DNA of 64,000 nt, taken from the IMG/VR virus record IMGVR_UViG_3300025697_002467. One strand, written 5' to 3'. This stretch comes from a virus (taxonomy: Duplodnaviria > Heunggongvirae > Uroviricota > Caudoviricetes). Shown here piece by piece: positions 1 through 64,000 of the stretch. The translations under genes were made by a program, and so were the position numbers. Under the pieces are notes generated by a model. That model did not search any database. It had not been told where the DNA came from and was given only the letters and a program-made list of their open reading frames with translations. The first letter of the stretch is position 1; the number at the start of each line of letters is the position of its first letter.

Positions 1-267
1 CCCGCAGTATTGACACTGGCCTTTGTCCCTGATCCAGATATTCCGACGGTTGAACTTCACACCTTTACGGAAGTATTTGGTCATCTTGGCCACAAATCTG
101 ATAATTGACGGTAATGGGAAAGTCGTAGAAGGAGACCGTAAAAATAAACCCTCGTACACATCTTCGATCACAGCTCGACCGGAAGTTATCCATGTGATAG
201 CTTTTTGCCATGACACTGTATTGACGGGCATGTATGAACTATTTAGGACAAGAACTTGGGTTTCCAT
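1..267 (-). CDS. HNH endonuclease, partial (N-terminal 89 aa; C-terminus runs off the window start)
   Basis: Minus-strand ATG at 265-267 preceded by an AAGGAG RBS. Translation ends ...KGVKFNRRNIWIRDKGQCQYCG at position 1, the conserved HNH-family R-N-x-x-x-RD...CxYC segment. Not in the ORF track because no stop codon falls inside the window. Confidence 0.5.
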   Translation of the reverse strand, partial: METQVLVLNSSYMPVNTVSWQKAITWITSGRAVIEDVYEGLFLRSPSTTFPLPSIIRFVAKMTKYFRKGVKFNRRNIWIRDKGQCQYCG

Positions 268-335
268 AACTAACTCCTTTTATAAACTCCTATAAGGACA
301 ATTAAATAATAGAGAAAGTGGCATAAAAGGTCAAG

Positions 336-941
336 TTATGATTCTTGTCGTAGAACATTTCTACAAAACTTGGCTCGATGTATTGGTGTTACTCCCAATT
401 TCTTAATAGCATACGTATGTACCGGTGTGCCATAACCAGCATTTTTATCCCAGCCATAACCGGGATATGCTTTGGACATCTCAACCATATAATTATCTCT
501 AGCCACTTTGGCCAGAATAGATGCTGCTCCAATAGTCCATTCGATTGCGTCTCCATGTATGATGAATTCAGTTCGGACTCCTTGGAGTTCTGCCCATTGA
601 TTTGGATTCGGGGCTTTTCCATCAATCTTCACACACTCAATAGATTCTAAAGGAACTTTCTTCATAAGGTTTAAAGCTGCTTCTCGGAAACACTCAAAAA
701 CGGCCTTGTTGATACCTAAATGGTCAATTGTAGACACTGGCCTGCTTACGATGCTGAAGTACGTGTCAGGGGCATTCTGGAGTGATCTGGATACTACTAT
801 ACGTCGTGTCCCTGTCAGTTTCTTACTGTCGTCCACCCCTGCCACAGGTTTCATATCAACAGGAGCCATAAAAGCTGCTGCATGAACGTCTCCTGCCAAG
901 CATCCTCGACCAACCTCATCTATTCCAATGATGTATTTCAT
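336..941 (-). CDS. rnhB: Ribonuclease HII
   Basis: GIDEVGRGCLAG metal-binding motif at the N-terminus; the 201-aa length is typical of RNase HII. Confidence 0.9.
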   Translation of the reverse strand: MKYIIGIDEVGRGCLAGDVHAAAFMAPVDMKPVAGVDDSKKLTGTRRIVVSRSLQNAPDTYFSIVSRPVSTIDHLGINKAVFECFREAALNLMKKVPLESIECVKIDGKAPNPNQWAELQGVRTEFIIHGDAIEWTIGAASILAKVARDNYMVEMSKAYPGYGWDKNAGYGTPVHTYAIKKLGVTPIHRAKFCRNVLRQES

Positions 942-1115
942 TTCTTTCGATTATCCTTTTTAGGGATGGTCTCCCAGGCTTTACCTGCCCACTGGCAATC
1001 AGAACACTGAACATTATAGCCCCAGTCCCGGAGCTTATAATCTTCGTCAGTCTGATGGATGTTATTACTTCCACACTTAGAGCATTTTGTTTTCATTTTA
1101 GCTCCTATTGAAAAA

Positions 1116-1192
1116 TGGTACTCGTGACAGGGCTCGAACCTGTAATCAACGGCTTCGAAGGCCGGTGCCTTATCCAGTTAGGCCACACGAGC
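1116..1192 (-). tRNA. tRNA-Arg (anticodon TCG)
   Basis: Manual cloverleaf: acceptor GCTCGTG/CACGAGT, anticodon loop CTTCGAA, T-arm GGTTCGAGCCC, encoded CCA. Confidence 0.8.
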
Positions 1193-1197
1193 ATAAG

Positions 1198-1665
1198 TTA
1201 TTTATAGGCCAGAATATCAATCCCAGCTTCTTCTAACATCAGGGCAGAAATCTTGAAATCTTCTCCCCACCTCGGCATCTCGAAATCCGGTACAGAACAA
1301 ACCATCTGAGTTATACCAGACTGAATGATACCCCGAGCACAGTCTGTACATGGGAACCATTTTAAATATATTGTACAGTTTTTCAGAGGAACCCCAGTTC
1401 GAGCTGCATTGTAGATAGCATTCCGCTCTGCATGTTCAACCCACTTGTATTTCTCAGGTCTGACTTCATACCGTTCTTTCTTGTCTTTAACTCCTCGGGG
1501 AATTCCGTTGTATCCTAACGACCGAACTTCTCTGTCCGGACCGACGATAACAGCCCCTACTCCGGTGGAAGGGTCTTTGCTCCACTTTTCAACTGTTCCA
1601 CATAAGTCGAGAAATTTCTTATCCCATCTGCTAAGTTGGGAGTATTCGGTTTCTTTGAGAGGCAT
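1198..1665 (-). CDS. dCMP deaminase (deoxycytidylate deaminase)
   Basis: HAERNAI and PCTDCA zinc-binding motifs of the cytidine/dCMP deaminase family. Confidence 0.85.
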   Translation of the reverse strand: MPLKETEYSQLSRWDKKFLDLCGTVEKWSKDPSTGVGAVIVGPDREVRSLGYNGIPRGVKDKKERYEVRPEKYKWVEHAERNAIYNAARTGVPLKNCTIYLKWFPCTDCARGIIQSGITQMVCSVPDFEMPRWGEDFKISALMLEEAGIDILAYK

Positions 1666-1678
1666 TTTATTCTCCTAT

Positions 1679-1870
1679 TTAGTTACCTGTTTTCTCTGGT
1701 AAAGGACACCATTCAGGAGTCCCTTCCTCTGGGGTTGGTTTATTCATAACTTTACAAGTATCTGTTATTTTAAAACTCGCACAACCAGAGGGGTCTACTG
1801 ATGTAGTTTCTTGAGCATTAATCTGATTTGGACATCCTTTGCAAGAAAAAACTTTAAAATATTTAATCAT
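1679..1870 (-). CDS. hypothetical Cys-rich small protein
   Basis: ORF of 63 aa with CxxC pairs; no recognisable domain. Confidence 0.35.
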   Translation of the reverse strand: MIKYFKVFSCKGCPNQINAQETTSVDPSGCASFKITDTCKVMNKPTPEEGTPEWCPLPEKTGN

Positions 1871-1873
1871 TTC

Positions 1874-2167
1874 TCACCTTTTCCGTTTACGGTGGTTAGA
1901 TTCTTTGGTTTTCATATACTGACCGGGCGGAACTTTCCGGATAAACTTGACAGCTTTGAAAAACCGATCATTGGCCATCAATCCGGCAATAGTGTCCAGC
2001 TCCAAGACAGGATTCCTCAACTCGTGATTGCTAAACAAAGTATGGATTGTCTTATGGCATTCACGGCATACTAACTCAATGTCCTTCTTATCAGTTTTCT
2101 GAGTTTTCATATGGTGTTTCTCCATCAACTCAGGTACTTCTCTTTTACACAATGGGCATTTATTCAT
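1874..2167 (-). CDS. HNH endonuclease (small)
   Basis: CPLC...HH...CRECHKTIH HNH zinc-finger pattern; the start overlaps the upstream gene. Confidence 0.7.
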   Translation of the reverse strand: MNKCPLCKREVPELMEKHHMKTQKTDKKDIELVCRECHKTIHTLFSNHELRNPVLELDTIAGLMANDRFFKAVKFIRKVPPGQYMKTKESNHRKRKR

Positions 2168-2718
2168 GTCAATTTCGGTATCATTATTTTATTTACAGCT
2201 TCATTAAGATCTTCCAGAGTCCCATCGTTAACGATTATGTGATCCGGGATAATGTGATCTACCCCTGTCTCAGTTTCATGTTTCTGTTCATTATCTGTTG
2301 AAGTAGGTCCGCCAGGACGATCCACTCGGATAACATAGTCACAGAAAGCTGCTTCAAAGGGCAATCGGATATCTGAAATGATAGCTACTTTAGGACGGTA
2401 AGGGTGGCTGTCACGGATGTCTTGCTCAAGAGCTCGTAACCACACCATCTCATCCAAACCACGGAAAAAGGATGATATCTTTTGTAAGGCTTCTCGGCCT
2501 GTTAAGTCTGGGGCTATAGTGGATGCTTTCCCTGCAGTACTCCAGGTGTCAGCACCCCATAACCCTTGCACAACCTTCTTCATGTAATTAGACAACTGGA
2601 AAATTAAACTGGAGCCCCCTAACCTACTAATCCGTATAGTTAGAGCATCGGACACGGCATCTTTACCTGACATCATTTTGCCAGTGACTCCAATAACAAT
2701 CGTGTAATTATCAATCAT
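2164..2718 (-). CDS. P-loop kinase, deoxynucleoside monophosphate kinase-like
   Basis: Walker A GVTGKMMSGKD at the N-terminus. Sits among dUTPase and dCMP deaminase genes, as T4 gp1-like dNMP kinases do. Confidence 0.5.
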   Translation of the reverse strand: MIDNYTIVIGVTGKMMSGKDAVSDALTIRISRLGGSSLIFQLSNYMKKVVQGLWGADTWSTAGKASTIAPDLTGREALQKISSFFRGLDEMVWLRALEQDIRDSHPYRPKVAIISDIRLPFEAAFCDYVIRVDRPGGPTSTDNEQKHETETGVDHIIPDHIIVNDGTLEDLNEAVNKIMIPKLT

Positions 2719-2886
2719 TTTTTCCTCGTTTTATTAGGAAATCCCCGGGGATAGGTTTTTGTATTTCTCCCATAGGGTATTTTTCTTTTGCATTCTCGTG
2801 ACGAATACGAGAACGCTCTTCTTTGCCTATAGCCCGCCAAGCATTTAATGTTAGTAAGACAATTCTTTTTTGATCTTCTGTCATAT

Positions 2887-3231
2887 CTAATCTTTCTCCT
2901 GACCGAAATGGGCTTTAGCACATGTCTCACAGAAATAAATCCCACAGTACAAACATCGATAAGCATAGTGCATATTGATGGTTTTTCCACAAACACAAGT
3001 TACGTCAGGACATTTACCCCTGATTTGCTTATACTGTTTCTTGTATGCTGCCCGTTTATCAGGGATTGACATATTTGCCGTCGGGTCTACACCACACTCT
3101 GCTTCCTTATCCTTCAATTCTTTCAAGGCTAAAGCCCTGATGCTCTCAAGACGAGCTCGTATTTCAACGGTATCTCCATAGGAATTAGGAAACCTGTCTA
3201 TCTCAGCCATGATTTTCTTGTATGTTGACAT
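2887..3231 (-). CDS. hypothetical zinc-ribbon protein
   Basis: ORF of 114 aa with a C-terminal CxxC...CxxC cluster. The overlapping ORF 2715..2996 may be an alternative or spurious call. Confidence 0.45.
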   Translation of the reverse strand: MSTYKKIMAEIDRFPNSYGDTVEIRARLESIRALALKELKDKEAECGVDPTANMSIPDKRAAYKKQYKQIRGKCPDVTCVCGKTINMHYAYRCLYCGIYFCETCAKAHFGQEKD

Positions 3232-3428
3232 TAGTTTTTCTTCATGAGGTTAAAGGTTTTGGCCCCCTCAACACATTTGGGGTTGTCATTGCAATACCTG
3301 ACGTTCATGTCCATCGTGCCTGCGGGCATATTCATGTCAGCACTTATATCCCGTTTAAACACGGAGATTTGGGCATCCGGTCGTTCTGTATCACAAACGT
3401 GACATTTCCATTTTAAATCATTCATCAT
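3231..3428 (-). CDS. hypothetical protein
   Basis: ORF of 65 aa, Cys-rich. Confidence 0.35.
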   Translation of the reverse strand: MMNDLKWKCHVCDTERPDAQISVFKRDISADMNMPAGTMDMNVRYCNDNPKCVEGAKTFNLMKKN

Positions 3429-3554
3429 TTAAAGCCCCATTTCTTAGGTTGAAATATTAGAGAGACTACTATTCCGAATAGAACTAAGATACAAGCTACA
3501 CCAACCCCTTCCAGGATTAGTACCATTATGGACTCAATTTCAGTTACTGGGATT

Positions 3555-4364
3555 TCAGTCATCGTCTTCATCCTTTAAGTGTTCCTTCATACGGGAGTCA
3601 ACATCTGCTGCATCTCCCATTACAGAAGGTTTTTGATCTTCTGCCCATTTGTAGACCTGTTTTGTGTCTGGCATCTTCTGAGTTTTGAACATATTATTGA
3701 CAACAGCATTCGGGCAAAGAGGCATTAGTCCTCGAATGGTCGGGAGTGAGTTGCACCCCATTGAAACACCTTTGTGTTTTCCATCCTGAATATCTTTCAT
3801 GTGTTCGTCCCAGTTAGAGAGGGTCTCCAGATTATAGTTATTGGTTGCCAGCTCGTAGTTTGAATACTGTTTCTGGCCTGTGATTTCTTTAAGACACCAA
3901 TCAGGAACTACTACAACAGAACCTTCAGGATCATTTTTATCTTCAGGGTCTGTGTATTCCAACTCAGCAATACGAAGACCTTTGTAACGATCCTCATAAA
4001 GGTCTACTTCAAAGACATGGTATGAAACCAGATTCATGATACAATACCGTACCTTATGAATTACAGCATCACCACAACGATCTATTAATGAATAAGCATC
4101 ATCAAGACTGATAGGGAATTCAAACTCATCCCTAGTAGTTCCGGCAGCATCTAAGAAATCACTCTTTAGGGTTAGATAGGCCATATCTTTTATCAGAGGG
4201 TGTCTGTTTTTAAGCTCTTTTTGAACACGTACTCGAACAACCATACCAGAGAATTTCCCAAGATAACCTTGAATGATATCATAAACATCCTCAGCTTTCT
4301 TAAGTAGGTCGTTTTGATAATAACTGGCACTAACTAACCAACGGCGTTCTATTTCTTTTGACAT
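3555..4364 (-). CDS. CYTH-domain protein (triphosphate tunnel metalloenzyme family) with a C-terminal extension
   Basis: N-terminal EIERRWLV matches the CYTH ExExK signature (EIERKFLV). Confidence 0.55.
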   Translation of the reverse strand: MSKEIERRWLVSASYYQNDLLKKAEDVYDIIQGYLGKFSGMVVRVRVQKELKNRHPLIKDMAYLTLKSDFLDAAGTTRDEFEFPISLDDAYSLIDRCGDAVIHKVRYCIMNLVSYHVFEVDLYEDRYKGLRIAELEYTDPEDKNDPEGSVVVVPDWCLKEITGQKQYSNYELATNNYNLETLSNWDEHMKDIQDGKHKGVSMGCNSLPTIRGLMPLCPNAVVNNMFKTQKMPDTKQVYKWAEDQKPSVMGDAADVDSRMKEHLKDEDDD

Positions 4365-4373
4365 TGAAACCTC

Positions 4374-4844
4374 TTATTTCCCTGTAGAGCCTAACCCACC
4401 TTCACCACGGTCGGTGTCGTTGAGTTTTTCAACTTCGTTCAGTGACACTCCTGCCAGATGAGCTACGAAAAACAGTTGGGCTATCCTGTCGTTTTTATTG
4501 ATAAGGTAAGCACTATCCCCTGTGTTCAACAGGATGACCTTGATATTCCCACGATAATGGGAATCTATAATGCCAGGTGAGTTCACGATGGTAATACCGT
4601 GTTTGGCTGCCAATCCTGAACGAGGGGTTATCATTGCAAAATATCCGACGGGAGTTTCCAAACTGATTCCAGTATCTACAATCAGACGTTGACCTGAACA
4701 AATAGACACAGCATCTGCTGAGGGTAAATCCCATCCCGCATCTGTGGGGTGAGACTTGCTGGGTGTATTGATGCTGTCGTCAGTTTTGTGGAAATTGATT
4801 AAGTTCGGGTTGGGGGGCTGATATATCTTTACTAAATCACTCAT
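4374..4844 (-). CDS. dut: dUTP diphosphatase (dUTPase)
   Basis: GIIDSHYRG and RGEGGLGSTG motifs; the likely start is the internal Met MSDLVKIY. Confidence 0.9.
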   Translation of the reverse strand: MSDLVKIYQPPNPNLINFHKTDDSINTPSKSHPTDAGWDLPSADAVSICSGQRLIVDTGISLETPVGYFAMITPRSGLAAKHGITIVNSPGIIDSHYRGNIKVILLNTGDSAYLINKNDRIAQLFFVAHLAGVSLNEVEKLNDTDRGEGGLGSTGK

Positions 4845-4920
4845 AGGAATCCTTTCGTTTACAATAAAATAATGTCCTTGAATAATAATACCCCATAATG
4901 GCATCCAACTGTTTTAAAAA

Positions 4921-4997
4921 TGGTGGGTCTGTACGGATTTGAACCGTAGATCGTCCGGTTATGAGCCGGGTGCATTAACCAACTATGCTACAGACCC
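4921..4997 (-). tRNA. tRNA-Met (anticodon CAT)
   Basis: Acceptor GGGTCTG/CAGACCC, anticodon loop CTCATAA, encoded CCA. Confidence 0.8.
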
Positions 4998-5181
4998 TTT
5001 ATTCTAATTCTGAATCTAGGAGTACGAAACCAAGGCATCTGGAACAGGTGGCCGTTCCAGAACCTGCAAATTCCATAAACACATGGAATTGTGAACAATG
5101 AGGGCATTTTAATAGAAAGAACCTGAATGTATACATATTAGTCCTCCATAAAGTGGAGAACATCATCAAAAAATTGACTTT

Positions 5182-5385
5182 CTAGTCTGAGTTCTCAGCC
5201 CATAACGGAGCGTTCTCGTTTACATACTCAGTTAAAAAATCTCTAGTTCCTCTATCTTTTTCACTATCTTGTTTTTTCAGAGTTTCAATGAACTCGTCTA
5301 ATTGGTCTCCAGCCTTAACATCCTCAATTACCATAGTTAAGAAATCTACACACATTTCAAGATTAGTCATAAGAATACCTTTCAT
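5182..5385 (-). CDS. hypothetical protein
   Basis: The listed ORF 5182..5496 runs into tRNA-Cys and tRNA-Met; the internal Met at 5385 gives a non-overlapping 67-aa product. Confidence 0.35.
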   Translation of the reverse strand: MKGILMTNLEMCVDFLTMVIEDVKAGDQLDEFIETLKKQDSEKDRGTRDFLTEYVNENAPLWAENSD

Positions 5386-5389
5386 AAAT

Positions 5390-5465
5390 TGGAGCAGCTG
5401 TCCGGATTCGAACCGGAACCTCTGGATTTGCAATCCAGCGTCTTTGCCATTTTGACCACAGCTGC
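5390..5465 (-). tRNA. tRNA-Cys (anticodon GCA)
   Basis: Acceptor GCAGCTG/CAGCTGC, anticodon loop TTGCAAA, encoded CCA. Confidence 0.8.
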
Positions 5466-5466
5466 A

Positions 5467-5541
5467 TGGTGACAGGAGAGGAATTTGAATCCACAACCTC
5501 TCGAATATGAGTCGAGGGCTCTACCATTGAGCTATCCTGCC
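5467..5541 (-). tRNA. tRNA with CAT anticodon (elongator Met, or Ile2 if lysidine-modified)
   Basis: Acceptor GGCAGGA/TCCTGTC, anticodon loop CTCATAT, encoded CCA. It directly abuts tRNA-Cys. Confidence 0.75.
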
Positions 5542-5960
5542 TTAATTTTTGGTTTCGTTGTTAAACGAAACGAACCCATTAAAAAATCTCCAAGGTTCTT
5601 CATATTTTCAGTTCTTATATCCATACTGCCCTCTTTATAGACGGCTATTGCTTTTTCTTCAAGCCCCTTATGGAACTTATATAAACTTTCCATAGTATGA
5701 TCTCCGTTCCCTAACCCTACAGGGGAACCACAGTCGTTATTTTCCCATTCATCAGGTTCCATAGGTCGGATGTTTTTTATTTTACCACCAAAAAGATCAA
5801 TGAAGATTTGTATAAGGTACATATCAAATTCATCTCTGACTTCGGGTCTGTCCCATTGCATAAGGGATTCTTCTAATTTAAAAATCCTTCCAGCATCAGT
5901 ATGAAGTCTGTAAACGTCTCCAAGTTTTCTTAAATCCAATTTCCCGTGATATCCCATCAC
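5532..5960 (-). CDS. hypothetical protein
   Basis: ORF of 142 aa whose stop overlaps the tRNA 5' end by 10 nt. Confidence 0.5.
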   Translation of the reverse strand: MMGYHGKLDLRKLGDVYRLHTDAGRIFKLEESLMQWDRPEVRDEFDMYLIQIFIDLFGGKIKNIRPMEPDEWENNDCGSPVGLGNGDHTMESLYKFHKGLEEKAIAVYKEGSMDIRTENMKNLGDFLMGSFRLTTKPKIKAG

Positions 5961-6289
5961 TCCCCCTTTTCTTCGAAGAATGGAAAGGGGACTCGTTGAG
6001 TCGAACTTTCCATTACAATTTTACCACCACCGTCTATATATACAAGACCTTTGGCCCCATGCTCATTCTCAACCATGTCTGCTTGAGAACGCTGACACTC
6101 AGGACAAGAAACAATTCTCATCTCTGGTCGGTCAAATGGGTGAATTGGTTTCCCATCTTCATCCCATGCAGTCAGCTTTGTGTTTCCTGTGAACTGGAAA
6201 TGGAATCCTTGAACAGGTTTGTCGGCTGTTCCAGGCAGTTCCAGTTTTTCTTTGTCGCCCCATTCCTTGCCACATTTACACTTGTTCAT
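5957..6289 (-). CDS. hypothetical zinc-binding protein
   Basis: CKCG...CPEC motifs in a 110-aa product. Confidence 0.5.
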   Translation of the reverse strand: MNKCKCGKEWGDKEKLELPGTADKPVQGFHFQFTGNTKLTAWDEDGKPIHPFDRPEMRIVSCPECQRSQADMVENEHGAKGLVYIDGGGKIVMESSTQRVPFPFFEEKGE

Positions 6290-6298
6290 AATTACTCC

Positions 6299-7168
6299 TT
6301 ATAAAATGGTTCCGGGAGAAGGAATCGAACCCTCGTCTGATGAACCAAAATCATCCGTCTTGCCGTTAGACGATCCCGGAATGTATCCTTTTTTTACCCA
6401 TTTTCTTATTGAAGTATTACTAACTCCCAACATACTAGCAACCTCCAACTGGGTTTTTTCTTTTAGCAGTATTAAAAGTTCTTGAAAAGATATATCTACT
6501 GGGATAGCTTTTGTTTTCATTATGCAAAAGAAACATAACCCAGATTTACCATGTTTTGTGATTGCACGGCCACATTTTTTACAATTATATGCCTTTTTTC
6601 GTTTGGAAGCCCCACAAAAAGTAGGTTGCTGGCTGTTGCAATTAGGGCATAGTAGACGTAAATTTTCTAATCTGTGATCGTCTCGGACTCCGTTTATATG
6701 ATCCAAAACTAGAACTAATGGTTTCTTGTCCCACATAGGGAGCAACCCGCAAAGGACACATTTGTTTTTTAGTATTCCTTCGTGTAAAAGACGTTTTTTC
6801 AAATGACCCCTACTGTAAGTAGAGTGTTCCACCATTATTTTTTCAAGTGGTCTTTTCTGTGCTTGTCTGCGTTCCTTTAGTTTCCCACAGTTCTTTTTTA
6901 AACTGTTTCGTACAAACTCATTGTAATCTAAACCCATTTCTTGCATTCTGTTTTTTACAGTATAGTGGTTCCCCCCAACCCCTTTCAACCCAAAAAACTC
7001 TAATACTTCTCTAATGGAATCACTATTGTTTAGAAGTTCGATGAATTTGTCGTCTTCTAATTTCCATATAGGGCTTCTTCGTTTTCTAGTGTGCATACAT
7101 AAACCTCTGTTATTAATAGTTAGAACCTGTACTATTATCAATGGTATAGGTTTTTTAGAATAAGTCAA
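6299..7168 (-). CDS. HNH homing endonuclease with a C-terminal HTH-like domain
   Basis: LDHINGVRDDHRLENLRLLCPNCNSQ HNH core. It is a paralog of the 24065..24778 gene. The last ~25 codons read through tRNA-Gln in antisense. Confidence 0.8.
   Translation of the reverse strand: MTYSKKPIPLIIVQVLTINNRGLCMHTRKRRSPIWKLEDDKFIELLNNSDSIREVLEFFGLKGVGGNHYTVKNRMQEMGLDYNEFVRNSLKKNCGKLKERRQAQKRPLEKIMVEHSTYSRGHLKKRLLHEGILKNKCVLCGLLPMWDKKPLVLVLDHINGVRDDHRLENLRLLCPNCNSQQPTFCGASKRKKAYNCKKCGRAITKHGKSGLCFFCIMKTKAIPVDISFQELLILLKEKTQLEVASMLGVSNTSIRKWVKKGYIPGSSNGKTDDFGSSDEGSIPSPGTIL
6307..6380 (-). tRNA. tRNA-Gln (anticodon TTG)
   Basis: Acceptor TCCGGGA/TCCCGGA with a U1:A72 pair typical of tRNA-Gln, anticodon stem GATGA/TCATC, loop TTTTGGT, short D-arm. 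Confidence 0.7.
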
Positions 7169-7326
7169 GGTTTAATTACCTGCTGGACGACACCCGAATA
7201 ATTATCGGTTATACCACATAATATGAGTGTAAGATTTATCTACCTTACCACTCGTAACATCCGAGGGTTTAACCACTCAAGAGTGACAGGTTTATTATCA
7301 TCCTTAGACATTGGCATCTCCTTGTA

Positions 7327-7359
7327 ATACAACAACCCACGAAAATCAAAAACTAAGCC
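7327..7359 (-). promoter_or_regulatory. conserved phage promoter-like motif (plus-strand text CAACAACCCAC-N9-AAACTAAGCC), copy 1
   Basis: One of at least 13 copies of the same bipartite element with an invariant 9-nt spacer; intergenic between the divergent HNH genes. Confidence 0.45.
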
Positions 7360-7399
7360 GTTATTACCAGCTTGGTATTCTTATAGGGTATAATACCCT

Positions 7400-7774
7400 A
7401 TGAAAGGAAATGTCATGCCTAATCCAAATATTCAATGTTCAGCTTGTGGGAAACCAATCTACAGGTCTCCTCGTCAGATAGCCAAATCAAAAACAGGTCT
7501 TTTCTACTGTTGTAAAGCTCATCAGAAGAAATGGCGTTTCTACAAGATGACAGCATATCGGAAATTGGCTTTCGATAATTTCCCTCATAAATGTGATGAA
7601 TGTGGTTATGATTTCATGGAGATCCTTGAAGTTCATCATGTGGATTTCAACCACAGTAACGACCAGCTCGACAATCTTCGGATCTTATGCCCGAACTGTC
7701 ATCGGGAAATCCATTGGTACGGACGTGGAGAAGCTGCTATGGAAGCAGCTTATGAACCTGACTGGGAAGATTGA
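7400..7774 (+). CDS. HNH endonuclease
   Basis: HHVDFNHSNDQLDNLRILCPNCHREIH plus an N-terminal CxxC...CC zinc finger. It is divergent from the 6299..7168 HNH gene. Confidence 0.8.
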   Translation: MKGNVMPNPNIQCSACGKPIYRSPRQIAKSKTGLFYCCKAHQKKWRFYKMTAYRKLAFDNFPHKCDECGYDFMEILEVHHVDFNHSNDQLDNLRILCPNCHREIHWYGRGEAAMEAAYEPDWED

Positions 7775-8011
7775 CGGTTCTTCAACAACCTAACTAATCT
7801 CGTCCGATACATCCAAGGTATATAGGATTTTAATATTGATGGCCCATACGTAACAGGTTGTAACCCTACCAAAGGTTTTGCTTCCAGGCCATTGGTACCT
7901 CTAAGATGGGAGAGTCACTTGCTTTAAGTTTCTTCAATATCTCCCGGACAATTTCATTCCTGTGATGCTCTGGACCACATATCAATACCATTTTCGGATC
8001 AGGGTCGTCCA

Positions 8012-8227
8012 TTACATATCCTTAAATCGGGTAGCAGCCAGTAACCATCCTGCTGCTATTGTGGAACTCATCCACCCTATTACCCAAGCCCAAGGGATTC
8101 CTTGAGAGGGGTTTTCAACAAACCCGTAAACAATGTCAGCAAATACAAGGATAAGTGATACGATAACAAGCACCAAACCAAACACCCAGCTATTCTTAGT
8201 TGGTGGGTTATATTTTGGAGTTCCCAT
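8012..8227 (-). CDS. small membrane protein
   Basis: Two predicted transmembrane helices in 71 aa. Confidence 0.4.
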   Translation of the reverse strand: MGTPKYNPPTKNSWVFGLVLVIVSLILVFADIVYGFVENPSQGIPWAWVIGWMSSTIAAGWLLAATRFKDM

Positions 8228-8239
8228 GACAGTTTCCTT

Positions 8240-8638
8240 TCAAATACAAGATAGCCCAACGTATGCAGTCAAGGACAAAGTGCTTCGATTCCATTCCACT
8301 TTGTGCATCCATACAGTAATAATACCCTCAAAATCCTTGTTTTCTCTCAGAGCTGTGTCCTCTAGTACGGCAACACGCTCTGCAATCCAGAACCCAAGTT
8401 CTTGATACTGCTTTAATAAAGCTGTATCATCCCGAACTTTTGCTGTATAGGACAACCGTGTTAAAGGAACAATAACATGTTCCTTGGTTGGTTTAAGCAA
8501 CAAAACATTTTCACCACCAGCCCCGATTATGAGGGGCTTCTCTTTAGTCTGTGGTTTAGTCGGTTGTTTTACTGCAAAGTCTGCTCCGTTGTAATCATAT
8601 GGGATTACGTCAGTTACTGTTTTGGTTTCAATGTGCAT
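8240..8638 (-). CDS. hypothetical protein
   Basis: ORF of 132 aa ending just before a tRNA. Confidence 0.5.
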   Translation of the reverse strand: MHIETKTVTDVIPYDYNGADFAVKQPTKPQTKEKPLIIGAGGENVLLLKPTKEHVIVPLTRLSYTAKVRDDTALLKQYQELGFWIAERVAVLEDTALRENKDFEGIITVWMHKVEWNRSTLSLTAYVGLSCI

Positions 8639-8656
8639 AACATTTCCTTTTAAAAA

Positions 8657-8732
8657 TGGTGGAGCTTGTCGGGCTCGAACCGACCACCTTCTGCGTGCAA
8701 GGCAGACGCTCTTCCAGATGAGCTAAAGCCCC
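8657..8732 (-). tRNA. tRNA-Ala (anticodon TGC)
   Basis: Acceptor GGGGCTT/AAGCTCC carries the G3:U70 alanine identity pair; anticodon loop CTTGCAC; encoded CCA. Confidence 0.8.
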
Positions 8733-8942
8733 GAATTACCAATTCATTCTTTGTAACATTTCCAAATGAAGCTGTAGGTTCCCAGCTACCCGACGTGCCT
8801 TCTGTAACTCGACGGTCATCTGTTTAGCGGATTTGGTAAATCCTTTGTCGTCATATTTACAAAGTTTGTATCTGTACATCTCAACAATATCATCCTGATG
8901 AGCTATATTTTTTTTCAGTTTCTTGGATCAGATTATCTACGT

Positions 8943-9521
8943 TCATGGTGTATACATTCCTCTATGTTCTTCCAAGAACTCATTAGTACCATGTCGAGTA
9001 TCTTTACCCGATAAAATATCTTTTAATCGGCGGTCGTATAATATTACGTTCACGGCAGCAGCCAAATTCAGGCAATGGGCTGTCGGAATCGTCACGAAAC
9101 TGTGTGCCCAGTTCAGAACCGACTTTGGTAATGACCCGTCTTCTGGCCCAAAGATATAAAGAGCATTCTCTGGGTGTTCAAAGTGTACCAGATTTTCCGA
9201 GTTCGGTCGAACTTCTATGGCCACAGGGGTCACATCAATTTTATCAAAAGCTTTCCAATATTGATCATTGTGAATAACTTCTACTTTTTGATAACCCTTC
9301 ATCCGTTCCTCCCGTGGGAGTCGGCTGAGGTCATCCAATTTATCAATCACTCGGTCTCCTGTGAACCAAAGCTGGTTCATTCCCCAACAGGAACAGGCTC
9401 TTAGAGCATTGCCTACGTTGTGTGGGTCACGGGGATTAATGAGAAGGACTCCTGGTGGCACCGGTGTTCGTTTCTTCATCATCTCTTGGATGTATTTGGC
9501 TTTAACTGCTTTAGTGCTCAT
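8943..9521 (-). CDS. SpoU/TrmH-family RNA 2'-O-methyltransferase
   Basis: SPOUT motifs NPRDPHNVGNALRAC, LYIFGPEDGSLP and IPTAHCLNLAAAVNVILYDR. Confidence 0.8.
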   Translation of the reverse strand: MSTKAVKAKYIQEMMKKRTPVPPGVLLINPRDPHNVGNALRACSCWGMNQLWFTGDRVIDKLDDLSRLPREERMKGYQKVEVIHNDQYWKAFDKIDVTPVAIEVRPNSENLVHFEHPENALYIFGPEDGSLPKSVLNWAHSFVTIPTAHCLNLAAAVNVILYDRRLKDILSGKDTRHGTNEFLEEHRGMYTP

Positions 9522-9957
9522 TTAATTATATCCGCCCATTTTCGTTGAAAGCATTAAACTTTTCTTCATCGGTCATGTTGTTCATACGTCGTTCTATCAG
9601 ACGGTCACGTAATACCAAAATACCTATTGAAACAAGTGTGATACCAACAAATGTGATACCAACAAATAAACTAGCTGTTAAACACATAACATTTTCCTTT
9701 CGAGTTATGACGGGGCTGCAACCCCATTATAAAAACCTGACCCCTTGAGGGGGGACGAGAGGTCAGGCCACGGTGGTTTGGTTAAGAAAGTAAAGAGTAA
9801 AAAGTTTATGGCTCAACCGCTGTTTGATATCAGTTCCGGCTCCCCGTGCTAAAAAAGCTCTCGGTGCCTTCATGAGTGTGTAATCACGGTGTTTCTAGCC
9901 ATTTTCATAATCCTGTTAGGGATCGATTTAACCTCACCAACCATGTATAAAACCAGC

Positions 9958-10524
9958 TTACTCAAAGAGAGCTGGCTCCAATCCTTCAATTTCAACCTTG
10001 GTTCCATTACCTATCTGAATAGCTTCTCGAAGGGCAGATGCTCTCCGTGCTGCTGTCTTGGCCAATAGCTGAGAGTCAGTAACCGTAATCTGCTTCTCAG
10101 CATATTCAGTACCTTCTTCCCGACTACGTTTCAGACTCTCACCAAAATCATAACGATCCATTTTCTTAGGTTTGGAAAGATCACGCCATTTCTTTTCTAC
10201 ACGTCCAGCACCACCGACCAATTTAATAGCCATAGTTAAAGAGATATCTTGACCTCCAACTGACACTTTTACTTTTTGATTGTAGAGAGCCTGAGCAGCT
10301 TGCACCTGAGCAAAATTAGCTTCTGCTTCACGAAAAATTGACATTGCAGCTACAGGGCTGGGTTTTTCCTCATCTTCAAACTTCCAAATGGAATCATCAA
10401 AGATATGTTCAGCCGTTTCTTTAGCAAAAGCCAGTTCTTTCAAGGCTCTCATCAATTGGTATCCAGTAACTTCCATAGTCAGTACTCCTCTTAAACTTAA
10501 TAAAACCCTGACAGGCTTTAACAC
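9958..10524 (-). CDS. hypothetical coiled-coil protein adjacent to the flotillin-like gene
   Basis: ORF of 188 aa; the likely start is the internal Met MEVTGYQL. Ala/Gln-rich coiled-coil content. Confidence 0.45.
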   Translation of the reverse strand: MLKPVRVLLSLRGVLTMEVTGYQLMRALKELAFAKETAEHIFDDSIWKFEDEEKPSPVAAMSIFREAEANFAQVQAAQALYNQKVKVSVGGQDISLTMAIKLVGGAGRVEKKWRDLSKPKKMDRYDFGESLKRSREEGTEYAEKQITVTDSQLLAKTAARRASALREAIQIGNGTKVEIEGLEPALFE

Positions 10525-10550
10525 CTGTCAGGTGATTAAATCACGTTCAG

Positions 10551-12545
10551 TTAAACTTTCGGGGCATCCATCATCGATCTCATCCGTTTAGTCATCGTTT
10601 TTTTAACCTTGGGGATAACATCATCACCGTTGGCCATGCCCGTCAGGGTTGCAAAGAGTCCGTCCATGGCACTCCCACTGCCACCACCGGTTACGAGAAC
10701 CTTCGGCATGATGTTCATACCATTCTCAGACAAGGAACGAGCCACGTTGACTACTGTAGTTCCCTGCTGACCAATGGCCTCCACTTGCTTCTGATAACCC
10801 TCAGCAAGACCAAGAGCAGTAGCTCTGACTTCGGCAGCTTTAGCAGCACCCGTCATTTCGATGTATGTTGCTTCACCATCAGCTTCGTTTTTACGAGCAT
10901 TGGCTTGGTTCTCAGCAATTTCCATACCGAGTTGGGAACTAACCAGATCTTTCTGCTTGTCAGCCTGAGCATTGGATTTCTCCATCTTGACACGTTGGTT
11001 CTGAGACTCAGTCTGTTTCTTGTAAGTTTCGATTTCCTGATTGGCAATTTCACGTTCGGTCAGGACTTCTACCAACTGTGCTGGCAGGATAACATCCTGA
11101 ATATAGACACCACGGACTTCAACTTCATACTGGCCTAAATGCCTCACGATATGGTCGTTGGCTTCTGTTTGGATGGTTTGACGATCCTCAATGAACTTGA
11201 CAGCAGCCATTGTTTGCAGCTTATCCCGGAAATGGTTACCAACGGCAGCTTGCAAAACTTCATTGATCAGATTTGCCATAGTTCCGACCATCGAAATAAC
11301 CTGTGGGGCTTTCGTGTCAGGAACATGAATCTGCACTTGAAGGTCGATAGTAAATACAAAACCTTCCTTGGATTTAGCACCAATCGAACTGAGCTGTTTG
11401 TCAAGGTCATGAGCGTCAGAAGTAGCATTTGCCCAGTTCAGAGTCAGGATGCTGGTAGGCACCTTTTCAACCTGATAACAACGGGGATTTAAAGCATACT
11501 TACCTGTACGAAGAGGTTCTTGCCAAATACCACGGTGACCAGGTCGGACAAGAGAGCCAAATTTGAACTCAGCACCAGAGATGTCTTCTGTAACCAAACC
11601 GACATAGGCTTTGACCACGGCAACTTGACCCTGTTGGATTACCAACATTGGAGCTTTTTCTACTCTAACGAGGAAGGGGTTCAGTGCATATGCACCATAC
11701 ATCAACGGATCATGCTGGAGTCCCATTGTCCCGCCTTCGTCGAGGAACTTCTGGTAATCCTGATAGTTGTTATGTTTGTCGTTCTGGCTGCCGAGCAATA
11801 GCTCAATCATAGCAGCATCAGAAATTTTATCTTTGCTTGTTTCTATGTCCCCGATGTCTTTGAATCCATTCATACGGGATGCAATATCACCAGCAGGAAG
11901 TGGAGGTCCTTCAAGAGTTGTCACGATACCAATGATATCCTTAACTCCGTTGTTGGAGGAATCTGGTTCGATGACAGTCAACTTGAAACAACTGGGGGAA
12001 AGTCCAAATCGTTCTGAGCCTCGAACTGCTTTTTTCACGTCTTCGGACATTGGAAGCCCGAATACTTTGTCAGAAGTAACGACAAGGAAAGCAACAGGAT
12101 GGATTGGGACGATAGTTCCTGGAGATAGCACAGGACGTTGGATACCTTTTTGACCACCGTTTTCAATGAATACCTTCAAGTCACGATAGTCACCGAAGAT
12201 TTCTTTGTAAGCAGCAGATTTAGCACCGATAGGCAAAGGGTCTCCAATCTGAGATTGAACCACACCAATTTGGCCTGGAGGTACTTGCACCCACGGATGT
12301 TTTTCAACGGAATAAATTGGCCAGAGCATGAATCTCAAGCCAGGCATCAACAAATCAGCTTGATAACCGGCTTCACCATTGAAGGCTATCGGGTTATCCC
12401 CACTCAGTTGTTTAAAGGCAAGGTTTTTGGATACAAGTCCAACCTCGTCCTCATCAATAAAGTGGAACGACTTGATCACCATTCCGGTGATCACGCCTGC
12501 TATAACAGCAAGCACAGCTACAACAAAAAGCACAAGACCAGTCAT
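10551..12545 (-). CDS. flotillin-like SPFH/band-7 membrane protein
   Basis: N-terminal transmembrane helix, a central SPFH-like region, and a C-terminal Ala/Glu/Gln-rich coiled-coil of the flotillin type (YqiK-like). Confidence 0.65.
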   Translation of the reverse strand: MTGLVLFVVAVLAVIAGVITGMVIKSFHFIDEDEVGLVSKNLAFKQLSGDNPIAFNGEAGYQADLLMPGLRFMLWPIYSVEKHPWVQVPPGQIGVVQSQIGDPLPIGAKSAAYKEIFGDYRDLKVFIENGGQKGIQRPVLSPGTIVPIHPVAFLVVTSDKVFGLPMSEDVKKAVRGSERFGLSPSCFKLTVIEPDSSNNGVKDIIGIVTTLEGPPLPAGDIASRMNGFKDIGDIETSKDKISDAAMIELLLGSQNDKHNNYQDYQKFLDEGGTMGLQHDPLMYGAYALNPFLVRVEKAPMLVIQQGQVAVVKAYVGLVTEDISGAEFKFGSLVRPGHRGIWQEPLRTGKYALNPRCYQVEKVPTSILTLNWANATSDAHDLDKQLSSIGAKSKEGFVFTIDLQVQIHVPDTKAPQVISMVGTMANLINEVLQAAVGNHFRDKLQTMAAVKFIEDRQTIQTEANDHIVRHLGQYEVEVRGVYIQDVILPAQLVEVLTEREIANQEIETYKKQTESQNQRVKMEKSNAQADKQKDLVSSQLGMEIAENQANARKNEADGEATYIEMTGAAKAAEVRATALGLAEGYQKQVEAIGQQGTTVVNVARSLSENGMNIMPKVLVTGGGSGSAMDGLFATLTGMANGDDVIPKVKKTMTKRMRSMMDAPKV

Positions 12546-12632
12546 TACGTTTCTCCTTACAGAGGGTTAAATGGTAGCACTGAAAATATTCAAAAATCAA
12601 TATTCGTTAAATTGTTATCTCCTTAGTAGGAG

Positions 12633-13328
12633 GTGTTGTTTATGTTACCCTTATTTACTGACGAAGAATTTGAAAAAGCTAAGTCCAGAGAAAAACTCCC
12701 ACTGAAATGTAAGCATTGCGGGAAAACTTTTTATCAAACTAAGAATCAAATTCAAGTTGGGTATTCCCCCAAGTATCATACAAAATGGGAATTCTGCTCT
12801 CCTTCCTGTATGGGTTCTTATCGGTATAAAGGTCACCGTATTGATTTTAACTGTGAACAATGTAGGAAATTATCCAGTAAGTTAAAATCTGCATATAAAA
12901 GAACAAAACATCATTTCTGTTCAAAATCTTGTTCAGCTACTTATCATAACCAAAGAAAACAAACAGGAACTCGGAGATCAAAATTTGAAGTCTGGGTTGA
13001 AAAACAACTGGTCTCCTTGTATCCAAATCTTGAGTTCCATTTTAACAAGAAAGACACCATTCAATCAGAACTAGATATCTACATCCCCTCTCTCAAGCTG
13101 GCTTTTGAGATAAATGGGGTTTTTCATTATGAACCTATCTTTGGACAAGATAAACTTGATAAGATTCAAAAAAATGAAAAAGGTAAATTTGCTGCCTGTA
13201 TTGAAAAGAACATCAGTCTTTGTATTATTGACGTTAGTACTTTAAGCTACTTCAAGCCTAAAAAAGCTCAGAAGTTCCTTGACATAATTACTAATATCAT
13301 TGATCAAGCTATCAGCCTGGATTCATAA
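12633..13328 (+). CDS. putative homing-type endonuclease: N-terminal zinc finger plus Vsr/DUF559-like PD-(D/E)xK nuclease domain (paralog 1)
   Basis: CxxC...CxxC...HHFCSxSC zinc-finger region. The C-terminal SELDIYIPSLKLAFEINGVFH matches the D...(I/V)E(I/V)DGxxH core of Vsr/DUF559 nucleases. About 75% identical to the 15665..16357 gene, with a conserved upstream region. Confidence 0.55.
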   Translation: MLFMLPLFTDEEFEKAKSREKLPLKCKHCGKTFYQTKNQIQVGYSPKYHTKWEFCSPSCMGSYRYKGHRIDFNCEQCRKLSSKLKSAYKRTKHHFCSKSCSATYHNQRKQTGTRRSKFEVWVEKQLVSLYPNLEFHFNKKDTIQSELDIYIPSLKLAFEINGVFHYEPIFGQDKLDKIQKNEKGKFAACIEKNISLCIIDVSTLSYFKPKKAQKFLDIITNIIDQAISLDS

Positions 13329-13375
13329 TCCAGTTTCCATCCAATGCCTCGTGGAGGCTGCTTGACATCATTGGA

Positions 13376-13448
13376 CAGCGGTGGCCGGATTCGAACCGAC
13401 GACCTGATGGGTATGAGCCACCCGAGCTGTCCTCTGCTCTACACCGCA
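13376..13448 (-). tRNA. tRNA with CAT anticodon (third CAT tRNA; Met or Ile2)
   Basis: D-arm TAGAGCAGAGGACAGCTC, anticodon stem GGTGG/CCATC, loop CTCATAC, T-arm GTCGGTTCGAATCCGGC. The acceptor has a 1:72 T:T mismatch and CCA is not encoded. Confidence 0.55.
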
Positions 13449-13464
13449 AAAAAAGTTTTTCTCA

Positions 13465-13497
13465 ATACAACAACCCACGACTTTTCAAAACTAAGCC
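13465..13497 (-). promoter_or_regulatory. conserved promoter-like motif, copy 2
   Basis: Lies between gmk and the third CAT tRNA; same motif and spacer. Confidence 0.45.
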
Positions 13498-14051
13498 GTG
13501 TTTTTTATTATTCGGTATAAATCTTGTACTGTTTTTTCAATATCAACATTAATCAACTGATAGTCATATGTCTCAGCATCTTTGATTTCTTCTAATGCTC
13601 GGTTTAATCGTATTTGAATCACATCTTCAGTATCAGAACCTCTACCCCGAAGACGTTTTTCCATCTCATCCTTAGAAGGAGGTAACAAAAAGATTGTAGT
13701 AGCTTCAGGGAGTTTTGCTTTGACAGTTTCTTTTCCCTGAGTATCAATTACAAGGATTGCTCCGTCTCCGCAATCCCAAACAGTCTCCACATCAGACATT
13801 AAAGTCCCATAAGATTGACCGTGGACTGTGGCATACTCAAGGAATTTGTTTGACTTAACTAAGATATTAAAAGAAAATTCTGTTAAAAACTGATAGTCAA
13901 TACCATCTAATTCACCTTTACGAGGTTTTCTAGTGGTACAGGTTTTAACTTGTCTCCAGCCAGCATTAGAATATCTTTGGAGAAACCGATCCACTACGGT
14001 TGTTTTTCCAACTCCTGACGGTGCTGACAATATAACTAAATCTTTCGGCAT
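13491..14051 (-). CDS. gmk: guanylate kinase
   Basis: P-loop SAPSGVGKTT, plus TTRKPRKGELDGIDYQF and the remaining guanylate-kinase signatures. Confidence 0.85.
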   Translation of the reverse strand: MPKDLVILSAPSGVGKTTVVDRFLQRYSNAGWRQVKTCTTRKPRKGELDGIDYQFLTEFSFNILVKSNKFLEYATVHGQSYGTLMSDVETVWDCGDGAILVIDTQGKETVKAKLPEATTIFLLPPSKDEMEKRLRGRGSDTEDVIQIRLNRALEEIKDAETYDYQLINVDIEKTVQDLYRIIKNTA

Positions 14052-14204
14052 TCAATTTATCCAATCTTATTCAGATGGCTGATTTTCGTAACGATGGCTG
14101 AGGTCGAATCAAGTTCATCCATATCAGGGATGAGCTTCAATCCATAGGATTGCTGCTTCTAATGATGTTGATTTAAACGGGTTAATAATCATAATGGTTC
14201 TCTT

Positions 14205-14242
14205 TCTTACCTCAACAACCCACAAAAAAGAGAAACTAAGCC
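14205..14242 (-). promoter_or_regulatory. conserved promoter-like motif, copy 3
   Basis: Lies between tRNA-Gly(CCC) and gmk. Confidence 0.45.
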
Positions 14243-14251
14243 AAAAATAAA

Positions 14252-14327
14252 TGGAGCGGGAGACGGGACTCGAACCCGTGGCATCTACCTTGGGAAGGTA
14301 GTACTCTACCAACTGAGTTACACCCGC
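14252..14327 (-). tRNA. tRNA-Gly (anticodon CCC)
   Basis: Acceptor GCGGGTG/CTCCCGC, anticodon stem CTACC/GGTAG, loop TTCCCAA, encoded CCA. Confidence 0.75.
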
Positions 14328-14334
14328 GTTTTTA

Positions 14335-14724
14335 TTAAGCTTTGTTCAGGTAATCAGCAACTTTTTGAAGGTTACTTAAGAATCGGCCACCGTTTCGTTC
14401 AACCATCTCACCGACAGCTTGAAGGCTTGTTTTAGCTTCTTTACTGTAAGTAGCTGTTTTACTTGGGATATAGCAGAATACGGTTTTCTCTGGCCGTTTG
14501 TTGGAATCATCGACGACTTCGGCTATTGAATACACACCCTTCATATCCGGGGTGATGACATACAAGCAGAAATCACATTCCTCACGTTCCCTCAGTTCCG
14601 TTCTCTTGGCTGTTTCATCCCAGTTCTCTACGACAGGGTCAAAGAAATCAATGGTTAGTAATTGGATGAGTTCTTCTCTCCATGTTGTTTCAGCACAGGT
14701 ACCACCTAAAAACACTCGTTTCAT
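14335..14724 (-). CDS. nucleoside 2-deoxyribosyltransferase-like protein
   Basis: N-terminal VFLGG plus a conserved acidic core resemble the Rcl/deoxyribosyltransferase fold; the call is weak. Confidence 0.35.
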   Translation of the reverse strand: MKRVFLGGTCAETTWREELIQLLTIDFFDPVVENWDETAKRTELREREECDFCLYVITPDMKGVYSIAEVVDDSNKRPEKTVFCYIPSKTATYSKEAKTSLQAVGEMVERNGGRFLSNLQKVADYLNKA

Positions 14725-14780
14725 TTGGGGTTCTCTTTTTCATCAAGGTTAAAAAAAAATGGAGCTGGGTCTTAAAGATC

Positions 14781-14960
14781 CTATTTTTTTTCTGCTGTAA
14801 GTGATGTGGGGCTGAAGGTTCCTTCAAGAAGGTCTTTTGCCTTAAACCAAAGGCAAAAGAAATTTCCATTTTTGTCTTTTTCAGATATTGTCATCATAGG
14901 ACCGCCTGATTTTAATTCAACTACATCCCCTATTTTCAATTCTTGGTTGTCAGTACTCAT
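14781..14960 (-). CDS. DUF2158-like small protein (59 aa; absent from the ORF track)
   Basis: MSTDNQELKIGDVVELKSGGPMMTISEK... matches the KxGDxVxLKSGGPxMTV signature of the DUF2158/YodC family. Confidence 0.5.
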   Translation of the reverse strand: MSTDNQELKIGDVVELKSGGPMMTISEKDKNGNFFCLWFKAKDLLEGTFSPTSLTAEKK

Positions 14961-15028
14961 AGCATCTCACTTTCATTGTAAAGGGTTTTTCTGATAGCAA
15001 CTATCATACTATACCCAAAGAATAAAAA

Positions 15029-15104
15029 TGGAGCAGATAACGGGGTACGATCCCGTAGCCTTCGGATTGGCAACCCGATGCTCTACCAGTTGAGCTATAT
15101 CTGC
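15029..15104 (-). tRNA. tRNA-Gly (anticodon GCC)
   Basis: Acceptor GCAGATA/TATCTGC, anticodon loop TTGCCAA, encoded CCA. Confidence 0.8.
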
Positions 15105-15114
15105 ATTATTACTA

Positions 15115-15190
15115 TGGATGAGGTGGAAAGGTTTGAACTTTCGACATTCGGATTCAGAGACCGATGCTCTACCAACTGAGCTACACCTCA
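15115..15190 (-). tRNA. tRNA-Gln (anticodon CTG)
   Basis: U1:A72 acceptor, canonical D-arm TAGCTCAGTTGGTAGAGC, anticodon loop CTCTGAA. There is one U:U mismatch at the base of the anticodon stem. Confidence 0.65.
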
Positions 15191-15201
15191 ATAATTATAA
15201 A

Positions 15202-15278
15202 TGGTACATCTGACAGGACTCGAACCTGTGGTCCCTGGTTTCGTAGACCAGTGCTTTATCCATCTAAGCTACAGATGC
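15202..15278 (-). tRNA. tRNA-Arg (anticodon ACG)
   Basis: Acceptor GCATCTG/CAGATGT, anticodon stem CTGGT/ACCAG, loop CTACGAA, encoded CCA. Confidence 0.8.
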
Positions 15279-15285
15279 TTAATTG

Positions 15286-15585
15286 TTAGAGTAAGGAAAG
15301 TCTTCGGAAAATTTCTCCGGTATGCACGGTGGCCAGAGCAGTTACTTGGTCACCAATATCAGGTTCCCGGAACACCTTGAAAGGGATATCGTTCCCTTCC
15401 AATCGTCTCCTCCAGGTTTTCAGTTGCCTTCGGCCACTGACTCCCAAGATGATCATAGTTCCGTTCTTCCACTTTGTTTTGGGTCCTCTCAGAAGCCACT
15501 CAGCTACGGCATGGCCGGACTGAACAACTTGCTGGGACATCGGTAAGTCCCTACGGACTAAGACGTATAATTTTTGTTCTTCCAT
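15286..15585 (-). CDS. peptidyl-tRNA hydrolase PTH2-like protein
   Basis: YVLVRRDLPMSQQVVQSGHAVAEW resembles the PTH2 core (vvRtDL...GK.aAQ..HA). Confidence 0.45.
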   Translation of the reverse strand: MEEQKLYVLVRRDLPMSQQVVQSGHAVAEWLLRGPKTKWKNGTMIILGVSGRRQLKTWRRRLEGNDIPFKVFREPDIGDQVTALATVHTGEIFRRLSLL

Positions 15586-15664
15586 TAGGAACTCCTATAA
15601 ATATTGGTACGTGATACTGGGATTTAATTTCAATATTCATTAAATTGCCATCTCCTTATAGGAG

Positions 15665-16357
15665 GTGTTGATTATGATCCCTTTATATACCCCAGAAGAA
15701 TTCGAGAATGCTAAGTCCAGAGAGAAACTCCCCATCAAATGTAAACGCTGTGGAAAAACATTTTATAAGACCAAACATGTTGTGTATATGACATTCTCAA
15801 AGACATCTACCACAAATGATTTCTGTAGCAGATTTTGTAGTTCTAAATATCTTCATGAAAGCCGCTGTGTTGATTTTGACTGTGAGCAATGTGGAAAACA
15901 CACCAGTAATATCTTATCTGAATTTAATAGAAACAAACACCATTTCTGTTCTCGGTCTTGCTCTGCTACCTATTATAACCAAAGGAAACAAACAGGAATC
16001 CGAAGGTCAAAATTTGAAGTCTGGGTTGAAGAACAGTTGGTCTCCTTGTACCCAAATCTTGAATTTCACTTTAATAGGAAAGATACAATCCAATCGGAAC
16101 TTGATATTTATATCCCATCTCTTAAATTAGCTTTTGAGATAAATGGTATTTTCCATTATGAACCCATCTTTGGTCAAGATAAACTTGACCGAACTCAAAA
16201 GAATGAAAAAGGAAAGTTTGCAGCTTGTTTTGAAAAGAACATTAGCCTTTGTATAATTGATATTAGCACTTTAAATTATTTTAAACCAAAAAAGGCTCAA
16301 AAGTTCCTTGATATTATTACTACTATCATTGATCAAACTCTTAGCCTGGAGTCTTAA
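15665..16357 (+). CDS. putative homing-type endonuclease: zinc finger plus Vsr/DUF559-like nuclease (paralog 2)
   Basis: Paralog of the 12633..13328 gene with the same SELDIYIPSLKLAFEINGIFH core and a near-identical RBS region (ccatctccttataggaggtgttgattatg). Confidence 0.55.
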   Translation: MLIMIPLYTPEEFENAKSREKLPIKCKRCGKTFYKTKHVVYMTFSKTSTTNDFCSRFCSSKYLHESRCVDFDCEQCGKHTSNILSEFNRNKHHFCSRSCSATYYNQRKQTGIRRSKFEVWVEEQLVSLYPNLEFHFNRKDTIQSELDIYIPSLKLAFEINGIFHYEPIFGQDKLDRTQKNEKGKFAACFEKNISLCIIDISTLNYFKPKKAQKFLDIITTIIDQTLSLES

Positions 16358-16374
16358 TCACGCATGATTTTAAA

Positions 16375-16449
16375 TGGTACGGGAGGAGGGTTTCGAACCC
16401 CCAGCTTCTGCCTTGTAGGGACAGATTTCTACCATTGAATTACTCCCGC
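16375..16449 (-). tRNA. tRNA-Val (anticodon TAC), tentative
   Basis: Acceptor GCGGGAG/CTCCCGT, anticodon stem CTGTC/GGCAG, loop CCTACAA with an unusual C33, T-arm GGGGGTTCGAAACCCTC, encoded CCA. Confidence 0.6.
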
Positions 16450-16454
16450 ATGAA

Positions 16455-17099
16455 TTATTTGACTTCGTTAGCTGCTATCGGTTTGCCTGTCAGGAGATTT
16501 TTCCATCGGACAGCCACGATAGGTAATATGGTAAAAATTGACAGGAGAGCCTGCCAGTTTATTAAGAACCAGTCAGCATAGATTAACACTGTCGGCTGGT
16601 CTTTTTTTAATTTTGGGTCATCCCTATAAGCTAATAAGGTGAGTTTTTCCAATTCTTTTGCTTCTTCTGCTTCACTGAGGATGTGTTTACGAAGGAGTGC
16701 CCGTTCTTCTCTTTTTAAAGAACTGATCTCTCTCTGGATAAAATCTATTATTTCATCCTTTGCATCATCCCCATCAGCAATAAGGCTTTGTAGATATTTA
16801 CGTTCGTCTCGAATCTGACGTAAACTTCTGTCAGCTTGTCGGCCTCCAAATAGATTTCTTGGTTTTTTCTTCTTGGCCGATCTCTTTGATAACTCCCCAA
16901 TCTCAGGAATATCTTCTTTGAATACTAATCCGTCAAGGTCTGATTTGATAGCAGATTTAGGTTGAGATTTAGGTTGGGGGGCATCAATTACTAATCCAAC
17001 CTCACCGCTTATTAGGTAAGGAGGAATCCAAATACCTAATTGTATGAAAACTATGATGAGAATTAACCATCGAGCCTTGATTGTTTTAAGCCATTTCAT
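16455..17099 (-). CDS. membrane protein with a coiled-coil region
   Basis: N- and C-terminal transmembrane helices; charged coiled-coil centre. Confidence 0.5.
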   Translation of the reverse strand: MKWLKTIKARWLILIIVFIQLGIWIPPYLISGEVGLVIDAPQPKSQPKSAIKSDLDGLVFKEDIPEIGELSKRSAKKKKPRNLFGGRQADRSLRQIRDERKYLQSLIADGDDAKDEIIDFIQREISSLKREERALLRKHILSEAEEAKELEKLTLLAYRDDPKLKKDQPTVLIYADWFLINWQALLSIFTILPIVAVRWKNLLTGKPIAANEVK

Positions 17100-17141
17100 A
17101 GTAGACCTCCTATAGAAGGAGAGGTATCAAATAAAAACCGT

Positions 17142-17474
17142 CTATTCCCCAAGCCTGTCTTTTATATGTTCATCCTTAATAGCCCTTAACTCAATTAACC
17201 ATCGGGCTAATTGGTCAGTGTATTCAGCTAATTCAGGATTGTCATATTGGGCACAGTCAAGGACAGTCTCCTCAGCATGTTTGATTGCCTCTGTGAGCTT
17301 CATAATCTCCCCTGCTGGATTGCATCGAGGACATTGTTTGATAGAGCAGTACGTGAGCAGCGGAGGCCTTTCTTTGCCTGTTGGCACTTCGGAAGACTCC
17401 AATGAAAACCCTTTAAGGTTTGCATCTGAGAGATACCCAGAATAGAAGTGGTTACATTTTTCACATTTAGGCAT
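17142..17474 (-). CDS. hypothetical zinc-ribbon protein
   Basis: CEKC...CPRC motifs in a 110-aa product. Confidence 0.5.
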   Translation of the reverse strand: MPKCEKCNHFYSGYLSDANLKGFSLESSEVPTGKERPPLLTYCSIKQCPRCNPAGEIMKLTEAIKHAEETVLDCAQYDNPELAEYTDQLARWLIELRAIKDEHIKDRLGE

Positions 17475-17489
17475 CTTGTTACCTCACAG

Positions 17490-17720
17490 TTAAAATTGGA
17501 AAGGTTCGTCCATCTTAATCATAGCTCTAGTACCCTCTAACATCCTGCCTAATCCGTTTCTTGCTGTCAAGGATTTGTAGTCATCTACCCATAATTTAAT
17601 GAGTCCTTGTTTCGATTCAGGCTTTTTATCTAATGCTTCTCTTTCTTCATCAGAAAGAGCTTTCATACGTTTCTCATGGTTTTCATGAGAAACCTCATAA
17701 CATACTCGGTCTATACGATA
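17490..17720 (-). CDS. hypothetical protein
   Basis: The listed ORF 17490..17840 overlaps a tRNA; the internal Met (MYRIDRV) gives a 77-aa product. Confidence 0.4.
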   Translation of the reverse strand, partial: YRIDRVCYEVSHENHEKRMKALSDEEREALDKKPESKQGLIKLWVDDYKSLTARNGLGRMLEGTRAMIKMDEPFQF

Positions 17721-17747
17721 CATAATCGTTACCTCATAGTTAAAAAA

Positions 17748-17824
17748 TGGTAGACCCAGTGGGAATCGAACCCACAACCTTCGGATTAAGAGTCCGCTGC
17801 TCTGCCTGATTGAGCTACAAGTCC
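17748..17824 (-). tRNA. tRNA-Lys (anticodon CTT), tentative
   Basis: Canonical D-arm and T-arm with anticodon loop CTCTTAA. The acceptor stem holds four G:U pairs, so this could be a weak or pseudo tRNA. Confidence 0.5.
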
Positions 17825-17901
17825 ATAAAACGATTGACAAGATATTCTACCCTCGATATACAATAATTACCTTTTGGGGTATTATATATAAGGAGGTTCT
17901 A

Positions 17902-18168
17902 ATGTCTCGAAGTTATAAAAAATCTCTTGCCGGTGTTCTACACTACGGCAGAGAAAATAAAAAAGGAAAACGAAGGACACATAAAGAATTAAGAGCTAAA
18001 GTGAGAGCTCTGATTCACCGATTGATGGGGAACCCTGAAGAAGAACATACGATCCCTGATATCCGAGATGTTCATATGAGTCCTGATAAGGATGTTCATC
18101 AAGATGATACCCGAGAGTTCTATAACCCCTTCTTAGAAGAATTCCCAAAAAAACTAATGAAAAAATAA
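17902..18168 (+). CDS. small basic protein (MSRSYKK family)
   Basis: Strong RBS taaggaggttctaatg. Its N-terminus MSRSYKKS is paralogous to the 22289..22600 product (MSRSYRKP). Lys/Arg-rich. Confidence 0.5.
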   Translation: MSRSYKKSLAGVLHYGRENKKGKRRTHKELRAKVRALIHRLMGNPEEEHTIPDIRDVHMSPDKDVHQDDTREFYNPFLEEFPKKLMKK

Positions 18169-18169
18169 A

Positions 18170-18246
18170 TGGTACCCGTGGTAGGACTCAAACCTACAAT
18201 TTTCGGAATAGAAATCCGCTGCCTTATTCAGTTAGGCTACACGGGC
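18170..18246 (-). tRNA. tRNA-Arg (anticodon TCT)
   Basis: Acceptor GCCCGTG/CACGGGT, anticodon loop TTTCTAT, encoded CCA. Confidence 0.75.
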
Positions 18247-18251
18247 AAAAA

Positions 18252-18321
18252 TGGTGGGAATCGAACCCTTTCGAGTCCACACATCCGAAGATATGCCTGT
18301 GTTCGTCAACACAGGATTCCC
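18252..18321 (-). ncRNA. tRNA-like structured element, non-canonical
   Basis: A 70-nt unit ending GGGTTCGATTCCC-ACCA, with a perfect GGGAATC/GATTCCC closing stem and two internal hairpins (CCTGTGTT-GACG-AACACAGG and CATATC-TTCG-GATGTG). There is no canonical D-arm or anticodon arm. Confidence 0.3.
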
Positions 18322-18327
18322 GTAAAA

Positions 18328-18405
18328 TGGTCGGGCTGCTGGGGCTTGAACCCAGAAATCTTCGGTGTAGGAGACCGCTGCTCTATCCAGTTGAGCCACA
18401 ACCCG
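18328..18405 (-). tRNA. tRNA-Arg (anticodon CCT)
   Basis: Acceptor CGGGTTG/CAGCCCG, anticodon loop CTCCTAC, T-arm CTGGGTTCAAGCCCCAG, encoded CCA. Confidence 0.7.
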
Positions 18406-18406
18406 A

Positions 18407-18739
18407 TTATTTGTACTTACGAATCCCACGAAACCCTGTCATTTGGATAGGTTCGGTGTCATATAAAGGACCAGACCTTTGAATGTATTTACCTGCTGGC
18501 CATACCACACCAGTTGTTGCACATTTCCAATCATGAGGGTATTCTTTCAGCCCTACAATCCTCATCCAACCTCGAACATTACCGTTCCAGAGAAGGTAGC
18601 ATTTATCTCCCACCTTCATTTCTTTTGGGAAATACCGTGTTTTGTAGTTCATACGGAACTTCCCGTCTTCTACGGCATCTAATTCTTTCTGGTAATCATC
18701 CCAGGATATTGTTTTCGGGATTGTGACAATCCAGTCCAT
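18407..18739 (-). CDS. hypothetical protein
   Basis: ORF of 110 aa, Trp-rich. Confidence 0.5.
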   Translation of the reverse strand: MDWIVTIPKTISWDDYQKELDAVEDGKFRMNYKTRYFPKEMKVGDKCYLLWNGNVRGWMRIVGLKEYPHDWKCATTGVVWPAGKYIQRSGPLYDTEPIQMTGFRGIRKYK

Positions 18740-18753
18740 GAGAACTCCTTAAA

Positions 18754-18837
18754 TGGCGGAAGAGACAGGAGTCGAACCTGCTAATGTTTTACCACCGACG
18801 GTTTTCAAGACCGCTTCCCACCGTTAGGCTCCCTTCC
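18754..18837 (-). tRNA. tRNA-Ser (anticodon TGA), type II with a long variable arm
   Basis: Acceptor GGAAGGG/CTCTTCC, anticodon stem GCGGT/ACCGT, loop CTTGAAA, a roughly 18-nt variable arm, encoded CCA. Confidence 0.75.
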
Positions 18838-19022
18838 AAAATAAAATGCAGAGTAGGATTGATTACCCACGAAACTGACGGTTTATCACGGCCTCCATGT
18901 AGTGTGACGGGTACTTCAACTAAACTACATACTTCCGTGTTTTCCCTGTTGTCAGATGTCCCTCGTGCAAAGGGCTAGGCCTCAAGTACCAGTTCCAGCC
19001 GTTGTCTGCAAAATTAAAGAAC

Positions 19023-19418
19023 TTAACCCAATTCCTCAATCATTTTATTGATGTCTTCCTTGGACAGATTTTGCATATCATCTGTCTCTTTCTGAGCCAA
19101 GAGGTTCATCAAGAACTGCTTTCTCTCCTTGTTGCTCTTAGCTTTCAGAACAGCTTCGTTCTCAGCTTTGCGTACCTGGATGACATGTTTGACGATATCA
19201 AATTTGTTCTTGGAAGTTTCATCAACTTTTTTTACATCATCCACAAAGGAAACCACGTCAGAAGCTTCTTTTGTTTCTTTGTACAAATCCAGGGCAATAC
19301 TATTGAGATTAGCTTTGCCAGTCTTGGAGGTTAAAGGTATGTCCCAAAGGTCTTCAGTGGTAAGATTACCTTGTGGGGTGTTAAATCGGAATTTCTGTCT
19401 TGTTGCTTTTTCAAACAT
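19023..19418 (-). CDS. hypothetical protein
   Basis: ORF of 131 aa, charged. Confidence 0.5.
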   Translation of the reverse strand: MFEKATRQKFRFNTPQGNLTTEDLWDIPLTSKTGKANLNSIALDLYKETKEASDVVSFVDDVKKVDETSKNKFDIVKHVIQVRKAENEAVLKAKSNKERKQFLMNLLAQKETDDMQNLSKEDINKMIEELG

Positions 19419-19434
19419 CTGATTTTCCTTTCAA

Positions 19435-21447
19435 TTAGAAAATGATTTTAATATCCCGTCTGAACGACCCTCTTACTCGGCACACTACCGAGTTTTTCTT
19501 CGTAGAGGAGAACCCCAGACCAGATAACTGATTGTCAGTACCTTCTATCGTTGTTTTGGAACCGACGATTTCAAGAACTTTACGGTGTTTATCAAGTTCG
19601 GTTGTGAGAAATTCATTGAAGAACCCACGAGCCTTGCCTTCATGCTTACAGCCTTCCAAGAAGAAGAAACAATGTCTGTTTCCTACTGGTTTGTCACCCC
19701 AATAGTTCGGGGAAAACATTACAGTCTGTACCTTATGGAAAGACTGAGTTGTAACATTCCAGATCGTCTTCGGAGTTTGACTGGTCGGTAAGGACGAAAG
19801 AATCTTGAATACTCCATCCTTGTACTGGATTCGAGCTACCTCTACAGTTTTCTTTGAAGGGAGGGCATTTGGGTAACTCATATGGAAAATGTTACCGTCA
19901 AATTCAATCTCTACTTCAAATCCTACATTCGTAGTGTTTCTCTTAGAATACTGATTAACACTGAGAACATAGATACCATTCTTCATCTTACGACGGTTTG
20001 GGTATGTGATGTTCTCAACAGGATCAACAGAGTTGTTCCTACCACCAGCATTCATATCTACGTCAAGTCTTCCACCTGTGCTAACTGAGCGTTTAGTACT
20101 GAAATGTATATGGTACCCACCAGCTTCTTTCATGTGGAGATCCAAATCGTCAGAGTTGAACCAACTCAGTGAACATCTGAGATCACCTGTAACATCTCCT
20201 CCGGCCTTCTTAACTCTTTCTTTAATAGAGTCAGCTACTTCCCCTGCATAACTCCAGGAAAAAGCATTCGGCCATTTGAACATCAAAGGGGCATGTTCTT
20301 GCTCTGGTGCAACCAAGCTGACAAAGTTTGGGTTGTGACGGTTTTCTACCAGAAGCTCAAGACTTTCAGCTTTAGGTAATACTTCTTTAAGGAAAATATC
20401 AATAGAAACCTCTTCCATTTTATCAGAGCTTTTGATCTTTTCAGAAGTTCCGGCAGCTACTTCATCAAACACGTCATTCATCAGTTCTTTTGCAGAACGA
20501 TCAGCAAACAACACATCGGTAGCCGAGATGTCTTCCAGTACAGCAAGGCGTCTTTCGATGGATGGTAAGAAGCCAAGGTCTTCGATTGTTTTTTTGGCTT
20601 TGGCTACCATAGTTTTGGTTACTAATGCCGTTGGACGTTTGTAGTTTTCAGGTGCAACTTTTGCTTCAAAAGAACCTACTGCATGATCCAATGCAACTTC
20701 ATTGGACAAGTCAACAAGCAGAGTACCTATTGAAGTGCTTCGGATTCTGAGTGTTGCTTCTGAACCAGACTGAACTTTTGACCAGCAGAAAAACGTCTTG
20801 TTTTCAGCTTTATCAAACTCAGTTTTCAGCTTTTTGAAGGCTGTAACTATAGCCTTCTGCTCTTCACCACGGTAAAGGGAATTCTGGCCGATGAGTTCAA
20901 GAACGGTATCAATAGCATCAACTTTGATTTCTTCCAAAGAACGGAACATCACATCAAAGGTTGAACGGTATCTGCCGAGCTTGGTTCCAATGTCTGATTT
21001 CTGGCATTGTAAACTTGCAGGGAGTTTGAGATAAAAGTGTTCCCATTGAATCCTGTCGGTGGTGCCTTCTTTTTCCTCAAAGTTCTTGTCCACTCCAATA
21101 GCACTTTCACTGTGAAGGAAGACGTTTTCAATAGCACAGGACTTCACAAGAGCGGATAAAGCATCCGTAACAGGTTGATAACCCTCACCAACCTCTACAT
21201 CCCACAGGCTTACCAACTCACCCTTATGGATGACAACCATACCACCAGCTTGTTTAATGAACTGACGGCAGCAAGAACAATCGTGTTCCGTTCGTTCTCG
21301 GAAAATTGGGTTAGTGCCTTCTTCAAAAGAATTCAGGTAAGTTTCCCAGAGCAGGTCTCTGTCGACATTTACTCGAAAAACACTACCTAACTTTTGCATT
21401 TTGCTAAAATGCACACTTATAGCTTTTTTAAAAATTGAAAAATTCAT
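19435..21447 (-). CDS. large hypothetical protein (670 aa)
   Basis: Long uninterrupted ORF with a CSCC motif near the N-terminus. No domain could be assigned by eye. Confidence 0.6.
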   Translation of the reverse strand: MNFSIFKKAISVHFSKMQKLGSVFRVNVDRDLLWETYLNSFEEGTNPIFRERTEHDCSCCRQFIKQAGGMVVIHKGELVSLWDVEVGEGYQPVTDALSALVKSCAIENVFLHSESAIGVDKNFEEKEGTTDRIQWEHFYLKLPASLQCQKSDIGTKLGRYRSTFDVMFRSLEEIKVDAIDTVLELIGQNSLYRGEEQKAIVTAFKKLKTEFDKAENKTFFCWSKVQSGSEATLRIRSTSIGTLLVDLSNEVALDHAVGSFEAKVAPENYKRPTALVTKTMVAKAKKTIEDLGFLPSIERRLAVLEDISATDVLFADRSAKELMNDVFDEVAAGTSEKIKSSDKMEEVSIDIFLKEVLPKAESLELLVENRHNPNFVSLVAPEQEHAPLMFKWPNAFSWSYAGEVADSIKERVKKAGGDVTGDLRCSLSWFNSDDLDLHMKEAGGYHIHFSTKRSVSTGGRLDVDMNAGGRNNSVDPVENITYPNRRKMKNGIYVLSVNQYSKRNTTNVGFEVEIEFDGNIFHMSYPNALPSKKTVEVARIQYKDGVFKILSSLPTSQTPKTIWNVTTQSFHKVQTVMFSPNYWGDKPVGNRHCFFFLEGCKHEGKARGFFNEFLTTELDKHRKVLEIVGSKTTIEGTDNQLSGLGFSSTKKNSVVCRVRGSFRRDIKIIF

Positions 21448-21940
21448 TTGTATTACTCCTTTGTGATGTCTGTTTATCTAAGTGGCTTTGACCACTAGCT
21501 CATTCAATATTACCCTAAAAAAGTTTGAATGCACCCCCAACGACCGATGGGCCGTACTCCTAATGTGAATTATAGAGACCCGTAAAGTTGCACCTAGGCA
21601 CCATGTCACATCACGGTGATTCCTAGTCAGGCTTCAACGACTGGGAGAACATTCAGGCCGGTAATTAATCGGCCTCTTTCAAATTTAAAAGAATACCCTA
21701 CTGGGTTTGCACCAGCATCTCCCTACTCCACGTAGGGCGGTCTTAATTAGACGAAGGGCTCTCGTAAAACAATCCAACTAATACCAAGTTCTTAAAAGGC
21801 TAAGACTGCCTCATGGTATTGTTTTCATGTCTCACTATTCAAATTCTATGTTGGACAACACGACCTTTGCACCCTACGGGTCATCCTAAGATGTAACCTA
21901 CGGGTTATCTAGTCATGTCGTCTAACATAGAATCGAAAAA

Positions 21941-22016
21941 TGGTGGAGCTGGCGGGAGTCGAACCCGCTACCTCTTGAATGCCATTCAAGCACTCTACCA
22001 GATGAGCTACAGCCCC
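21941..22016 (-). tRNA. tRNA-Ala (anticodon GGC)
   Basis: Acceptor GGGGCTG/CAGCTCC with a G3:U70 pair, anticodon stem CTTGA/TCAAG, loop ATGGCAT, encoded CCA. Confidence 0.8.
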
Positions 22017-22288
22017 AAAATATGTCGGTAGTAGTGACGATAAAACAGTCGTCCCATTTATAACCCCATGCGGGGTAACTACCTAAATTTTCAGACAATA
22101 ATGATAAACCTTGTTAGTTCCTAGCTCCATCTATCCAATAAGCATCCGGCTAAACGACCTATCCGGCAGGTATTTGTATTATCATTATCACCATATCAAG
22201 TTTCTTAAGATGGGCGTCGAAAGGCTTTAAGGAAACCGCGTCAACGACGAGATTCAATAAAGGTTGACCCCTTCAACTAACCCGCTTT

Positions 22289-22600
22289 CTATTTTCTTTT
22301 CAAAGGTTCAAACCAAGTGTTTTCTTCATTTTCATCAGCCCATTCGTTGGCTATGTGTTCTGCTTGGTAGGGATTAGTTCTCCCGTCTCCAAAGTAGATA
22401 GCACCCCAATCAAGATCTCTACTACCCGCTTTACCACGGTTACGATCTTGACGATGAATGAAGTTGAAGTCCTCTTCTTCAATGTGAAGAAGTTGTCGTA
22501 TTTTACGACGAATTGCCCGACTTGTAACTTGCTTGCCTTTTTTGGAATGATTTCCACCAGTGGCAAAGCTAAATGCAGGCTTACGGTATGACCGTGACAT
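22289..22600 (-). CDS. small basic protein (MSRSYRK family; paralog of the 17902..18168 gene)
   Basis: The internal Met of the listed 22289..22690 ORF gives MSRSYRKPAFSF...; it shares its N-terminal motif and basic character with the other copy. Confidence 0.5.
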   Translation of the reverse strand: MSRSYRKPAFSFATGGNHSKKGKQVTSRAIRRKIRQLLHIEEEDFNFIHRQDRNRGKAGSRDLDWGAIYFGDGRTNPYQAEHIANEWADENEENTWFEPLKRK

Positions 22601-23395
22601 TGTGACCTCCTTTTTAAAGGTTTCACAACATGACGGACCTCCTTCCTTGGTTAAAGATACTGAGCTGTAGGCCAAAAATACCCACACCATCTAATAGATG
22701 CCTTCACTTAGGCAAAGGTACTCAGTAAGTCATTCAGTATATTATGCCGAGCTATGAGTCATGAACTCATCAACCAATCTTTAAGTAAAACACACTCCCA
22801 AAGCTTAACTGAGAAGCTGATCAGCACTTGATACAGCTCGTAGGCAGCTACCTACAATGAATTACCAAACCAGATTAACCGCCCCTTACAGGAACAGGGA
22901 CTCTCGACATAATACACCGAACAGTTTAAATTATCAACCCTTAGCAGGGATTGAACCTGCATTCTCCACTATACGTGGCATCCTACCGTTAGAAGATAAG
23001 AGTTAGATGTGCAATCCCCTAAACAATCAAAGCCTTTCCTAGGATGCTCTTCTTTAATCTAGGTTCTTACAATTATCAAAAAACCGGTGGGTAACAGACA
23101 ACCGTGAAAGGATTGTTACTTCCTATCTCGGCAAAGAGACAGATGAGTACCTTATGGTTGATGCCTTTAGTGAGGTTGGACTAGCTTTGCAGAGCATACC
23201 AACTGAACTAATGCAGAGGTCTGAAACCCTAATTACCTTATTCAATATCCTATCAGGAAATGCAGTTCCAGACAGTTAGATTTGAACCAACGTCCTCCTG
23301 CACTCTGGCAGGTGCTCTACCAGACTGAGCTACATCCAGATTTGCATGACCTGATACGATATTGAATTGCTATTTAGTTTTCAATGAACGTCTTT

Positions 23396-23432
23396 CTTAC
23401 TACAACAACCCACGGGAATCCAAAACTAAGCC
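23396..23432 (-). promoter_or_regulatory. conserved promoter-like motif, copy 4
   Basis: Extended form TTCTTACTACAACAACCCAC...AAACTAAGCC. Confidence 0.45.
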
Positions 23433-23444
23433 AAAGTTGTAAAA

Positions 23445-23519
23445 TGGAGACCCCGACGGGGATTGAACCCGCGTTACCGGATTGAGAGTCCAGCTTCCTA
23501 GCCACTAGAAGACAGGTCC
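23445..23519 (-). tRNA. tRNA-Glu (anticodon CTC), tentative
   Basis: D-arm CTTCTAGTGGCTAGGAAG, anticodon stem CTGGA/TCCGG, loop CTCTCAA, T-arm GCGGGTTCAATCCCCGT, encoded CCA. The acceptor has one A:G mismatch. Confidence 0.5.
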
Positions 23520-23771
23520 TTAATTTTTAGTTTCTTTTCTCCAAGTTACTGTTTTTAATTTGGGTTCTTGTGGTTTGTAGTTTTCCATACTATCACCAAA
23601 TACCCTTACAAGACCTACATTATTAACTGCTGCTGTTGAGTTTGTTGGTGTAGGGTTTGTTTTTATAACTTCTGGACAATGTTCACAATGAGGACATAAA
23701 GTCCAATCATTTGTGATTTCTTTTGAAGGAAACCATTCTAAACATTGCTGGCATTGTTTACGTTGTTCCAT
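23520..23771 (-). CDS. hypothetical zinc-ribbon protein
   Basis: The listed 23520..23969 ORF runs through two tRNAs; the internal Met (MEQRKQCQQC...CPHCEHC) gives an 83-aa product. Confidence 0.4.
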   Translation of the reverse strand: MEQRKQCQQCLEWFPSKEITNDWTLCPHCEHCPEVIKTNPTPTNSTAAVNNVGLVRVFGDSMENYKPQEPKLKTVTWRKETKN

Positions 23772-23797
23772 AGTAAAATAATCTCCTAAGTAAAAAA

Positions 23798-23871
23798 TGG
23801 AGCGGGTAACCGGACTCGAACCGGTATCTCCAACTTGGAAGGCTGGGGCCCAACCCTTAGACCATACCCGC
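23798..23871 (-). tRNA. tRNA-Gly (anticodon TCC)
   Basis: Acceptor GCGGGTA/TACCCGC, anticodon stem CCAGC/GTTGG, loop CTTCCAA, encoded CCA. Confidence 0.8.
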
Positions 23872-23908
23872 TTACATATACTGATTATCATACCCTTAAA
23901 ATTAAAAA

Positions 23909-23983
23909 TGGTACGGGCGGAGGGGATCGAACCCTCGACAATTGGTTTATCAGACCAATCTTCTACCACTGAAATACACCCGT
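23909..23983 (-). tRNA. tRNA-Ile (anticodon GAT)
   Basis: Acceptor ACGGGTG/CGCCCGT, anticodon stem TTGGT/ACCAA, loop CTGATAA, encoded CCA. Confidence 0.8.
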
Positions 23984-23989
23984 TTAAAA

Positions 23990-24065
23990 TGGTGGGACTG
24001 GGGCGGCTCGAACGCCCTACTTACGAATTAAAAGTTCGTTGCTCTACCTGTTGAGCTACAGTCCC
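23990..24065 (-). tRNA. tRNA-Lys (anticodon TTT)
   Basis: Fully canonical cloverleaf: acceptor GGGACTG/CAGTCCC, anticodon loop CTTTTAA, encoded CCA. Confidence 0.85.
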
Positions 24066-24778
24066 TAATGGTTTCTTAGGTGTTTCCGAATGGCATTATC
24101 AGAAACCCCAAGTTTTTTTGCTACTTGTGTCATAGGCATACTGTTTACTAACACCATCAAGTCTTTATAGGATGGCCATTCTATTTTAGTGGGCCTTACC
24201 CTTGACTTTTCTGCACAAATTTTACATTGTTGTGAAGTATGGAACTTTACTCTTCCACAAGAACAAATAGTTTTATCTGATTGAGGTTTTCGGTATTTAT
24301 TACGTCCTTTATAAGTAGGGAGTTGGGAATCACAATGAGGGCATATAATTCTTAAATTTTCTATCCTGTTATCAGAGCTATCCCCATTTATATGGTCTAA
24401 GTGTAAGATTAAAGGCTGACCTTTCCAGATTGGCTCCTGCCCACATAAGGAACATACATTATTTAAGAGTTTCTTTGACAACAACCGATGTTTTAAATTA
24501 TATGTTGATGTGTTTGGTGAATTAGAAACCAGTATCTCTGATAGTTTCCTTTTTTTATGATACCTACTAATATTATTTGATAAATGTGATACATCAACAC
24601 CATCATTAAGTGCTCTAGTTAATAATGTCATCCTGTTTGAACCTACAGGGCGTAACCCACATCTAGTGAGGGCTTCAGACATTGTTTTAGATACTTGGAT
24701 AATATCTCTAAATTCATCAATTGTTTTTTCATAAATAATACTAGGCATTTGAACCTCCATTCTTAGTGCTTTACACAC
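24065..24778 (-). CDS. HNH homing endonuclease with a C-terminal HTH-like domain
   Basis: LDHINGDSSDNRIENLRIICPHCDSQ HNH core; paralog of the 6299..7168 gene. Its stop codon abuts the tRNA-Lys 5' end. Confidence 0.8.
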   Translation of the reverse strand: MCKALRMEVQMPSIIYEKTIDEFRDIIQVSKTMSEALTRCGLRPVGSNRMTLLTRALNDGVDVSHLSNNISRYHKKRKLSEILVSNSPNTSTYNLKHRLLSKKLLNNVCSLCGQEPIWKGQPLILHLDHINGDSSDNRIENLRIICPHCDSQLPTYKGRNKYRKPQSDKTICSCGRVKFHTSQQCKICAEKSRVRPTKIEWPSYKDLMVLVNSMPMTQVAKKLGVSDNAIRKHLRNH

Positions 24779-24866
24779 TTAGAGGGTTCAATAATACAAA
24801 AATTGAAAAAACACCCAAGAGGGTGCTCGGTGTCCTGTGTTAGACGAGAAGGTAATAATTATACGA

Positions 24867-24975
24867 TGGAGGGGAGGTTGGTAGATTCGAACTACCTCGA
24901 CCCCGTAAGACATGCAAAACAAAGAGGTCTTTCCCTATAGAGTTATTGCTGGCCATACAATAACCCCTTCTCCCC
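24867..24975 (-). ncRNA. long tRNA-like element (~109 nt), non-canonical
   Basis: Ends with the T-arm GGTAGTTCGAATCTACC followed by CCTCCCC-T-CCA, which pairs with the 5' GGGGAG. The interior has a 7-bp hairpin GTTATTG/CAATAAC and no canonical D-arm or anticodon arm. Confidence 0.25.
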
Positions 24976-24980
24976 ATAAA

Positions 24981-25057
24981 TGGTCCGATACCCCAGATTT
25001 GAACTGGGAACCTCTTGATCCCGAACCAAGCACCCTACCAGATTGGGCCAGTATCGG
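24981..25057 (-). tRNA. tRNA-Pro (anticodon CGG)
   Basis: Perfect acceptor CCGATAC/GTATCGG, anticodon stem CTTGG/TCAAG, loop TTCGGGA, encoded CCA. Confidence 0.75.
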
Positions 25058-25180
25058 TTAATTTGCCATGTACTAAAAAGTGTGGCCACACCTTCCAGTA
25101 TTTGGGTTTAGTTACCTTCTCAGAGGATCACCCTGATATACGTCTAAAACCCGTTGCCCATGGCCCAGCAGTATTCAAAA

Positions 25181-25257
25181 TGGTCGGAGTAGACAGATTT
25201 GAACTGTCGGCTTCTTGACCCCCAGTCAAGCGGTCTACCAGACTGACCTATACCCCG
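25181..25257 (-). tRNA. tRNA-Pro (anticodon GGG)
   Basis: Acceptor CGGGGTA/TACTCCG, anticodon stem CTTGA/TCAAG, loop CTGGGGG, encoded CCA. Confidence 0.75.
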
Positions 25258-25414
25258 GAAAATGTTAATACAATATTGTGTTACACACAGATTTGTGTAG
25301 TAAAACATACTCGGGCAGGAGTCGAACCTGCATTACCAAGTTAATCCCTGGCGTGTTTCCTAAACCAACACTCATGAGGTATTGGTGTTTTTTTTATCAC
25401 TACCGAGTAAAAAA

Positions 25415-25491
25415 TGGTCGAGGTACTCAGATTCGAACTGAGGACTTCCTGCTCCCAAAGCAGGCGGACTACCAGACTGTCCTATACCTCG
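25415..25491 (-). tRNA. tRNA-Pro (anticodon TGG)
   Basis: Acceptor CGAGGTA/TACCTCG, anticodon stem CCTGC/GCAGG, loop TTTGGGA, encoded CCA. Confidence 0.8.
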
Positions 25492-25725
25492 TTATTTGTG
25501 TTTTCGTTTCTTTAATCTTGGAACAGACCCCATCGGAGTCCATTCATATTCCCCATCAATAGGGAATTTTTGTATTTGTTTAGGATAATCTCCTACACCT
25601 TTGATGAGTATTCGTTTCTGTTCACCTGTCAGGTTTAAACATTCCTCAGAATCCAAGATCCATCGGATACGTTCCCAAACTTGGTACTTGTTCTCACGTT
25701 CGACCTGAATGGAGAACTGTCCCAT
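25492..25725 (-). CDS. hypothetical protein
   Basis: ORF of 77 aa sitting between tRNAs. Confidence 0.4.
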   Translation of the reverse strand: MGQFSIQVERENKYQVWERIRWILDSEECLNLTGEQKRILIKGVGDYPKQIQKFPIDGEYEWTPMGSVPRLKKRKHK

Positions 25726-25800
25726 ATTAGGGTCGTACTGAGAAACTTCTACTTCATAGCTTCCTGGCGGTGCATAGCTTCCTCCTGATGTAAAAATAAA

Positions 25801-25878
25801 TGGCGGAACATATGGGATTTGAACCCATGATCTCTGCCTTGACAGGGCAGCGTCTTAAGCCAACTAGACTAATGCTCC
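25801..25878 (-). tRNA. tRNA-Asp (anticodon GTC)
   Basis: Acceptor GGAGCAT/ATGTTCC, anticodon stem CTGCC/GGCAG, loop CTGTCAA, encoded CCA. Confidence 0.8.
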
Positions 25879-25886
25879 ATATATAA

Positions 25887-26432
25887 TTAAGTTCCTTGTA
25901 GAGCTGGAACTTGTTCACATTCTTCTCTTAATAGGGAGTACATTTTGTAATCCCTATGCTCACCTCTATTGAAAGCACATTTCCTCATCGTTCCTTCGTG
26001 CCGATAGTGACATTTCTCAGCTACTTTCTGGCAACCGATGTTATCAACATCCATCATAACTTGTAAACGAGGAGTTTCAAAGTTCTGGAAAAGATAATTA
26101 GACATGATCTTTAGTGCCTCAGTCATGTATCCTTTACTTCTGTGTTCGGCCTTAAAGATATGGAATCCGATCTCATACCCATTTACATAAGCACCATTTG
26201 AGAAGTACCCAATACTTCCGATAATGTTCTCTTGGGTGTTGCAGATAAGTAACCAACCCTCATCATTGTCCCACAAGCCTGTGTCCTTGAACTCTTTTTC
26301 GAGCTGAGACAGACTTCGAAGATATGAAGGCCAGAACTTACCTCTTTCAGTGAGATCGTTATCTAACTGAAGGTATTCTTCAAGGCCTTCTTTTCTGAAA
26401 GTTCTTAAAATAACTTTTTCACCTGTAATCAT
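25887..26432 (-). CDS. GNAT-family N-acetyltransferase (RimJ/RimL-like)
   Basis: GSIGY...YEIGFHIF...KGYMTEAL acetyl-CoA-binding region typical of RimJ/RimL-type GNAT enzymes. Confidence 0.7.
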   Translation of the reverse strand: MITGEKVILRTFRKEGLEEYLQLDNDLTERGKFWPSYLRSLSQLEKEFKDTGLWDNDEGWLLICNTQENIIGSIGYFSNGAYVNGYEIGFHIFKAEHRSKGYMTEALKIMSNYLFQNFETPRLQVMMDVDNIGCQKVAEKCHYRHEGTMRKCAFNRGEHRDYKMYSLLREECEQVPALQGT

Positions 26433-26595
26433 TTTCTCACCTCTATATAATGAACTTATTATATGATACCCAAAATGACGGGTTTCTCGGGAAGGGATTT
26501 GAACCCTCTTTACACTGACCTTTGGCCAGCATCTTTACCAGTATGTTGCATCTCCGATAATTCCCTAACAGACTGTCATGACAGTCCATTAACAA

Positions 26596-26671
26596 TGGCG
26601 ACCGTATAGGGGTTTGAACCCTAGTTGCCGAATTGAAAGTCCGGTGTCCTGACCAATTGGACGATACGGTC
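26596..26671 (-). tRNA. tRNA-Glu (anticodon TTC)
   Basis: Perfect acceptor GACCGTA/TACGGTC, anticodon stem CCGGA/TTCGG, loop CTTTCAA, encoded CCA. Confidence 0.8.
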
Positions 26672-26719
26672 ATTAAATGTTTTTGTCAGAAAAACTATAC
26701 TTTTTTCTGACAAAATAAA

Positions 26720-26794
26720 TGGCTCCTGGAACAGGATTCGAACCTGTATTGAGACGGTTAACAGCCGTCGGCCTTACCAATCGGCCATCCAGGA
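26720..26794 (-). tRNA. tRNA-Asn (anticodon GTT)
   Basis: Perfect acceptor TCCTGGA/TCCAGGA, anticodon stem GACGG/CCGTC, loop CTGTTAA, encoded CCA. Confidence 0.8.
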
Positions 26795-26842
26795 ATAAAA
26801 TTTCAATTTGTCAACATCCAATAAACTTGGACATTCAAAAAT

Positions 26843-26918
26843 TGGGGTGGATGACGAGAATTGAACTCGCCTAAACTTGGGCCACAACCAAGCGGTCAAC
26901 CACTGACCCACATCCACC
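26843..26918 (-). tRNA. tRNA-His (anticodon GTG) with an encoded G-1
   Basis: Extra 5' G opposite discriminator C73, the His identity element. Acceptor GTGGATG/CATCCAC, anticodon loop TTGTGGC, encoded CCA. Confidence 0.8.
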
Positions 26919-27030
26919 ATAATAAGAAGGACCATGTAAGGAATCGAACCTTACACCAATTAACCGGCCTAGAGGGCCTATTTCTACGAGTACCAGTTAA
27001 ACAGACTCACCACAGAGGGGTCCATAATTT

Positions 27031-27067
27031 AACAAAAACAGTGGGGGGAATTTAACCACCCCCACTG
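27031..27067 (-). terminator. rho-independent terminator-like hairpin (minus strand)
   Basis: A 9-bp GC-rich stem CAGTGGGGG/CCCCCACTG followed on the minus strand by a T-run. Confidence 0.5.
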
Positions 27068-27135
27068 GAAGTGTTATGCCATTTTCTCTATTATTTAATT
27101 GTCAATGAACATGGGCAACGATTACCCATTAAAAC

Positions 27136-27172
27136 ATAAAAAAAGCCGGACACCCTTTTGAGGTGTCCGGCT
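27136..27172 (-). terminator. rho-independent terminator (minus strand)
   Basis: Perfect 11-bp stem AGCCGGACACC/GGTGTCCGGCT followed on the minus strand by TTTTTTTT. Confidence 0.6.
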
Positions 27173-27197
27173 TGTAGCTTAAATTGCTGTTAGGCTG

Positions 27198-27419
27198 CTA
27201 CGTCACACCGGACACCTCAATATCATTATGACCATTTTCTTCTGGACGATTTGATGGTGCTGGGGCTGATCCCACGACTACACAAATCTGTCCAACGGCC
27301 ATAATCTTGGCTGCTTGTTTGACTGATTGTTTGTTGTCGTGTCTGCGTATCATCTTCTTCTCCATAGTTGCTCTAATAGGAAATTTGATTTTCCTGAGCA
27401 TTAAGTATCCAAAATACAA
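27198..27419 (-). CDS. hypothetical small protein
   Basis: ORF of 73 aa. Confidence 0.3.
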   Translation of the reverse strand: MYFGYLMLRKIKFPIRATMEKKMIRRHDNKQSVKQAAKIMAVGQICVVVGSAPAPSNRPEENGHNDIEVSGVT

Positions 27420-27493
27420 GCTCTTTAAAAGAATGTCAAGAACTTTTTTAAGTTATTTTCAATTTAATTACCAAGACTTTTTTTATCGTCTTG

Positions 27494-27528
27494 TAGTACA
27501 ACAACCCACAAGAAATCAAAACTAAGCC
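27494..27528 (-). promoter_or_regulatory. conserved promoter-like motif, copy 5
   Basis: Lies downstream of the NAD-operon distal gene, about 75 nt upstream of the 27419 start. Confidence 0.45.
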
Positions 27529-27548
27529 AAAAAAGTTTTATTGCCTGT

Positions 27549-28508
27549 TTACTGGCCTCCTGCCAAGTCTTGTAGGTTTTTGAAACGGCTGATGTATTCT
27601 TCTATAGGGACGATTGCTGTTTCAGCTACGTCCAAGGTCTTGGCATAATCCACAGCTTTCTGAAGTTTCTCAAGACACTCTTGGATTTGGTCGATATCGA
27701 AACGGACATCGGAAATATCCTTGGGGATACTTGTTATTGGGTTATCTGTTTCATCCAAGTCAATCAGGATATTCATTAACCAAGGCATCTCTGTAGCTAA
27801 AGCCCCTACACATTTATTTCCAGCAGCCTTGAACATCCCCATATCCACCAACCCTTTCAAGAGTTTTGGAGTGTTGAATGTGTCTCGGGCAGCCCTGATT
27901 GTCATCACATTATATCCATCACGCCCATAAGGGATTGCATAACCACTCAAGAAATCTTTTGGACTCATTGGCAATTGGTAGAAAACACTCGTGGCTTTGG
28001 GAGTTTTTAAACTTTCTTTACCGTTTAATGCTTTCTCTTTATCCCCAACTGCCTTATTAAGGTCGTATGGAGCCTTCGTTGCCATCATATCCAATAGGAT
28101 TAGGGAACGGATCGGATAATTGTGATTGGTCATATAGTCCTTAGCCAATTCCCAATCTTTCTCAGTTGTTGGGTGATTCCCTGAAAACTGTTTATAAGCT
28201 TCAACATTACTTTGCCATCCAAGGAATGGGACAAAGGGAGAATCTACAACGTAATCTCCAGGAACTTTATTACCATCATTCAGGGAAGATTCAGAATCAT
28301 TTTTTCCAGAGGGCAAAGTCATAAAACCTGAAGGCTTATTACCTTTGAAATCTACGTACAGGAAATAATCCAAACCGTCCACATTCCCTATCATGAGAGA
28401 CATGCCAGTGGCATCTCTTAATTCAGGGTTGGAGGTATCGGATGTGAACAGGCATGTGCCTCTTACGAAATAATTTCGTTTTTGTCCTTCAATCTTAATA
28501 AGTCTCAT
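27549..28508 (-). CDS. hypothetical protein, distal gene of the NAD/ADP-ribose operon
   Basis: ORF of 319 aa with no recognisable motif; its stop overlaps the NMNAT start region. Confidence 0.6.
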   Translation of the reverse strand: MRLIKIEGQKRNYFVRGTCLFTSDTSNPELRDATGMSLMIGNVDGLDYFLYVDFKGNKPSGFMTLPSGKNDSESSLNDGNKVPGDYVVDSPFVPFLGWQSNVEAYKQFSGNHPTTEKDWELAKDYMTNHNYPIRSLILLDMMATKAPYDLNKAVGDKEKALNGKESLKTPKATSVFYQLPMSPKDFLSGYAIPYGRDGYNVMTIRAARDTFNTPKLLKGLVDMGMFKAAGNKCVGALATEMPWLMNILIDLDETDNPITSIPKDISDVRFDIDQIQECLEKLQKAVDYAKTLDVAETAIVPIEEYISRFKNLQDLAGGQ

Positions 28509-29059
28509 AAGTATAGTCCTTTCTCGACTATGTAATCAAACACATTTTTTGGAATCATCTTCTCTACATAAGGCATATTAGTTTCGTGAGCTGCAATCAG
28601 CTCACGAATCCTGGTGGAACTGATATTAGGCATCTCCCATACCCAAATTGAATCAGAAGACCTTTCTCGTGGAACGACATGTAATCCTATCAGGTTCTCA
28701 AGGATGTTCCAATCTTTCCATCGGTGTTGCTCTAACACATTATCTGAACCTATAATGAAAGTGAAATCATTATCAGGATAGTCCCGTTGCAGGTTCGTTA
28801 CTAAGTGAATGGAGTATTTGGTCTGGTACATCTTCTCATAATGACGAACAATCACATTTGGCCATTGAGAGAAAGCTAACCGGCACATTTCCATCCGAGT
28901 CTCGAAAGGCAACAAGCTGTCATTCTTATCAAAAGCATGTTCCCAACATGGGAGCACCCAAACTTCATCAAATTTCCCAGAAGCTAATGCATCCGTAACC
29001 ATGAAAAGATGGGCTTTGTGTGGTGGGTTAAAACCACCACCGAGAATAGCAACTCTCAT
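28505..29059 (-). CDS. nicotinamide/nicotinate mononucleotide adenylyltransferase (NMNAT, NadD-like)
   Basis: ILGGGFNPPHKAH matches the (H/T)xGH nucleotidyltransferase motif; the ISSTRIR motif is also present. Confidence 0.8.
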   Translation of the reverse strand: MRVAILGGGFNPPHKAHLFMVTDALASGKFDEVWVLPCWEHAFDKNDSLLPFETRMEMCRLAFSQWPNVIVRHYEKMYQTKYSIHLVTNLQRDYPDNDFTFIIGSDNVLEQHRWKDWNILENLIGLHVVPRERSSDSIWVWEMPNISSTRIRELIAAHETNMPYVEKMIPKNVFDYIVEKGLYL

Positions 29060-29787
29060 TACTTCACCTCAAAATCAATCCCCTGCTCAAGCAGGGCTTC
29101 GTAGTTGGTTTTATCAAAACGATACTTGAGGGCTGGTCTGCCCCCACTCCGCTTCTGTCCGTCAGGAGTTAACACACCCAACTTCATTACTTTAGCTCGG
29201 AAATTCCGTTTATCAAGTTTCTGGCCGAGAATGGCCTCATAGACCTCCTGAAGCTCTGTAAGAGTAAAAGCCTCTGGTAGGACGTTAATACCTATCGGTT
29301 GCCACCTGACCTTAGATCTGAGCCTCTGAAGGCCCCTCTTAATGATCTTATTGTGGTCGAAAGCCAAGCTGGGTAATCCTGAGATAGGAAACCACTTAGC
29401 TTTGGCTGCATCGTCTCCAGCTTCGACGGTTACGTCAGCAGCACGGACGAGTGCCAGATAAGATGTGGAGATTACTCTGCCACGAGGATCTCGTCCAGGG
29501 TCTCCAAAGGTATAGAGCTGTTCCATCCAAGCCAGCTTCACGCTGGTTTCTTCTTCCAGTTCCCGAAGGACAGCTTGATCGATGGTTTCGTCTTCTTCAA
29601 GATAACCCCCGGGCAATGCCCACTGGCCTTTGAAAGGGTCGTCTTTTCGTTCAATCAGGAGAACATGGAGTTCATTCCTGTCTATGAACATCTTATCAGG
29701 CCCAATGCCGAACACCACTGCATCTACAGTATTGTCGGCCATTGGGTAATCGTATGTATATGATTGTTTTTTATTTCTCGACTTCAA
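29059..29787 (-). CDS. Nudix hydrolase (ADP-ribose pyrophosphatase-like) with a C-terminal winged-helix-like domain
   Basis: Nudix box GGYLEEDETIDQAVLRELEEETSV. Its start overlaps the NMNAT stop. Confidence 0.8.
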   Translation of the reverse strand: MKSRNKKQSYTYDYPMADNTVDAVVFGIGPDKMFIDRNELHVLLIERKDDPFKGQWALPGGYLEEDETIDQAVLRELEEETSVKLAWMEQLYTFGDPGRDPRGRVISTSYLALVRAADVTVEAGDDAAKAKWFPISGLPSLAFDHNKIIKRGLQRLRSKVRWQPIGINVLPEAFTLTELQEVYEAILGQKLDKRNFRAKVMKLGVLTPDGQKRSGGRPALKYRFDKTNYEALLEQGIDFEVK

Positions 29788-29965
29788 CGGTTGGCCATCC
29801 TTTCAGAATTTTTCTAATCCCTAAAAAAGCCACTTTGTAAGCAGCATAATGTCCTTCAAGGTATTTTAAGCTATGATCGGAATCAATACATGCTTCGTTT
29901 TTTTCTTCAAGGAGCTTGGCCAAGGCCTGTAACTCCGTATGTGCCGTTTCTATTTTTGTTGACAT
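29771..29965 (-). CDS. hypothetical small protein
   Basis: Internal Met of the listed 29771..30031 ORF; it lies between the macro and Nudix genes. Confidence 0.3.
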   Translation of the reverse strand: MSTKIETAHTELQALAKLLEEKNEACIDSDHSLKYLEGHYAAYKVAFLGIRKILKGWPTVEVEK

Positions 29966-29978
29966 CCCTACAACCCTC

Positions 29979-30905
29979 CTATTTAACAGGTACTTTAATG
30001 ATGTTTCCGTCAGCGTCACGTTTGATAGCAACGTACACCAAATTAGCAGCCGTCACATATTTCTCATCGTCTTCACGTCCTGGTCGTGAAGCTGTAACTT
30101 CTACCCGAACAGTGATGGAGGTTTTACCAATTTTGACCAGTGATGTCCAAAAACTGATTGCATCACCGATCTTCAAAGGCTTCTTAAACTCAATACCGTC
30201 CATTGCAATGGTAGCCACATCGTGGTTTGTGTGACGTTGAGCTTCCATAGCTCCTGCCAGATCAATCTCAGCCAGAACAGCCCCGCCAAAGACTTCTCCA
30301 CGGTGGTTAGTATCTCTTGGGAGCAGCATTCTACGAACTGCTAAATAACGGTCGATCTTGGAGTTAATGACAATTTTAGCAGTCTCCAATTCTTCATCGG
30401 TAAACATCACCAATGAAATTTCTTCAATGTGGTCCCATTTCCGGGAAGTGGCTGCTTTGTAAGCTATGTTGACACCCAGTTCCAGAGGACAACCATACAC
30501 ACCACAAGAGATGGCAGGGAAAGCAATCGTTTTGCATTGGGTTGCATCGGCCAATTTAAGACTATTCAAGTAGGCTTCATACAAAAGTTTTTCTTTATCG
30601 GTACCATCCGGCAGAGTGATAGCATTATCAATTTCGATGTCTGCAAACAAAGGACCCACGGTATGAATGACGTAACGTGCAGGAAGATTGTACCCTGCTG
30701 TCAGAAAAGCCTCACCTGTATAACAACGGACACCAGGTTCTTTTTCAGGAAGTTGCTCACAAGCAAACTTGAGAGCCGAGCCAGCACCACGATGGATTGC
30801 ACCATCTACACCACCACCCCCTAATAGGGAAGGACGGCCAGCATTAACGATGGCATCAACGATCATTTTGGTAATATCATCTTGAATAACAAGTATTTTG
30901 GTCAT
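29979..30905 (-). CDS. macro-domain (ADP-ribose-binding/processing) fused to a hotdog-fold acyl-CoA thioesterase
   Basis: N-terminus VIQDDITKMIVDAIVNAGRPSLLGGGGVDGAIHRGAG is a macro domain; C-terminus GGAVLAEIDLAGAMEAQRHT...ATIAMDGIEFKKPLKIGD is a YciA/4HBT-type thioesterase. Confidence 0.75.
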   Translation of the reverse strand: MTKILVIQDDITKMIVDAIVNAGRPSLLGGGGVDGAIHRGAGSALKFACEQLPEKEPGVRCYTGEAFLTAGYNLPARYVIHTVGPLFADIEIDNAITLPDGTDKEKLLYEAYLNSLKLADATQCKTIAFPAISCGVYGCPLELGVNIAYKAATSRKWDHIEEISLVMFTDEELETAKIVINSKIDRYLAVRRMLLPRDTNHRGEVFGGAVLAEIDLAGAMEAQRHTNHDVATIAMDGIEFKKPLKIGDAISFWTSLVKIGKTSITVRVEVTASRPGREDDEKYVTAANLVYVAIKRDADGNIIKVPVK

Positions 30906-30924
30906 GATTTTTTTCCTTCAGTTT

Positions 30925-31128
30925 TTAGTGTATACGTTTGCAATGATGAGGCCATACTTCTCTGCCATGATGAGGCCATACTTCATCCGTTTTCAATTCA
31001 TGATCTGTAACCTCTAGTTTAGGGGCTAAGAGGACACGCCCCCAGAACTCCTTTACATTAATAGGTTCAGGAGGGTCTACGTGCGTGAAAGGATGAATTA
31101 CATCAATGATAATCAAATCTTTTTTCAT
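30925..31128 (-). CDS. hypothetical protein containing an in-frame tandem repeat
   Basis: Encodes EVWPHHGR-EVWPHHCK from a 24-bp tandem DNA duplication. Confidence 0.35.
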   Translation of the reverse strand: MKKDLIIIDVIHPFTHVDPPEPINVKEFWGRVLLAPKLEVTDHELKTDEVWPHHGREVWPHHCKRIH

Positions 31129-31505
31129 GATTTTTCCTTTTTTCCTATGTGTTCGTGAAGGCCTCCGGCAATATCACCTTTGACATCACAGTCTGTGTTG
31201 GCAGGATACCAGTTTTCCCCTCTTTCCTCATGGAATTCCTTGTCGGATTCATGAGGGTTAGGAGCTACAATAAATCCAGGCAGTGAAGTCCCACCATCAA
31301 GACAGGTAAGAATACTGAAGGCCAGACCTTCCATCCGTTCTCGAGTGGTTTTGTCAGGAAGATCATGCCAGTATTCGGTCATCATACGAACGTGGTCAAG
31401 GAACATTTCCCTGACCTCGTCCGTGGTGTATTCTCGTGAATCAGACATGTTAATTTCCTTGGTAAAATTGTATAAGGCTGATATAATGTGTAATGGTAAC
31501 GGCAA
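31125..31505 (-). CDS. hypothetical protein
   Basis: ORF of 126 aa; the likely start is the internal Met MSDSREY. Confidence 0.45.
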   Translation of the reverse strand: MPLPLHIISALYNFTKEINMSDSREYTTDEVREMFLDHVRMMTEYWHDLPDKTTRERMEGLAFSILTCLDGGTSLPGFIVAPNPHESDKEFHEERGENWYPANTDCDVKGDIAGGLHEHIGKKEKS

Positions 31506-31650
31506 GTGCTAAAACCATAGTAATAACAACATTGAATTTTTCTATAGATTTCTTTTTGGATAATTCAAATGTCCCAGAAAAAACAAAAACCAGAACCCCA
31601 AAAAACATCATAAACCAGTGGAAATACTCATGATTTATATAATCCGGCAT
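31450..31650 (-). CDS. small membrane protein
   Basis: Two transmembrane helices in 66 aa. Confidence 0.35.
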   Translation of the reverse strand: MPDYINHEYFHWFMMFFGVLVFVFSGTFELSKKKSIEKFNVVITMVLALAVTITHYISLIQFYQGN

Positions 31651-32054
31651 TAGTTAGCTCCTTTCTGACCAAGCTGCATCAGAACCATGCTGTTAGGGAT
31701 TTTGTAGCTTTTACCGGTTACACAATCCACAACTGAGATTGGGTACTTAGGACGACGAGTGTTGATTCCAGTGATTTTAGCCATGTTGCCGTTGTTGAGG
31801 CGGATTTCTTTGTTGTAGTCATCTTCGGTCATGTTATACAAAGGAGCAAGACGTTTGAAATCAGCAGGGATACCATCTTCGGTAACAATACAGAATTTCA
31901 GTTTAGGGCTGTAACTGGCAGCGGGGTCATACTTGCCACCGTTGATGCTCATAGTCAAGCCGTGTTTCTCTACAACCTCAGCTAAAGCAGCTTTGATCTC
32001 AGAGTCCAGTGTTGTCATAAATGCTTTTGTTACCTTGGTAATTTTCTGTGCCAT
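31650..32054 (-). CDS. hypothetical protein
   Basis: ORF of 134 aa with a good RBS (ccaaggagatgaacaatg). Confidence 0.5.
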   Translation of the reverse strand: MAQKITKVTKAFMTTLDSEIKAALAEVVEKHGLTMSINGGKYDPAASYSPKLKFCIVTEDGIPADFKRLAPLYNMTEDDYNKEIRLNNGNMAKITGINTRRPKYPISVVDCVTGKSYKIPNSMVLMQLGQKGAN

Positions 32055-32098
32055 TGTTCATCTCCTTGGGTTAAGTTTTCAGTGTCGTTTTATCTTCT

Positions 32099-32134
32099 AC
32101 ACTTCAACAACCCACGAGAATCCAAAACTAAGCC
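32099..32134 (-). promoter_or_regulatory. conserved promoter-like motif, copy 6
   Basis: About 50 nt upstream of the ATG at 32054. Confidence 0.45.
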
Positions 32135-32135
32135 A

Positions 32136-32429
32136 TTATTTTTTCTTTTTAGCAGATTGTGCTGCTTCGATGAATCGGCCAAGGAATTTACTGTAGTATG
32201 TTTCAGCAGTTTCAACGGCAGCTTTCTGTGTTTTAGCTGTGAAATCCTCAGCCCAAACAGCATCCTCTGGGTCAATGATATCATTTTCATCTTTAATCAT
32301 GAAGAACACTTGATATTTTTTCTTGTCGTAGTCAACAGTAAGTTCATCTCCTGGAGCATGAACTAATGCAGCTCCAAAAAAACCATCATCCGAGTACCAC
32401 AAGCCTTTTGATTTCTTCTTAAATTTCAT
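32136..32429 (-). CDS. hypothetical protein
   Basis: ORF of 97 aa. Confidence 0.5.
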   Translation of the reverse strand: MKFKKKSKGLWYSDDGFFGAALVHAPGDELTVDYDKKKYQVFFMIKDENDIIDPEDAVWAEDFTAKTQKAAVETAETYYSKFLGRFIEAAQSAKKKK

Positions 32430-33379
32430 TCATCTTCTCCTAACTTCAAAAGTTTTCGAACCAACTCTTTCATATCCGTTGGCCATAACCATTCTGGTCG
32501 AGGGTACTGAGTATCTGGTGAACCGTACTGAGGTTCACAGTTCAATACGGTATCCTGCCATTTCTTAGGGATTGCTTCGATTCCATAGTAAGCTCCAAGG
32601 AGAGCCCCGACAATAGCACCGTTTGTATCGGTATCCCCACCACGTTGAATAGTGTCTACCAGACCTTCCTCAAAATTCTCAGCATGAAGCAACTGCCAGA
32701 AAGCATTCTGGAGAGCAATCAAGACCCAGCCCATCTGGTGAAAATACTCATCAGGAGGATTCTGTTTAGCATTTGTAAGAGCTTCAATAACAGAAGGAGA
32801 AATTCCCCGTTTCTTGGCCAGTCGTAGAATAAACTCATATATTTCCAAGGGGCTTTCGTCCCTTACCAAGCAGGTATAAAGTGCAAACACGAAAACACTG
32901 TTTGCATCGACACACACCTGATTGACATGAGTGATTCTACAATCGTGTGCAGCCCAACCCATAAATTTATTAGGGAAAGCCAGACCCAGAATGCCTAACG
33001 GGGCAGCCCGCATCATGGCTCCATTAGCTTGGCTGCCTTTGTCAAATCTGTTGGACAGAGATTTGTTGATGGTCCCACCAATACCGAAAGGCATCGTGTT
33101 TCTCCACTCTATGTAAGCCCTCTTAACTTCGTTCGTTTTATACCTGCCGTTTTTCAGGACCGATCGAATCATAGCCAGAGCCATCTCAGAATCATCCGTA
33201 ATCTGTCCAGGAGCTAATTTCCATACTCCAGGGTCACCAAACTCACGAACACCTTTAGGATACCTCCATTGGATGTCAGCAGGGTTCTCAAATTCCACGA
33301 TAGCTCCGAGAGCGTCTCCAACACACATTCCAATGAGACAGCCATCAGTTTTGTTAAGTTGTTTTTTTGTCGGTTTCAT
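32426..33379 (-). CDS. ADP-ribosylglycohydrolase (DraG/ARH family)
   Basis: GCLIGMCVGDALGAIVEF, GQITDDSEMALA and GGDTDTNGAIVGALLGA motifs. Confidence 0.8.
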   Translation of the reverse strand: MKPTKKQLNKTDGCLIGMCVGDALGAIVEFENPADIQWRYPKGVREFGDPGVWKLAPGQITDDSEMALAMIRSVLKNGRYKTNEVKRAYIEWRNTMPFGIGGTINKSLSNRFDKGSQANGAMMRAAPLGILGLAFPNKFMGWAAHDCRITHVNQVCVDANSVFVFALYTCLVRDESPLEIYEFILRLAKKRGISPSVIEALTNAKQNPPDEYFHQMGWVLIALQNAFWQLLHAENFEEGLVDTIQRGGDTDTNGAIVGALLGAYYGIEAIPKKWQDTVLNCEPQYGSPDTQYPRPEWLWPTDMKELVRKLLKLGEDE

Positions 33380-33665
33380 CTGGTCTTTCTCCTAAATGTT
33401 TTCTTATATCTTTTGCATAAGTTTCTGCAAGCTCTCCAATTGTCAAAGCACCATGCATCAGATGCATGTCCATAAGTAGAGGACCTATTGACGGGACACC
33501 GATATTATCAACTATCATCTCATAGTGCATAGTGATTTGAATATCCTTGTCAGGAAACATCTCCTTTAAAACACTCTGGACTTTTTCAGAAACACTCTGG
33601 GGTTTTTTCTCATCACTCATTTCATTACCTTTAGCCACCGACTTGGGAATTCTAATTCTCTCCAA
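33354..33665 (-). CDS. hypothetical protein
   Basis: ORF of 103 aa. Confidence 0.4.
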   Translation of the reverse strand: MERIRIPKSVAKGNEMSDEKKPQSVSEKVQSVLKEMFPDKDIQITMHYEMIVDNIGVPSIGPLLMDMHLMHGALTIGELAETYAKDIRKHLGERPDETDKKTT

Positions 33666-33874
33666 TAGGTTATTGTTGCCGTGTGTAACTCATCTAGGTC
33701 ATAGGAATGGTCGCAGGAAATAGACCACGAATGGCTTCCCCATTCGGCCACAGCCTGGTATCTCTCCCCGTCCTTTTCGTAACATATCAGGACGGGAGTT
33801 CCCGTCTTGGGCATTTTCTTGGAAACCTCGATCCATTTTTTCATTTCATCCTCTTTCAATAATGTGCTGTCCAA
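33617..33874 (-). CDS. hypothetical protein
   Basis: ORF of 85 aa. Confidence 0.45.
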   Translation of the reverse strand: MDSTLLKEDEMKKWIEVSKKMPKTGTPVLICYEKDGERYQAVAEWGSHSWSISCDHSYDLDELHTATITYWRELEFPSRWLKVMK

Positions 33875-34015
33875 GTTTTTTAAGGGTTTCCGATGCCTTC
33901 ATAAAATCTTCTTTAGACATCTTATGCCCAGTTACTATGTCGTGTACCCCATCAAATTTCTTTAGGTTAACAGTTGGGCAACTTACTATCTCAAACTTAG
34001 GGACTTTAACTCTCT

Positions 34016-35740
34016 TCATTTCATCCTCACTTTGTACATTTTATTACCCTTGGACACAACGACAGCACCGGCATGTTTGCCGAGCTTCATATCACCACCG
34101 ACCACAGGGTCATCAATAATTTTAATTGAGGATGCATTCTTCCGGCTACTGAAAGCCTCCATCTTCTCATCCTCAGTAATGGACACACAAACCCCAGAGT
34201 CCAACGTCACGAAGTTCAAGCCTGTAGGCTGAATATCTTTGACTTCTCGGACATCATAAGATTGGTCAGTCAAATCAAATCTGAAAACCAACCTGTTATA
34301 CTTACCCTTAATTTGGCCGACGACCATCAAGACACCACCTTCAAATTTGGCATCCACGATTCGATAACCGTCCAGTTCCTTGATAGGGATCTGATATGAC
34401 TTTCCAGACTCTGGGAGCAGGGACACATAAACCGAACCCAACAGGTTCTGTATGGCCACACCCGGGTATAGCCTGGTTGCATGTTCCAACACTTGAGCTG
34501 CTTCCTTGGTGGAAGGGATAATGGTGTTCCCTACCTCAGTAAAGATAACTTCATGTATTCGATCAGCAGTACGGATATACATTCGACCATTTGTGTATGA
34601 CACTTCTTTAGTGGTCAGACCAAAAGGTAGGTTCTTTTTCAAGATCATATCCGTCATTGTAATAGGTTGAGTCGAACCATTTATCTGGACAGGACGGCTG
34701 CCACGGGGAGTGAATGTTGTTCCCGTAGCTTGGGTTGGTTGTCCAGACTTAATTTTATCTACGTACATGGCTTTGGTTGTGGCCACGACCAACTTATGAC
34801 CGTCACTCCAGAAATCCTTGATATCCCCATCGTACTCACCAATTTCAGTGATATCCAAATATTGAGTACCTGACAAGGTAACAATCTTGGGTACGAAAAT
34901 CATAGCTGCCCCGATGTCCATAGGCGGAGCACATCTCCTACCATTCTCGAATATTGCTTCATACCATTCACGGTATCCCTTGGGGATAACATCAAAGGGA
35001 TAGGCAGCTTTGGGAACTCCCACGTCCTGATTGAAAACACTAATGCCTTGTTGCATCCGTTCATCAAAGGACATTTTCTTTTTCTTATACCGGCCTTTAT
35101 AAGGATGAATCCCTGTAAACATTTGAAAAGTGACAATGCCGAAGCTGTACCAATCAGAATCAGTTGTGAATTTGTTTTTCTTAACCTTCCAGTCCTTGAC
35201 TGAAGGCATAATTGCCGTGGCAGGATAAGATTTGGTTTGATAGGAATCCACATCAATGAACATCACATCATCGAATTTCTTGGGGATGAGGAAATTCATC
35301 TCGTTCAGGTCTACAATCAAGATACCTGACTTGTGGACGTTCTCCACGCCTTCATGCATTTTCTTGACGAGCTCTTGGATAGTATTAAAGGAAATACCAT
35401 TTCTATCCCTGAAAGCACGGGGGAAAATCTGGCATAAGGACCAAGCATCTTTAACAAACTTGTAAGTGTAACCAATAGGTTTGCCACGGTCGTCTGTCAA
35501 TACTCTCTCAGGCTTAATAACCCTGGGATCAGATATCTGGGAAAGTTCCTGAATCTTGCCGAGGGGGATGACTTTCTTGGGGTCGAAGTAAACTTTGAAG
35601 GCTACCCCACCCTTCTGATAAATCCGACCTTCACCACCCTCACCAACGTAATCACGTTGAGTCAGGCTAATGGCAGCAGATTGTCCTTTGGTATAAACTT
35701 TCATTTTTTTATCCAAGCCCAACCAACGACAGGATTCCAC
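34016..35740 (-). CDS. Hanks-type Ser/Thr protein kinase with a large C-terminal domain
   Basis: Gly-rich loop GEGGEGRIY plus VAFKVY lysine, catalytic-loop-like ILIVDLNEMNF, DVDS, and the subdomain-IX-like DWYSFGIVTFQMFTG. Confidence 0.8.
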   Translation of the reverse strand: MESCRWLGLDKKMKVYTKGQSAAISLTQRDYVGEGGEGRIYQKGGVAFKVYFDPKKVIPLGKIQELSQISDPRVIKPERVLTDDRGKPIGYTYKFVKDAWSLCQIFPRAFRDRNGISFNTIQELVKKMHEGVENVHKSGILIVDLNEMNFLIPKKFDDVMFIDVDSYQTKSYPATAIMPSVKDWKVKKNKFTTDSDWYSFGIVTFQMFTGIHPYKGRYKKKKMSFDERMQQGISVFNQDVGVPKAAYPFDVIPKGYREWYEAIFENGRRCAPPMDIGAAMIFVPKIVTLSGTQYLDITEIGEYDGDIKDFWSDGHKLVVATTKAMYVDKIKSGQPTQATGTTFTPRGSRPVQINGSTQPITMTDMILKKNLPFGLTTKEVSYTNGRMYIRTADRIHEVIFTEVGNTIIPSTKEAAQVLEHATRLYPGVAIQNLLGSVYVSLLPESGKSYQIPIKELDGYRIVDAKFEGGVLMVVGQIKGKYNRLVFRFDLTDQSYDVREVKDIQPTGLNFVTLDSGVCVSITEDEKMEAFSSRKNASSIKIIDDPVVGGDMKLGKHAGAVVVSKGNKMYKVRMK

Positions 35741-35991
35741 CCTTCACCTTTACCACTTGTTGACCGTCCAAGCCCCTTGAAGTTGTACCAATAGTCAGCA
35801 GATCCTGAACGATAGGTATTTACTACCTCTTTGTCATTTTCCAACTCCACCATGATAATCCATTGTCCGTCTTCCGAAGGGGTCGGGAGAGGGTCGGTTC
35901 TGTTAATTTTAATCTTCCACATTATTTTTTCCTCTGTTAAATTGTTTTTTTCCAGCACATCGGCAGATTGTCCTTTGATATGTACTTTCAT
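35701..35991 (-). CDS. hypothetical protein
   Basis: ORF of 96 aa overlapping the kinase start by 40 nt. Confidence 0.4.
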   Translation of the reverse strand: MKVHIKGQSADVLEKNNLTEEKIMWKIKINRTDPLPTPSEDGQWIIMVELENDKEVVNTYRSGSADYWYNFKGLGRSTSGKGEGWNPVVGWAWIKK

Positions 35992-36377
35992 TTTATCACC
36001 GATTTGTATTCGTTAAAAAGTTCAAGAAATCGAGTTTTAGCTTTATTTTCTGTTAGTCCATCACCAGGGTCATCAAAAACACCTATGGCAATGTTGGTAC
36101 CATATGTACCAGCTACTATCATTGGCCCATCAAAACACACAACTGCCAGATTATTTTGGTGTTTAGATGCTTGGTGGATAATGCTATGTATTTTTTCCCA
36201 CAAGGCATCTAAAGAATTTCGTTCCAAATACACTCTAGGGAGCAATACCAATTCCTCATCCTTTAATTCATCTTTAATACGACTATCCCCAGCATAGACT
36301 GTAACAGCCTGACCTTTTGCTTTACTAAAAGCAGCTAGTGGAAACACGAGGGCTTGAATGTTATACAGGATGTTCAT
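35988..36377 (-). CDS. hypothetical protein
   Basis: ORF of 129 aa. Confidence 0.5.
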   Translation of the reverse strand: MNILYNIQALVFPLAAFSKAKGQAVTVYAGDSRIKDELKDEELVLLPRVYLERNSLDALWEKIHSIIHQASKHQNNLAVVCFDGPMIVAGTYGTNIAIGVFDDPGDGLTENKAKTRFLELFNEYKSVIK

Positions 36378-36613
36378 TTTGCTTCTTCTTCCAATAATAA
36401 ATCTTCACCAAAGAGCTGGATAAATTCGGATCGGGTCATAGCCCTAAAACCATCCCCATCTTTAATTACTGCTGGGGTTTTCTCATCATCCACTTTGAAG
36501 CCTGCTTCGATGGCATCCTGCCTTGACATAACCACACGAGCTGATGTTAGTGGGTGTTTGTTTAAAAGCTCAAAGGCTTCATCTAAGGTTTTATTGTCGA
36601 GCTTATCCATCAA
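36374..36613 (-). CDS. hypothetical protein
   Basis: ORF of 79 aa. Confidence 0.45.
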   Translation of the reverse strand: MMDKLDNKTLDEAFELLNKHPLTSARVVMSRQDAIEAGFKVDDEKTPAVIKDGDGFRAMTRSEFIQLFGEDLLLEEEAK

Positions 36614-37107
36614 ATGCTTTCATAGAGTTGGAGGTAAAGTTTCACTTCACCTGTAATGCCCAGTTTGGTAGCTTCAGCAGTAATTTCATCAGCATGAGCC
36701 TGAAGTTCTGAGATTGTAAATCCTGTTTCTCCCCCACCACCTTCGGTACTGCTATAACCTAAGAGATGCCCGAACACTAAAGTGTCAGGATCTCCCTCAC
36801 CGATAGTTTTGGGGTCTGCATCATGGACACAGAATCCGTTCATACCTGATTGTTTCAGGTCTTCCCAAAGGCCATCAGAATCTTGAGCATCAAGAGTTTT
36901 CCCAAACCATGTCAATAATTTTGGTGTTGGAATTTCTTCCCATTCTTCCCGTACAGCTTTTCCACAGATAGGACAAAACTTAGGGACGGGAGCCTCATAG
37001 ACATGACCATCCTCACACACGAAACGAGATTCAGTTGAAAATGTGAAAAACTGATCTTGTGTAACCTTGATCCCCATAATATGTCGAGCATATGCATCGT
37101 ATCCCAT
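36610..37107 (-). CDS. hypothetical protein
   Basis: ORF of 165 aa with a CxxC pair. Confidence 0.5.
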   Translation of the reverse strand: MGYDAYARHIMGIKVTQDQFFTFSTESRFVCEDGHVYEAPVPKFCPICGKAVREEWEEIPTPKLLTWFGKTLDAQDSDGLWEDLKQSGMNGFCVHDADPKTIGEGDPDTLVFGHLLGYSSTEGGGGETGFTISELQAHADEITAEATKLGITGEVKLYLQLYESI

Positions 37108-37110
37108 TGT

Positions 37111-37515
37111 TTACCTCATTCCTGAGTTGTCCGGAACCTGATCTCCGTTATTTATTGTTACAGTACGTCTGGAGAACATCCCTTTCAGGGCATCCAATAA
37201 TTTGTTTTTCATATCCTGAGTTCCATACAGATGGATTTCAGCAACCAAACTACCCTGCCGGATTACAGCAACTGTCACTCCATAACCTCCACAGATACCA
37301 CCTCCCTCTGAAGGGACAAAATCGTGGAGTGCTTCATTGTAAGAGAATGAATCAAATACACCTACCAATTCCATAATCCGCATAATTGGAACCCCAACTA
37401 TTAAGTTCCCTACCAGAGTGGGGATTGGAGTTCCTGAGTCTTCGTTTTTCCTGTGTGGTTTGGATGGGAAAGATATTGTGATGTCACTTTTTTCTAAAAG
37501 TCCTTGGTTATCCAT
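37111..37515 (-). CDS. hypothetical protein
   Basis: ORF of 134 aa. Confidence 0.5.
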   Translation of the reverse strand: MDNQGLLEKSDITISFPSKPHRKNEDSGTPIPTLVGNLIVGVPIMRIMELVGVFDSFSYNEALHDFVPSEGGGICGGYGVTVAVIRQGSLVAEIHLYGTQDMKNKLLDALKGMFSRRTVTINNGDQVPDNSGMR

Positions 37516-37852
37516 AAGTTACTTCTCCTTCGTTTTCCCGTTCAAGTTCCAGAGCTGCCTCAGCATCTTTGAATTCTTCCAACATGTCGGCATCCAGGAT
37601 TTCTTTAATAGTTCGTCTCTTGGCATCAGGAAGGAAATCGGCTAGGAATTGTCGGTGGGTGGTCATTGACCCTGCAGAGGCTGTCATCTCCCACCCTGCC
37701 CCAGTTAAAGCCATCAGCTCTATACTTAACTCAGTGCCTTCTATTATAGACATGACTCCTGAGTACACATAAGGGGATTTTTGTCTCCAAATAATCATTT
37801 TGATCCTCCTGAATATCGTTCTGCACCAGTTTCTGAATGCCATTCTGGCCAA
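37508..37852 (-). CDS. hypothetical protein
   Basis: ORF of 114 aa. Confidence 0.5.
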   Translation of the reverse strand: MARMAFRNWCRTIFRRIKMIIWRQKSPYVYSGVMSIIEGTELSIELMALTGAGWEMTASAGSMTTHRQFLADFLPDAKRRTIKEILDADMLEEFKDAEAALELERENEGEVTYG

Positions 37853-38254
37853 CGTCCGTCAGCTAAACTACCACCGATACACCGATACATCGATACCAAC
37901 CGGTATAGTCGTGGCCATCTATTTCATATTCGTATTTACCATCATATGAGTGCCAGTAAGTCATTTGGTTTCCTCTTTGATTTCTCGAATCCATGCCCAT
38001 TGTAGAACGGCACTTGCTTGAGGTCTACTTGCTCCTGATTCTATATCAGTCCAAATTACACCATCATAATCATGGAAAGCTGCTTCAAGGAAACCAATCA
38101 TCCCATTTTTGTTTCTCCACTGGACAATTATAATTGACCCATAGACAGGTTTCTCAGGGAGAGTTTACTCCTTTTTTCCATTTAACTACCCACCCTTCAT
38201 TAAAATGGTGAGCCTTTGGTTTTTCAAATTCTTTAGTCATCGTCTTCCTCCTCC

Positions 38255-39037
38255 TTAAAATAAATTAAGTATATTAATTTCAACTTCTTGTTTGGAGATA
38301 CGTTTTACAGCACCATCAAAGATTTCAGGATCTAATTCAATCCCTATAAAACCTCTGTTCAGTTCTATACAAGCAACCCCTGTTGTTCCTGATCCCATAG
38401 TGAAATCTAATACTAACTCATTTTCATTTGTGTAAGTTTTAACTAAATAAGTCATTAGTGCAACAGGCTTTTGGGTGGGGTGAAGTTTACTACCTTTTGG
38501 GGTGTTTGGAACACTTTTAAATTTTAACACCGTTTTGGGATTTACCTTTGTTTCATTATAAAATTTTGCTTTTTGGTTTCCCATTTTTATGTGATTAGAC
38601 TTGTTACTATTTCCCTGAAGTTTATATTTTGCTCTATCAAGGCTACTACTGTTTCTCTCGGCTAATTGCTTATTAAAAGTTGGCTTTCCTTTGTTTATAA
38701 AAATGCTTATTGTTTCATGATATTTCATAGGCATATATGAACTTTGTGCCATTCCTGTTGGCATTGATTTTTGCCATATCCAATCATATTTATAATTCTT
38801 AATATTGCTCATTCTCAAAGCACTTGAAAATGGTTCACTACCAAATAAAACAATAGCCCCATTTGGTTTTATTAATTTGTTTAACCGTTCCCACAGTTCA
38901 TCAAAAGGGATAATAAAATCCCATTTACATGCCGTGGTACCATAAGGGGGGTCCGTTATGATAGCATCTACTACAACCCCCTTTTTAATTAAAAAGTCCA
39001 TCTCTTTCAGACAATCCCCATTTATAAGATTAATCAT
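38255..39037 (-). CDS. DNA methyltransferase, N6-adenine or N4-cytosine (beta class)
   Basis: ITDPPYG (motif IV) lies N-terminal to FTMGSGTTGVAC (motif I); HPTQKP is also present. Confidence 0.8.
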   Translation of the reverse strand: MINLINGDCLKEMDFLIKKGVVVDAIITDPPYGTTACKWDFIIPFDELWERLNKLIKPNGAIVLFGSEPFSSALRMSNIKNYKYDWIWQKSMPTGMAQSSYMPMKYHETISIFINKGKPTFNKQLAERNSSSLDRAKYKLQGNSNKSNHIKMGNQKAKFYNETKVNPKTVLKFKSVPNTPKGSKLHPTQKPVALMTYLVKTYTNENELVLDFTMGSGTTGVACIELNRGFIGIELDPEIFDGAVKRISKQEVEINILNLF

Positions 39038-39942
39038 TTTCCCTCTTCCTCAATGATCTCCTCAATGTAAATAGCTCCGACCCCCAAATCGTCGTAATGT
39101 TGCCATTGCTTTTTCGGGAGAGTTTTCTTCTCAAAGGCATTAAGCCTACGTTTTACAAAAGAACCCTTCAGGTTCTTAAAACCCACTATATGAGGAAGAA
39201 CTTCAGCCAGAGGAACAGGGACTGGGGAAAGGTCACTGATATCTTGAAAAGATTCAACTCCATCACTCATCAAAACTACCAAATCTGTGTCTCTGGGATC
39301 TACAAGGAACGTGAAGTCTGGAAAACTTTCCAGTTCATCAGGAGTCCATTCCCAGATGGCTTTTTCTTCACCATCCACAATAACAGTTACTTTCCGGCCA
39401 CCGAAACCAGCCTTTTTCAGAGCTTCCATTCGGTCAGGGCTGCTAAAGTACGAAGGATAAGCTGGAGCACCCCCCTGGTCGATAATGTAAGTTTCAAGAG
39501 AACCATTCCGACGCCGGACTGACACCACACCATCTCCAAAGACCTGAACCTTGATGTAACCGGTAGGTGTGGAGTAAGCTGCCATCAATGTGGCATCCAA
39601 ACACCCCTCCGATAATTCTCTCGGATGTTCTGCAAACCACATCAATCTTTGAACATCAATATTTTTGATCGGCCCTCCTTGAATACACCTTTGTGCTGAA
39701 AGAACCAAAGACCGAGACCCAAAATCGGTATCCTTAGAAGAAGAACATCCATCTGATACAAACACAGCTACAGAGGGTGTTATCTCTTTAAAATCAAAAC
39801 ACCTTGAATAATCCTCACAGACGTGGTGGGAGGAACCAATGGTGAAATAATCATCCGTGTGAAAATGGAACTTCCGGCCATCCTCAATAGGTTTGCCCAA
39901 CGGGGGGAAAAACCTCAAATATCGTGAAATGTCAGGCTGCAT
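39034..39942 (-). CDS. PP2C-type Ser/Thr protein phosphatase-like protein
   Basis: FVSDGCSSS and VLMSDGVESF metal-binding Asp motifs in a PPM-like arrangement. Confidence 0.6.
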   Translation of the reverse strand: MQPDISRYLRFFPPLGKPIEDGRKFHFHTDDYFTIGSSHHVCEDYSRCFDFKEITPSVAVFVSDGCSSSKDTDFGSRSLVLSAQRCIQGGPIKNIDVQRLMWFAEHPRELSEGCLDATLMAAYSTPTGYIKVQVFGDGVVSVRRRNGSLETYIIDQGGAPAYPSYFSSPDRMEALKKAGFGGRKVTVIVDGEEKAIWEWTPDELESFPDFTFLVDPRDTDLVVLMSDGVESFQDISDLSPVPVPLAEVLPHIVGFKNLKGSFVKRRLNAFEKKTLPKKQWQHYDDLGVGAIYIEEIIEEEGK

Positions 39943-39959
39943 AGTAAAACTCCTTTGAA

Positions 39960-40703
39960 TCAGAAAGTGATGGACTGTGAAGGACCGCCGGTGCCCAGAG
40001 CTTGGGACTGGCTGGAAATCGACTTCGAGATGAAGTTGGCCAGCTTTGCCAGTTCGTTGGCTGTGGCATTGGCAATGGCCACATACTGCTGGAATCCACC
40101 GTTGTCACGGTAATCTTCCAGGTAGTGATTCAGGCCATTTGCAGCATCGGTGTTGACACCAATAAGAACCGGCATGATGGACTCAACTGCTTCATCGGTC
40201 TTGGCTTCACGGATGGCATCAGCCACCATCTTCATCGAAACACTGGAGCAGTTGTCATCACCATCGGTAATAACGAACACAGCCGAATTGACAGCATAAT
40301 CCTGTTCGGTCAAGTCCCGACCAAAATCGGTCATTGCTTTGACCGCATTGTAAGTGGCATCAAACAGTGAAGTTCCACCACCGGGACGGATAGTGCCGTC
40401 ATACAGGTTGTCATTGCAGTTGGAGAGGAGTTGGAACCCGTGGATTTCATCAACACGAGTGTTGAAATAAACCACACGTAACATCAGGTTATCCACACGT
40501 TTGTCCTTCTGACAGGCACGAGCGACGGTTTTGACAGCTTCTTCGATGTCCTTTCCGAACCCTGTTACGGAACCTGACACATCAACCACGAGGGTGACGA
40601 GGGTGTATTCGGAAGCTCCTGTCAGGGATTCAATCTTCTGGGCAGAAAATCCGTAGTTGGAACCGGCAATGGTTTTCATTTCCATGTCATCAGTAAATTT
40701 CAT
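39960..40703 (-). CDS. von Willebrand factor A (vWA) domain protein
   Basis: MIDAS motif LVVDVSGSV, plus GGTSLFDA and VFVITDGDDN. Confidence 0.8.
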   Translation of the reverse strand: MKFTDDMEMKTIAGSNYGFSAQKIESLTGASEYTLVTLVVDVSGSVTGFGKDIEEAVKTVARACQKDKRVDNLMLRVVYFNTRVDEIHGFQLLSNCNDNLYDGTIRPGGGTSLFDATYNAVKAMTDFGRDLTEQDYAVNSAVFVITDGDDNCSSVSMKMVADAIREAKTDEAVESIMPVLIGVNTDAANGLNHYLEDYRDNGGFQQYVAIANATANELAKLANFISKSISSQSQALGTGGPSQSITF

Positions 40704-40731
40704 AGCACAATATCCTTTCTTTGCTGGCAGT

Positions 40732-41577
40732 TTAGGCCAGGAAGTCCACCGTAGTGGAAAGTTTCATACCTTTAGCAACCATGTCTTTAACGAATGCATC
40801 ACCGAGGAAATCAAAACCAGGCACGTTTGATGAGGCATCTGTCAACAGAGTGATTTTCTGGATGTACTTCGGGTCACTAAAACTGTCAGCAATATCACGT
40901 CCAGAGTTAGCCAAGCAATGGCTGAGGGCTTCACCCGAAAGGGCAATGATGTCAGCTTCTTCCAGAGTCTGGATCAGGCCAGTGTTGATCTGAGTTGTAG
41001 GATCATCAGGATCTGGCACTTGAGCTTTAACAGCACCAAAATGCTCGGTGAAGATGTTGGAACCTTTAGTAACATAGTTAGTTACTGCAATCTGAGCTTC
41101 CCATTCGTGGATAGCATCCAGCAGTTCAGGAACGATACAAGCACCCCAACTACCGATCAAGCAATGAACTGGCCAGATGCAATGTGGGTAACGGCCTGTG
41201 GCATCCAGATCTTCCAAGTATTTAGTAACTTTTGGAAGGAAACTGAACTTGACTGTGGTGTATTCCTCAGTCGTCGGGATTTTTTGACCAGTGGCATCCA
41301 TATCACACTTGACGATTTTACCATTGTCAAGGCCAAGAATAGTGAAGGGGTCAGGAGCAGCACCATCACTGACACGTTTCCACATCGTGGGGTGGCTGAT
41401 GTCCAGATAATGGTGACTATCCAGAGTAACGTGGATATCGTCCAGTTTACCTTTGGTACGTTGAATCATGGTTGCCAGACGTTTCATATCTTCGTCTGCA
41501 CCTGGTACGGCCAAGGTTCCTTTTTTGGGGTGACAGAAATCGTTCTGCGGGTCAATGATAAGCAATTGAATGTTCAT
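40732..41577 (-). CDS. pncA: nicotinamidase/isochorismatase-family hydrolase (PncA-like)
   Basis: LLIIDPQNDFCHPKKGTLAVPGADE matches the PncA start (DxQxDF...GGxLAV); Cys/Lys/Asp triad context. Confidence 0.7.
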   Translation of the reverse strand: MNIQLLIIDPQNDFCHPKKGTLAVPGADEDMKRLATMIQRTKGKLDDIHVTLDSHHYLDISHPTMWKRVSDGAAPDPFTILGLDNGKIVKCDMDATGQKIPTTEEYTTVKFSFLPKVTKYLEDLDATGRYPHCIWPVHCLIGSWGACIVPELLDAIHEWEAQIAVTNYVTKGSNIFTEHFGAVKAQVPDPDDPTTQINTGLIQTLEEADIIALSGEALSHCLANSGRDIADSFSDPKYIQKITLLTDASSNVPGFDFLGDAFVKDMVAKGMKLSTTVDFLA

Positions 41578-41987
41578 GAGTTATCCTTTCGGGATAAAAT
41601 TGAAATTGAAGGATTAAGTTTTCCTTCTAAAATATCGTCAGCTAATGTAGAATTTAGAGATTCATCACGGATTCTTTGTGTACGTGCCTCCCTTTTCTTT
41701 TTTTCTTCCATTTGTTCGGTATAGGTATCATGAAACTGTTTATGATTATCCAGTTTCTCATCGGTTTCGTGAACGAGTGTCAAGAAAACATGATCCCCGT
41801 AATCCTCATTATGGATTTCCAAATCAATATCAACAAGACCCACTGAGGGAAACTTGCTGGGTGCAAAATCATAAATATCCACGATACTATCCACACCTTC
41901 AGGGATTATAACCGTGTATCGGTATTTTTTTGAGTGGCCAACCTGGACTTCCCGTTTGTGATATTCTTCGTTGTAATCACACATCAT
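41574..41987 (-). CDS. hypothetical protein
   Basis: ORF of 137 aa, acidic. Confidence 0.5.
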   Translation of the reverse strand: MMCDYNEEYHKREVQVGHSKKYRYTVIIPEGVDSIVDIYDFAPSKFPSVGLVDIDLEIHNEDYGDHVFLTLVHETDEKLDNHKQFHDTYTEQMEEKKKREARTQRIRDESLNSTLADDILEGKLNPSISILSRKDNS

Positions 41988-42301
41988 TTATTATCTCCTG
42001 TTCGGCGTACCCGTAGCCATATGGCCAACCATTTATGTTTGTAAGAGAAATCATATTGTTTCTTTCGTACATGGGATGAGTAATCAGCAATAAACCCGTC
42101 TTTAAGCAATCGACCAAGAACCATCGATGCAATATTAATACTGATTCTGGCTGCCTTAGCAACTTCACGAGATGTTGCAATCCCGTTGATAGAGGCCAGG
42201 CTAGCCAGAACTTTACGTTTTTGGGGGGGCAACTCATCCATTGTAGCAGTGAATATAGGAGTCATTTCATCAAGAACTATTTTTTGGTTTTCTGTTAACA
42301 T
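41984..42301 (-). CDS. winged-helix DNA-binding protein (MarR/ArsR-like)
   Basis: LASINGIATSREVAKAARISINIASMVLGRLLKDGFI HTH region. Confidence 0.5.
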   Translation of the reverse strand: MLTENQKIVLDEMTPIFTATMDELPPQKRKVLASLASINGIATSREVAKAARISINIASMVLGRLLKDGFIADYSSHVRKKQYDFSYKHKWLAIWLRVRRTGDNK

Positions 42302-43401
42302 TATATCTCCAAACCATTAGACAAAATACCTGCCTTAACCAACTCGGCACGAGTACCGAGACTTGGGATAGCTGGGTTTTCTTTGTGCCGAGTTATCTTC
42401 TCAGCTCTACGAGCAGCCCATAGGTAATCTGCAACTTTGGGTGGTTCCATATCTTTAGGGAAAATACCTTTATCTTTAGAAATCAATATCATATGGTCTA
42501 TTAAACCAGACAGGTTAGGGACATCATCCCGAAACAAAACATCACCTATAGTTAGTTTAGGGAAAGGGGGTTCCATACCTGGAGGGTATAGACCACTTGC
42601 CCAAGCATTAGCATACTTAAATTCCGTATCCAGCAGACGAGACATTCTTTCGATGGTCCCATATTCAATAATCTTGCCTGTTTCAGGATCAACTTTACCA
42701 TAGGTAAAAGATACTCCTGTCCAGCTTTTCAGTTCGTCCTCATCGTTATGGTCATCACCATCACCCCAAAGGTCGGGGGAAGGTTTGACGGAGATCAATT
42801 CTTTGAAACACTCACCAAGAACTGAATCAGGGTGACGTTGTGAAATGCCCCAAGCCATCTGGAATACTTCTGTTTTGGTCAGCATTTCCATAGGGTTAGT
42901 GTCAACTTCTCCATCCCCACCTTTTTGGTAGAAGCGGAGGAATCGGTCTTCACATTCGTTGCCTGTACCATGACGAAGGCCACCACCATTCAGGCGGTTA
43001 AAGAAACGTCCGATAGGTGCTCGAAGTGTAGACTTAAAAGAACCTACGATAGTAGGGTCGAGTGCTATACGTTCATCAGCAGCCTTACCTAATTTCATTT
43101 TCATATCAAAAACCAGATCATTAAACAGTTCGGTTATATCGAAATCCACGAATTGAGCTTCAAGAGCATCCACTGCTAATTTTCTAGCCCGTTCGGTTTG
43201 TTCAGGGTTTGTATTGATTTTGGAATGAACTAATATAACATTTTCCACACCCAGAGCCTCTATCAACAGGTAAGCCATCACAGCGGAGTCGATGCCACCA
43301 GACAAGTCCAGTTCAGCTTTCTTTATACCACATTCTCTATGGTATGCTTGAATAGCAAAGATTCGGTTTTGTATTAAAAGTTCAATATTTGGTACACTCA
43401 T
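42301..43401 (-). CDS. nadE: NAD+ synthetase (NadE family, PP-loop ATP pyrophosphatase)
   Basis: SGGIDSAV PP-loop; GTGNECEDRF...GGDGEVDTNPMEMLTKTEV matches the NadE core. Confidence 0.8.
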   Translation of the reverse strand: MSVPNIELLIQNRIFAIQAYHRECGIKKAELDLSGGIDSAVMAYLLIEALGVENVILVHSKINTNPEQTERARKLAVDALEAQFVDFDITELFNDLVFDMKMKLGKAADERIALDPTIVGSFKSTLRAPIGRFFNRLNGGGLRHGTGNECEDRFLRFYQKGGDGEVDTNPMEMLTKTEVFQMAWGISQRHPDSVLGECFKELISVKPSPDLWGDGDDHNDEDELKSWTGVSFTYGKVDPETGKIIEYGTIERMSRLLDTEFKYANAWASGLYPPGMEPPFPKLTIGDVLFRDDVPNLSGLIDHMILISKDKGIFPKDMEPPKVADYLWAARRAEKITRHKENPAIPSLGTRAELVKAGILSNGLEI

Positions 43402-43416
43402 TTTGGTTCTCCTTCT

Positions 43417-43450
43417 ATATCAACAACCCACAACTTCGGGAAACTAAGCC
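43417..43450 (-). promoter_or_regulatory. conserved promoter-like motif, copy 7
   Basis: Immediately upstream of the nadE RBS: GTGGGTTGTTGATATAGAAGGAGAACCAAAATG on the coding strand. Confidence 0.45.
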
Positions 43451-44946
43451 AGTTTTTCAGACATCTCGTTAATTCTCATCACACACAAGGCTTGGTATGC
43501 TCTTGTAGTGGGGCTGAATGCCACATCTTTGTCCAGAGAAGGTCGATCCATCCCAGCCTCTAACAGACTGAATCCAATAGGAGGTTCTTCTCCTGCTTGG
43601 CCAATAATGCCAGTGATCTCAGTAAACTCTGTAAAGCCAGAGGTATTCTGACGGAAAATAACAGGGACACCTGGAAGTGATGCTTTAGCCGGTGCTGAAT
43701 CACAAGTCTTCATTACAGGAACATTGCTGGTCATGCTGAGTTTATAGACTGCCGAAACTCTATCACGGGTCAGATCGGTGAATTCGGGTTTAACGAAGAA
43801 CCCACCAGCACCATACAAACGGCGTTCTTTGATGATACCAAACTTATTACAGAGAGCCTCAAAGTGCAAAACTTTCTTATCGTTGATACTGTCCTCGAAA
43901 ATGTAATCTCCATTATCCAAGTCTGCCTGTCCCACACACATTGCAAGCTGGACATCCTGATCTCCAGAATCAAACCTGATAAAGAAATCCCTGTTAGGAG
44001 TTTCTCTCATCACTTTGAAAGCAGCGGGGAGACCTAATTCTATAGGGCTAAAAGTATCTGGCAAACAAGAAGGTTTACCTGATCTCATATCTCTCATAGC
44101 ACGACAGGCAGTTAAATCATCTCCCCATCTCAGGATATGTTCATGGCCTGTTGTTCCAACGGCTTTCATACCTAATTTCTCAGCCAGATAAACATTAGAG
44201 GTGCTGTTGATACCGAGATCCTTGAGGACTTGTAGAGCTATCTCGTGCATTTCCATACAGGAGCAAGCTCTCATACCGACTTCAAATAAACGGCTGGGGT
44301 CTTTATCGTCCAGAGCATCAATTAAGGACTGTGCTCTATCTGAAACATCCTGTTCATATCGTTCCTGTTCAACGGTGATGATTCGGGTACTGTCGTCTTT
44401 TCCGATAGCTTTAAGAGTAGCATGGACGATGTTTGCTTCATCCTCACAGGTACACCTGAACTCTTTTTTGTCGTTCAATAAAACTTCCGTAGCTACCTGA
44501 ATGGGGAAATGAAGCATCAAGGCCAAAGGTTCCATAACCGAAACAGGAAACGATGGGCATGTGAGTGCAAAGAAAGGTTCTTTCTCACGGACCCATGAAC
44601 CCTTGGGGGCTGCATTGATAGTGACAGAATCTTTATCTTTCAACATCTCAATAGACTCTACCATTCCAGGTGTCAAACTATAACCCATTGAATCCAAAAA
44701 AGAGGCCTCGTGTTGCCGAGGTTGCCCTGTTGGAAGCAATCCTCTAATGACAGTTTCAACGTCAAACGGGACGTAATACATTCCTTTACGTCTGAATGAC
44801 ATATAGAAGGTCTCCTCCCGCATTGGGAAACCAGCTTGTGCCATTGCAAATTTATACCCATCGGTCTTCAAAACTGAAGGACCAGAATATACATATCCAA
44901 GGATATGTTCAATCAGTTCTTGTTCGTATGTGAGTTCCATTTTCAT
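43444..44946 (-). CDS. nicotinate/nicotinamide phosphoribosyltransferase (NAPRT/NAMPT family)
   Basis: TDGYKF (TDSYK-like), IRFDSGDQD (RPDSG-like) and LYGAGGFF (GSGGG-like) motifs. The 500-aa length is typical of NadV/NAMPT. Confidence 0.8.
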   Translation of the reverse strand: MKMELTYEQELIEHILGYVYSGPSVLKTDGYKFAMAQAGFPMREETFYMSFRRKGMYYVPFDVETVIRGLLPTGQPRQHEASFLDSMGYSLTPGMVESIEMLKDKDSVTINAAPKGSWVREKEPFFALTCPSFPVSVMEPLALMLHFPIQVATEVLLNDKKEFRCTCEDEANIVHATLKAIGKDDSTRIITVEQERYEQDVSDRAQSLIDALDDKDPSRLFEVGMRACSCMEMHEIALQVLKDLGINSTSNVYLAEKLGMKAVGTTGHEHILRWGDDLTACRAMRDMRSGKPSCLPDTFSPIELGLPAAFKVMRETPNRDFFIRFDSGDQDVQLAMCVGQADLDNGDYIFEDSINDKKVLHFEALCNKFGIIKERRLYGAGGFFVKPEFTDLTRDRVSAVYKLSMTSNVPVMKTCDSAPAKASLPGVPVIFRQNTSGFTEFTEITGIIGQAGEEPPIGFSLLEAGMDRPSLDKDVAFSPTTRAYQALCVMRINEMSEKLA

Positions 44947-45027
44947 ATTTTCAAACCTTCCTTACTTTATAAGTTAGTGTGTCTTTCACACTAAGTCAAG
45001 CTGTTTCTCAAAAGAACTTCATATTTC

Positions 45028-45063
45028 TTACCCCAACAACCCACAAGAAATGAAAACTAAGCC
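45028..45063 (-). promoter_or_regulatory. conserved promoter-like motif, copy 8 (minus-oriented half of a divergent pair)
   Basis: Back-to-back with the inverted copy at 45078..45113. Confidence 0.45.
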
Positions 45064-45077
45064 GAATTTGATTTTTT

Positions 45078-45113
45078 AGCTTAGTTTCGGGTAGTAGTGG
45101 GTTGTTGTAGTAG
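45078..45113 (+). promoter_or_regulatory. conserved promoter-like motif, copy 9 (plus orientation)
   Basis: AGCTTAGTTT-N9-GTGGGTTGTTGTAGTAG sits about 24 nt upstream of the ATG at 45134, the first gene of the plus-strand operon. Confidence 0.5.
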
Positions 45114-45133
45114 AACAAAGAAAGGAAAAGATT

Positions 45134-45820
45134 ATGGATCTTAGTTGCACGACCCCGAAATATAATAAAATATATGCTCCTTGGCTGGCTAATCCAGGTA
45201 AGCTGTTGGATCTGGCCGAATACAAAGTCGGTGATACCCTATTGGATTTGGCCGGTGGGACAGGAGCTATATCTGAAGAAGCTTTACGGCGTATCCATCA
45301 AGAACGAGCCATTCTCAGATTTGATGAAGGTTTGTCTCTTTTGGATATGAACCCTCGTACAAAACATAACAGCATCAAAGTATCAAAAGGATATGTTGAG
45401 AACGTAGACAATATTTACATCAAAGATTCCTTTAATATCGTTGTCTGCCGTCAGGCCGTTGGTTATATTTATATGGATCAAGCCATTCCAGGCATCTGGA
45501 AGGTTCTAAAGTCCGGTGGGCGTTTCGTTTTCAACTCCTTCGGTAAACCCTCACGAACTAGATTCCGATATCACAAAACAAAAAACGGGGTAAGATTTGC
45601 TGAGTTCAGCCTACGAATAGAAGACCATGTTTTCCATATCCAAGCTCGACTCAATCAAAGACCTGGGATAGATTTCTCATGGTTTAAATACTGGTCTGCT
45701 AAAGAACTTCACGATCTTTTAATGCCGTGGTTCAAAGTAGATATTTTTCAGAAACATAATTCATTTAACTGGGTTTGTACTAAAAGAGATTTAGGGCTGC
45801 CCGCAAGGAGAAAAACATGA
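45134..45820 (+). CDS. class I SAM-dependent methyltransferase
   Basis: Motif I LLDLAGGTGAIS. It is the first gene of the plus-strand operon and is preceded by the inverted promoter motif. Confidence 0.7.
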   Translation: MDLSCTTPKYNKIYAPWLANPGKLLDLAEYKVGDTLLDLAGGTGAISEEALRRIHQERAILRFDEGLSLLDMNPRTKHNSIKVSKGYVENVDNIYIKDSFNIVVCRQAVGYIYMDQAIPGIWKVLKSGGRFVFNSFGKPSRTRFRYHKTKNGVRFAEFSLRIEDHVFHIQARLNQRPGIDFSWFKYWSAKELHDLLMPWFKVDIFQKHNSFNWVCTKRDLGLPARRKT

Positions 45821-46020
45821 ATAGTAGTATTGTAATAGGTGTTTTAATAACACTTGGGGTTCTTTTTGTTTGTTTTGAAGGTTTTATGGATAACAATCCT
45901 AAAAATCAGGAGAGCTCCGGGAGAATGGTTCCAACTGGCAAAGATGTGCCGTTTGTTAACAAACGGAATTGTATCGGATTACAAGAAACAGAAAATTCAA
46001 AAGAATCTGGATATCCTTGA
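45817..46020 (+). CDS. small membrane protein
   Basis: ATGA start/stop overlap with the upstream gene; an N-terminal transmembrane helix. Confidence 0.4.
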   Translation: MNSSIVIGVLITLGVLFVCFEGFMDNNPKNQESSGRMVPTGKDVPFVNKRNCIGLQETENSKESGYP

Positions 46021-46129
46021 AAAAGAAAAGGGTCAGATTATCTGGAATAAAAACCACACCAAATACGAAGCTGAGGTAACTCTGGATGCTTTGAAAGAAC
46101 AATACGAGGCATGGGCTTCGGGTAAATAG
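45944..46129 (+). CDS. hypothetical protein (alternative frame; overlaps the 45817..46020 ORF)
   Basis: Internal Met of the listed 45854..46129 ORF; charged C-terminal part. Only one of the two overlapping ORFs is likely real. Confidence 0.3.
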   Translation: MCRLLTNGIVSDYKKQKIQKNLDILEKEKGQIIWNKNHTKYEAEVTLDALKEQYEAWASGK

Positions 46130-46147
46130 CCTAAGAGAGGTACAAGT

Positions 46148-46399
46148 ATGTTGTCCCGTATAAATATGGTTGGAATGTCCCAAGTAGTTTTAGGCATAGC
46201 ATATGATAATGAACAGGCTAATGAGGCATCTGATAAAGCAAGGGATGCCCTGAGCCTTCTTGAAAATCCTATGAACAAAGGGAAAGTCATAGAGATGACA
46301 TGCTTCAACCTGAAGGACGAGAACATACATCGGAAGGCTTTCCAGATGAGACTGTCTACAGAACAGATGGAACGAGTTTTCTTTATCCGATATTTTTGA
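46148..46399 (+). CDS. hypothetical protein
   Basis: ORF of 83 aa. Confidence 0.45.
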   Translation: MLSRINMVGMSQVVLGIAYDNEQANEASDKARDALSLLENPMNKGKVIEMTCFNLKDENIHRKAFQMRLSTEQMERVFFIRYF

Positions 46400-46416
46400 A
46401 ACTGAGGAGACCTTAA

Positions 46417-46749
46417 ATGATAATTAGAATTGAGAAGTCAGGTAATAACTATCGAGCCTATATGAAGGACCTACCAGGAAGTCCTCCTGTTGGGACAGCT
46501 CAGACCCCAGAAAAAGCAGTGGCTGATATGTTTTTCAGGGTACTCCATCCTAATAACCAGAACCCTTGGACACAATACATAGACTTCAAAACTTTAGAAA
46601 TTGAAATGGTTACAGACCCTGGTGAAGATCAACAAACCTTCTGCCACATTTGCGGAGCAGAATGGCACGATAAAAACCCAGCCTGTCCGAACGTAGGTTG
46701 TTCTGATAATCAAGATTTGGAGCAGAGCTTTGATGCAAAAACTAACTGA
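46417..46749 (+). CDS. hypothetical protein
   Basis: ORF of 110 aa with a good RBS (tgaggagaccttaaatg). Confidence 0.5.
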   Translation: MIIRIEKSGNNYRAYMKDLPGSPPVGTAQTPEKAVADMFFRVLHPNNQNPWTQYIDFKTLEIEMVTDPGEDQQTFCHICGAEWHDKNPACPNVGCSDNQDLEQSFDAKTN

Positions 46750-47350
46750 TTCAGACCTTGTTTTTCAGGAGCACAAAGAAGAGGTTGTAGAATATCTGGT
46801 ACACCGAGGATTCACCGTCAGGGAGGGAGCTGATGCTCTTACCCTTGTGGTCAGTAAAAACGAGCTGGAAATCCTAACATTTTGGTGGGACACTGAGAAA
46901 GAAGCCTGGAGTCCTTGGTTTATGGGTCCTCCTATCAGAACCCTGAAAGATCTCGATGTAGTTATAAACTCAGCCAATGCTAATGAGGAGACTCTCAGAT
47001 TAGTTGATAAAACTTGGGAGGTGTATCTCAACCATGAAAACGATGAAAATTGGATGAGTTATCTCGGTTCTCAATGTCCTTTTTACCAGAAGGCTAATAC
47101 TTGGGGTAGTATACTGGATGAAATGTCGGAGGATCTTGAGGCAATAAAAAAACTGGCACTTAAAGCAGCCGATATGTTGTGGAATCGAGGAAAAGGACAT
47201 TTAGGTTATATATCCCTGAACGACCCCTCCATGTCAATAAAACCAAAGACTCAAGGATTCACGGTAGATGACCTATTCCAAATGAACCAGAAGATATATG
47301 ACCTACTAGGAAAGATTGGATACCCTGAGAAGGAAAAGAAAAATGATTGA
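46730..47350 (+). CDS. hypothetical protein
   Basis: ORF of 206 aa. Confidence 0.5.
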   Translation: MMQKLTDSDLVFQEHKEEVVEYLVHRGFTVREGADALTLVVSKNELEILTFWWDTEKEAWSPWFMGPPIRTLKDLDVVINSANANEETLRLVDKTWEVYLNHENDENWMSYLGSQCPFYQKANTWGSILDEMSEDLEAIKKLALKAADMLWNRGKGHLGYISLNDPSMSIKPKTQGFTVDDLFQMNQKIYDLLGKIGYPEKEKKND

Positions 47351-47582
47351 CTTAACTAAAGGACAAACCTTGTTTCTCGACCAAATGACTCGAAAACTCT
47401 TGGTAGGTTGGTGTGACAAATCTCTCCAAGGTGTTCGTTTTATGGAAGTGACTGAGATCGAAACTAAGAAAGAACATAAAGTTTATTTAGAATACGCTCA
47501 AAAGAAAGGTTTTGTCTCTGCTGATGGAACCCGTATTCTTGCCAAAGGGTGGCAAGCTGCCACCAGTTTTCTTAAACGATAG
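47343..47582 (+). CDS. hypothetical protein
   Basis: Internal Met MIDLTKGQ of the listed 47316..47582 ORF. Confidence 0.4.
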   Translation: MIDLTKGQTLFLDQMTRKLLVGWCDKSLQGVRFMEVTEIETKKEHKVYLEYAQKKGFVSADGTRILAKGWQAATSFLKR

Positions 47583-47592
47583 GAGAAGTACT

Positions 47593-47874
47593 ATGAACAA
47601 GATGCTTAAGAAAGACCTGTTAGCCGATCTGGCCACGACAACTAACATGAGCCAAACTCAAGTTGATGCCGTCCTGACCAGCTTGGCCAAACTTGTTGCC
47701 ACGCAAACTCTCGAAAACGACACTGCCGTTGTTATCATGGGTTTGGGGACATTCACACCGAACTTCAAGAAAGCACGTACTGGCCGTAATCCTGCTACAG
47801 GAGCACCTCTGCAAATTGCAGCCAAGACCGTTATCAAGTTCAAGCCCGTTGCAAGTCTGGTCAAAGCCGGTTAA
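47593..47874 (+). CDS. HU/IHF-family DNA-binding protein
   Basis: MNKMLKKDLLADLA...GLGTFTPNFKKARTGRNPATGAPLQIAAKTVIKFKPVASLVKAG carries the RNPxTG arm motif of HU. RBS aggagaagtactatg. Confidence 0.85.
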   Translation: MNKMLKKDLLADLATTTNMSQTQVDAVLTSLAKLVATQTLENDTAVVIMGLGTFTPNFKKARTGRNPATGAPLQIAAKTVIKFKPVASLVKAG

Positions 47875-47894
47875 CACGCCTTTCCAGTTCTAAA

Positions 47895-47929
47895 CCCACA
47901 GGCAGTCTAATCTGCCTGTGGGTATTTTT
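47895..47929 (+). terminator. rho-independent terminator (plus strand)
   Basis: Perfect 11-bp stem CCCACAGGCAG/CTGCCTGTGGG with a 6-nt loop, followed by TATTTTT. Confidence 0.6.
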
Positions 47930-48395
47930 GGAGAAAATGGTTATGATAGCCTTTATTACAGAAATACTTACGACAAAAATATACCCTTATGCCTTACCTT
48001 ATCTATTGATCATTATGGCTATGGTTGTAGCCAAGATCATAATGTACAGATCCAAAAAACCCCAAACGGGTGTTGAATGCATTACAAAAGAACGGCAGTT
48101 TCAAAAGAACATTGGGTTTAATGATAAACATGATGATACTCAGATTCAAAGAGAACTTGTCCAGCTTGGGGTGGCATATGCATCCCACGGAGTCCCTATG
48201 AAATCCTATGAGCCAGAGTTATGGGACGGGGTTGGGTTTTTCCCAAATGGTTGGGATTATTCCCTATGGAATCCCTCTGAAGTAGACCCTAAAGACATGA
48301 CTATCGATGGCCGTATCCGACATCTGACTATTGCAGGTGCTTTAATGGCAGCTGAAATTGATAGACTCGAACGCCAAAAGAAAAAACAAATCTAA
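47928..48395 (+). CDS. membrane protein
   Basis: Two N-terminal transmembrane helices in 155 aa. Confidence 0.5.
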   Translation: MEKMVMIAFITEILTTKIYPYALPYLLIIMAMVVAKIIMYRSKKPQTGVECITKERQFQKNIGFNDKHDDTQIQRELVQLGVAYASHGVPMKSYEPELWDGVGFFPNGWDYSLWNPSEVDPKDMTIDGRIRHLTIAGALMAAEIDRLERQKKKQI

Positions 48396-48429
48396 CACCA
48401 AACCTTCAGAAACGAAATAGGTTCATTAT

Positions 48430-48945
48430 ATGATTGACTTAGTAGTGATGGATCTTTCTGATGATAAAGTGTTAGACATAATGGCAACCTACAGTAAAAC
48501 CATTCTACATAAGATGTTCCGTAATGGAATGCAGTTGATGTCCGAACTTACCAGTGAACAATGCATTCAGGATAACTGTCCCGGACTCTGCTGTTCCCCA
48601 GAACAATGTGAAATTGTAAAAAATGATTTAGATGGCCAAGGGGTAAAGTATGAAACAGGCACCGACCCACGGATGCCCTTCTTGACCGAAACTGGTTGTA
48701 TCTTAGAACCTTGGCAAAGGCCAATATGCACTTTACATATTTGTGATAAGCTTCTTGTGGTTGATACAGAGTTCTACGACAGATATTTTCATCTTCGGTC
48801 AAACTTGGATCTTTTAATGTATTTGCTAGATGAGGATGATGAATGTCTGAAAAAACAAATATGCAGTTGGCCAAAGCCCTCCGAATCATCGGAAACCTCC
48901 TCAAAGGGAATTCAGGATCTGATAAAAAAGCTGAAGAATTTCTAA
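48430..48945 (+). CDS. hypothetical Cys-rich protein
   Basis: ORF of 171 aa with multiple CxxC and CC pairs. Confidence 0.5.
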   Translation: MIDLVVMDLSDDKVLDIMATYSKTILHKMFRNGMQLMSELTSEQCIQDNCPGLCCSPEQCEIVKNDLDGQGVKYETGTDPRMPFLTETGCILEPWQRPICTLHICDKLLVVDTEFYDRYFHLRSNLDLLMYLLDEDDECLKKQICSWPKPSESSETSSKGIQDLIKKLKNF

Positions 48946-49055
48946 AAAGTGTTGAATCTCACGAAATCTTATTGAATCCGCTGGAGACGACTACAACAGT
49001 AAAACCACACTGGTTCCAAAGCAATTCTATTTGGGGGAACACCGATGGCAAATAA
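48843..49055 (+). CDS. hypothetical protein (overlaps the preceding ORF)
   Basis: ORF of 70 aa in an alternative frame. Confidence 0.3.
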   Translation: MSEKTNMQLAKALRIIGNLLKGNSGSDKKAEEFLKSVESHEILLNPLETTTTVKPHWFQSNSIWGNTDGK

Positions 49056-49410
49056 AGGATACTACACAATTATCCAATATATCCCTGACCAAGGACGACT
49101 CGAATCTGTCAATATAGGTGTTGTCTTGGTTATTCCTGATCTGGAGTATGTTGGGGTTTCTTCAGGCTACCCAAATAGCTATCATAGAGCTCATGCATTT
49201 TTCCCTGATGTAGATTTAAGCTGGTTATCAACAGCTATGGACAGTTTGACTAATAGAATACGTATAACATCCCCCACAAAGCTCGAATTTGGCTCTCTAA
49301 TCAACACTAGAGCCAATGAACTCAGAATGACACCCCTTCGGGCTATGAAGGTCATAGAGAAGCCCTCAGAAGCTCTGAAGAAACTCAAAGCAGAACTCGT
49401 TGATGTCTAA
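49045..49410 (+). CDS. DUF3037-like hypothetical protein
   Basis: N-terminus YYTIIQYIPDQGRLESVNIGVVLV resembles the DUF3037 signature. Confidence 0.4.
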   Translation: MANKGYYTIIQYIPDQGRLESVNIGVVLVIPDLEYVGVSSGYPNSYHRAHAFFPDVDLSWLSTAMDSLTNRIRITSPTKLEFGSLINTRANELRMTPLRAMKVIEKPSEALKKLKAELVDV

Positions 49411-49455
49411 CCAATAAAAATATCTCTCCTTAAAATTTAGGGTAAATAACATCAC

Positions 49456-49490
49456 GGCTTAGTTTTCGTTTCCCGTGGGTTGTTGAAGTG
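49456..49490 (+). promoter_or_regulatory. conserved promoter-like motif, copy 10 (plus orientation)
   Basis: GGCTTAGTTT-N9-GTGGGTTGTTGAAGTG sits about 40 nt upstream of the ATG at 49526. Confidence 0.5.
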
Positions 49491-49525
49491 TAAAGAGTTC
49501 AGTAACTCAAAAATAAGGTTTTGAT

Positions 49526-49738
49526 ATGAAAGACCCTTTTAAAATTAACCCTTTCGGAAATTTAACCGATCAGGAACAGAAAGCTTATAACAATATACGC
49601 CTATACCAAGAGAATGGTTGGTTTATAGCAAGCTGGATTCCCGGAGGTGTTAGTGGCCGATTGATTGATAACGGTAAAAATGAGACACAAACTATGAAAG
49701 ATGCTATTAAAAAAGCCATTGATTTAGGATTAATATAG
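49526..49738 (+). CDS. hypothetical protein
   Basis: ORF of 70 aa preceded by the promoter motif. Confidence 0.45.
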   Translation: MKDPFKINPFGNLTDQEQKAYNNIRLYQENGWFIASWIPGGVSGRLIDNGKNETQTMKDAIKKAIDLGLI

Positions 49739-49741
49739 GAG

Positions 49742-50389
49742 ATGGACATGAGAAGTATAAAAATACGTGACCCTTTGGTATTGGAATGTATTGAATACAT
49801 GAAAAGAATGCACGAAGGACAGGTCAGAAGGGTTAACAAAACACCCTTCTATATTCATCCTCTCAGGGTCCTTGAGCTTCTGGAAGAAGCACCGTTCTTT
49901 TTCTCAGCCCGTGACAAATGTGCTGCCCTACTTCATGACGTGAAAGAAGACAGCCCCCTATTCTCGTGGGACGAGATTGTGGACAAATTCAGTCCGTGGG
50001 TGGCCGGTGTAGTTGCCCTGCTTTCCAAAGCAAAACTAGGTGAAACACAACCCGCTGTCTATTTCCATATGCTCCGGCATACCCATCCTAACATTATTGC
50101 AATCAAGATATGTGACCGTATCAGTAATACTGAGGATTTCAATATTATCACGGATGCTGTTTGGTTGGAGAAATACCTCTCTGAAACAATAGAACTCGTA
50201 CATCCCCTGATTCAACTACTGGTTGCCCGTGGAAGTATGATGTCTCCACAAGGTTACTTCAAATTGGGAGTCTGGCTTGAGAAAAAACTTCAACATAACC
50301 TACACGGTATGCAAGTCCGACTCAGAGAACTCCAAGTTGTTGAAATGGAAAAAGAAATACAAAAAGCAGACCCTTCGGACAAGAAATAG
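49742..50389 (+). CDS. RelA/SpoT-type HD-domain small alarmone hydrolase (SAH)
   Basis: MHEGQVRRVNKTPFYIHPLRVLELL...AALLHDVKEDS matches the (p)ppGpp-hydrolase HD core (HxGQxR...HPL...AALLHDxxED). Confidence 0.8.
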   Translation: MDMRSIKIRDPLVLECIEYMKRMHEGQVRRVNKTPFYIHPLRVLELLEEAPFFFSARDKCAALLHDVKEDSPLFSWDEIVDKFSPWVAGVVALLSKAKLGETQPAVYFHMLRHTHPNIIAIKICDRISNTEDFNIITDAVWLEKYLSETIELVHPLIQLLVARGSMMSPQGYFKLGVWLEKKLQHNLHGMQVRLRELQVVEMEKEIQKADPSDKK

Positions 50390-50506
50390 GACTCATTATT
50401 GACCCTATAAGCTGCTTTTAGGAAAGGTTACGATAAACCTTTAGACTATAAATCTCTATTCAGGAGATATATTTATCTTAAACTCAACCCTTCACATTTC
50501 AATGCC

Positions 50507-50541
50507 GCATCCCCCAACATTGGGGGATGCCCATAGTTTTA
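50507..50541 (+). terminator. terminator-like hairpin (plus strand)
   Basis: A 10-bp stem GCATCCCCCA/TGGGGGATGC followed by CCATAGTTTTAT. Confidence 0.45.
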
Positions 50542-50940
50542 TGCTTGAGCCTCTTTTAACTACCGCCACTCAGGACCTCTCCAGAACCCCCACCGATCTC
50601 AACTGAGATTCACAATGTATTGTTGGATACAAATGATGCCCTTATGGGTACAGGCCACTATTCTTATCGGGATCACCGGATTTTTATTCGGCTCGATTCG
50701 TTGGTTTTTTAACCTAATTACACCCCCAAAGAAAAAATCCGCAAGGGGTAAGAAATAAGAGTTAAATCTTATTTTGGCAGATTATCTGCCAATTGGGGAA
50801 AGCAAAGAGTTTTCAAAGACTTAGGTCTTCTCAGCTCTTAGTGTCCTGCCCACTCCTGGGCAGTGTGACTTTTAGGCATAAAAAAACGGCCAAAACCCCC
50901 AGTTAGGGATTTTGACCGTGTGTGTGTTAAGGAGTTTGGT

Positions 50941-51483
50941 TTACAGTACTTTACGAATGCTCCCGCCCGATATCTTCAAAGCCCCGGGTGCTATTTTCTT
51001 AATAGAAGCTAAGATGGAAACCACTACAGCATCATAAGGTTTTCGAGCAGTCTTACAAAAAGCAAAAGCATTGGTGGTTTCTTTTTGCATGTAGAAAGAC
51101 TCATGAGAAAGATCATCTGGACCATCTGGACCGATATATTTCTTATTACCGTTCAGAGAGATAAGTTTATTATTCAGGATAGGTTTGCCTGTACCGAAAG
51201 GTCCGAAAATCTGAATGCCATCAAGAGCAATTTCTTCATCGTAATAATCCCCAGAAGGTGCTTTCAATTTTGTTGTTCTAGCAGCTTTGGCAATGATCTG
51301 TTTTGACACCTGTATGATCTTAGACCATTCCTGATCGGTAAAAGGACGGAGGATATCCCAATAATGGGTGTAACCTGCCTGCTTGGTCGTTGAGGTTTCT
51401 TTCAAAATCGGGACTAAATGTTCCCGGATACCGTCAGGATTGTCGTTGGCTAATTTTACTAATTTGTTTCGTAAGTTACTCAT
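50941..51483 (-). CDS. hypothetical protein (tandem paralog A)
   Basis: Internal Met MSNLRNKLVKLANDNPDGIREHLVP of the listed 50941..51522 ORF; homologous to the C-terminal half of the 51488..52813 product. Confidence 0.5.
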   Translation of the reverse strand: MSNLRNKLVKLANDNPDGIREHLVPILKETSTTKQAGYTHYWDILRPFTDQEWSKIIQVSKQIIAKAARTTKLKAPSGDYYDEEIALDGIQIFGPFGTGKPILNNKLISLNGNKKYIGPDGPDDLSHESFYMQKETTNAFAFCKTARKPYDAVVVSILASIKKIAPGALKISGGSIRKVL

Positions 51484-51487
51484 AGTG

Positions 51488-52813
51488 TTACCCTTCCAAG
51501 GCTTTATCAAAAAATTTGGCAATATTTAAAGAAGTTGCTGCCTGTGTAGACAGTTTAACTTTTTCATCTACATATTTTCCAAATGCTGTTAGGTTCACAG
51601 TGTTATTATCATAATTGGGGAAAACACCCAATGTGATTTTCACAATATCAACCTTCGTATGGATATACAACCGAGGTATCCTGACTTCAATACTTAATAT
51701 TTTCACAGGAGTATGCATCTTGGTTATGATTGTTTTAGCCATGTCGTTCATCATTTTCTCATAAGAACCGAGAATTGTCTCACCACCAGCATAAATGCGT
51801 TTAATGGCACTCGATCCACCATCAGATGACACCCTCACTGACTTAGGAGCTATCTTCTTAATTGCTGCCAAAATAGAAACTATGACAGCATCATAAGGAC
51901 GCTGTTCAGTTTTGCAGAATTCATTCTGCTCTGTCGGGTACTTGGATACAAGAAAACCCTCATACTGGTCATCAGTAGAACGATCACCGTTTATTAAAAT
52001 CTCCTTATTCGTCAAGATCGGTGACCCTGTACCCATCCCATTACGAATGATAATCCCGTCTTTTTTAGCTTTTCCGATTATCTGTTTTGTAACCCGAATA
52101 ATCTTAGACCACTCTTGATCAGTGAAAGGCTCTGTCCAATGATGTTCTGGAGTTGTTTGATACTCCAAGTAGTGAGTGTAACCGGCCTGCTTGGCCATTG
52201 AAGCCTCTTTAGGCTCTCCTACAGGACCGTCACCGTTGGCATCTCCGTTGGCATCTCCCTTGCCTTTACCCTTGGATTTTGTTTTGTTGCCTGGATCGGC
52301 ACATTCAGCACTCTTTAACAAAGGAACCAAATGCTCCCGAATACCATCAGGGTTATCGTTGGCTAATTTTACTAATTTTTCTCTTAAATTACTCATAGTG
52401 TTTCCTTCTTTTTGTCGAGGTCTTTTTAGAAAAATCTTTAAATGCTTTATCAAACCACGGGCAATCTTCTGACCTGTAGCATCTGTTAAATTATTAAACG
52501 ATAAAACATACTTATCTGATTTCTCAACCCCATACCGTTTATCAGCTATATTAGCATGTATCTCAATGTCATTAAGACTCAAATCCTGATGAAAAGAATT
52601 CAAATGGTATGCAATGCTAAATAGAAAATGACCGTGAGTAGCATCATAACCCTTAGCTACCATCTGAAACATAATCTTATTCTCAAGATAATTGTTTGCA
52701 AAATCAAAATGAGTCACTTTACCATAGGAACGTAAAGCTTTCTGAACCTGTACCCAGACATGCTTCACAACCTGCTTTGTAACAAAATTCATTTTAAAAG
52801 CGGACCTATCCAT
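51488..52813 (-). CDS. hypothetical protein (441 aa): N-terminal domain fused to a copy of the paralog A domain
   Basis: Contains the internal ...KEGNTMSNLREKLVKLANDNPDGIREHLVP repeat of the downstream gene's start context, plus a Gly/Asp/Ala/Asn-rich low-complexity linker. Confidence 0.55.
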   Translation of the reverse strand: MDRSAFKMNFVTKQVVKHVWVQVQKALRSYGKVTHFDFANNYLENKIMFQMVAKGYDATHGHFLFSIAYHLNSFHQDLSLNDIEIHANIADKRYGVEKSDKYVLSFNNLTDATGQKIARGLIKHLKIFLKRPRQKEGNTMSNLREKLVKLANDNPDGIREHLVPLLKSAECADPGNKTKSKGKGKGDANGDANGDGPVGEPKEASMAKQAGYTHYLEYQTTPEHHWTEPFTDQEWSKIIRVTKQIIGKAKKDGIIIRNGMGTGSPILTNKEILINGDRSTDDQYEGFLVSKYPTEQNEFCKTEQRPYDAVIVSILAAIKKIAPKSVRVSSDGGSSAIKRIYAGGETILGSYEKMMNDMAKTIITKMHTPVKILSIEVRIPRLYIHTKVDIVKITLGVFPNYDNNTVNLTAFGKYVDEKVKLSTQAATSLNIAKFFDKALEG

Positions 52814-52816
52814 AAC

Positions 52817-53263
52817 TTATAAACCCCATACCTTTTTAGTTAACTGTCTGACTTGTAATCGAACCGCCTCAGATATATCAGCAAGACCCCAATTCTTATC
52901 TATCAAATAAGACATCGGATAATTCTCAACATCTTCAACATTCCGGCCATGATGATAATCACGAATCCTAATGGTAATTTTGACACCCCTCCCATCAAAC
53001 AACCATGTGGCACTGATAATAGAAGGAATCTTACCGGTATCCAGCTCTAAACTCCAAATCCAACCATTAGCTAACTTGATAGTCTTCAAGTCATCAAAGC
53101 CAATGTCTTCAAATACCTTGAACAACATTCGATTATTAATTACAGAATACAAATCCTTCTCAGCCTTAACAAAACCACGGCTAAGGAGCTCTGATAAATG
53201 ATCTGACATACCATTAGAGGAAGAACTCAGGATAGTCTTGTAATCTTGTATAGATAAACTCAT
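52817..53263 (-). CDS. hypothetical protein
   Basis: ORF of 148 aa. Confidence 0.5.
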   Translation of the reverse strand: MSLSIQDYKTILSSSSNGMSDHLSELLSRGFVKAEKDLYSVINNRMLFKVFEDIGFDDLKTIKLANGWIWSLELDTGKIPSIISATWLFDGRGVKITIRIRDYHHGRNVEDVENYPMSYLIDKNWGLADISEAVRLQVRQLTKKVWGL

Positions 53264-53267
53264 TTTA

Positions 53268-53648
53268 TTACTCCTTCAAAGCCTCTACAGTAGCACGTAT
53301 AACATGATTAACTATGGTCTCGGCCATAGCAGCCGGAGGGATATTATAATCAATCTTGAAGTCAGGAAGCTTCTCTTTGGAAATACCCTTAACTTCTCCC
53401 CGGAACTGGACGAACCCAGTTGCAGTAAAATAATGTAAAATAACATCAACAGACTCAGAACCCAATTTCAACGTGAAACCTAACCGGCTATTAAGCAGAG
53501 CCGTCAATTTCACAAGAGATACTTTACGGTCACGCCTGAGTTCCATTCCTATAAACGGCCATAGTGTCTTGTCAACAAACTCAGGATACATATCCACAAA
53601 AGGTGCATCCCGAACTGCCAGTTTTTGATATTCACTTATAGGTAACAT
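53268..53648 (-). CDS. hypothetical protein
   Basis: ORF of 126 aa. Confidence 0.5.
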   Translation of the reverse strand: MLPISEYQKLAVRDAPFVDMYPEFVDKTLWPFIGMELRRDRKVSLVKLTALLNSRLGFTLKLGSESVDVILHYFTATGFVQFRGEVKGISKEKLPDFKIDYNIPPAAMAETIVNHVIRATVEALKE

Positions 53649-53880
53649 CTCAGGTTACTCCTTACAAAATATAAGACTTCCTACCAAAGGGTATCCTATA
53701 AGGGAAAAATTGCCAATAGAATAATACACCAACCCTCATATTTATAGTTAGGGAAAAAACTCGTATTACAGGTATTCAAAGAAACACTCCGCCGCCGGGA
53801 AAAATTAGTTCAAAATAAAAATCGAATATACGATATCACAAATCCCGTTTCAAAAAAGCTCTCATATAAAGGGCCCTTCT

Positions 53881-54096
53881 CTAAGGGAACCTTAGTCTAT
53901 TGATTCTCTCCTGCAACTCATTCCATTCTTCTTCCTCAGTAGGGTCGTCAGGATTCCAAGGGTTCTCCATCCTACAGTATGCCTTCTCATATTCTTCTGG
54001 GGAACGGTCTGGTATCTTAAACATATCTACACCTCCTGTATAGTATACGATCATAGAACGGATTCGTGACAAACAAAGGGGATTCCAATACCCCAT
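53881..54096 (-). CDS. hypothetical acidic small protein
   Basis: ORF of 71 aa. Confidence 0.35.
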   Translation of the reverse strand: MGYWNPLCLSRIRSMIVYYTGGVDMFKIPDRSPEEYEKAYCRMENPWNPDDPTEEEEWNELQERINRLRFP

Positions 54097-54348
54097 TTCA
54101 ATGTTGGTCCTCCGTTTTCAATGCACATCCAATACGCGTTTTTGAGGGGGTCGGTACTTTCTTCGAAATTTACTAATCGGTTATACAGATGTGACCGGGT
54201 GGGGTCTCCAGAGAGGGGTGTTGTTATCACAGTTATAACTCAGAGGGATAGGTTGTTTTCAGGTTGTTTTCAGGTTGGTCACTTACAACTTGGGTTGAAG
54301 GACCGACCAACCTACGGATTTTTTCCCTAGCTATCAATGAGTGCTCCA

Positions 54349-54594
54349 TCACCACCCTGCTTGGTGTTCTTCACAAATGCAGTGACAGGAGCAAAACTCT
54401 CCTGCCCGTTCTTTCTTTACACAGTCTGTTATAGGATAGAACAAATGTTTACAGTGGGGACATGTCACACTGGTGTCCTCTGTAGCTTCGGTTACAGTGA
54501 ACCACTGATTACACTCAGGACACTTGACCATGATGTTCCCAGTTTCTGATATTGCTGTCGGTACTAAGACTGTCTCTTGATCCATATTAATCAA
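54349..54594 (-). CDS. hypothetical zinc-ribbon protein
   Basis: CPECN...CPHCKH...C-rich, 81 aa. Confidence 0.45.
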   Translation of the reverse strand: MINMDQETVLVPTAISETGNIMVKCPECNQWFTVTEATEDTSVTCPHCKHLFYPITDCVKKERAGEFCSCHCICEEHQAGW

Positions 54595-54860
54595 CCCTCT
54601 CTGTTTCGACCTGGATACCGTGCTGTCTCATTTCTTCCTCCAAGGCTATGATGTTGTGGTACGGACACTGCTCCCCTGGACTCCATCCCATACAGGATCT
54701 GTTGGCTGCCTTGCATGGTGGGGTAGTCCCCCTGACTCCAAGGGTCTGCTACCCAATCGTTCGGTACATGTCCGCAATATTTACAGTTGTCTGCCAGTAG
54801 GCATTGATGCTTCGACATGGTTAGTGCGTCTCCAATTCTGATGGTGGATAGTAACCACAT
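54591..54860 (-). CDS. hypothetical protein
   Basis: ORF of 89 aa with CKYCGH. Confidence 0.4.
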   Translation of the reverse strand: MWLLSTIRIGDALTMSKHQCLLADNCKYCGHVPNDWVADPWSQGDYPTMQGSQQILYGMESRGAVSVPQHHSLGGRNETARYPGRNREG

Positions 54861-55810
54861 AGTCTGGCCACCTCTCGTATCGTGACCATAGCTTTACCTA
54901 TTGAGGTACGGCTGATGTCTAACATCTCAGCCATGTCTCCGTGTGTGTACCCTTGACCAAGCAGAGGGACAACTCGTAAGGCCAGACGATTCTCCCTGGT
55001 AGGTCTGCTCAATAGCATCAGGGACAGGTCGTCCGTCATAGTAGATTGTTTACGTGGGTCCTTGGTATGTTTCTCAGCTAATCCTTCCGCTGCATCAGCC
55101 TCTTTCCATACTCCGTCCTTCATCATCTTCATACCTACCATCTCAGCCTTGGCTCGACGAGACTCCTTACGATGATAGTTCGATAGAATACACCGGCACA
55201 CCTGATGAACGTAATGACCAAAGGATGCCTTCCTCACATCGAAGGGACACGTACCCTTGTTACGGATCAAGATCCCTTTATATACTTCCTGCAACACTTC
55301 CTGCGGATCATACCCGGACCCAAAGATCCAATTCTTGAAACCTGCAAACAAAAGTTTAGCAACCTCGTGGCCTCTTTCGTCTAAATTTATCCCAAGTATC
55401 GGCCCGTTAGGAAACTTCTGCATATCTATCAGTGCTTGTTCGGCACAAGTAAGTTTTAAGTTTCCCTTAGCTTGTAAACTTTTAGGGTTGATAGTTAGGT
55501 TCTGAGTTGATTTAGTTTTACCGGGGACGATTATCCCGGCATCTGTAACGATGCCACCGGGTTCAAAGAGGTCGAGTACGGGAACGATTGGTTGGATGTC
55601 ACGTTGAGGCGGTGACCAGATTCCTTGTTTGAAGTACCGGTCGAAAGTCCAGTTACGAGCTTGGGGGTGACCGGTGAGATTAATGATTAGTTGACGAGCT
55701 GAGGAACAGATTACTTTTTCGTGAGGCTTGTGGATTTCGTACTGGCCGTCGTCTCTCATGTAAACTGGAAAACTGCCATCTTGATACCGACTGTATAATA
55801 ATCTCTCCAT
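54821..55810 (-). CDS. sigma-70-family (ECF-like) sigma factor with a ~170-aa N-terminal extension
   Basis: Region-2-like QEVLQEVYKGILIRNKGTCPFDVRKASFGHYVHQVCRCIL. Region-4.2-like TRENRLALRVVPLLGQGYTHGDMAEMLDISRTSIGKAMVTIREVARL. Confidence 0.6.
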   Translation of the reverse strand: MERLLYSRYQDGSFPVYMRDDGQYEIHKPHEKVICSSARQLIINLTGHPQARNWTFDRYFKQGIWSPPQRDIQPIVPVLDLFEPGGIVTDAGIIVPGKTKSTQNLTINPKSLQAKGNLKLTCAEQALIDMQKFPNGPILGINLDERGHEVAKLLFAGFKNWIFGSGYDPQEVLQEVYKGILIRNKGTCPFDVRKASFGHYVHQVCRCILSNYHRKESRRAKAEMVGMKMMKDGVWKEADAAEGLAEKHTKDPRKQSTMTDDLSLMLLSRPTRENRLALRVVPLLGQGYTHGDMAEMLDISRTSIGKAMVTIREVARLCGYYPPSELETH

Positions 55811-56294
55811 GCATCACCTCATTTTCAATAGGACTGGATAACTACATCTTCTACCCGAAAATCATTTTGATTTTCAAAATACATTCACAATTTTATTTTC
55901 AATGCGTGTTTGGATTTTTTCAAATATACACACTAAGTCCACACCTTTACTCCCACCTTTGAGAAAGGTTGGGGGGCTACGGGGTGGGTCGGTAATACCA
56001 TCATCAACAGGGTTCCCATATTTACGGGGGAGTATTTACAGCATGATTTCTTTTGTCTATATCAGGTCAGATACGATAAAGCAAGCAAAAAGGTATAATA
56101 GGTTAAGAAAAGGGTTATCTCTGTAACTAGTATTGATGGGGGGGTCACTGAGATTTAGGGATTTATGAGCTCTTTTGTTTTACCAGCATCCTCTTTTAGG
56201 TTTAGGGTACATAGAGTCTACCTATGATTGTTTGATAAGCAGGGATAGTATTCTGTGTCCTTTACGAGTTGCTTGTATTTCGTAAGCCATTGTG

Positions 56295-56915
56295 TTAGTC
56301 CTCCTTTACTACTATGAAATAGGTCACCCATACGAAGTCCCCATTACTATTTTGTTTGGTAGTAACATCTGTAATTTCTATAATGAGGTCATCTGATAGT
56401 TTTTCAAACGATCCTGTACGGGTATAAGGGTAGAGTACGAAACGGAATGGACAATTAGTATACTCAGGGTCAAAGAAATGACCCCCGAAGAAGTGAGCTC
56501 CGAAGCCTTTAGACCCTTCATACACTTTTACTGTAACATCCTTGAGCTTCTTTTCAGGCTGGTTATCAAACAACCGTTCAGTGCGGGTTAAGGTTCCTTC
56601 ACGGATATCCGAATAAACTGTACCTTTGTGGAGATTAGGGAACAGTTTCATAGTCTTGGGCGTGTCCTTAAAGTGTTCCTGTCCTGCTGGTGGTTCTTGA
56701 GGGGTATTTAAAGTTTTCTGGGCTTCTACTGTAATGCCTGCTGCCATTAGGAGGCTACTGGCTTGTTTAGCTCTGATATTGATATTATCAAAAATGTTGG
56801 CTGATGTTTCATTACCTAAAGATTTAGCTGTGTTAGAGGCTAATTCCAGGTCTTCTTGTACACGTAGGAGGTTATCTATACCTTCTTGTATTTGTTTTGC
56901 TTGTTCTTCATTCAT
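56295..56915 (-). CDS. hypothetical protein
   Basis: ORF of 206 aa directly downstream of the C5-MTase gene. Confidence 0.5.
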   Translation of the reverse strand: MNEEQAKQIQEGIDNLLRVQEDLELASNTAKSLGNETSANIFDNINIRAKQASSLLMAAGITVEAQKTLNTPQEPPAGQEHFKDTPKTMKLFPNLHKGTVYSDIREGTLTRTERLFDNQPEKKLKDVTVKVYEGSKGFGAHFFGGHFFDPEYTNCPFRFVLYPYTRTGSFEKLSDDLIIEITDVTTKQNSNGDFVWVTYFIVVKED

Positions 56916-57994
56916 TGTTTGTTCCGTTCTGTAAGGATGTTTTTAACTAACCGTGCTAAGAAAAAAGAAATCTTTGGTGGTACTGCATTCCCTATCTGTC
57001 TACTGATGGATCGTTTGCCGCCATAGAATACGAAGTCATCAGGGAAACTTTGAATCCTTGCTGCTTCTCTGGGTGATAGTGTTCTATTTTCAGTAGGGTG
57101 TATAAATCTACCACCTGTAGGTGTATCAAATCTTGTTGTTATTGTTACGGACTGTTTATGCCAATCCATCCTTCCATATGACCCACTGTGTACTGATTTG
57201 ATTGTTTCATCTAATACTGTATAGTTTTCACCTGTCTTAATCAGTTTCATTCTTTCAACAGCCGTTTTTGAATGTTTTGCCTGCCAGTGGTTTTTTATTG
57301 TTTTGCCTGTACAGGCTAGGTATTTCTCATAATTTGTTTGAGGTGTTGGATTATCTACTACTCCGTCTTTGCTTACAGTAGGTAGATTCCCGATTGCATT
57401 GTGTATGTTTACTGTATCGAAGTATGATGGGTTTAGTTCGTTCTTGGTTTGTTCCCAGAGTTTGTTTATGTCTGTATCCAGCGTTGTACCAATAACTATG
57501 AGTCGTTCTCTTTTCTGTGGTATCCCGAAGTCTGATGTTTTGATTATTACGGAAAATAGTTGATAGGGTTCATTGAGTGTATTGAATGCTTGTTTTATTT
57601 CTTCGAAGATTTTACCTTTCTTCATTGTCAACATGCCTTTGACGTTTTCCATTACGAACACTTTTGGTTTCACCATTGATACTATGTTGAGGTAATGCTT
57701 GAACAGGTAGTTTCTGGGATCATTGGTAAAGTTTTGTCTTATTCTGGCTCCGGCCATTGAGAATCCTTGACATGGAGGTCCACCGATGATTACGTCCTTC
57801 ACCTTGTTTAAAGGAGTTTTATCTACATTCTTGATATCATCTACGATCATCTTTATTTCTGGGTGGTTCAGTTTATAGGTATTGGCAATCATAGGGTCAA
57901 ATTCCACAGCTTTCTCTATGATAAACCCTTCTTTTATGAAGCCGAGAGAAAACCCACCACATCCAGCAAATAGGTCAATTACTTTGATTGACAT
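56912..57994 (-). CDS. DNA cytosine-5 methyltransferase
   Basis: DLFAGCGG (motif I), GGPPCQGFS (motif IV), ENV (motif VI) and QIGNAVPP (motif X). Confidence 0.9.
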   Translation of the reverse strand: MSIKVIDLFAGCGGFSLGFIKEGFIIEKAVEFDPMIANTYKLNHPEIKMIVDDIKNVDKTPLNKVKDVIIGGPPCQGFSMAGARIRQNFTNDPRNYLFKHYLNIVSMVKPKVFVMENVKGMLTMKKGKIFEEIKQAFNTLNEPYQLFSVIIKTSDFGIPQKRERLIVIGTTLDTDINKLWEQTKNELNPSYFDTVNIHNAIGNLPTVSKDGVVDNPTPQTNYEKYLACTGKTIKNHWQAKHSKTAVERMKLIKTGENYTVLDETIKSVHSGSYGRMDWHKQSVTITTRFDTPTGGRFIHPTENRTLSPREAARIQSFPDDFVFYGGKRSISRQIGNAVPPKISFFLARLVKNILTERNKQ

Positions 57995-58000
57995 TATACT

Positions 58001-59155
58001 TTATCCTTTGAGCTTTTTCTTTAAACGGTTCTGGTAAACTAGAACAGATTGGCAATCAAATCCTTTGTGGAACCCTGTCATAAACATTGATTTGAGAAGA
58101 TTCTCCCCGACATTGTTTGTTTTTAACTTGGGTAGGTGTTTGGTTTTAAAATGATTCTCAGACCGATCTTGATATGTAATATTGTACCGTATCTCAGGAT
58201 CATTGGGGGCATCTTTATCACATTCAGCTCTACCATCTTCGAATCCTGCAAGGAACATTTTTTCAGCTTGTTCTTCCCCTGTCTTTGTTCTGAGGAACTC
58301 TGGGACTTGTGGGTCTGGAGGGTTATCATTCTCAGTTATACTCTTATACAATCCAGCAAAGTGTTCATGCGGAAATGTGTCTAATGGTGGCAGCTTTAAC
58401 TCCAGTACCTCTTGTTCTTCTGTGGTAAGGACTACAGGAGCTTTCTTAGGGGCTTTTTGTTCCTTGGCTTTGTTACGTTCTCTGTATTGTTTGATACGTT
58501 CACTGTAACTGTCAAGGGAGTAGAAACTGATATCAAACTTCTTCAAGAGCTTTGTAAGTTTATCCCAGTCAGTAAGGGCATGAAGGAGCATCTTGGTTGC
58601 TTCCTCTGTAAAAGTGTAGCTCTTGGGATCTACATGGATATTCTTCTCCATGTAGCCTGGGTTATTTATATCCCATATTAGCCTTCGGGTACATCTATGA
58701 GTTCCATAGATATCGAGCCTACGTTCTTCTTCCTCTATCATTTTCCATTTTAACTCTTGGTGTATTCTTTCTTGGCAGTCTGCTATGAACTCTTGAAGGA
58801 ACTTTTTACGGAATTTTCTGGTTAGGCTGGGGTGTCCTTGGTATTTGTCGTTGTTGGAGTCTTCTTCTGGTTTATAGTGGAAGTAGGAGACATCTGAATA
58901 GCCATGATAGAAATTATGGAGTCCGACAGAGCCTATGGTTCCATTTTCTATAGGTAGATTCATCCAGCCTCTCCAACCACCTCTTCCTATTTCCTCTTGT
59001 CCTGTAAAAGCTACTTTATGGATATCACACATGTCCTCAAGTAGTCCTTGAACGGGTTGTATTTCTTTCTTGTATTCGGCTCGTTCTTCCGCTCTCCGTG
59101 CTGACCAGGCATCTTGTCTTTTCTCAGCTTGTTCTTGTGTTATGTAACAGGGCAT
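58001..59155 (-). CDS. hypothetical protein upstream of the C5-MTase
   Basis: ORF of 384 aa; no catalytic motif recognised. Confidence 0.55.
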   Translation of the reverse strand: MPCYITQEQAEKRQDAWSARRAEERAEYKKEIQPVQGLLEDMCDIHKVAFTGQEEIGRGGWRGWMNLPIENGTIGSVGLHNFYHGYSDVSYFHYKPEEDSNNDKYQGHPSLTRKFRKKFLQEFIADCQERIHQELKWKMIEEEERRLDIYGTHRCTRRLIWDINNPGYMEKNIHVDPKSYTFTEEATKMLLHALTDWDKLTKLLKKFDISFYSLDSYSERIKQYRERNKAKEQKAPKKAPVVLTTEEQEVLELKLPPLDTFPHEHFAGLYKSITENDNPPDPQVPEFLRTKTGEEQAEKMFLAGFEDGRAECDKDAPNDPEIRYNITYQDRSENHFKTKHLPKLKTNNVGENLLKSMFMTGFHKGFDCQSVLVYQNRLKKKLKG

Positions 59156-59370
59156 TATCTTCTCCTTTTATCACATTTTCTTTTCAGGTCATTTGGATGA
59201 ATACATTTCAGTTCTTTCATGTGTTCCTGAGTACGGTCTCCATAGTCAATAACTTGATCCAGAAATTTTTTACCTTCTGGGGTTGAGAAAAGGGATTTGA
59301 GTGTTCTTTTCTTCATCCTAATCCTTGTGCTTGTTCGATGTATCTCCATTGTGTGACTGTGTAGCCCCAT
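59155..59370 (-). CDS. hypothetical basic protein
   Basis: ORF of 71 aa. Confidence 0.35.
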   Translation of the reverse strand: MGLHSHTMEIHRTSTRIRMKKRTLKSLFSTPEGKKFLDQVIDYGDRTQEHMKELKCIHPNDLKRKCDKRRR

Positions 59371-59654
59371 TTGTTTATTTTGCCATAGATACTAGAGAGC
59401 CATTGACCATCTTCATAGCAGCCGTGTTCTATTGATCTTGTATCAAGATCAATTTCGACCTTCATGTTCTCTGGCGGGGTCTTGTCATCTGGGTTGATCC
59501 ATCCATCGTTGTCGTCTGGTATTCCCTTGGTTGTTTTACGATCACATTCAGGGCAATAGAGGTCTGTTTTACCTTGTGGTTCAAAGGAGCTGTTACATTT
59601 GACGCAGGTTCCTTTTGTCCAGTTGATATATTTCCAAAATTGTTCTTCTTTCAT
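59313..59654 (-). CDS. hypothetical zinc-ribbon protein
   Basis: CVKCN...CPECD in 113 aa. Confidence 0.45.
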   Translation of the reverse strand: MKEEQFWKYINWTKGTCVKCNSSFEPQGKTDLYCPECDRKTTKGIPDDNDGWINPDDKTPPENMKVEIDLDTRSIEHGCYEDGQWLSSIYGKINKWGYTVTQWRYIEQAQGLG

Positions 59655-59721
59655 GTCTGATCCTATCCTTGATTATAGTTTTTAATAGCTGCTGATTCTT
59701 TTATTGTGTATGGGTCTTATA

Positions 59722-59976
59722 TCAATGTTTTTCTTTTAGTTCCAGTCTGAAAACATTTGTTAGATGCTTGACACATTGGTAATTGCAAAGATCTCTATAA
59801 AATTTAACGGCACATCTTTTGTAACAGCATACCGGAATGGTATCCCAATTCTTTTCTTTTTCTACTTCGGTCTTACACAGAATAATTGAATCTTTACCAT
59901 ACTGCTCGGCCTCTTTGTGCATTTCACCGCAGGAACACATTAGGAAAGCCATTATTAAAATCATAAAATATCTCAT
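59722..59976 (-). CDS. putative lipoprotein, Cys-rich
   Basis: Signal peptide with a lipobox-like LMCSCG; 84 aa. Confidence 0.45.
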   Translation of the reverse strand: MRYFMILIMAFLMCSCGEMHKEAEQYGKDSIILCKTEVEKEKNWDTIPVCCYKRCAVKFYRDLCNYQCVKHLTNVFRLELKEKH

Positions 59977-59992
59977 TGTTTTCGGTCCTTTC

Positions 59993-60433
59993 TTATCTAA
60001 ATCCGGGGTATCGGTATCTCTTATGCTTCTTCACAGGGTTTGGGTGTCCTAAACAGCCTAGAAGGAATGTATCTGAGTTGTTTCTTTTACCCATTAGTTT
60101 TTTGTTATCTTCATAGAGGGCAGTTCCGATCCATACGCAGCATTGTTGTATTTCTTTATGTGAGCATTGGGTGCATTCTATGTCTTTGAGGGAGCTTTGG
60201 ATCACTTCATACTCTGATGATCCTATGTCTGTGTATTGAGTTCCTGCACATATGTTACGTGTTATGACTCCCAAGTCATAATGCTTGTCTAATTCTCCTA
60301 CACGTAAGGTTGGCAGGTTTATTAAAAACAAGTATAATAGCCACATAACCCCTAAGACGATAAATAGGATAAGAAGGTTACCGAACCAGTCATTTTTTCT
60401 TTTCTTTTCAGTCATTGTTATTATATGTTTCAT
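59993..60433 (-). CDS. membrane-anchored hypothetical protein
   Basis: N-terminal transmembrane helix; Cys-rich ectodomain. Confidence 0.5.
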   Translation of the reverse strand: MKHIITMTEKKRKNDWFGNLLILFIVLGVMWLLYLFLINLPTLRVGELDKHYDLGVITRNICAGTQYTDIGSSEYEVIQSSLKDIECTQCSHKEIQQCCVWIGTALYEDNKKLMGKRNNSDTFLLGCLGHPNPVKKHKRYRYPGFR

Positions 60434-60690
60434 AACGTCCTTACCATTTTCTCATAGGAGTCCATAGTCACTGCCATGGTTTTTATTTCTTTTTGAAGGG
60501 CTTCTTCATTTGACTTTGCCTTTTTTCTTATTTTTTCAAGCCTTTTTATGTCATCAGACAGAGATTTCCCGTCGGTGTCATCTTGAATCATACTTTCATA
60601 TTCCCATGAAATTACTTCATCGACTGCTATTTCTAATTCCTTAAGTCGTTGAAGTAACTCTTTATTTTTATTTTTTAATAAGTTTATCAT
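60430..60690 (-). CDS. hypothetical coiled-coil protein
   Basis: ORF of 86 aa. Confidence 0.45.
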   Translation of the reverse strand: MINLLKNKNKELLQRLKELEIAVDEVISWEYESMIQDDTDGKSLSDDIKRLEKIRKKAKSNEEALQKEIKTMAVTMDSYEKMVRTL

Positions 60691-61052
60691 TTGACCTTTA
60701 TCCCCTTGGATAATCGTCTTTCCAAGGTTAGAGTAGGAATATTAACATTATCCTTAACATCTATACAAATACGTCCTTTACCATCAGGAGTGTACAACCA
60801 AGCATTAAGCTTTAAATAACTATTGTTTTTATAACATACTTCTGTTGCTTGTTTAGAGAATAGCTCTTTCACGTTCCAAGGCTCTACAACTAACTGAGAA
60901 AACAGAAAACCAGCTATAAATATAACCACTACAACCATTACAGTACCTAATGGGCAGCATTTTTTATTATTTGTCATCATTTTCCCCATCGTTGATGAAC
61001 TCTGGACCTTCTGGGTGTACCAGAGGATTATAGAATCCGCACCTTGGCCCAT
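60687..61052 (-). CDS. membrane protein
   Basis: Transmembrane helix; 121 aa. Confidence 0.45.
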   Translation of the reverse strand: MGQGADSIILWYTQKVQSSSTMGKMMTNNKKCCPLGTVMVVVVIFIAGFLFSQLVVEPWNVKELFSKQATEVCYKNNSYLKLNAWLYTPDGKGRICIDVKDNVNIPTLTLERRLSKGIKVK

Positions 61053-61191
61053 CTATCTCATGACAGACACATTTTTCTGGAGTTTCCGTCCACATACATC
61101 CGCCACAATCTCTTATATCAAGACAGGTCAGTTTAGTTTTCCAGTCCTTTGGTAATGTTTTATACCTCATAAGTAGCCTCTTTACTTTCAC
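60967..61191 (-). CDS. hypothetical Cys-rich protein
   Basis: ORF of 74 aa overlapping its neighbour. Confidence 0.35.
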   Translation of the reverse strand: MKVKRLLMRYKTLPKDWKTKLTCLDIRDCGGCMWTETPEKCVCHEIDGPRCGFYNPLVHPEGPEFINDGENDDK

Positions 61192-61796
61192 TAAATCAGA
61201 AAAAAATTCATTCCACTACTGACAAGAACCAGACTGCTATTTTTCCAGTTTGTAAAACGGGTCAGCATGTTGTCCCACAACGAGGACTTAGGTTCTGTTT
61301 GGGTCTTTTCTGGAAAAAAGATAATAGAACAAATATCTTCGTTAAACACTTTGGGTTTATTTATCATTGGCTTAATTGGTGTAGTTGGTTTAGGCCAAAT
61401 AACTTTTCTTTTTTCTTTTTCTCTCCATCGGAGGGTTCTAAGAAAACACTGTTCGGCTTTTCCGTAAACCTCACAGTGTTCTGCTGCAGAACCAGCCACA
61501 GCAGCAGCATGGACGGCAGTTCCAGAGTCAGCTACTTCAAACACTTCAAGATATGTCCAGTCAATAGGGATGTCTCCATAAACGAAAATAGCCAAACCCC
61601 TATCCTTAGTACTCACGATCCAATTGTCAGATTGGATTTTCCTACCCCCTTTCAGACCCCTGACCATGTGGTTGTTGCCTACCTGTAGGAATGGGGTAGC
61701 TATGGGGATTCCGTGTTTAAGACCTCTCCAAATATGGTCTCCAACTTGAGGGATGTCTAAGAGTTCATAGGTTTTTGGTAGTCTGCATTTTATCAT
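61191..61796 (-). CDS. hypothetical protein
   Basis: Start moved to the internal Met MIKCRLPK (RBS aaggagcaaactatg), because the listed start lies inside the promoter motif. Confidence 0.5.
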   Translation of the reverse strand: MIKCRLPKTYELLDIPQVGDHIWRGLKHGIPIATPFLQVGNNHMVRGLKGGRKIQSDNWIVSTKDRGLAIFVYGDIPIDWTYLEVFEVADSGTAVHAAAVAGSAAEHCEVYGKAEQCFLRTLRWREKEKRKVIWPKPTTPIKPMINKPKVFNEDICSIIFFPEKTQTEPKSSLWDNMLTRFTNWKNSSLVLVSSGMNFFLI

Positions 61797-61810
61797 AGTT
61801 TGCTCCTTCT

Positions 61811-61845
61811 TACTACAACAACCCACAACTTTCAGAAACTAAGCT
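61811..61845 (-). promoter_or_regulatory. conserved promoter-like motif, copy 11
   Basis: Directly upstream of the RBS of the gene starting at 61796. Confidence 0.45.
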
Positions 61846-62464
61846 AATCCAAGTCTGGTGGTGTCCAGACCGTATGGGGATATAGTAGTCCTTCTGGCAA
61901 ATGTATCAACTGTTCTCTCTTGATCGAACGAGACCAATCAAAATATTTCTTTTCAGGGTGTATCCAAGCTCTAGGGTACGAGACAAGTGTACTCCCTTCA
62001 TGTAAGACTTTACCCTTTGGTACTCCAAGGGAGGTTTTCGTTGGATTCAGGCAAACTGCCAGACCTTTAGGAATAATGACTCTGAATCCATTCATGCTGA
62101 TAACATACTCACAGGTTGTGAGCCACAGGCTGAAATGAACCAGTTCAGGGTCTTCATTTTCAGTTACTTCAAAGTAATCGTTCAGGAGTTTAACTCCATA
62201 GATGTGAATGTCATCAGCAGGGTGTATTTTCTGGTCTCCCCATTGTTTAGCTGGTATTTTATCATAATAGATACCGAACTCCGGTGTAGGGGGTGCAGGA
62301 CGTTGAAAATAGACGTGGGTATGTGTGTGTGTGGATATAATGTTGATCGTCGTTCCTAGACCGTCTAAGACCCCTTTTGAGTGATTTGGGGCAGGGTATG
62401 TCCAGTCCTTCGGATGAACCCATGGAAAGAAGGATTGGAATCCTGTTGGATCGTTATTTGACAT
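61844..62464 (-). CDS. hypothetical protein
   Basis: ORF of 206 aa containing an HTHTHV stretch encoded by an (AC)n microsatellite. Confidence 0.5.
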   Translation of the reverse strand: MSNNDPTGFQSFFPWVHPKDWTYPAPNHSKGVLDGLGTTINIISTHTHTHVYFQRPAPPTPEFGIYYDKIPAKQWGDQKIHPADDIHIYGVKLLNDYFEVTENEDPELVHFSLWLTTCEYVISMNGFRVIIPKGLAVCLNPTKTSLGVPKGKVLHEGSTLVSYPRAWIHPEKKYFDWSRSIKREQLIHLPEGLLYPHTVWTPPDLD

Positions 62465-62714
62465 GTTTTTCGGCCCCTCTGTTTAGTTCCAATCTTGATC
62501 TCATTATGGCTCTCAGAGAGCTTTCGATACTTTTCGTAAAGAACTCAATCATAATTTCTGCTACTGCACCCCCTCTTATTTCCCAGAACTCCTGTTGTTT
62601 TTGGTACCTGATGATATCTTGTTCATTGTATCTGATAAAAGCATTGATTCTTTCTTCATCAGATTTGCTTGAGTCTTGAAACAGCAGGTAATCTTCAGAT
62701 AGTTGTGTTGTCAT
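62454..62714 (-). CDS. hypothetical protein
   Basis: ORF of 86 aa. Confidence 0.4.
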   Translation of the reverse strand: MTTQLSEDYLLFQDSSKSDEERINAFIRYNEQDIIRYQKQQEFWEIRGGAVAEIMIEFFTKSIESSLRAIMRSRLELNRGAEKHVK

Positions 62715-62977
62715 GACTGTTTCCTTTTGATTGAGGCTTCAGCAAACTCTACATCGTTAATAAGGTTTTTATAAGAAAATCTTATGTTGAAGTCAGATGT
62801 GAGGTGGATGTCTTCATGATCTATGTCAAAACTATTGCAGGTTAGTAAGAGCCAACCAAGGTCTTTTACCATGCTGCCTGTTCCTTTAAGGGCAAAGACT
62901 CTAGCAGCTAATGCTGGGAGTTTTTTACCGATTGTTTTCATGCTGTCAAAGTATTTTATAATTCCTGCTTCGTTCAT
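62711..62977 (-). CDS. hypothetical protein
   Basis: ORF of 88 aa preceded by the promoter motif and RBS aaaaggagaacaatcatg. Confidence 0.45.
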   Translation of the reverse strand: MNEAGIIKYFDSMKTIGKKLPALAARVFALKGTGSMVKDLGWLLLTCNSFDIDHEDIHLTSDFNIRFSYKNLINDVEFAEASIKRKQS

Positions 62978-62993
62978 GATTGTTCTCCTTTTC

Positions 62994-63029
62994 TTACTTC
63001 AACAACCCACAATAAAGAGAAACTAAGCC
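62994..63029 (-). promoter_or_regulatory. conserved promoter-like motif, copy 12
   Basis: About 20 nt upstream of the ATG at 62977. Confidence 0.45.
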
Positions 63030-63039
63030 AGAAAAGAAA

Positions 63040-63372
63040 TTATTTGATTTCGTAAAGTTCCACCCATTCTGTTTTGATCCAGAATTTCCATTTAGGAACA
63101 CGTTTAACGGCCATGAATAATATGTCTGAGTTGTTGTAGAGGTCATCAAAGACATCATAAGCTGCCTGGAATGCTGCCTCAGCATCGTTCATGGTGTCGT
63201 AGCGGGTTGCGTTATCAAGACCCCATATGAAATCATAGCCTTTCCTGTAAAAGTCGTTGGGGTGGTGATTTGGGTCGTATTTCAGGTATGTCGGAGTGTC
63301 ATACCTGCCGGTTAAGCTCTTGATAATGATGGTTTCCTGTTTCATTATGATCTTTCCTTTTGCATTACTCAA
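63040..63372 (-). CDS. hypothetical protein
   Basis: ORF of 110 aa. Confidence 0.5.
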   Translation of the reverse strand: MSNAKGKIIMKQETIIIKSLTGRYDTPTYLKYDPNHHPNDFYRKGYDFIWGLDNATRYDTMNDAEAAFQAAYDVFDDLYNNSDILFMAVKRVPKWKFWIKTEWVELYEIK

Positions 63373-63712
63373 TCAGTTCAGCTTTTTCTTTTGTAATAGC
63401 TGCCAAACATTTGCTTTCACACATTTCCTGATCTTTTTTTGATGTATAGAGCAGCCATATATCTGAACATTCACCTTTACAGCATGAGGTAGTGTATTTA
63501 GATTCGAGGCATTGATATATAACTCGTGACATTTTCTGATTGATATTGTTTTCGAGCAGTTCATTAAACGTCTGGTCCATATCCAGACTATTTAGAGCTT
63601 TGCTGCATTTCTTGATGCCCACTGCTACCACAATTATCAGTGCTATAACTACAAGTATTGATGCAATAGTTACAACCCAGTCTTTTATTGATTTTTTTGT
63701 TTCTTTAGTCAT
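63365..63712 (-). CDS. membrane-anchored hypothetical protein
   Basis: N-terminal transmembrane helix; preceded by the promoter motif. Confidence 0.5.
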   Translation of the reverse strand: MTKETKKSIKDWVVTIASILVVIALIIVVAVGIKKCSKALNSLDMDQTFNELLENNINQKMSRVIYQCLESKYTTSCCKGECSDIWLLYTSKKDQEMCESKCLAAITKEKAELIE

Positions 63713-63746
63713 TTTCTCTCTCCAAGATTAGGGTTAATGTTTCTTT

Positions 63747-63783
63747 CTTACTACAACAACCCACAGATTAAAGAAACTAATCC
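63747..63783 (-). promoter_or_regulatory. conserved promoter-like motif, copy 13 (variant AAACTAATCC)
   Basis: About 36 nt upstream of the ATG at 63712. Confidence 0.4.
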
Positions 63784-64000
63784 AAGCTGGTTCAATAGTC
63801 CAAATTAAAATCGTCTAGTTCGTGGTATTTATTACAAACCTCATCAACAGTTTTTAGTCTTTTTGTGATGTTGACACAAGCTATTATGCAGGCCGACCGC
63901 CTGGTGTTAGTGCAGCCTCAAGAACCAAAGAAGCATTGGCCTTTGCAGCATTCTAAAACACTTGGCTCTCCGGTACAGATTAAGCCGTTGGCACAAGCTT

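Follow-up and report, generated by a model that had tools for sequence, protein, structure and literature searches.

Two similar genes lie on the plus strand within a tRNA array of a 402-kb phage, each antisense to a tRNA gene and lying against its 3′ end, and the locus raises the question of what these genes are and why they stand at tRNA ends. The window analysed here is a 64-kb stretch of that genome (64,000 nt). The best explanation of the whole, to which we assign a probability of about 0.8, is that the two genes belong to selfish homing cassettes of the EDxHD class placed at tRNA 3′ ends, of which copy A carries a predicted self-cleaving ribozyme on the tRNA strand.

Two old paralogues in a phage tRNA array

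Both plus-strand open reading frames proposed by a previous sequence-only reading of this DNA were recovered. Their likely ATG starts are at 12642 and 15674, and the GTG starts chosen earlier (12633 and 15665) add 3 residues to each protein. The genes discussed are as follows.

12642..13328, plus strand: putative homing endonuclease gene A, 228 aa; two FCS/MYM-type zinc fingers and an EDxHD/Vsr-like nuclease domain (predicted)
15674..16357, plus strand: putative homing endonuclease gene B, paralogue of A, 227 aa
7400-7774, plus strand: HNH endonuclease gene (Pfam HNH 28.2 bits, cutoff 21.4)

Proteins A and B share 170/228 identities (75%, E 1e-129), in line with the earlier estimate of about 75%. 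The two ORFs have reached saturation at synonymous sites (dS ~1.7), and A and B are therefore old paralogues; dN/dS is 0.09 overall, 0.027 in the nuclease domain and 0.185 in the zinc fingers. The segment between them holds, as had been described, tRNA genes (five: Met, Gly-ccc, Gly-gcc, Gln and Arg), gmk and small ORFs. The first 45 kb had been said to hold no plus-strand genes other than A and B, which is incorrect, since the HNH gene and other plus-strand ORFs, such as 40918-41724, also lie there. The 64-kb window contains no further copy of the gene; a third paralogue of the same genome lies outside it, about 29 kb away, at a tRNA-Thr.

No near-identical DNA was found among known phages, and searching 50,697 phage records at the protein level gave a single weak partial match, so that no annotated relative could be used. 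At least 2,796 database clusters belong to the family, almost all of them without a name or labelled 'hypothetical', and it ranges over huge phages and cyanobacterial tRNA arrays. It is uniform across very different phages (~55% identity, 222-240 aa), and in cultured Nostoc, Microcoleus, Kamptonema and Microseira its members are embedded in arrays of 19-27 tRNA genes.

Zinc fingers joined to a predicted Vsr-like nuclease domain

The multi-Cys N-terminal region noted earlier contains 8 invariant Cys arranged as 2 x (CxxC...CxxxC). Pfam zf-FCS matches this region with 25.6 bits, and a profile match was obtained to the MYM finger of ZMYM5 (E 0.0012). The nuclease core motif was also found as described (ELDIYIP...AFE(I/L)NG(I/V)FHYEP). 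From this motif a Vsr/DUF559-type nuclease had been proposed, and the likeness holds at the level of fold only: a test for an EDxHD, I-Bth0305I-type fold was positive, with a Vsr-like fold predicted for the catalytic domain, whereas neither Pfam Vsr (PF03852) nor DUF559 (PF04480) was listed even at E up to 10. An NCBIfam search of the proteins returned nothing. PDB searches with the single sequence and with a profile gave zinc-finger and spurious repeat matches only, and thus the nuclease relationship is visible by fold alone.

Across 47 sequences the candidate catalytic residues E116, D145, N158 and H162 do not vary, and position 179 holds either D or E. In an alignment that is non-significant (E 0.18), hhalign pairs E116, D145, N158, H162 and 179 with Vsr E25, D51, H64, H69 and D97; these Vsr-pairing residues agree with the active-site residues listed in PMC3239194. 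No match was found to a GIY-YIG catalytic domain of the SegB type. Since NUMOD and helix-turn-helix N-terminal modules are absent and the two zinc fingers stand in their place, the proteins are classed as a variant and not as a plain EDxHD member. Taken together, these results support A and B as free-standing homing endonuclease genes of the EDxHD (Vsr-like) class, in which the FCS-type zinc-finger pair is the putative DNA-binding part. Nicking in the tRNA region, offered earlier as an alternative, may be the chemical step of homing.

Cassettes bounded by tRNA positions 54-73

Each gene is the only gene of its own cassette of about 0.8 kb, cassette A at tRNA-Met and cassette B at tRNA-Val. The following elements bound them.

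12572..12594, minus strand: left repeat of cassette A, a decayed tRNA-Met 3′ end (CCA + positions 73-54)
13376..13448, minus strand: tRNA-Met (CAU), initiator-like, with a U1-U72 mismatch and no encoded CCA
15605..15627, minus strand: left repeat of cassette B, a decayed tRNA-Val 3′ end (CCA + positions 73-54), read from sequence
16375..16449, minus strand: tRNA-Val (UAC), CCA encoded, separated by 17 nt from the gene B stop codon

At the flank of each cassette stands a second copy of tRNA positions 54-73, which is decayed in the window and perfect (20/20), with the same layout, in other family members. The left repeat of cassette A, delimited against the alleles of relatives L019, L100 and L101 that lack the endonuclease gene, reads TGG-T-AGCACTG-AAAAT-ATTCAAA on the plus strand and is followed by the native downstream flank; it agrees with the functional copy (13376-13395) at 11/20 positions. 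In the relatives lacking the gene, tRNA-Met ends ...GCU-A-CCA. The left repeat of cassette B matches 16375-16397 at 15/23 positions, the first 7 nt (TGGTACG) being identical. Across the family, a convergent tRNA lies within 130 nt at 40/71 unique loci. The T-arm signature was present at 34/71 unique loci compared to 10% of random positions, and a 54-73 repeat with at least 16/20 identity at 9/34 loci compared to 0.04% of controls.

A predicted ribozyme on the tRNA strand

Between the end of tRNA-Met and ORF A, on the tRNA strand, lies a predicted ribozyme that extends into gene A, covering its stop codon and final ~9 codons.

13300..13376, minus strand: HDV-like ('theta'-type) self-cleaving ribozyme (predicted), copy A (Rfam, own model R1, covariation)
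13376-13370 with 13345-13339, minus strand: P1
13366-13360 with 13309-13303, minus strand: P2
13358-13356 with 13348-13346, minus strand: P3
13333-13327 with 13323-13317, minus strand: P4
13376 and 13315, minus strand: G1 and predicted catalytic C
16329..16350, minus strand: ribozyme remnant, copy B; J4/2 and the P2 3′ strand (GGCUAAGAGUUUGAUCAA) only, inside the coding sequence

In a local scan, Rfam RF02682 gave the window ribozyme 26.4 bits (E 0.0018), under the gathering score of 44, and the ribozymes of L001 (39.4) and L067 (40.0) also scored under 44 bits; the call is therefore based on covariation and on our own model R1. R1 scored the window ribozyme, which is among its 17 training sequences, at 60.1 bits (E 1.6e-10), the sole match in 64 kb. 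Among 20 distinct homologues, 95.9% of cells were paired compared to 75% when shuffled, and compensatory change was seen in 16/19 pairs. Among them are pseudoknots P2 and P1.1, which formed no part of the model and played no role in building the alignment. In the window copy all pairs of the nested double pseudoknot P1 / P1.1 / P2 / P3 (+P4) are standard, the predicted catalytic C13315 stands at the start of J4/2 within GG-C-UGAUA, and G13376 pairs with U13339, the G-U wobble that closes P1. The corresponding family pair 1:38 is G-U in 11, A-U in 6 and G-C in 3 of the 20 homologues. We had first interpreted the conserved stretch downstream of the stop codon as a tRNA-like minihelix that serves RNase P as a substrate, and dropped this when Rfam and the covariation of P2 and P1.1 showed an HDV-like fold.

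The predicted cleavage site is at the tRNA end, G1 (13376) being the last position of the Rfam tRNA match 13376-13448. G1 comes immediately after the discriminator in L067 and L001. In copy A it coincides with the discriminator position, and a cut there would shorten the tRNA by one nucleotide. The remnant in copy B is missing the 5′ 55 model positions; the third paralogue has an intact ribozyme whose matching part is identical to it. Copy A is a complete cassette. In copy B the 5′ two-thirds of the ribozyme have been lost, and its tRNA retains the CCA. In a sample chosen ribozyme-first, about 15/18 such ribozymes had an endonuclease gene as neighbour, with four endonuclease families represented; about three quarters of sampled family members had no ribozyme.

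A leader conserved between diverged copies

12595..12641, plus strand: leader of cassette A, with conserved left end AATCAATATTCGTTAAATTG; aligned with copy B and the third paralogue
12616-12635, plus strand: 8-bp hairpin of leader A, burying the Shine-Dalgarno GGAGG; predicted fold -10.5 kcal/mol, z -3.0
15628..15673, plus strand: leader of cassette B; hairpin 15649-15667 over the Shine-Dalgarno sequence, -11.4 kcal/mol, z -2.2

The near-identity of the two leaders, noted earlier over 40 bp, extends over ~45 nt and includes an inverted repeat, CTCCTTA(G)TAGGAG, that spans the Shine-Dalgarno sequence. Since the ORFs are saturated at synonymous sites while the leader is conserved, this similarity is neither chance nor the trace of a recent duplication. 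A sigma-70 promoter scan upstream of both genes gave nothing above shuffle expectation. In AT-rich relatives, TATTTATA is conserved 10-15 nt upstream of the ATG.

Gain and loss of the genes

The presence/absence test supported the homing-endonuclease reading: L019, L100 and L101 have the same tRNA-Met without copy A. L019, which carries copy B, joins window position 12578 straight to 13377. No empty allele was found for copy B, for which a metagenome scan with gmk returned four loci only. The second family copy of L005 is missing from L007, where the last 45 nt of the ORF are retained and at least the 5′ half of the ribozyme is detectable; with these 45 nt and a different tRNA-Trp allele, L007 is a deletion derivative and was rejected as a clean empty site. 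Empty alleles, flanking repeats and remnants of lost copies are signatures of the gene's own gain and loss.

Alternative explanations

These signatures bear on an alternative in which the proteins are domesticated or dual-use competition weapons that cut the tRNA arrays of co-infecting relatives (marker exclusion), thereby favouring inheritance of the resident tRNA region, instead of mainly copying themselves. T4 SegB acts exactly so for the T4 tRNA region (PMC2330249), and the strong purifying selection on A and B and the unusual uniformity of the family fit such a role. However, the traces of gene gain and loss speak for self-copying, and one cut would serve both ends, so that the two ideas are not truly exclusive; as the main account we regard it as improbable. 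The sequence-only reading, for its part, saw the genes as duplicated around a tRNA island that they bracket, and A and B might then be the ends of a composite unit moving the tRNA/gmk island as a block. They do share an orientation and a leader and flank a 2.3-kb segment. This is contradicted by L019, which has copy B and a rearranged island without copy A, and by the saturated dS, the tRNA-derived repeats that each copy has of its own and the third copy standing alone. The copies are old, separate cassettes, and each belongs to a different tRNA 3′ end; a composite unit is the least credible of the readings weighed.

An RNA-acting protein, a tRNA-maturation factor kept beside tRNAs for its function, could also be imagined, since RNA binding or processing is carried out by some Vsr-like domains (RAP / FASTK-type). 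Enzymes acting on DNA are, however, the better structural matches, and a processing factor would not be expected to lie antisense to the tRNA, to be missing from close relatives that retain the same tRNA, to occur as several divergent copies within a genome with a different tRNA beside each, or to be flanked by target duplications; we consider this very unlikely.

Proposed mechanism and its meaning

Under the homing-cassette explanation, the nuclease would cut a cassette-free tRNA allele and recombinational repair would copy the cassette in. We infer the T-arm as the cut region because the repeat boundary lies sharply at T54 and T4 SegB offers a precedent, and the cut site itself is placed provisionally from the repeat boundaries. 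A cut at 53|54 would leave the recipient's own 54-73 segment as the outer repeat, which would give recent insertions perfect repeats and leave decayed ones in the window. The cassette-bearing allele would be immune because the cassette splits the site, and since the functional tRNA keeps an intact T-arm in that allele, recognition would have to reach past position 73. The tRNA operon transcript would run through the cassette in antisense, so that the ribozyme could sever itself exactly at the tRNA 3′ end, and the freed tRNA would be usable after CCA addition. Insertion would then be nearly harmless, as a self-splicing intron makes it for an intron-borne endonuclease. The leader hairpin may restrain translation of a potentially toxic nuclease. 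For the first origin of the exact 54-73 duplication the candidates weighed were a staggered 20-nt cut like that of a transposon, excision followed by re-ligation, and template switching at the T-loop; I-Bth0305I leaves overhangs of 2 nt only, compared to an exact 20-nt duplication at a new tRNA species.

In a wider reading, to which we give an even chance, theta/HDV-like ribozymes at phage tRNA 3′ ends are the RNA half of widespread composite selfish cassettes and not free-standing maturation devices. Endonucleases of at least four families (EDxHD-zinc finger, HNH_3, EndoVII-like and GIY-YIG) would insert in tRNA genes with a replacement 54-73 segment and a tRNA-trimming ribozyme, solo ribozymes would be relics of decayed endonuclease genes, and the cassettes would be a main force on the tRNA arrays of huge phages and cyanobacteria. 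The homing-cassette explanation proposes a role for a large unannotated protein family and offers an evolutionary reason for theta ribozymes at tRNA 3′ ends, namely that endonuclease insertion in a tRNA operon is made harmless, the same bargain as that of self-splicing introns, struck through one cut and a 20-nt gene repair. The 'hypothetical proteins' of tRNA arrays and the odd tRNA 3′ fragments beside them become readable as cassette parts. If the compact two-zinc-finger module recognises a feature of tRNA genes, it would be a new DNA-recognition architecture for the homing endonuclease toolbox. New here are the predicted copy A ribozyme on the opposite strand abutting the tRNA end, the copy B remnant and the ribozyme-endonuclease association in the ribozyme-first sample; we did not find described the pairing of a homing endonuclease gene with an opposite-strand self-cleaving RNA at a tRNA end. 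Neither the antisense ribozyme nor the 54-73 duplication had been noticed in the sequence-only reading.

Comparison with known systems

The EDxHD (Vsr-like) homing endonucleases are represented by I-Bth0305I and include the free-standing phage enzyme Hef (PMC3239194). The window proteins differ from them in having two FCS/MYM-type zinc fingers instead of NUMOD/helix-turn-helix motifs, in being encoded antisense at tRNA 3′ ends and not between protein genes or within introns or inteins, and in a sequence-profile similarity that is undetectable; the partner RNA is a predicted HDV-like ribozyme and not a group I intron. T4 SegB is a GIY-YIG homing endonuclease of the T4 tRNA gene cluster that recognises GGTTCRANTCC in tRNA genes (PMC2330249), and a term search of that paper found neither a ribozyme nor a 54-73 target duplication for SegB. 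Like SegB, the window genes encode free-standing endonucleases in a phage tRNA array and are missing from close relatives, and their target may likewise be the conserved T-arm motif. The nuclease folds are unrelated, and the resemblance is functional only.

Theta ribozymes are minimal HDV-like ribozymes adjoining phage tRNA 3′ ends, which PMC10879173 regards as tRNA-maturation elements; the word 'endonuclease' is absent from its main text. The window ribozyme resembles them in its P1, P1.1, P2, P3 and short P4, in the catalytic C in J4/2, and in a predicted cleavage site at the tRNA 3′ end of tRNAs mostly without encoded CCA; some partners are suppressor tRNAs (L022, L043). It differs in lying inside a repeat-bounded endonuclease cassette, where it overlaps the last codons of the endonuclease, and in belonging to a phage that is not a gut phage and has a strong Shine-Dalgarno sequence.

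An HDV-like ribozyme is also found at the 5′ junction of R2 retrotransposons, and group I introns partner homing endonucleases. As in those systems, a selfish insert in an RNA gene would cost less because its ribozyme restores the host RNA or sets it free from the co-transcript. Unlike with group I introns, there is no splicing: a single cut would set the tRNA 3′ end, and the duplicated tRNA segment restores the gene in DNA. Unlike in R2, there is no reverse transcriptase. Cyanobacterial long tRNA arrays (L-arrays) have linked endonuclease genes, with an HNH gene upstream of the arrays, and the genes embedded in them remain hypothetical proteins in PMC8421152. In contrast to that upstream HNH gene, members of the window family sit within the arrays.

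Genomic setting of the two putative endonuclease genes

The window corresponds to positions 47,017-111,016 of the metagenomic contig ena:ERZ27315476:k141_864834 (402,136 bp); its G+C content is 41%, and its first 27 kb hold 28 tRNA genes, every one on the minus strand. About 17-26 kb upstream of the window on the same contig, locus L001 (L numbers denote the loci compared) carries a tmRNA with the tag ANTELAIAA (3562-3915) and a threonyl-tRNA synthetase gene (6900-8858), the latter next to three tRNA-Thr genes and a third paralogue of the endonuclease. The tRNA set, tmRNA and threonyl-tRNA synthetase in one contig of this size fit the profile of a 'huge phage'.

Features of the window
12642-13328, plus strand: copy A, 228 aa, stop codon 43 nt from tRNA-Met
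15674-16357, plus strand: copy B, 227 aa, stop codon 17 nt from tRNA-Val
7400-7774, plus strand: HNH endonuclease gene, 124 aa, Pfam HNH 28.2 bits
24065-24778, minus strand: ORF with an HNH motif (LHLDHINGDSSDNRIENLRIICPHCD), 237 aa, weak precomputed HNH_3 match
18758-18837 and 23265-23340, minus strand: two odd tRNA-like genes

The two ORFs described from sequence alone are genuine, and the coordinates listed follow their likeliest ATG starts. Copies A and B share 170 identical residues of 228, and the 64-kb window contains no additional family copy; the third paralogue (72% identity) is located some 29 kb upstream in the same contig, on the plus strand amid minus-strand genes. The statement that A and B are the only plus-strand genes in the first 45 kb was wrong, since the HNH gene at 7400-7774 is also on that strand. 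It is flanked in the tRNA array by tRNA-Gln (6307-6380) and tRNA-Ala (8657-8732), and is probably a second kind of homing endonuclease there. The ORF at 24065-24778 lies between tRNA-Pro(cgg) and tRNA-Lys(ttt), with its 3' end touching the 5' end of tRNA-Lys, and no ribozyme was found beside it. One of the two tRNA-like genes is a sub-threshold tRNA-Sec-like Rfam match (39.3 bits, cutoff 47), and for the other, called by ARAGORN, the anticodon is undetermined.

A zinc-finger family with candidate Vsr-like residues

Pfam recognised a sole domain in the window proteins, an FCS/MYM-type zinc finger; neither the Vsr nor the DUF559 profile, to which the genes had been likened, matched them. Partial PHROGs matches group them with 'HNH/homing endonuclease' families. 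Among 5.8 billion protein clusters searched, at least 2,796 are relatives, of which the best-scoring are 220-263 aa long, about 50-60% identical and almost all unnamed or 'hypothetical', many of them on contigs of 200-444 kb. In an alignment of 47 relatives, eight cysteines forming two CxxC...CxxxC modules are invariant, as are E116, D145, E156, N158, G159, H162 and N178, and an AlphaFold model from this alignment has a mean pLDDT of 85. A profile alignment to Vsr, non-significant alone (E 0.18), places E116, D145, N158, H162 and D/E179 opposite E25, D51, H64, H69 and D97. The published active-site residues of I-Bth0305I/Vsr are D196/D51, N208/H64, H213/H69 and D222/D97 (PMC3239194).

Comparison of copy A with copy B gives a dN/dS of 0.09 over the whole gene (0.027 for the nuclease domain, 0.185 for the zinc-finger half) and a dS of about 1.7, which is saturated. 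The low dN/dS and saturated dS show that both copies are old, intact and under selection. The zinc-finger (DNA-binding) halves diverged most, as would be expected if each copy recognised its own site.

Insertion at tRNA 3' ends

The related phage at L019, 83-96% identical to the window in DNA, shares the Band_7 gene, tRNA-Met and gmk with it and lacks copy A: its sequence runs from window position 12578 straight into 13377, which provides the presence/absence difference expected of a mobile gene in the sequence-only reading. Its protein at the orthologous place is identical to copy B. In the more distant relatives L100 and L101, gmk is followed by tRNA-Met without an endonuclease gene, and in all three phages tRNA-Met ends in ...GCU-A-CCA and then a U-rich stretch. 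L019 also has a response-regulator/GGDEF gene (1744-2934) between tRNA-Met and gmk, where the window has nothing; the tRNA island is a gene-turnover hotspot. Elsewhere, a 444-kb phage (L005) carries two family members 1.4 kb apart, the second of which is gone except for its last 45 nt in L007, 97% identical to L005.

In every copy examined, the stop codon faces the 3' end of a minus-strand tRNA, which is tRNA-Thr for the third paralogue and tRNA-Phe and tRNA-Ser for the L005 pair. The family was sampled at 71 non-identical loci, taken from IMG/VR, the window and two related contigs. A convergent tRNA was called at most 130 nt from the stop in 40 of them, and a strict T-arm signature was present in 34, compared to 10% of random positions in the same tRNA-rich loci; several loci without a called tRNA still show uncalled tRNA-like ends. 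Taken together, these results support copies A and B as independent endonuclease cassettes at tRNA 3' ends. The endonuclease part of the earlier interpretation is thereby supported and sharpened, whereas its island bracketed by two genes gives way to separate cassettes.

Cassette borders

Before the leader, 45-70 nt ahead of the ATG, the final 20 nt of the adjacent tRNA occur a second time, and the limits of this outer repeat are exact: T54 in the T-loop at one end and the discriminator N73 at the other.

Outer repeats
Perfect, 20/20: L022, L043, L049, L094, L095
19/20: L001 (third paralogue, same phage), L026, L027, L067, L082
Decayed, window: copy A, 12575-12594, 11/20; copy B, 15605-15627, 15/23

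In a test of 34 loci, 9 had a repeat of at least 16/20, compared to 0.04% of cross-locus controls. In phages with CCA-encoding tRNAs, the outer copy retains CCA and the native flank, and the functional tRNA is often without CCA. The repeat borders define the order of the cassette as outer repeat, leader, ORF, optional ribozyme, and inner repeat within the intact tRNA. If the cut fell at 53|54, the donor would bring a new 54-73 together with the cassette, and the recipient's own 54-73 would stay as the outer repeat after each homing event. Judged from the repeats themselves, such a cut would fit perfect and decayed copies alike.

A leader hairpin that buries the Shine-Dalgarno sequence

The reported leader similarity was borne out: the leader is conserved between copies whose ORFs are saturated at synonymous sites, which indicates that it is functional. 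It folds into an 8-bp hairpin burying GGAGG, with -10.5, -11.4 and -12.3 kcal/mol in the three paralogues (z -2.2 to -3.6), and relatives that use a Shine-Dalgarno sequence have anti-Shine-Dalgarno hairpins different in sequence and equivalent in form. Phage T4 limits the expression of intron endonucleases by occluding the ribosome-binding site, and by analogy we infer that the hairpin may limit endonuclease expression here.

In AT-rich loci (L022, L043, L078/L084 and others), leaders lack a Shine-Dalgarno sequence and have TATTTATA 10-15 nt before the ATG; several partner tRNAs there have a CUA anticodon (amber suppressor; 'Pyl' in ARAGORN). The suppressor tRNAs and these leaders fit recoded phages of Bacteroidota-like hosts.

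A predicted antisense HDV-like ribozyme within the cassette

At about one quarter of the family's loci, stop codon and tRNA are separated by a conserved stretch of 45-60 nt that folds better when read on the tRNA strand. Three loci gave matches to the HDV-like ribozyme model of Rfam, RF02682, all spanning the full model and scoring under the gathering threshold of 44.

Matches to RF02682
L067, minus strand: 40.0 bits, E 1.6e-6
L001, minus strand: 39.4 bits, E 1.8e-6
Window 13304-13376, minus strand: 26.4 bits, E 0.0018

A covariance model was trained on 17 of these sequences, including that of the window, and gave a single match in the 64 kb scanned (13300-13376, 60 bits, E 1.6e-10). Across 20 distinct ribozymes, standard pairs occupy 95.9% of cells, compared to 75% when shuffled and 28-52% with partners slid, and 16 of 19 pairs show compensatory change, including pseudoknot helices P2 and P1.1, which were absent from the model that produced the alignment. 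The G1-U wobble typical of the HDV-like class is present, and cleavage is predicted 5' of G1, immediately at the end of the tRNA. P4, the catalytic C (window 13315) and the 3' strand of P2 fall within the last codons of the endonuclease gene, and in most relatives the catalytic C complements the G of the TAG stop codon. It follows that the ribozyme belongs to the repeat-bounded cassette; the empty alleles (L019, L100, L101) have no ribozyme. Of the ribozyme, copy B retains just 18 nt at the 3' end, within its coding sequence, and its tRNA-Val has CCA.

Ribozyme-model matches without an attached endonuclease gene, all on the minus strand, occur at L005 9160-9235, where the match fills the 87-nt gap from tRNA-Leu(cag) to tRNA-Ser(gct), L059 4383-4455 and L029 2234-2295. 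They may be left over from lost cassettes, or they may be independent elements.

Survey starting from the ribozyme

IMG/VR was also searched with a 15-nt ribozyme core, independently of any protein. This gave 18 distinct model-confirmed ribozymes, and all 18 abut a tRNA 3' end.

Gene beyond the ribozyme (strand relative to the tRNA)
Window's endonuclease family, antisense: 7/18, including one ribozyme sequence with one of two instances at a contig end
HNH_3 endonuclease, same strand: 4/18, one of the four disrupted; among them L163 4198-4701, L172 4347-4835, L159 1268-1759
Zinc finger plus EndoVII/HNH-like, same strand: 4/18 (L178 3931-4482, L156, L181, L175)
GIY-YIG/NUMOD3, same strand, one tRNA further on: 1/18 (L169 5455-6072)
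No endonuclease: 3/18

Thus about 15 of 18 are linked to an endonuclease (16 with the GIY-YIG gene counted, 15 without). At their N-termini the EndoVII-like proteins have an FCS-like zinc finger similar to the fingers of the window proteins. In L156, the endonuclease ORF is followed directly by a 15/20 copy of the tRNA end. L173, which belongs to the three with no endonuclease gene, has a 16/20 copy 56 nt past the ribozyme and resembles a cassette from which the gene has been lost. These results, from a small sample of one ribozyme subclass, suggest that the ribozyme is an accessory common to tRNA-targeting endonuclease cassettes.

Cyanobacterial relatives and comparison with known systems

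Family members are present not only on huge-phage contigs but also in cultured filamentous cyanobacteria (Nostoc, Microcoleus, Kamptonema, Microseira, Tolypothrix), and at most of these loci the member lies inside an array of 19-27 tRNA genes, converging on a tRNA. These are the L-arrays, horizontally spreading cyanobacterial tRNA arrays described in 2021, whose embedded genes were left as hypothetical (PMC8421152). Many cyanobacterial homologues align to query residues 71-225 only, covering one zinc finger and the nuclease (L116, L119, L120-L132), although their ORFs are about 230 aa, so their N-terminal recognition module is unlike that of the phage proteins.

Endonuclease genes in tRNA clusters are already known, as is the nuclease class itself; the zinc-finger architecture and the 54-73 duplication are new variants. 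Full-text literature searches found no paper on phages that joins HDV-like ribozymes with homing endonucleases and tRNAs. The ribozymes of the family correspond to the 'theta ribozymes' reported in 2024 beside phage tRNAs, in a paper that covers 1,753 of them and whose main text does not contain the word endonuclease (PMC10879173). Theta ribozymes are known singly, and their joining with an endonuclease in one repeat-bounded cassette, as read from sequence, is a new variant.

Follow-up and report, generated by a model that had tools for sequence, protein, structure and literature searches.

Two genes of phage T4, rnaC (species 1) and rnaD (species 2), belong to the tRNA cluster of that phage; they share the strand of the tRNAs, are separated by 1-6 nt from the adjacent gene and are next to the homing-endonuclease gene segB. 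In the T4 genome record, both are annotated simply as small, stable RNAs, and a function is not stated. The fold of rnaC places a canonical T-arm (CCGGG-UUCGAAU-CCCGG) just before the closing stem and has extra internal hairpins, and an anticodon arm is absent from it. In plant mitochondria, t-elements are non-canonical cloverleaves that keep a GGTTCRANYCC T-arm; cleavage at these signals by RNase P and RNase Z sets the ends of RNAs, and a t-element can itself be set free as a stable RNA with non-encoded C or CCA (PMC1920247). In addition, tRNA pseudogenes are routinely listed in phage genome papers (XacN1, PMC5852040; PMC9897764). Annotation of phage tRNA arrays usually relies on tRNA finders, and whatever these leave is taken as spacer.

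Here, we have analyzed a stretch of 64,000 nucleotides (the window) from a phage of approximately 400 kb, the tRNA gene cluster of which includes seven tRNA-derived genes without codon-reading ability (E1-E7).

Composition of the tRNA island

ARAGORN predicted 27 canonical tRNAs plus one 'tRNA-???' in the window, and 29 tRNA matches were found with Rfam. A sizeable share of the tRNA-sized slots in this array was occupied by non-decoding derivatives (7 elements versus 27 canonical tRNAs). As had been described before, the elements lie among or beside real tRNAs on a single strand, all seven being on the minus strand within or adjoining the array:

18252-18321, minus strand: E1, 70 nt, four-way junction with zero unpaired junction bases
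22936-23003, minus strand: E2, weak cloverleaf with a good T-arm, without CCA; 37 bits
23238-23370, minus strand: E3 with its arms, a cloverleaf core (23265-23340) plus complementary arms
24867-24975, minus strand: E5, 109 nt, 6-bp closing stem, 3' UCCA
25308-25409, minus strand: E4, 102 nt, without CCA, canonical T-arm
26476-26565, minus strand: E6, ~90 nt, decayed tRNA-Asp paralog by alignment
26929-27023, minus strand: E7, ~95 nt, 5-bp closing stem GGACC/GGUCC, without CCA

A 7-nt anticodon loop with U33 and purine 37 was absent from all of them. The corresponding loop was UUCG (4 nt) in E1, GUAUA (5 nt) in E2, CAGAGU (6 nt) in E3, GAUUAA (6 nt) in E4 and AAA (3 nt) in E6, the short loops of E2, E3 and E4 being exactly those reported in the preliminary description, and a convincing anticodon arm was not found in E5 or E7. 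ARAGORN resolved none of the seven as an ordinary tRNA. With the Rfam tRNA model RF00005 (gathering threshold of 29 bits, used as the test for a canonical tRNA), only E3 (45.0 bits) and E2 (37.0 bits) scored above the threshold, and E1, E4, E5, E6 and E7 gave no match even at E <= 10. Every canonical tRNA read in the island had an encoded 3' CCA; among the elements, E1 ended with ACCA, E5 with UCCA and E6 with UCA, and E2, E3, E4 and E7 had no CCA. E1, E4 and E5 began 5-6 nt past the CCA of the upstream tRNA, and both E1 and E5 started with G1-C72 and ended with NCCA, a context compatible with that of t-elements.

The T-loop motif GGTTCRANTCC occurred 16 times in the window versus 0.36 expected. 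Four of these 16 occurrences were inside E1, E4, E6 and E7. One more occurrence belonged to a tRNA gene that ARAGORN misses by default:

18755-18837, minus strand: tRNA-Ser(UGA), genuine, with encoded CCA

This gene scored 39 bits with the Rfam tRNA-Sec model. Its copy in the nearest relative, L045, was 95% identical, and one pair of the anticodon stem had changed in a compensatory way (G-C to U-A). It is an eighth odd gene, missing from the preliminary list.

For all elements, the minus-strand RNA folded better than the plus-strand RNA, by 8-33 kcal/mol. In comparison with shuffled sequences, folds were strong for E1 (z = -4.5), E4 (z = -3.4) and E3 with its arms (z = -6.8), and those of E2 (z = -1.05), E5 (z = -1.4) and E7 (z = -0.5) were no better than shuffled sequence. 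ARAGORN found no tmRNA in the window. The Rfam tmRNA match in the island reached 42 bits (threshold 47) and was placed on tRNA-Ala, the permuted-tmRNA model gave 23 bits, under its threshold, and the best matches to YrlA (Y RNA-like, RF02553), which were outside the island in the window and in L045, had 25 and 23.8 bits versus a threshold of 69 and spanned adjacent true tRNAs. All these sub-threshold tmRNA and YrlA matches fell on true tRNAs or spanned adjacent genes.

Elements conserved between lineages

Conservation was examined against one diverged relative, L045, whose variant is also that of L049; it should be noted that two-sequence covariation is statistically weak and that RNAalifold favours covarying pairs. 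The identity to L045 was 80-90% for E2, E3 and E4, versus a median of ~79% among canonical tRNAs matched by anticodon, although these genomes are mosaic and high-identity patches could therefore reflect recent exchange instead of selection.

At the core of E3 (23265-23340) is a cloverleaf of the Thr type. Its D- and T-arms are canonical, it has a 6-nt loop, G3.U70 and A73, and it lacks CCA; ARAGORN reported it as the 'tRNA-???', and it aligned to Thr-type tRNAs, pointing to its ancestry. Two flanking arms (23343-23367 and 23240-23264; 25 nt each, 88% complementary) lengthen the acceptor stem by ~25 bp, and the z-score of the whole was similar in L045 (-6.6). Between the window and L045 (90.5% identity), none of 41 predicted pairs was broken and one arm pair showed a compensatory change from U-A to C-G. 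The anticodon arm was replaced in the L045 copy, with an insert 25 nt longer in the loop's place. L045 also contained a paralog (3717-3789). G3.U70 was common to all three members of this family, none of which had an encoded CCA, and G.U occupied four of the seven acceptor pairs of E3. A promoter-like sequence precedes the element:

23395-23432, minus strand: promoter-like repeated motif GGCTTAGTTT...GTGGGTTGTTGTAGTAAGA, preceding the 5' arm of E3 by ~25 nt

Ten copies of this motif were present in the window versus 0.02 expected.

E4 has a 7-bp acceptor stem (UACUCGG/CCGAGUA) and a 5-bp 'anticodon' stem below its 6-nt loop. Its D-arm, earlier considered normal, proved to be a 3-bp stem (GUG/CAC) around an insert of ~45 nt, which itself contains a hairpin with a CAUG loop. 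The element spans 25308-25409. The L045 homolog (2462-2581; 86.7% identity) ends with ACCA, the CCA of the window copy having been lost. All 23 predicted pairs were kept; in the acceptor stem, two pairs had changed in a compensatory way and one by a wobble. The homolog of E2 in L045 (5550-5622; 35.6 bits, 80.6% identity) had a degenerate T-loop, UGCAAGU.

In E3 and E4, the absence of broken pairs and the presence of compensatory changes between the two lineages did not agree with evolution free of structural constraint. The loop was the least conserved part: GAUUAA in the window versus UUAGA in L045 for E4, GUAUA versus GUCAUG (6 nt) for E2, and replaced altogether in the L045 copy of E3. The identities and the compensatory changes in the stems support the retention of E3 and E4, and weakly that of E2, as tRNA-derived RNAs.

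Two further structured elements were found nearby:

22733-22921, minus strand: element (b), structured RNA of ~190 nt directly downstream of E2
21843-21933, minus strand: element (c), long hairpin (z = -7.5) whose 22-nt arms enclose 47 nt of cargo

In element (b) (z = -5.4), a 19-bp closing stem surrounds long-range helices, and a T-arm-like hairpin, which has a true UUCGAAU T-loop in L045, abuts its 3' strand; 10 of its 58 pairs had compensatory double changes among the window, L045 and L049. Element (c) is located directly 3' of tRNA-Ala, and a related copy was present at another site in L045.

Lineage-specific and decaying elements

E1 is flanked by tRNA-Arg(CCT), 6 nt upstream, and by tRNA-Arg(UCU), 5 nt downstream. 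The 70-nt length, the 7-bp closing stem (GGGAAUC/GAUUCCC), the UUCG hairpin and the ACCA end given in the preliminary description were all confirmed, but there are three internal hairpins, not two, and they are capped by the tetraloops GACG, UUCG and GAAA. The fold had a free energy of -33.4 kcal/mol (z = -4.46) and an MFE frequency of 0.83. A T-arm formed by GGTTCGATTCC was considered and rejected: a fold forced to contain it reached only -21.3 kcal/mol, a cost of 12 kcal/mol, and the textbook T-arm claimed for E1 was abandoned. The 3' 15 nt of E1 were identical to the T-arm region of tRNA-Lys(CUU). No homolog was present in L045, in which an HNH gene sits at this place.

The three long elements had been described as 95-117 nt in length. 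This holds for E5 (109 nt, with its TCCA end), whereas E6 and E7 are ~90 and ~95 nt and have other coordinates. The interior of E5 consists of an 11-bp hairpin, a large internal loop and a T-arm (GGUAG-UUCGAAU-CUACC), and ARAGORN called it in relaxed intron mode only, with another acceptor stem. A spacer of 5 nt separates it from the preceding tRNA-Pro(CGG). On its 3' side are a terminator-like hairpin (24828-24809) and then a gene of the homing-endonuclease type:

24065-24778, minus strand: HNH homing-endonuclease gene (PF13392), between E5 and tRNA-Lys(UUU)

E6 aligned to tRNA-Asp(GUC) of L045 (1315-1389; 56.9 bits, GCCA end), which occupies the same position, and showed two A.A acceptor mismatches, a 5-nt insert after the T-arm, the loop AAA and a change of CCA to UCA. 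An intact tRNA-Asp is retained in the window (25801-25878, ARAGORN), and E6 is located ~40 nt upstream of a GNAT gene. Judged by its homology to a functional tRNA together with these disabling lesions, E6 is a tRNA pseudogene. E7, located between a terminator-like hairpin and tRNA-His, contains a D-like arm, a GGCC-CUCUA-GGCC hairpin and an 8-bp T-arm; ARAGORN called it Arg(UCU) only at -ps80 and with two acceptor mismatches, and it is probably, or at least plausibly, a decaying pseudogene.

Conservation in L045 was observed for E2, E3 and E4. Neither E5 nor E7 had a homolog there, and searches for homologs of E1, E5 and E7 found none anywhere. The positions of E1 and E5 were taken in L045 by HNH or other genes, L045 had its own aberrant CCA-ending tRNA-likes, and similar elements missed by ARAGORN were also found in unrelated phage arrays. 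Gene order in the tRNA island differed between the two lineages, and L049 was a mosaic of both, with a breakpoint at tRNA-Ile. In 10 of 11 other phage contigs, HNH homologs started 29-155 nt downstream of a same-strand tRNA predicted by ARAGORN (29-99 nt in nine). The locus illustrates the reshuffling of tRNA arrays by homing endonucleases and by recombination at tRNA genes.

Origin and possible roles of the elements

The preliminary description had considered decaying pseudogenes, tRNAs of unusual architecture, and regulatory or decoy RNAs derived from tRNAs. Because the elements are heterogeneous, no single one of these options could fit them all. Decay to pseudogenes applied to E6 and plausibly to E7, but not to E3 and E4, in which all pairs were kept; a family of tRNA-derived RNAs agreed with the conservation and compensatory stems of E3, E4 and, weakly, E2.

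The sequence comparisons lead us to suggest, with moderate confidence, that the seven elements are non-decoding derivatives of tRNA genes, at various stages, produced by rapid birth-and-death turnover in a frequently recombining tRNA island that carries homing endonucleases. E6 and probably E7 would be decaying relics, E3, E4 and perhaps E2, together with the long-stem RNA (b), would be structured RNAs held by selection, and E1 and E5 would be lineage-specific, CCA-ending RNAs at tRNA positions. The parts preserved by selection would be the acceptor stem or the closing stem and, in all elements but E1, the T-arm; the anticodon loop would not be among them. The elements may be co-transcribed with the flanking tRNAs and recognised by the tRNA-maturation machinery, with RNase P acting at the 5' end and the 3' end being trimmed to CCA or receiving it; the long stem of E3 might also be an RNase III site. 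Their excision would punctuate the polycistronic transcripts and yield small stable RNAs, in the way reported for T4 species 1 and t-elements. By analogy with T4 rnaC, some derivatives are probably kept as processing signals of the RNase P type or as stable RNAs, and the earlier idea that they are substrates of RNase P or of the CCA enzyme appears plausible. A punctuation role leaves the near-perfect pairing of E1 without explanation.

A wholly neutral origin, in which the seven would be functionless tRNA pseudogenes or debris of rearrangement driven by homing endonucleases, their structure being inherited from parent tRNAs, seems unlikely. The clear pseudogene E6, the unremarkable z-scores of E2, E5 and E7, the absence of E1, E5 and E7 from L045, the loss of CCA from the window copy of E4, and the documented HNH genes and mosaicism would all be expected; furthermore, SegB-type endonucleases target T-arm sequences (PMC2330249), and ascertainment was biased in that the earlier reader looked for T-arm motifs. 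However, E3 and E4 exceed most bona fide tRNAs in conservation with every predicted pair kept, the pairing changes in the E3 arms and element (b), both compensatory and from G.U to Watson-Crick, are specific to the transcribed strand, and the gap-free junction, stable tetraloops, z-score and MFE frequency of E1 are unlikely to result from random decay.

A further reading, which we regard as quite doubtful, is that E3 (on a stalk of the RNase III type), E4 (with its D-loop hairpin) and E1 are conserved tRNA-shaped RNAs without a usable anticodon, matured by the tRNA machinery and imitating the tRNA body. They could titrate or block host factors or tRNA-binding defence nucleases, and E3, with G3.U70 and A73, could carry alanine outside decoding, like tmRNA.

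It is improbable that the elements are decoys or competitive inhibitors of tRNA-targeting host defences (anticodon nucleases, for example, or nucleases recognising the tRNA body), offering a tRNA body with an uncleavable or absent loop. Phage tRNAs are known to counter such defences (PMC10264068, PMC11555353), shortened or tetraloop-capped 'anticodon' arms recur in E1, E2, E3, E4, E6, two L045 copies and one in L010, and the D/T elbow of E3 is intact. However, recurrence of the 6-nt loop is partly a detection artefact, because ARAGORN lists only 6- to 8-nt loops as '???', and a defence or anti-defence protein partner was not evident beside the elements. Anticodon nucleases read the loop sequence, yet the loops differ between lineages and the E3 arm is replaced in L045, and this lack of loop conservation speaks against the proposed bait for anticodon nucleases.

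There is also little probability that E3 and elements (b) and (c) represent mobile DNA of the MITE type, with the stems as terminal inverted repeats and the tRNA-like part as cargo. An element of the (c) type occurs at different sites in the two lineages, flanked in L045 by ATT on both sides (a single ATT in the window), and the three arm pairs begin with a similar TTC-W-R-TAT motif. Against this, G.U pairs of the arms would turn into A.C mismatches if read from the opposite strand, and their switching between G.U and Watson-Crick pairs among lineages points to an RNA-level constraint; moreover, E3 and (b) are at identical positions in both lineages, only one or two copies occur per window, and a transposase was not identified. 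Finally, it is very improbable that some elements are charged tRNA-likes outside normal decoding, for example E3 alanylated like tmRNA, or that short loops serve recoding: G3.U70, the canonical D- and T-arms of E3 and the anticodon-independent recognition of an acceptor-stem minihelix by AlaRS would agree with it, but the E3 family lacks the CCA encoded by every canonical tRNA read here, G3.U70 may be incidental given the four G.U among seven acceptor pairs, tmRNA matches were sub-threshold and on tRNA-Ala, and an SmpB-like or Fem-like partner was not identified.

Comparison with known systems

Returning to turnover of tRNA genes with retention of some derivatives, several described systems could be compared with the window elements. 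Both tmRNA and YrlA are tRNA mimics without an anticodon, and a usable anticodon is likewise missing from the window elements. E3 shares G3.U70 and A73 with tmRNA, and element (b) has the same order of closing stem, long-range helix and T-arm as the tmRNA domain, but a tag reading frame is absent here; the acceptor stem of YrlA is closed by a loop, whereas that of E3 is extended. With regard to tRNA pseudogenes, E6 is alike, being homologous to a functional tRNA with a broken acceptor stem, loop and CCA. E3 and E4, conserved as functional tRNAs are and with compensatory changes, are unlike them, as is E1, which is more ordered than any tRNA. Plant t-elements are organellar and not phage sequences, and their likeness to the window elements is one of functional analogy only.

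Should selection truly act on E3 and E4, they would provide a second, sequence-defined example of the T4 species 1 class of RNAs, and this class would be open to comparative and experimental work since compensatory changes can be traced between lineages. The all-tetraloop junction of E1 and the cloverleaf of E3 on a 25-bp extension have no T4 counterpart, and T4 has two such RNAs, whereas the window has seven or more with several architectures, the likeness being one of layout, with no expectation of sequence homology. In that layout, E4, E5 and E7 agree with T4 rnaC: a 3'-proximal T-arm and closing stem around a non-tRNA interior, within a phage tRNA cluster and on the tRNA strand.

The tRNA island

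All tRNA genes of the window are located on the minus strand. ARAGORN called 27 canonical tRNAs and one 'tRNA-???' between 1116 and 26917, Rfam returned 29 above-threshold tRNA matches in the window, and each canonical tRNA read in the 18-27 kb stretch ended with an encoded CCA. tRNAs for Thr, Leu, Tyr, Phe and Trp are missing from the set. The T-loop motif GGTTCRANTCC occurred 16 times in the window (0.36 expected); four of these copies lay in E1, E4, E6 and E7, members of a set of seven tRNA-like elements (E1-E7), and one in a tRNA-Ser(UGA) gene. The latter (18755-18837, minus strand) is a real tRNA with an unusual short D-arm that default ARAGORN misses and that Rfam found solely via its tRNA-Sec model (39 bits); it was 95% conserved in the nearest relative, the 10.7-kb contig L045, with a compensatory change in the anticodon stem. 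The odd elements were confined to 18.2-27.0 kb, and only ordinary tRNAs occupied the first 18 kb.

The window is included in a 402-kb metagenomic contig (ENA ERZ27315476 k141_864834), so the source phage must be very large. A megablast search with the region detected no near relative among 50,697 phage genomes on deposit. In the neighbourhood of the tRNA island (window 8943-9521, 28505-33379 and 42301-43401, minus strand; gene table of locus L039) lie a gene for a SpoU-family RNA methyltransferase and a cluster of NAD/ADP-ribose genes (NMNAT-like cytidylyltransferase, NUDIX/NrtR, Macro domain, ADP-ribosylglycohydrolase and NAD synthase), which may have counter-defence functions. No phage-encoded CCA-adding enzyme or RNA ligase was seen among 30 of the larger ORFs of the window.

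Structures of the tRNA-like elements

The preliminary description had reported elements with a textbook T-arm and an acceptor-like stem among the tRNAs. This was mostly right in fact, although several points of anatomy, such as the T-arm of E1 and the D-arm of E4, had to be corrected.

Non-canonical tRNA-like elements of the island
E1, 18252-18321, minus strand: 70 nt, closing stem GGGAAUC/GAUUCCC, ACCA end, as first described
E2, 22936-23003, minus strand: 37 bits on the tRNA model, 5-nt loop, without CCA
E3, 23265-23340, minus strand: 45 bits, canonical D- and T-arms, 6-nt loop, without CCA
E4, 25308-25409, minus strand: 102 nt, the 'D-arm' being a 3-bp stem that encloses a ~45-nt insert with its own hairpin
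E5, 24867-24975, minus strand: closing stem, 11-bp hairpin, T-arm, UCCA
E6, 26476-26565, minus strand: ~90 nt, acceptor stem pairs poorly
E7, 26929-27023, minus strand: ~95 nt, acceptor stem pairs poorly

None of them was resolved as an ordinary tRNA by ARAGORN. Relaxed-threshold or intron-tolerant runs did yield calls for E2, E5, E6 and E7; these were not accepted because they were forced and poorly paired and the same runs produced false positives in coding genes. A 45-aa ORF overlapping E5 (24840-24977) was judged spurious, as it starts immediately after a tRNA and has no ribosome-binding site. For all elements the minus-strand RNA folded better than the plus-strand RNA by 8-33 kcal/mol, and the stems contained G.U pairs that become mismatches if read on the opposite strand.

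The minimum free energy fold of E1 (z = -4.46) made up 83% of the ensemble at -33.4 kcal/mol and was a four-way junction with zero unpaired junction bases; GACG, UUCG and GAAA cap its three hairpins. In this fold, part of the supposed textbook T-arm sequence lies in hairpin 3 and the rest in the closing stem; forcing the T-arm costs 12 kcal/mol, and that reading was rejected. The 15 nt that precede the terminal CA match the T-arm region of tRNA-Lys(CUU) exactly, which suggests that the 3' end of E1 is tRNA-derived.

Small hairpins, palindromic around TCATGA or GTCATGAC, were observed at 26566-26591, 25066-25105 and 25362-25385 (minus strand) and at 2490-2510 of L045; they recur between tRNAs and within the D-loop insert of E4.

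Relatives and conservation of the elements

An 86%-identical homolog of the neighbouring DUF8224 protein is encoded on L045, whose tRNA array is syntenic with that of the window but rearranged. Evidence for selection on the elements comes from comparison with one diverged relative. Other contigs encoding an identical neighbouring protein were effectively of the same strain as the window; the only two SNPs seen among them (25065 and 25077) both fell outside the elements, in or beside one of the TCATGA/GTCATGAC palindromes. Searching IMG/VR with the E3 flank gave no match, and the sole match of the E3 core in JGI metagenomes was L049, a mosaic contig with the L045 variant. The E4 T-arm block had a single match in IMG/VR, an unrelated gene resembling tRNA-Leu next to a phage tmRNA, and the E4 D-region pattern gave 147 chance matches across GTDB genomes and IMG/VR, with no E4-like element after any of them. 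A tRNA-Leu-like gene of an unrelated phage (IMGVR_UViG_3300001533_000179, 3900-4065 of locus L050) lies directly after a permuted phage tmRNA, lacks CCA and carries a ~100-nt insert separating the D-arm from the T-arm.

Canonical tRNAs with the same anticodon were 68-100% identical between the window and L045 (median ~79%), and the corresponding values were 90.5% for E3, 86.7% for E4, 80.6% for E2 and 75% for E6 (gap columns excluded throughout). Conservation in a relative was found for E3, E4 and, less clearly, E2, whereas no counterparts of E1, E5 and E7 were found in L045. The position of E1 is occupied there by an HNH gene, which has a promoter to itself, and E1 showed no homology to the spacer or promoter at that position; in place of E5 and the HNH gene that comes after it in the window, L045 has another ORF.

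In E4, five positions of the acceptor stem differed between the window and L045 and all 7 of 7 pairs were kept (U-A to C-G, C-G to U-A and A-U to G.U). The stem of the short loop was preserved with one compensatory change, and in both copies the D-loop contains a hairpin whose loop is CAUG, whereas the short loop itself read GAUUAA in the window and UUAGA in L045, where the homolog ends in ACCA. E3 and its homolog were ~93% identical outside the anticodon arm, which in L045 is swapped for a segment 25 nt longer. The E3 flanks are complementary in both lineages and lengthen the acceptor stem by ~25 bp (z = -6.8 in the window and -6.6 in L045), with one U-A to C-G compensation in these arms between lineages; an internal loop in the window is closed in L045 by G.U and C-G pairs. 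A paralog of E3 without arms was present in L045 (3717-3789, loop CAGCAG). The closest relatives of the E3 family were Thr-type tRNAs, and all members contained G3.U70. In the L045 homolog of E2 the loop has 6 nt and the T-loop is degenerate.

Interpretation of the element set

The set is heterogeneous, and the interpretation given in the preliminary description was right in part. E6 can be aligned to an intact tRNA-Asp(GUC) of L045 and is a pseudogene, a relic, given this intact counterpart and the good Asp gene kept elsewhere in the window. E3 and E4 behave like constrained structured RNAs; for E2 this is less clear. These elements conserve the T-arm and the acceptor or closing stem, and E3 also its D-arm, but not the loop, a pattern that argues against baits for anticodon-specific nucleases, a role proposed in the preliminary description. 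It suggests that the constraint lies on the tRNA half recognised by RNase P, the CCA-adding enzyme and the enzymes that trim the 3' end.

The context is consistent with co-transcription of the elements with their neighbours and with putative tRNA-like processing. E1, E4 and E5 each follow the preceding CCA at a distance of 5-6 nt; E1 and E5 have G1-C72 at the start and NCCA at the end; a terminator-like hairpin comes after E5; and at the E6 position both lineages carry a tRNA, or the relic of one, immediately upstream of the GNAT gene. Moreover, ~25 nt upstream of E3 is a copy of a repeated motif.

Promoter-like motif GTGGGTTGTTGTAGTAAGA
7322, 13460, 14205, 23395, 27491, 45026, 61808, 62992 and 63746, minus strand
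45097, plus strand

This motif, sometimes preceded by GGCTTAGTTT, was found in 10 copies in the window (0.02 expected), mostly intergenic, nine of them on the minus strand, which carries most genes here; 45026 and 45097 form a divergent pair. It is conserved in L045 and is probably a phage-specific promoter.

Other structured elements and probable turnover of the array

Further features of the array
Element (b), window 22733-22921 (minus strand), L045 5880-6060, L049 4256-4436: ~190-nt structured RNA
Element (c), window 21843-21933 (minus strand), L045 5190-5391: long hairpin with 22-nt arms, z = -7.5
HNH homing-endonuclease genes in the tRNA array, window 24065-24778 and 6299-7168 (both minus strand), L045 9977-10486, and phage loci L001-L015

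Element (b) was closed by a 19-bp stem and contained long-range helices, and a T-arm-like hairpin lay beside the 3' strand (z = -5.4); compensatory double changes between lineages affected 10 of 58 predicted pairs. It had no Rfam match, and ARAGORN reads part of the L045 copy as a 72-nt 'tRNA-Leu(taa)'. Element (c), directly after tRNA-Ala in the window, could be a mobile, MITE-like hairpin element: a related copy in L045 carries a 155-nt cargo at a different site and has ATT on either side, versus a single ATT in the window. Window 21471-21933 is absent from L045; within this window-specific insert, downstream of element (c), is a weak ARAGORN -ps call of 'tRNA-Pro(tgg)' (21691-21761, minus strand) with a non-canonical T-loop and no CCA.

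The HNH gene at 24065-24778 adjoins E5, and its family sits just downstream of tRNA genes in unrelated phage contigs: in 10 of 11 scanned unrelated IMG/VR contigs the HNH gene starts 29-155 nt beyond the end of a tRNA on the same strand, and duplicated isoacceptors were often present around the homologs. SegB, the homing endonuclease of the T4 tRNA cluster, has a recognition site that includes the conserved T-arm motif (PMC2330249).

The mosaic L049 (JGI Ga0307928_10018427) was 99.9% identical to the window on the left (1-2270) and 97.7% identical to L045 on the right (2171-4847), with its junction at a tRNA-Ile that is 100% identical between the two lineages. The lineages thus recombine inside the array, and L049 is direct evidence of recombination at tRNA genes. 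L045 also had its own lineage-specific, CCA-ending aberrant tRNA-likes: one with a 6-nt loop (2731-2809) at the position of tRNA-Pro(GGG) in the window, and one (5772-5815) that is a paralog of the E4 3' half and ends in UCCA. The mosaic contig, the differing gene orders and these L045-specific elements together point to tRNA genes that are continually duplicated, replaced or decaying.

Comparison with known systems

The elements could not be assigned to tmRNA or YrlA, for which matches were below threshold and fell on real tRNAs. Plant mitochondrial t-elements, non-canonical cloverleaves that retain the T-arm and serve as RNase P/Z signals (PMC1920247), offer a functional analogy. Among phages, large-scale surveys have reported tRNA-like candidates without assigning functions (PMC10690425). 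The loci fetched here contained 37 inter-tRNA gaps of 50-170 nt (5 of the 37 in the window), several of which (L008, L012, L017 and L003) held tRNA-likes with a T-loop and closing stem missed by ARAGORN, and L010 contained short- or long-loop 'tRNA-???' genes with CCA. The closest known kind is represented by rnaC and rnaD, two stable RNAs in the T4 tRNA cluster beside segB, to which the T4 record assigns no function. When folded here, rnaC showed additional hairpins as well as a canonical T-arm adjacent to its closing stem, an arrangement it shares with E4, E5 and E7. The general phenomenon has long had a precedent in phage T4. Two of the elements are unusual: E3 is a cloverleaf set on a long stalk that is conserved, and E1 is a junction whose hairpins all end in tetraloops and which carries ACCA.

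Follow-up and report, generated by a model that had tools for sequence, protein, structure and literature searches.

Candidate tRNA-derived structured RNA modules in two ORF-free gaps of the tRNA island of a ~400-kb phage

Two ORF-free gaps flanking a single small gene in the tRNA island of a ~400-kb phage consist for the most part of discrete RNA domains that fold on the minus strand and whose pairing is kept in relatives. With a probability of about 0.5, we read these gaps as a transcribed non-coding segment in which tRNA-derived structured RNA modules, carried on a polycistronic tRNA-mRNA precursor, would act as stable small RNAs, as processing or stability punctuation, or as both. The original prediction, made from one sequence, had argued that the gaps were not mere spacer DNA and might hold processed small RNAs or structured leaders; discrete domains with maintained pairing fit both ideas. 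The analysis covered the window, i.e., the whole 64,000-nucleotide stretch, and three other metagenomic lineages represented by short contigs from the same lakes, making four lineages in total, all from Antarctic-lake-type metagenomes. Judged from the aligned sequences, part of the island's non-tRNA content is under RNA-level selection. On so narrow a base of four lineages this is a lead, not a discovery.

As originally stated, neither 21448-22288 nor 22691-23444 contains an ORF of 60 aa or more on either strand, and ARAGORN and Rfam agree that tRNA-Ala(GGC) is the sole canonical tRNA in both gaps. The upstream gap is indeed ORF-free over 22691-23444, but its boundary needed correction to 22601-23444 because 22600 is the most likely start of the small gene. 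The expectation of tight packing elsewhere failed: 23% of the tRNA island lies outside tRNAs and ORFs of at least 90 aa, and the island holds other large ORF-free gaps, so that these two are among the largest, not unique. All 27 canonical tRNAs and the local genes are carried on the minus strand, along which the order is A, tRNA-like 2, C, leader and small gene, G, E, F, tRNA-Ala, B, D, H and the 670-aa gene. HNH endonuclease genes are present in the island at 24065-24778 and 6299-7168.

The promoter-motif copy noted at the upstream edge was recovered, on the minus strand. The window has 13 such copies (0 expected), each co-oriented with genes, and this one is kept at the equivalent place in R2 (contig L027) and in L031. 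Consensus scans for sigma-70 promoters and terminators gave chance-level results, and no GC-rich stem with a U-run, the terminator type seen at 27173-27138, was found inside the gap region.

Features of the gap region, in minus-strand order (positions are those of the window)
Feature	Position	Strand	Basis or remark
Promoter-like motif GGCTTAGTTT-N9-GTGGGTTGTTGTAGTA	23398..23432	-	~30 nt upstream of element A
Element A: 25-bp helix closing a tRNA-like cloverleaf	23240..23367	-	inverted repeat I1, MFE, Rfam
Genome-specific spacer	23004..23239	-	~236 nt; z = -1.1, not significantly structured
tRNA-like 2: cloverleaf, 5-nt 'anticodon' loop, no CCA	22936..23003	-	Rfam tRNA, 37 bits
Element C: 19-20-bp helix enclosing 151 nt	22733..22921	-	inverted repeat I3, z -6.9
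Small-gene leader with mini-ORF ATG-TTG-TGA (22631-22623) and its own GGAGG	22601..22732	-	sequence reading
103-aa basic protein (the 'single small gene')	22289..22600	-	strong SD; metagenome gene callers
Module G: hairpin domain directly 3' of the small-gene stop	22212..22283	-	alignment A1, helices 1-3
Module E: 13-bp A-U-rich closing helix, two internal hairpins	22094..22192	-	alignment A1
Module F: Y-shaped, 7-bp stem and two hairpins, one being CCCCATGCGGGG	22027..22083	-	ends 10 nt before tRNA-Ala
tRNA-Ala(GGC), encoded CCA and T-run	21941..22016	-	ARAGORN; Rfam 63.9 bits
Element B: 22-28-bp helix	21838..21938	-	inverted repeat I2; starts 7 nt after tRNA-Ala CCA
Module D: long bulged hairpin	21764..21835	-	z -2.5 minus vs -0.7 plus
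Module H: mini-cloverleaf, 5-bp closing stem, three hairpins	21695..21759	-	same cloverleaf MFE in window and L028
Remaining 670-aa-gene leader, including the GGCCG-N9-CGGCC hairpin	21448..21694	-	moderate structure, z ~-2.9

Both gaps had been described as dense in perfect short hairpins. Those named were all found: AGGCCG-N9-CGGCCT at 21655-21675, CCCTAC-N5-GTAGGG at 21721-21737, ACCCCATGCGGGGT at 22063-22076 and CCTACGGGT twice within 21868-21909. Their density exceeds that of shuffled sequence in 21448-22288 (14 against 5.8 +/- 2.8, a count reached by 3 of 200 shuffles) but not in 22691-23444 (7 against 5.7). The main signal lies not in these short hairpins but in three long inverted repeats of 19-28 bp in minus-strand RNA, overlooked by the original prediction: A (23367-23240), C (22921-22733) and B (21933-21843). 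They rank among the best in the 64-kb window, A and B being the second and third longest. Each folds better as minus-strand than as plus-strand RNA (z of -6.8 versus -4.4 for A, -7.7 versus -5.7 for B and -6.9 versus -2.9 for C), and none of 200 shuffles equalled these folds.

Element A pairs 23367-23343 with 23264-23240 around a cloverleaf at 23340-23265; the MFE is -55.9 kcal/mol, with z between -6.2 and -6.8. The D and T arms of this cloverleaf are canonical, its 5-bp 'anticodon' stem ends in a 6-nt loop, and CCA is missing; its core (23267-23339) matches the Rfam tRNA model RF00005 at 45 bits and is reported by ARAGORN as 'tRNA-???' with a 2-nt anticodon. In the R2 homologue (L027, 978-1130) the helix shows one compensatory change, one G-U change and two gained pairs, none being lost, and its internal loop is not conserved. 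The D, T and acceptor arms are retained there and the anticodon arm is replaced (17 nt in the window, a 42-nt insert in R2). Helix and tRNA top half are ~92% identical between the window and R2, compared with ~83% for adjacent coding sequence. Next in line, tRNA-like 2 has a cloverleaf as its MFE structure both in the window and in R2 (L027, 1134-1206; 35.6 bits). The spacer separating it from A in the window is absent from R2, where the two elements abut; it gave no blastn block in relatives and no Rfam match.

CCA is encoded by 27/27 canonical tRNAs and by none of the three tRNA-likes examined, namely the A core, tRNA-like 2 and the C cargo, which form a class apart. With anticodon loops that are 5-6 nt long or degenerate and with CCA absent, four tRNA-shaped domains cannot, as encoded, decode or be charged. 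A parent tRNA was sought for the tRNA-likes and none emerged, identity to window tRNAs being generic (58-70%).

Element C is closed by arms at 22921-22903 and 22751-22733 and reaches an MFE of -72.7 kcal/mol on the minus strand versus -39.5 on the plus strand. Its cargo includes a degenerate tRNA-like (22813-22746) that ARAGORN detects only when its settings are relaxed; the 3' acceptor strand of this tRNA-like shares sequence with the helix arm. All three arm differences in the R2 homologue (L027, 1455-1627) stay paired via G-U, and ARAGORN reports a 72-nt 'tRNA-Leu(TAA)' without CCA at this site. Between the window and R2, the T stem carries a compensatory U-A to C-G change, and the T loop reads UUCAUGA in the former and UUCGAAU in the latter.

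Element B, with core arms at 21933-21912 and 21864-21843 enclosing two ACCCGUAGG-type hairpins, has an MFE of -45.2 kcal/mol (z -7.5 to -7.7) and is the top-scoring 140-nt segment of the whole 64 kb. L028 carries B at the equivalent site, with one C-G pair turned into U-A by a compensatory change. R2 has it elsewhere, between the promoter and A (L027, 776-975), and lacks it after tRNA-Ala; an empty B site is visible in L026. The cargo measures 45 nt in the window versus about 152-158 nt in R2. A and B have similar termini (ATTCWATRT ... AYATWGAAT), and TTGAAT is repeated at module boundaries with ~5-fold local enrichment. A search for target-site duplications yielded no clear case, only ATT/CAATT overlaps at the R2 junction that are short and ambiguous.

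Among the smaller modules, G is present in the window and R2 and deleted in L028, and the pairs of E are kept in the window, L028 and L026 (3/3). Across alignment A1, which covers G, E and F, pairing is kept in 97.8% of cells, whereas slid controls give 36-50%; six pairs are compensatory, five of them in F helices, a number reached by 2 of 500 shuffles. Comparison of the window with L028 revealed six one-sided G-U-type changes and one compensatory change in D, and one compensatory and two G-U changes in H. Together, 10 of the 44 D and H pairs are changed and none is broken. The middle hairpin of H, which has a 5-nt loop, is the CCCTAC-N5-GTAGGG hairpin mentioned above; the module also has a T-like loop (UGCAAAC) and is not recognised by the Rfam tRNA model.

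Pair changes in the three long helices comprise nine one-sided G-U, three compensatory, four gained and two lost, counts that are small because only three related lineages on short metagenomic contigs are available, and that refer to structures derived partly from the same sequences. The one-sided G-U changes pair only in minus-strand RNA. Conservation, for which we looked specifically, is real but patchy: ~236 nt (23239-23004) and ~220 nt (21691-21472) are genome-specific and weakly structured. Modules gained or lost between relatives include B, G, and blocks of 236 nt and ~450 nt. Since whole modules come and go in this way, no single one is indispensable.

The probable small-gene start at 22600 is preceded by AAGGAGGT, and metagenome gene callers give a 103-aa product. 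An identical copy of this protein occurs on 17 contigs, one of 402 kb, and an HMM search assembled a family of 52 clusters of ~100-aa proteins, none with a Pfam or PHROG match. The protein itself has no match in GenBank phages (tblastn) or in IMG/VR, and its AlphaFold2 model, built on a 4-sequence alignment, is unusable (pLDDT 50). Because family genes in other phages adjoin neither tRNAs nor gaps, the idea that the protein is a dedicated RNA partner is unsupported. The leader mini-ORF ATG-TTG-TGA is kept in the window, L027, L028 and L031. On the other side, the 670-aa neighbour belongs to DUF8224/phrog_1735; we considered it as a hidden Ro60 and rejected this, there being no PDB match by sequence or profile. 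In scans of IMG/VR and JGI metagenomes, the closest additional relatives for which upstream DNA is available share only 55-56% identity with this neighbour and lack tRNAs in that DNA. Its leader is mostly genome-specific, and R2 aligns only with the final ~25 nt upstream of the ATG (21471-21448).

We infer that minus-strand transcription starting from the promoter motif at 23432-23398 covers the chain of autonomous domains, many of them probably derived from tRNA genes. An RNase III-type enzyme would cut the precursor at the long helices, a proposal made because three domains are closed by 19-28-bp helices of suitable length for a dsRNA-specific endonuclease: a helix of ~20 bp or more on the transcribed strand is found in A (25 bp), B (22-28 bp) and C (19-20 bp). 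A host RNase III must be assumed, since none is encoded among the 46 window ORFs scanned. RNase P and 3' tRNA-processing enzymes would cut at the tRNA and tRNA-like bodies; a fully paired leader and trailer round a tRNA-like body would, however, hinder rather than help RNase P. Such cutting would release the real tRNA-Ala, would give the mRNAs of the small gene and the 670-aa gene hairpin-protected ends, and would free compact, nuclease-resistant small RNAs, namely A (in which a helical handle carries a tRNA 'top half'), C and B. On this reading, selection maintains the helices together with the acceptor/T/D 'top half' seen by tRNA-processing enzymes, and not the anticodon arm.

A bolder proposal is that A, C and possibly B form a new class of phage ncRNA acting in trans after release, each consisting of a ~25-bp dsRNA handle that presents either a tRNA 'top-half' mimic or a variable cargo substituting for the anticodon arm. 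They might serve as a Ro-independent Y-RNA-like scaffold, or as a decoy or sponge for host factors that bind the tRNA elbow or acceptor or dsRNA; we put this forward tentatively and at rather long odds. Candidate decoy targets include tRNA-targeting defence nucleases, RNase P/Z, the CCA-adding enzyme and RNase III.

Could the gaps instead conceal short unannotated protein genes? They do contain several ORFs of 30-58 aa, and a metagenome gene caller reports a 41-aa plus-strand ORF at 23154-23279. However, none of the 30-58-aa ORFs has a convincing SD, the 41-aa ORF overlaps the A arm and sits in a block missing from R2, and every reading frame of the conserved blocks is interrupted by indels of 1, 2 and 10 nt. 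The only conserved 'ORF' is the two-codon mini-ORF of the leader. A search for a hidden conserved short gene thus ended without one, and we consider this explanation very improbable. Described structured RNAs fare no better. A large structured ORF-free stretch beside tRNAs recalls GOLLD and ROOL, and a weak tmRNA_permuted match at 21863-21968 hinted at a two-piece tmRNA, while the original prediction had suggested remnants of a self-splicing intron or a ribozyme and had named riboswitches, RNase P and tmRNA as families to look for. Rfam scans of the region and its sub-pieces, sensitive to E values up to 10, returned only tRNA-clan matches and noise, with no GOLLD/ROOL, YrlA, group I/II intron, ribozyme, riboswitch, RNase P or tmRNA, and ARAGORN found no tmRNA in the gap region. 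The tmRNA_permuted match, whose candidate tag frame ends in IEFE, scores only 23 bits against a threshold of 47 and arises because of the T arm and CCA of tRNA-Ala; a mascRNA match is likewise tRNA-Ala alone (20.6 bits against 42.5). Moreover, the modules are separable, with independent indels, and do not form one large fold. A remnant or divergent intron, ribozyme, riboswitch, two-piece tmRNA or GOLLD/ROOL-type RNA is therefore essentially refuted as far as described families go. Blastn of the whole region against GenBank phages gave tRNA-Ala matches only, and the A and B arm patterns were not found in IMG/VR. When 87 loci were scanned generically for long helices around T-arm-like motifs, the outcome was too unspecific to inform. 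Matching no described RNA family, the domains are therefore candidate new small RNAs or RNA-processing signals.

Evolutionary debris, meaning decaying tRNA pseudogenes and recombination scars, for example driven by HNH homing endonucleases, with functionless helices, would account for the degeneracy of the tRNA-likes (as in the C T loop), the differing presence of modules between close relatives, the two weakly structured genome-specific blocks, the HNH genes nearby and the further large ORF-free gaps of the island. Decay should, however, strike the whole tRNA equally, whereas the A helix and top half exceed coding DNA in conservation and the anticodon arm alone is replaced; nearly all helix substitutions stay paired, including G-U changes specific to the transcribed strand, and chance does not yield 19-28-bp helices at a z of about -7. 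We regard debris as unlikely, though worth serious weight. The mobility of B, which follows tRNA-Ala in the window and L028 and occupies the promoter-A interval in R2, together with empty sites, the termini shared by A and B, TTGAAT at module boundaries and a variable cargo, is also what MITE-like or palindromic hairpin DNA elements invading the tRNA island would leave, the arms being their terminal inverted repeats. Yet the 64-kb window has a single copy of each element and no paralogues, and IMG/VR has none; no clear target-site duplication or nearby transposase was found; and the compensatory and G-U arm changes, with the poorer plus-strand fold, point to constraint on RNA rather than on transposase-binding ends. 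This origin appears quite unlikely. As for Y-RNA-like RNP scaffolds, in which A, and perhaps C and B, would dock a Ro60/Rsr-type protein and the tRNA mimic would be an effector module, the architecture is suggestive. In Y RNAs (Yrn1; YrlA, RF02553), of which phage-encoded examples are known, a helix of the 5' and 3' flanks is capped by a tRNA mimic with intact D and T arms and no free CCA; A shares this plan, its long terminal helix being continuous with the acceptor stem and its tRNA module having the Yrn1 orientation and not the permuted one of YrlA. The 5-bp anticodon-like stem and 6-nt loop match those of D. radiodurans Yrn1, whose Ro-binding motif is GNCGAAN0-1G (PMC4201824). The tandem of helix-only B and tRNA-like A in R2 resembles yrlB-yrlA, and TROVE proteins with tRNA-like partners exist in some jumbo phages (PMC7824862). 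Against this, neither GNCGAAN0-1G nor GGUCCGA occurs on the minus strand over 21400-23600, the Rfam YrlA model reaches 14.6 bits (threshold 69) on a D-arm fragment only, and Pfam detects no TROVE, vWA-Ro or RtcB among the 46 window ORFs scanned. Nor does the 670-aa neighbour resemble Ro60 or any PDB chain in sequence or profile, and the A-helix internal loop is not kept in R2. We give the Ro-docking version little credence.

The non-tRNA content of huge-phage tRNA islands is usually written off as spacer or 'pseudo-tRNA'. Here the tRNA fold, with acceptor, D and T arms, has been retained after loss of decoding and CCA, and is joined to long helices. If expressed, the modules would be new phage small RNAs or a new processing punctuation of mixed tRNA-mRNA operons, and would provide a natural 'tRNA scaffold' displaying a variable insert. 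They are testable candidates for roles in RNA maturation in giant phages or in manipulation of the host tRNA- or dsRNA-binding machinery.

Known systems offer partial parallels. GOLLD and ROOL are large ORF-free structured phage RNA loci, typically located by tRNA genes and first seen in lake metagenomes; unlike them, the region is modular, loses modules independently, matches no Rfam family of this kind and is not a single conserved ornate fold. The T4 species 1 and 2 RNAs (rnaC, rnaD) and the T5 tRNA-region RNAs are stable non-tRNAs co-transcribed with tRNAs, from clusters that also hold small ORFs and homing endonuclease genes. No sequence similarity between these stable RNAs and the region was detected, and to our knowledge long closing helices and loop-less, CCA-less cloverleaves are not among their features. 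Non-decoding, CCA-less tRNA shapes within longer transcripts are familiar from tRNA punctuation, mascRNA/MALAT1 and the gammaherpesvirus TMERs, in which a tRNA-like is followed by hairpins; the succession of tRNA-Ala and hairpins B and D is laid out like a TMER, by analogy only, as those examples are eukaryotic or organellar. RNase III helices, such as the rRNA operon stems and the R sites of T7 early mRNA, share with A, B and C about two turns of dsRNA, a few mismatches and a position bracketing a structured RNA or between cistrons of a polycistronic phage transcript. Unlike those sites, and with no RNase III gene among the window ORFs scanned, the putative sites described here bracket tRNA-likes or small hairpin cargos within a tRNA island.

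The stretches on either side of the small gene (21448-22288 and 22601-23444) are indeed free of ORFs, tRNA-Ala(GGC) is their only canonical tRNA, and the hairpins named in the original prediction are present in the sequence. The accompanying claim that both stretches are dense in short perfect hairpins held for 21448-22288 (14 versus 5.8 +/- 2.8 in shuffles, 3/200 of which reach that number) but not for 22691-23444 (7 versus 5.7 in shuffles). A stronger signal had been overlooked, namely long inverted repeats: two of the three best in the entire 64 kb lie within the region, and a third repeat lies between these two.

The region contains three elements closed by long helices, A, B and C, together with smaller RNA modules, D to H. 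Element A folds with z = -6.2 to -6.8; its cloverleaf lacks CCA and combines D and T arms of canonical form with an acceptor stem rich in G-U pairs and a 5-bp anticodon stem with a 6-nt loop. Element B, which starts 7 nt past the CCA of tRNA-Ala, is the top 140-nt window of the 64 kb (z = -7.5). The MFE of element C is -72.7 kcal/mol on the minus strand versus -39.5 on the plus strand. The hexamer TTGAAT occurs on the minus strand at the 3′ boundary of A (23240-23245), directly after B (21837-21842) and at the end of a block missing in the related lineage R2 (21502-21507), and plus-strand ATTCAA is ~5-fold enriched in 21400-23500 (5/27 window copies); these sites may mark a place prone to recombination or insertion.

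Features of the structured region and of its surroundings
Feature	Coordinates	Strand	Description
35-nt motif, example sites	23398-23432; 45078-45112; 61811-61845	minus; plus; minus
Element A	23367-23240	minus	25-bp helix closing tRNA-like cloverleaf 23340-23265
tRNA-like 2	23003-22936	minus	5-nt loop, without CCA
Element C	22921-22733	minus	19-20-bp helix around 151 nt including degenerate tRNA-like
103-aa gene	22289-22600	minus
Module G		minus	hairpin
Module E		minus	13-bp closing helix with two hairpins
Module F		minus	Y-shaped; includes CCCCATGCGGGG; ends 10 nt before tRNA-Ala
Element B	21938-21838	minus	22-28-bp helix around two CCTACGGGT hairpins
Module D		minus	bulged hairpin
Module H		minus	mini-cloverleaf; "anticodon" arm is the predicted hairpin CCCTAC-N5-GTAGGG
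Final ~250 nt before 670-aa gene		minus	moderately structured, mostly specific to this genome
HNH homing-endonuclease genes (two)	24065-24778; 6299-7168	minus	within tRNA island
tRNA-island genes			dUTPase, dCMP deaminase, SpoU methylase, PTH2

The tRNA-likes form a class distinct from the canonical tRNAs. Whereas CCA is encoded at the 3′ end of 27/27 canonical tRNAs (1116-26917), it is encoded in 0/3 tRNA-likes checked (A core, tRNA-like 2 and C cargo), in which the anticodon loop measures 5-6 nt or is degenerate. Scanning the whole window with the Rfam tRNA model returned exactly the 27 tRNAs, A and tRNA-like 2, the last preceded by an unstructured 236-nt block specific to this genome. Hits to tmRNA or permuted tmRNA were below threshold and accounted for by tRNA-Ala; ARAGORN found no tmRNA. 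A T-rich run directly follows nearly all of the 27 tRNA genes. An additional CCA-less tRNA-like, reported by ARAGORN at relaxed threshold only, lies directly upstream of tRNA-His (26929-27008, minus strand). Two strong intrinsic terminators (27173-27138 and 27068-27034) come before it, and the region (26929-27008 and 27034-27173) folds with z = -4.6.

The window is contained in a metagenomic contig of 402 kb that is evidently a huge phage; 17 contigs (ENA, JGI lake samples) share identical DNA and encode the same 103-aa protein. The first 27 kb of the window constitute a minus-strand tRNA island, where the 27 canonical tRNAs are mixed with nucleotide-metabolism and tRNA-related genes, and where the two HNH genes are plausible drivers of cassette-like gain and loss between relatives. 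A 35-nt promoter-like motif (GGCTTAGTTT-N9-GTGGGTTGTTGTAGTA) is present in 13 copies in the window versus 0 expected, 13/13 co-oriented with downstream genes; the palindrome at 45029-45112 is a divergent pair of copies. One copy (23432-23398, minus strand) lies immediately upstream of the structured region, the following copy in the direction of transcription is at 14242, and no GC-stem and U-run terminator of the type at 27173-27138 occurs within the region. Most likely, therefore, the region belongs to a transcription unit that mixes tRNAs and mRNAs and is read from the minus strand.

Two further observations concern the neighbourhood. A 278-bp segment (23520-23797, minus strand), carrying a Cys-rich 76-aa ORF (23750-23520; CxxC...CPHCEHC), is inserted between tRNA-Gly(TCC) and tRNA-Glu(CTC), which are 4-5 nt apart in R2 and in another relative, L031. 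The downstream 670-aa DUF8224/phrog_1735 protein (19435-21447, minus strand) has 40-56% identity to proteins in >550 phage records, including phiCbK-like phages, phiRSL1 and many Salmonella and Klebsiella phages, and no detectable PDB relative.

The start of the small gene is most likely 22600, with a strong SD and a 103-aa call by gene callers. About 20 nt before this SD lies a two-codon mini-ORF, ATG-TTG-TGA (22623-22631, minus strand), which has a GGAGG of its own 6 nt upstream; it is kept in 4/4 lineages (also L027 ~1730, L028 ~88 and L031 ~994) and may act as a start-stop or as a coupling element. The protein is a member of an uncharacterised, basic family of ~100-aa proteins (52 clusters at 50% identity; consensus MSRSxRKP...GSRD.DwGW.yFGDG...RK) with no Pfam or PHROG match. 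In other phages its gene is packed tightly among ORFs without tRNAs, and the family also occurs in high-GC phage contigs with no tRNAs nearby (L087-L089, 3001-3306); gene context in other phages thus gave no sign that the protein is a dedicated partner of the RNAs.

Only three related lineages were found, all on short contigs: R2 (L027 plus L026, 100% identical in their overlap), L028-L030 and L031, whose small proteins are respectively 77%, 70% and 64% identical to that of the window. In these few and closely related sequences, which themselves served in part to derive the structures, the helices of A, B and C showed 9 one-sided changes kept via G-U, 3 compensatory changes, 4 gains and 2 losses; the G-U pairs are possible solely in minus-strand RNA. 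Between the window and L028, 10/44 pairs of D and H changed and none was broken. A three-sequence alignment of G, E and F contained 6 compensatory pairs, a number reached by 2/500 shuffles, with 97.8% of cells paired versus 36-50% in slid controls. The region is also modular, with gain, loss and relocation of modules between lineages. Element B follows tRNA-Ala in the window and L028, whereas R2 has it, with a larger cargo, between promoter and A. R2 lacks a ~450-nt block (B, D, H and more) after tRNA-Ala, L028 lacks module G, and the A anticodon arm is replaced in R2 (17 nt in the window versus 42 nt). At the position of C upstream of the small gene, L031, the relative farthest from the window, carries an unrelated 25-28-bp helix around ~153 nt (743-951), suggesting that position rather than sequence is kept there.

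The best-supported reading, to which we assign a probability of about 0.5, is that RNA domains derived from tRNAs and kept by selection may be strung together in the region and be cut out of a polycistronic precursor; structurally the evidence is good, but the phylogenetic breadth is narrow. In such a precursor the long helices would be putative RNase III-type sites and the tRNA and tRNA-like bodies putative RNase P and 3′-end-processing sites, yielding mRNA ends protected by hairpins as well as compact small RNAs. That the tRNA-likes are instead neutral tRNA debris is doubtful; the A helix and the top half of its tRNA are ~92% identical to R2, versus ~83% for the adjacent gene. Palindromic mobile elements are unlikely: each module occurs once in the window, and none was found in IMG/VR or GenBank phages. 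Hidden small genes are very improbable, as the region holds no conserved small ORF because indels break all frames. Slighter still is the chance of an intron, a ribozyme or another known family. Remnants of the first two had been proposed originally, and Rfam gathering thresholds and four sensitive scans gave 0 matches to introns, ribozymes, riboswitches, RNase P, GOLLD/ROOL or Y-RNA.

Y-RNA-like scaffolds, as improbable as mobile elements, deserve separate comparison. The GNCGAAN0-1G motif was not found, the YrlA model scored 14.6 bits versus a threshold of 69, none of the 46 window ORFs scanned encodes a TROVE or RtcB protein (a Ro gene may lie farther off in the genome), and neither sequence nor profile comparison relates the neighbouring DUF8224 protein to Ro60. 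Element A is nevertheless built like the Y RNAs of bacteria, Yrn1 above all: in both, the acceptor stem runs on into a terminal helix, and a T arm is present together with a 5-bp stem that carries an "anticodon" loop of 6 nt (PMC4201824). The RNA domains of the region, themselves not in Rfam, resemble known kinds: tRNA mimics, Y-like RNAs and processing helices.
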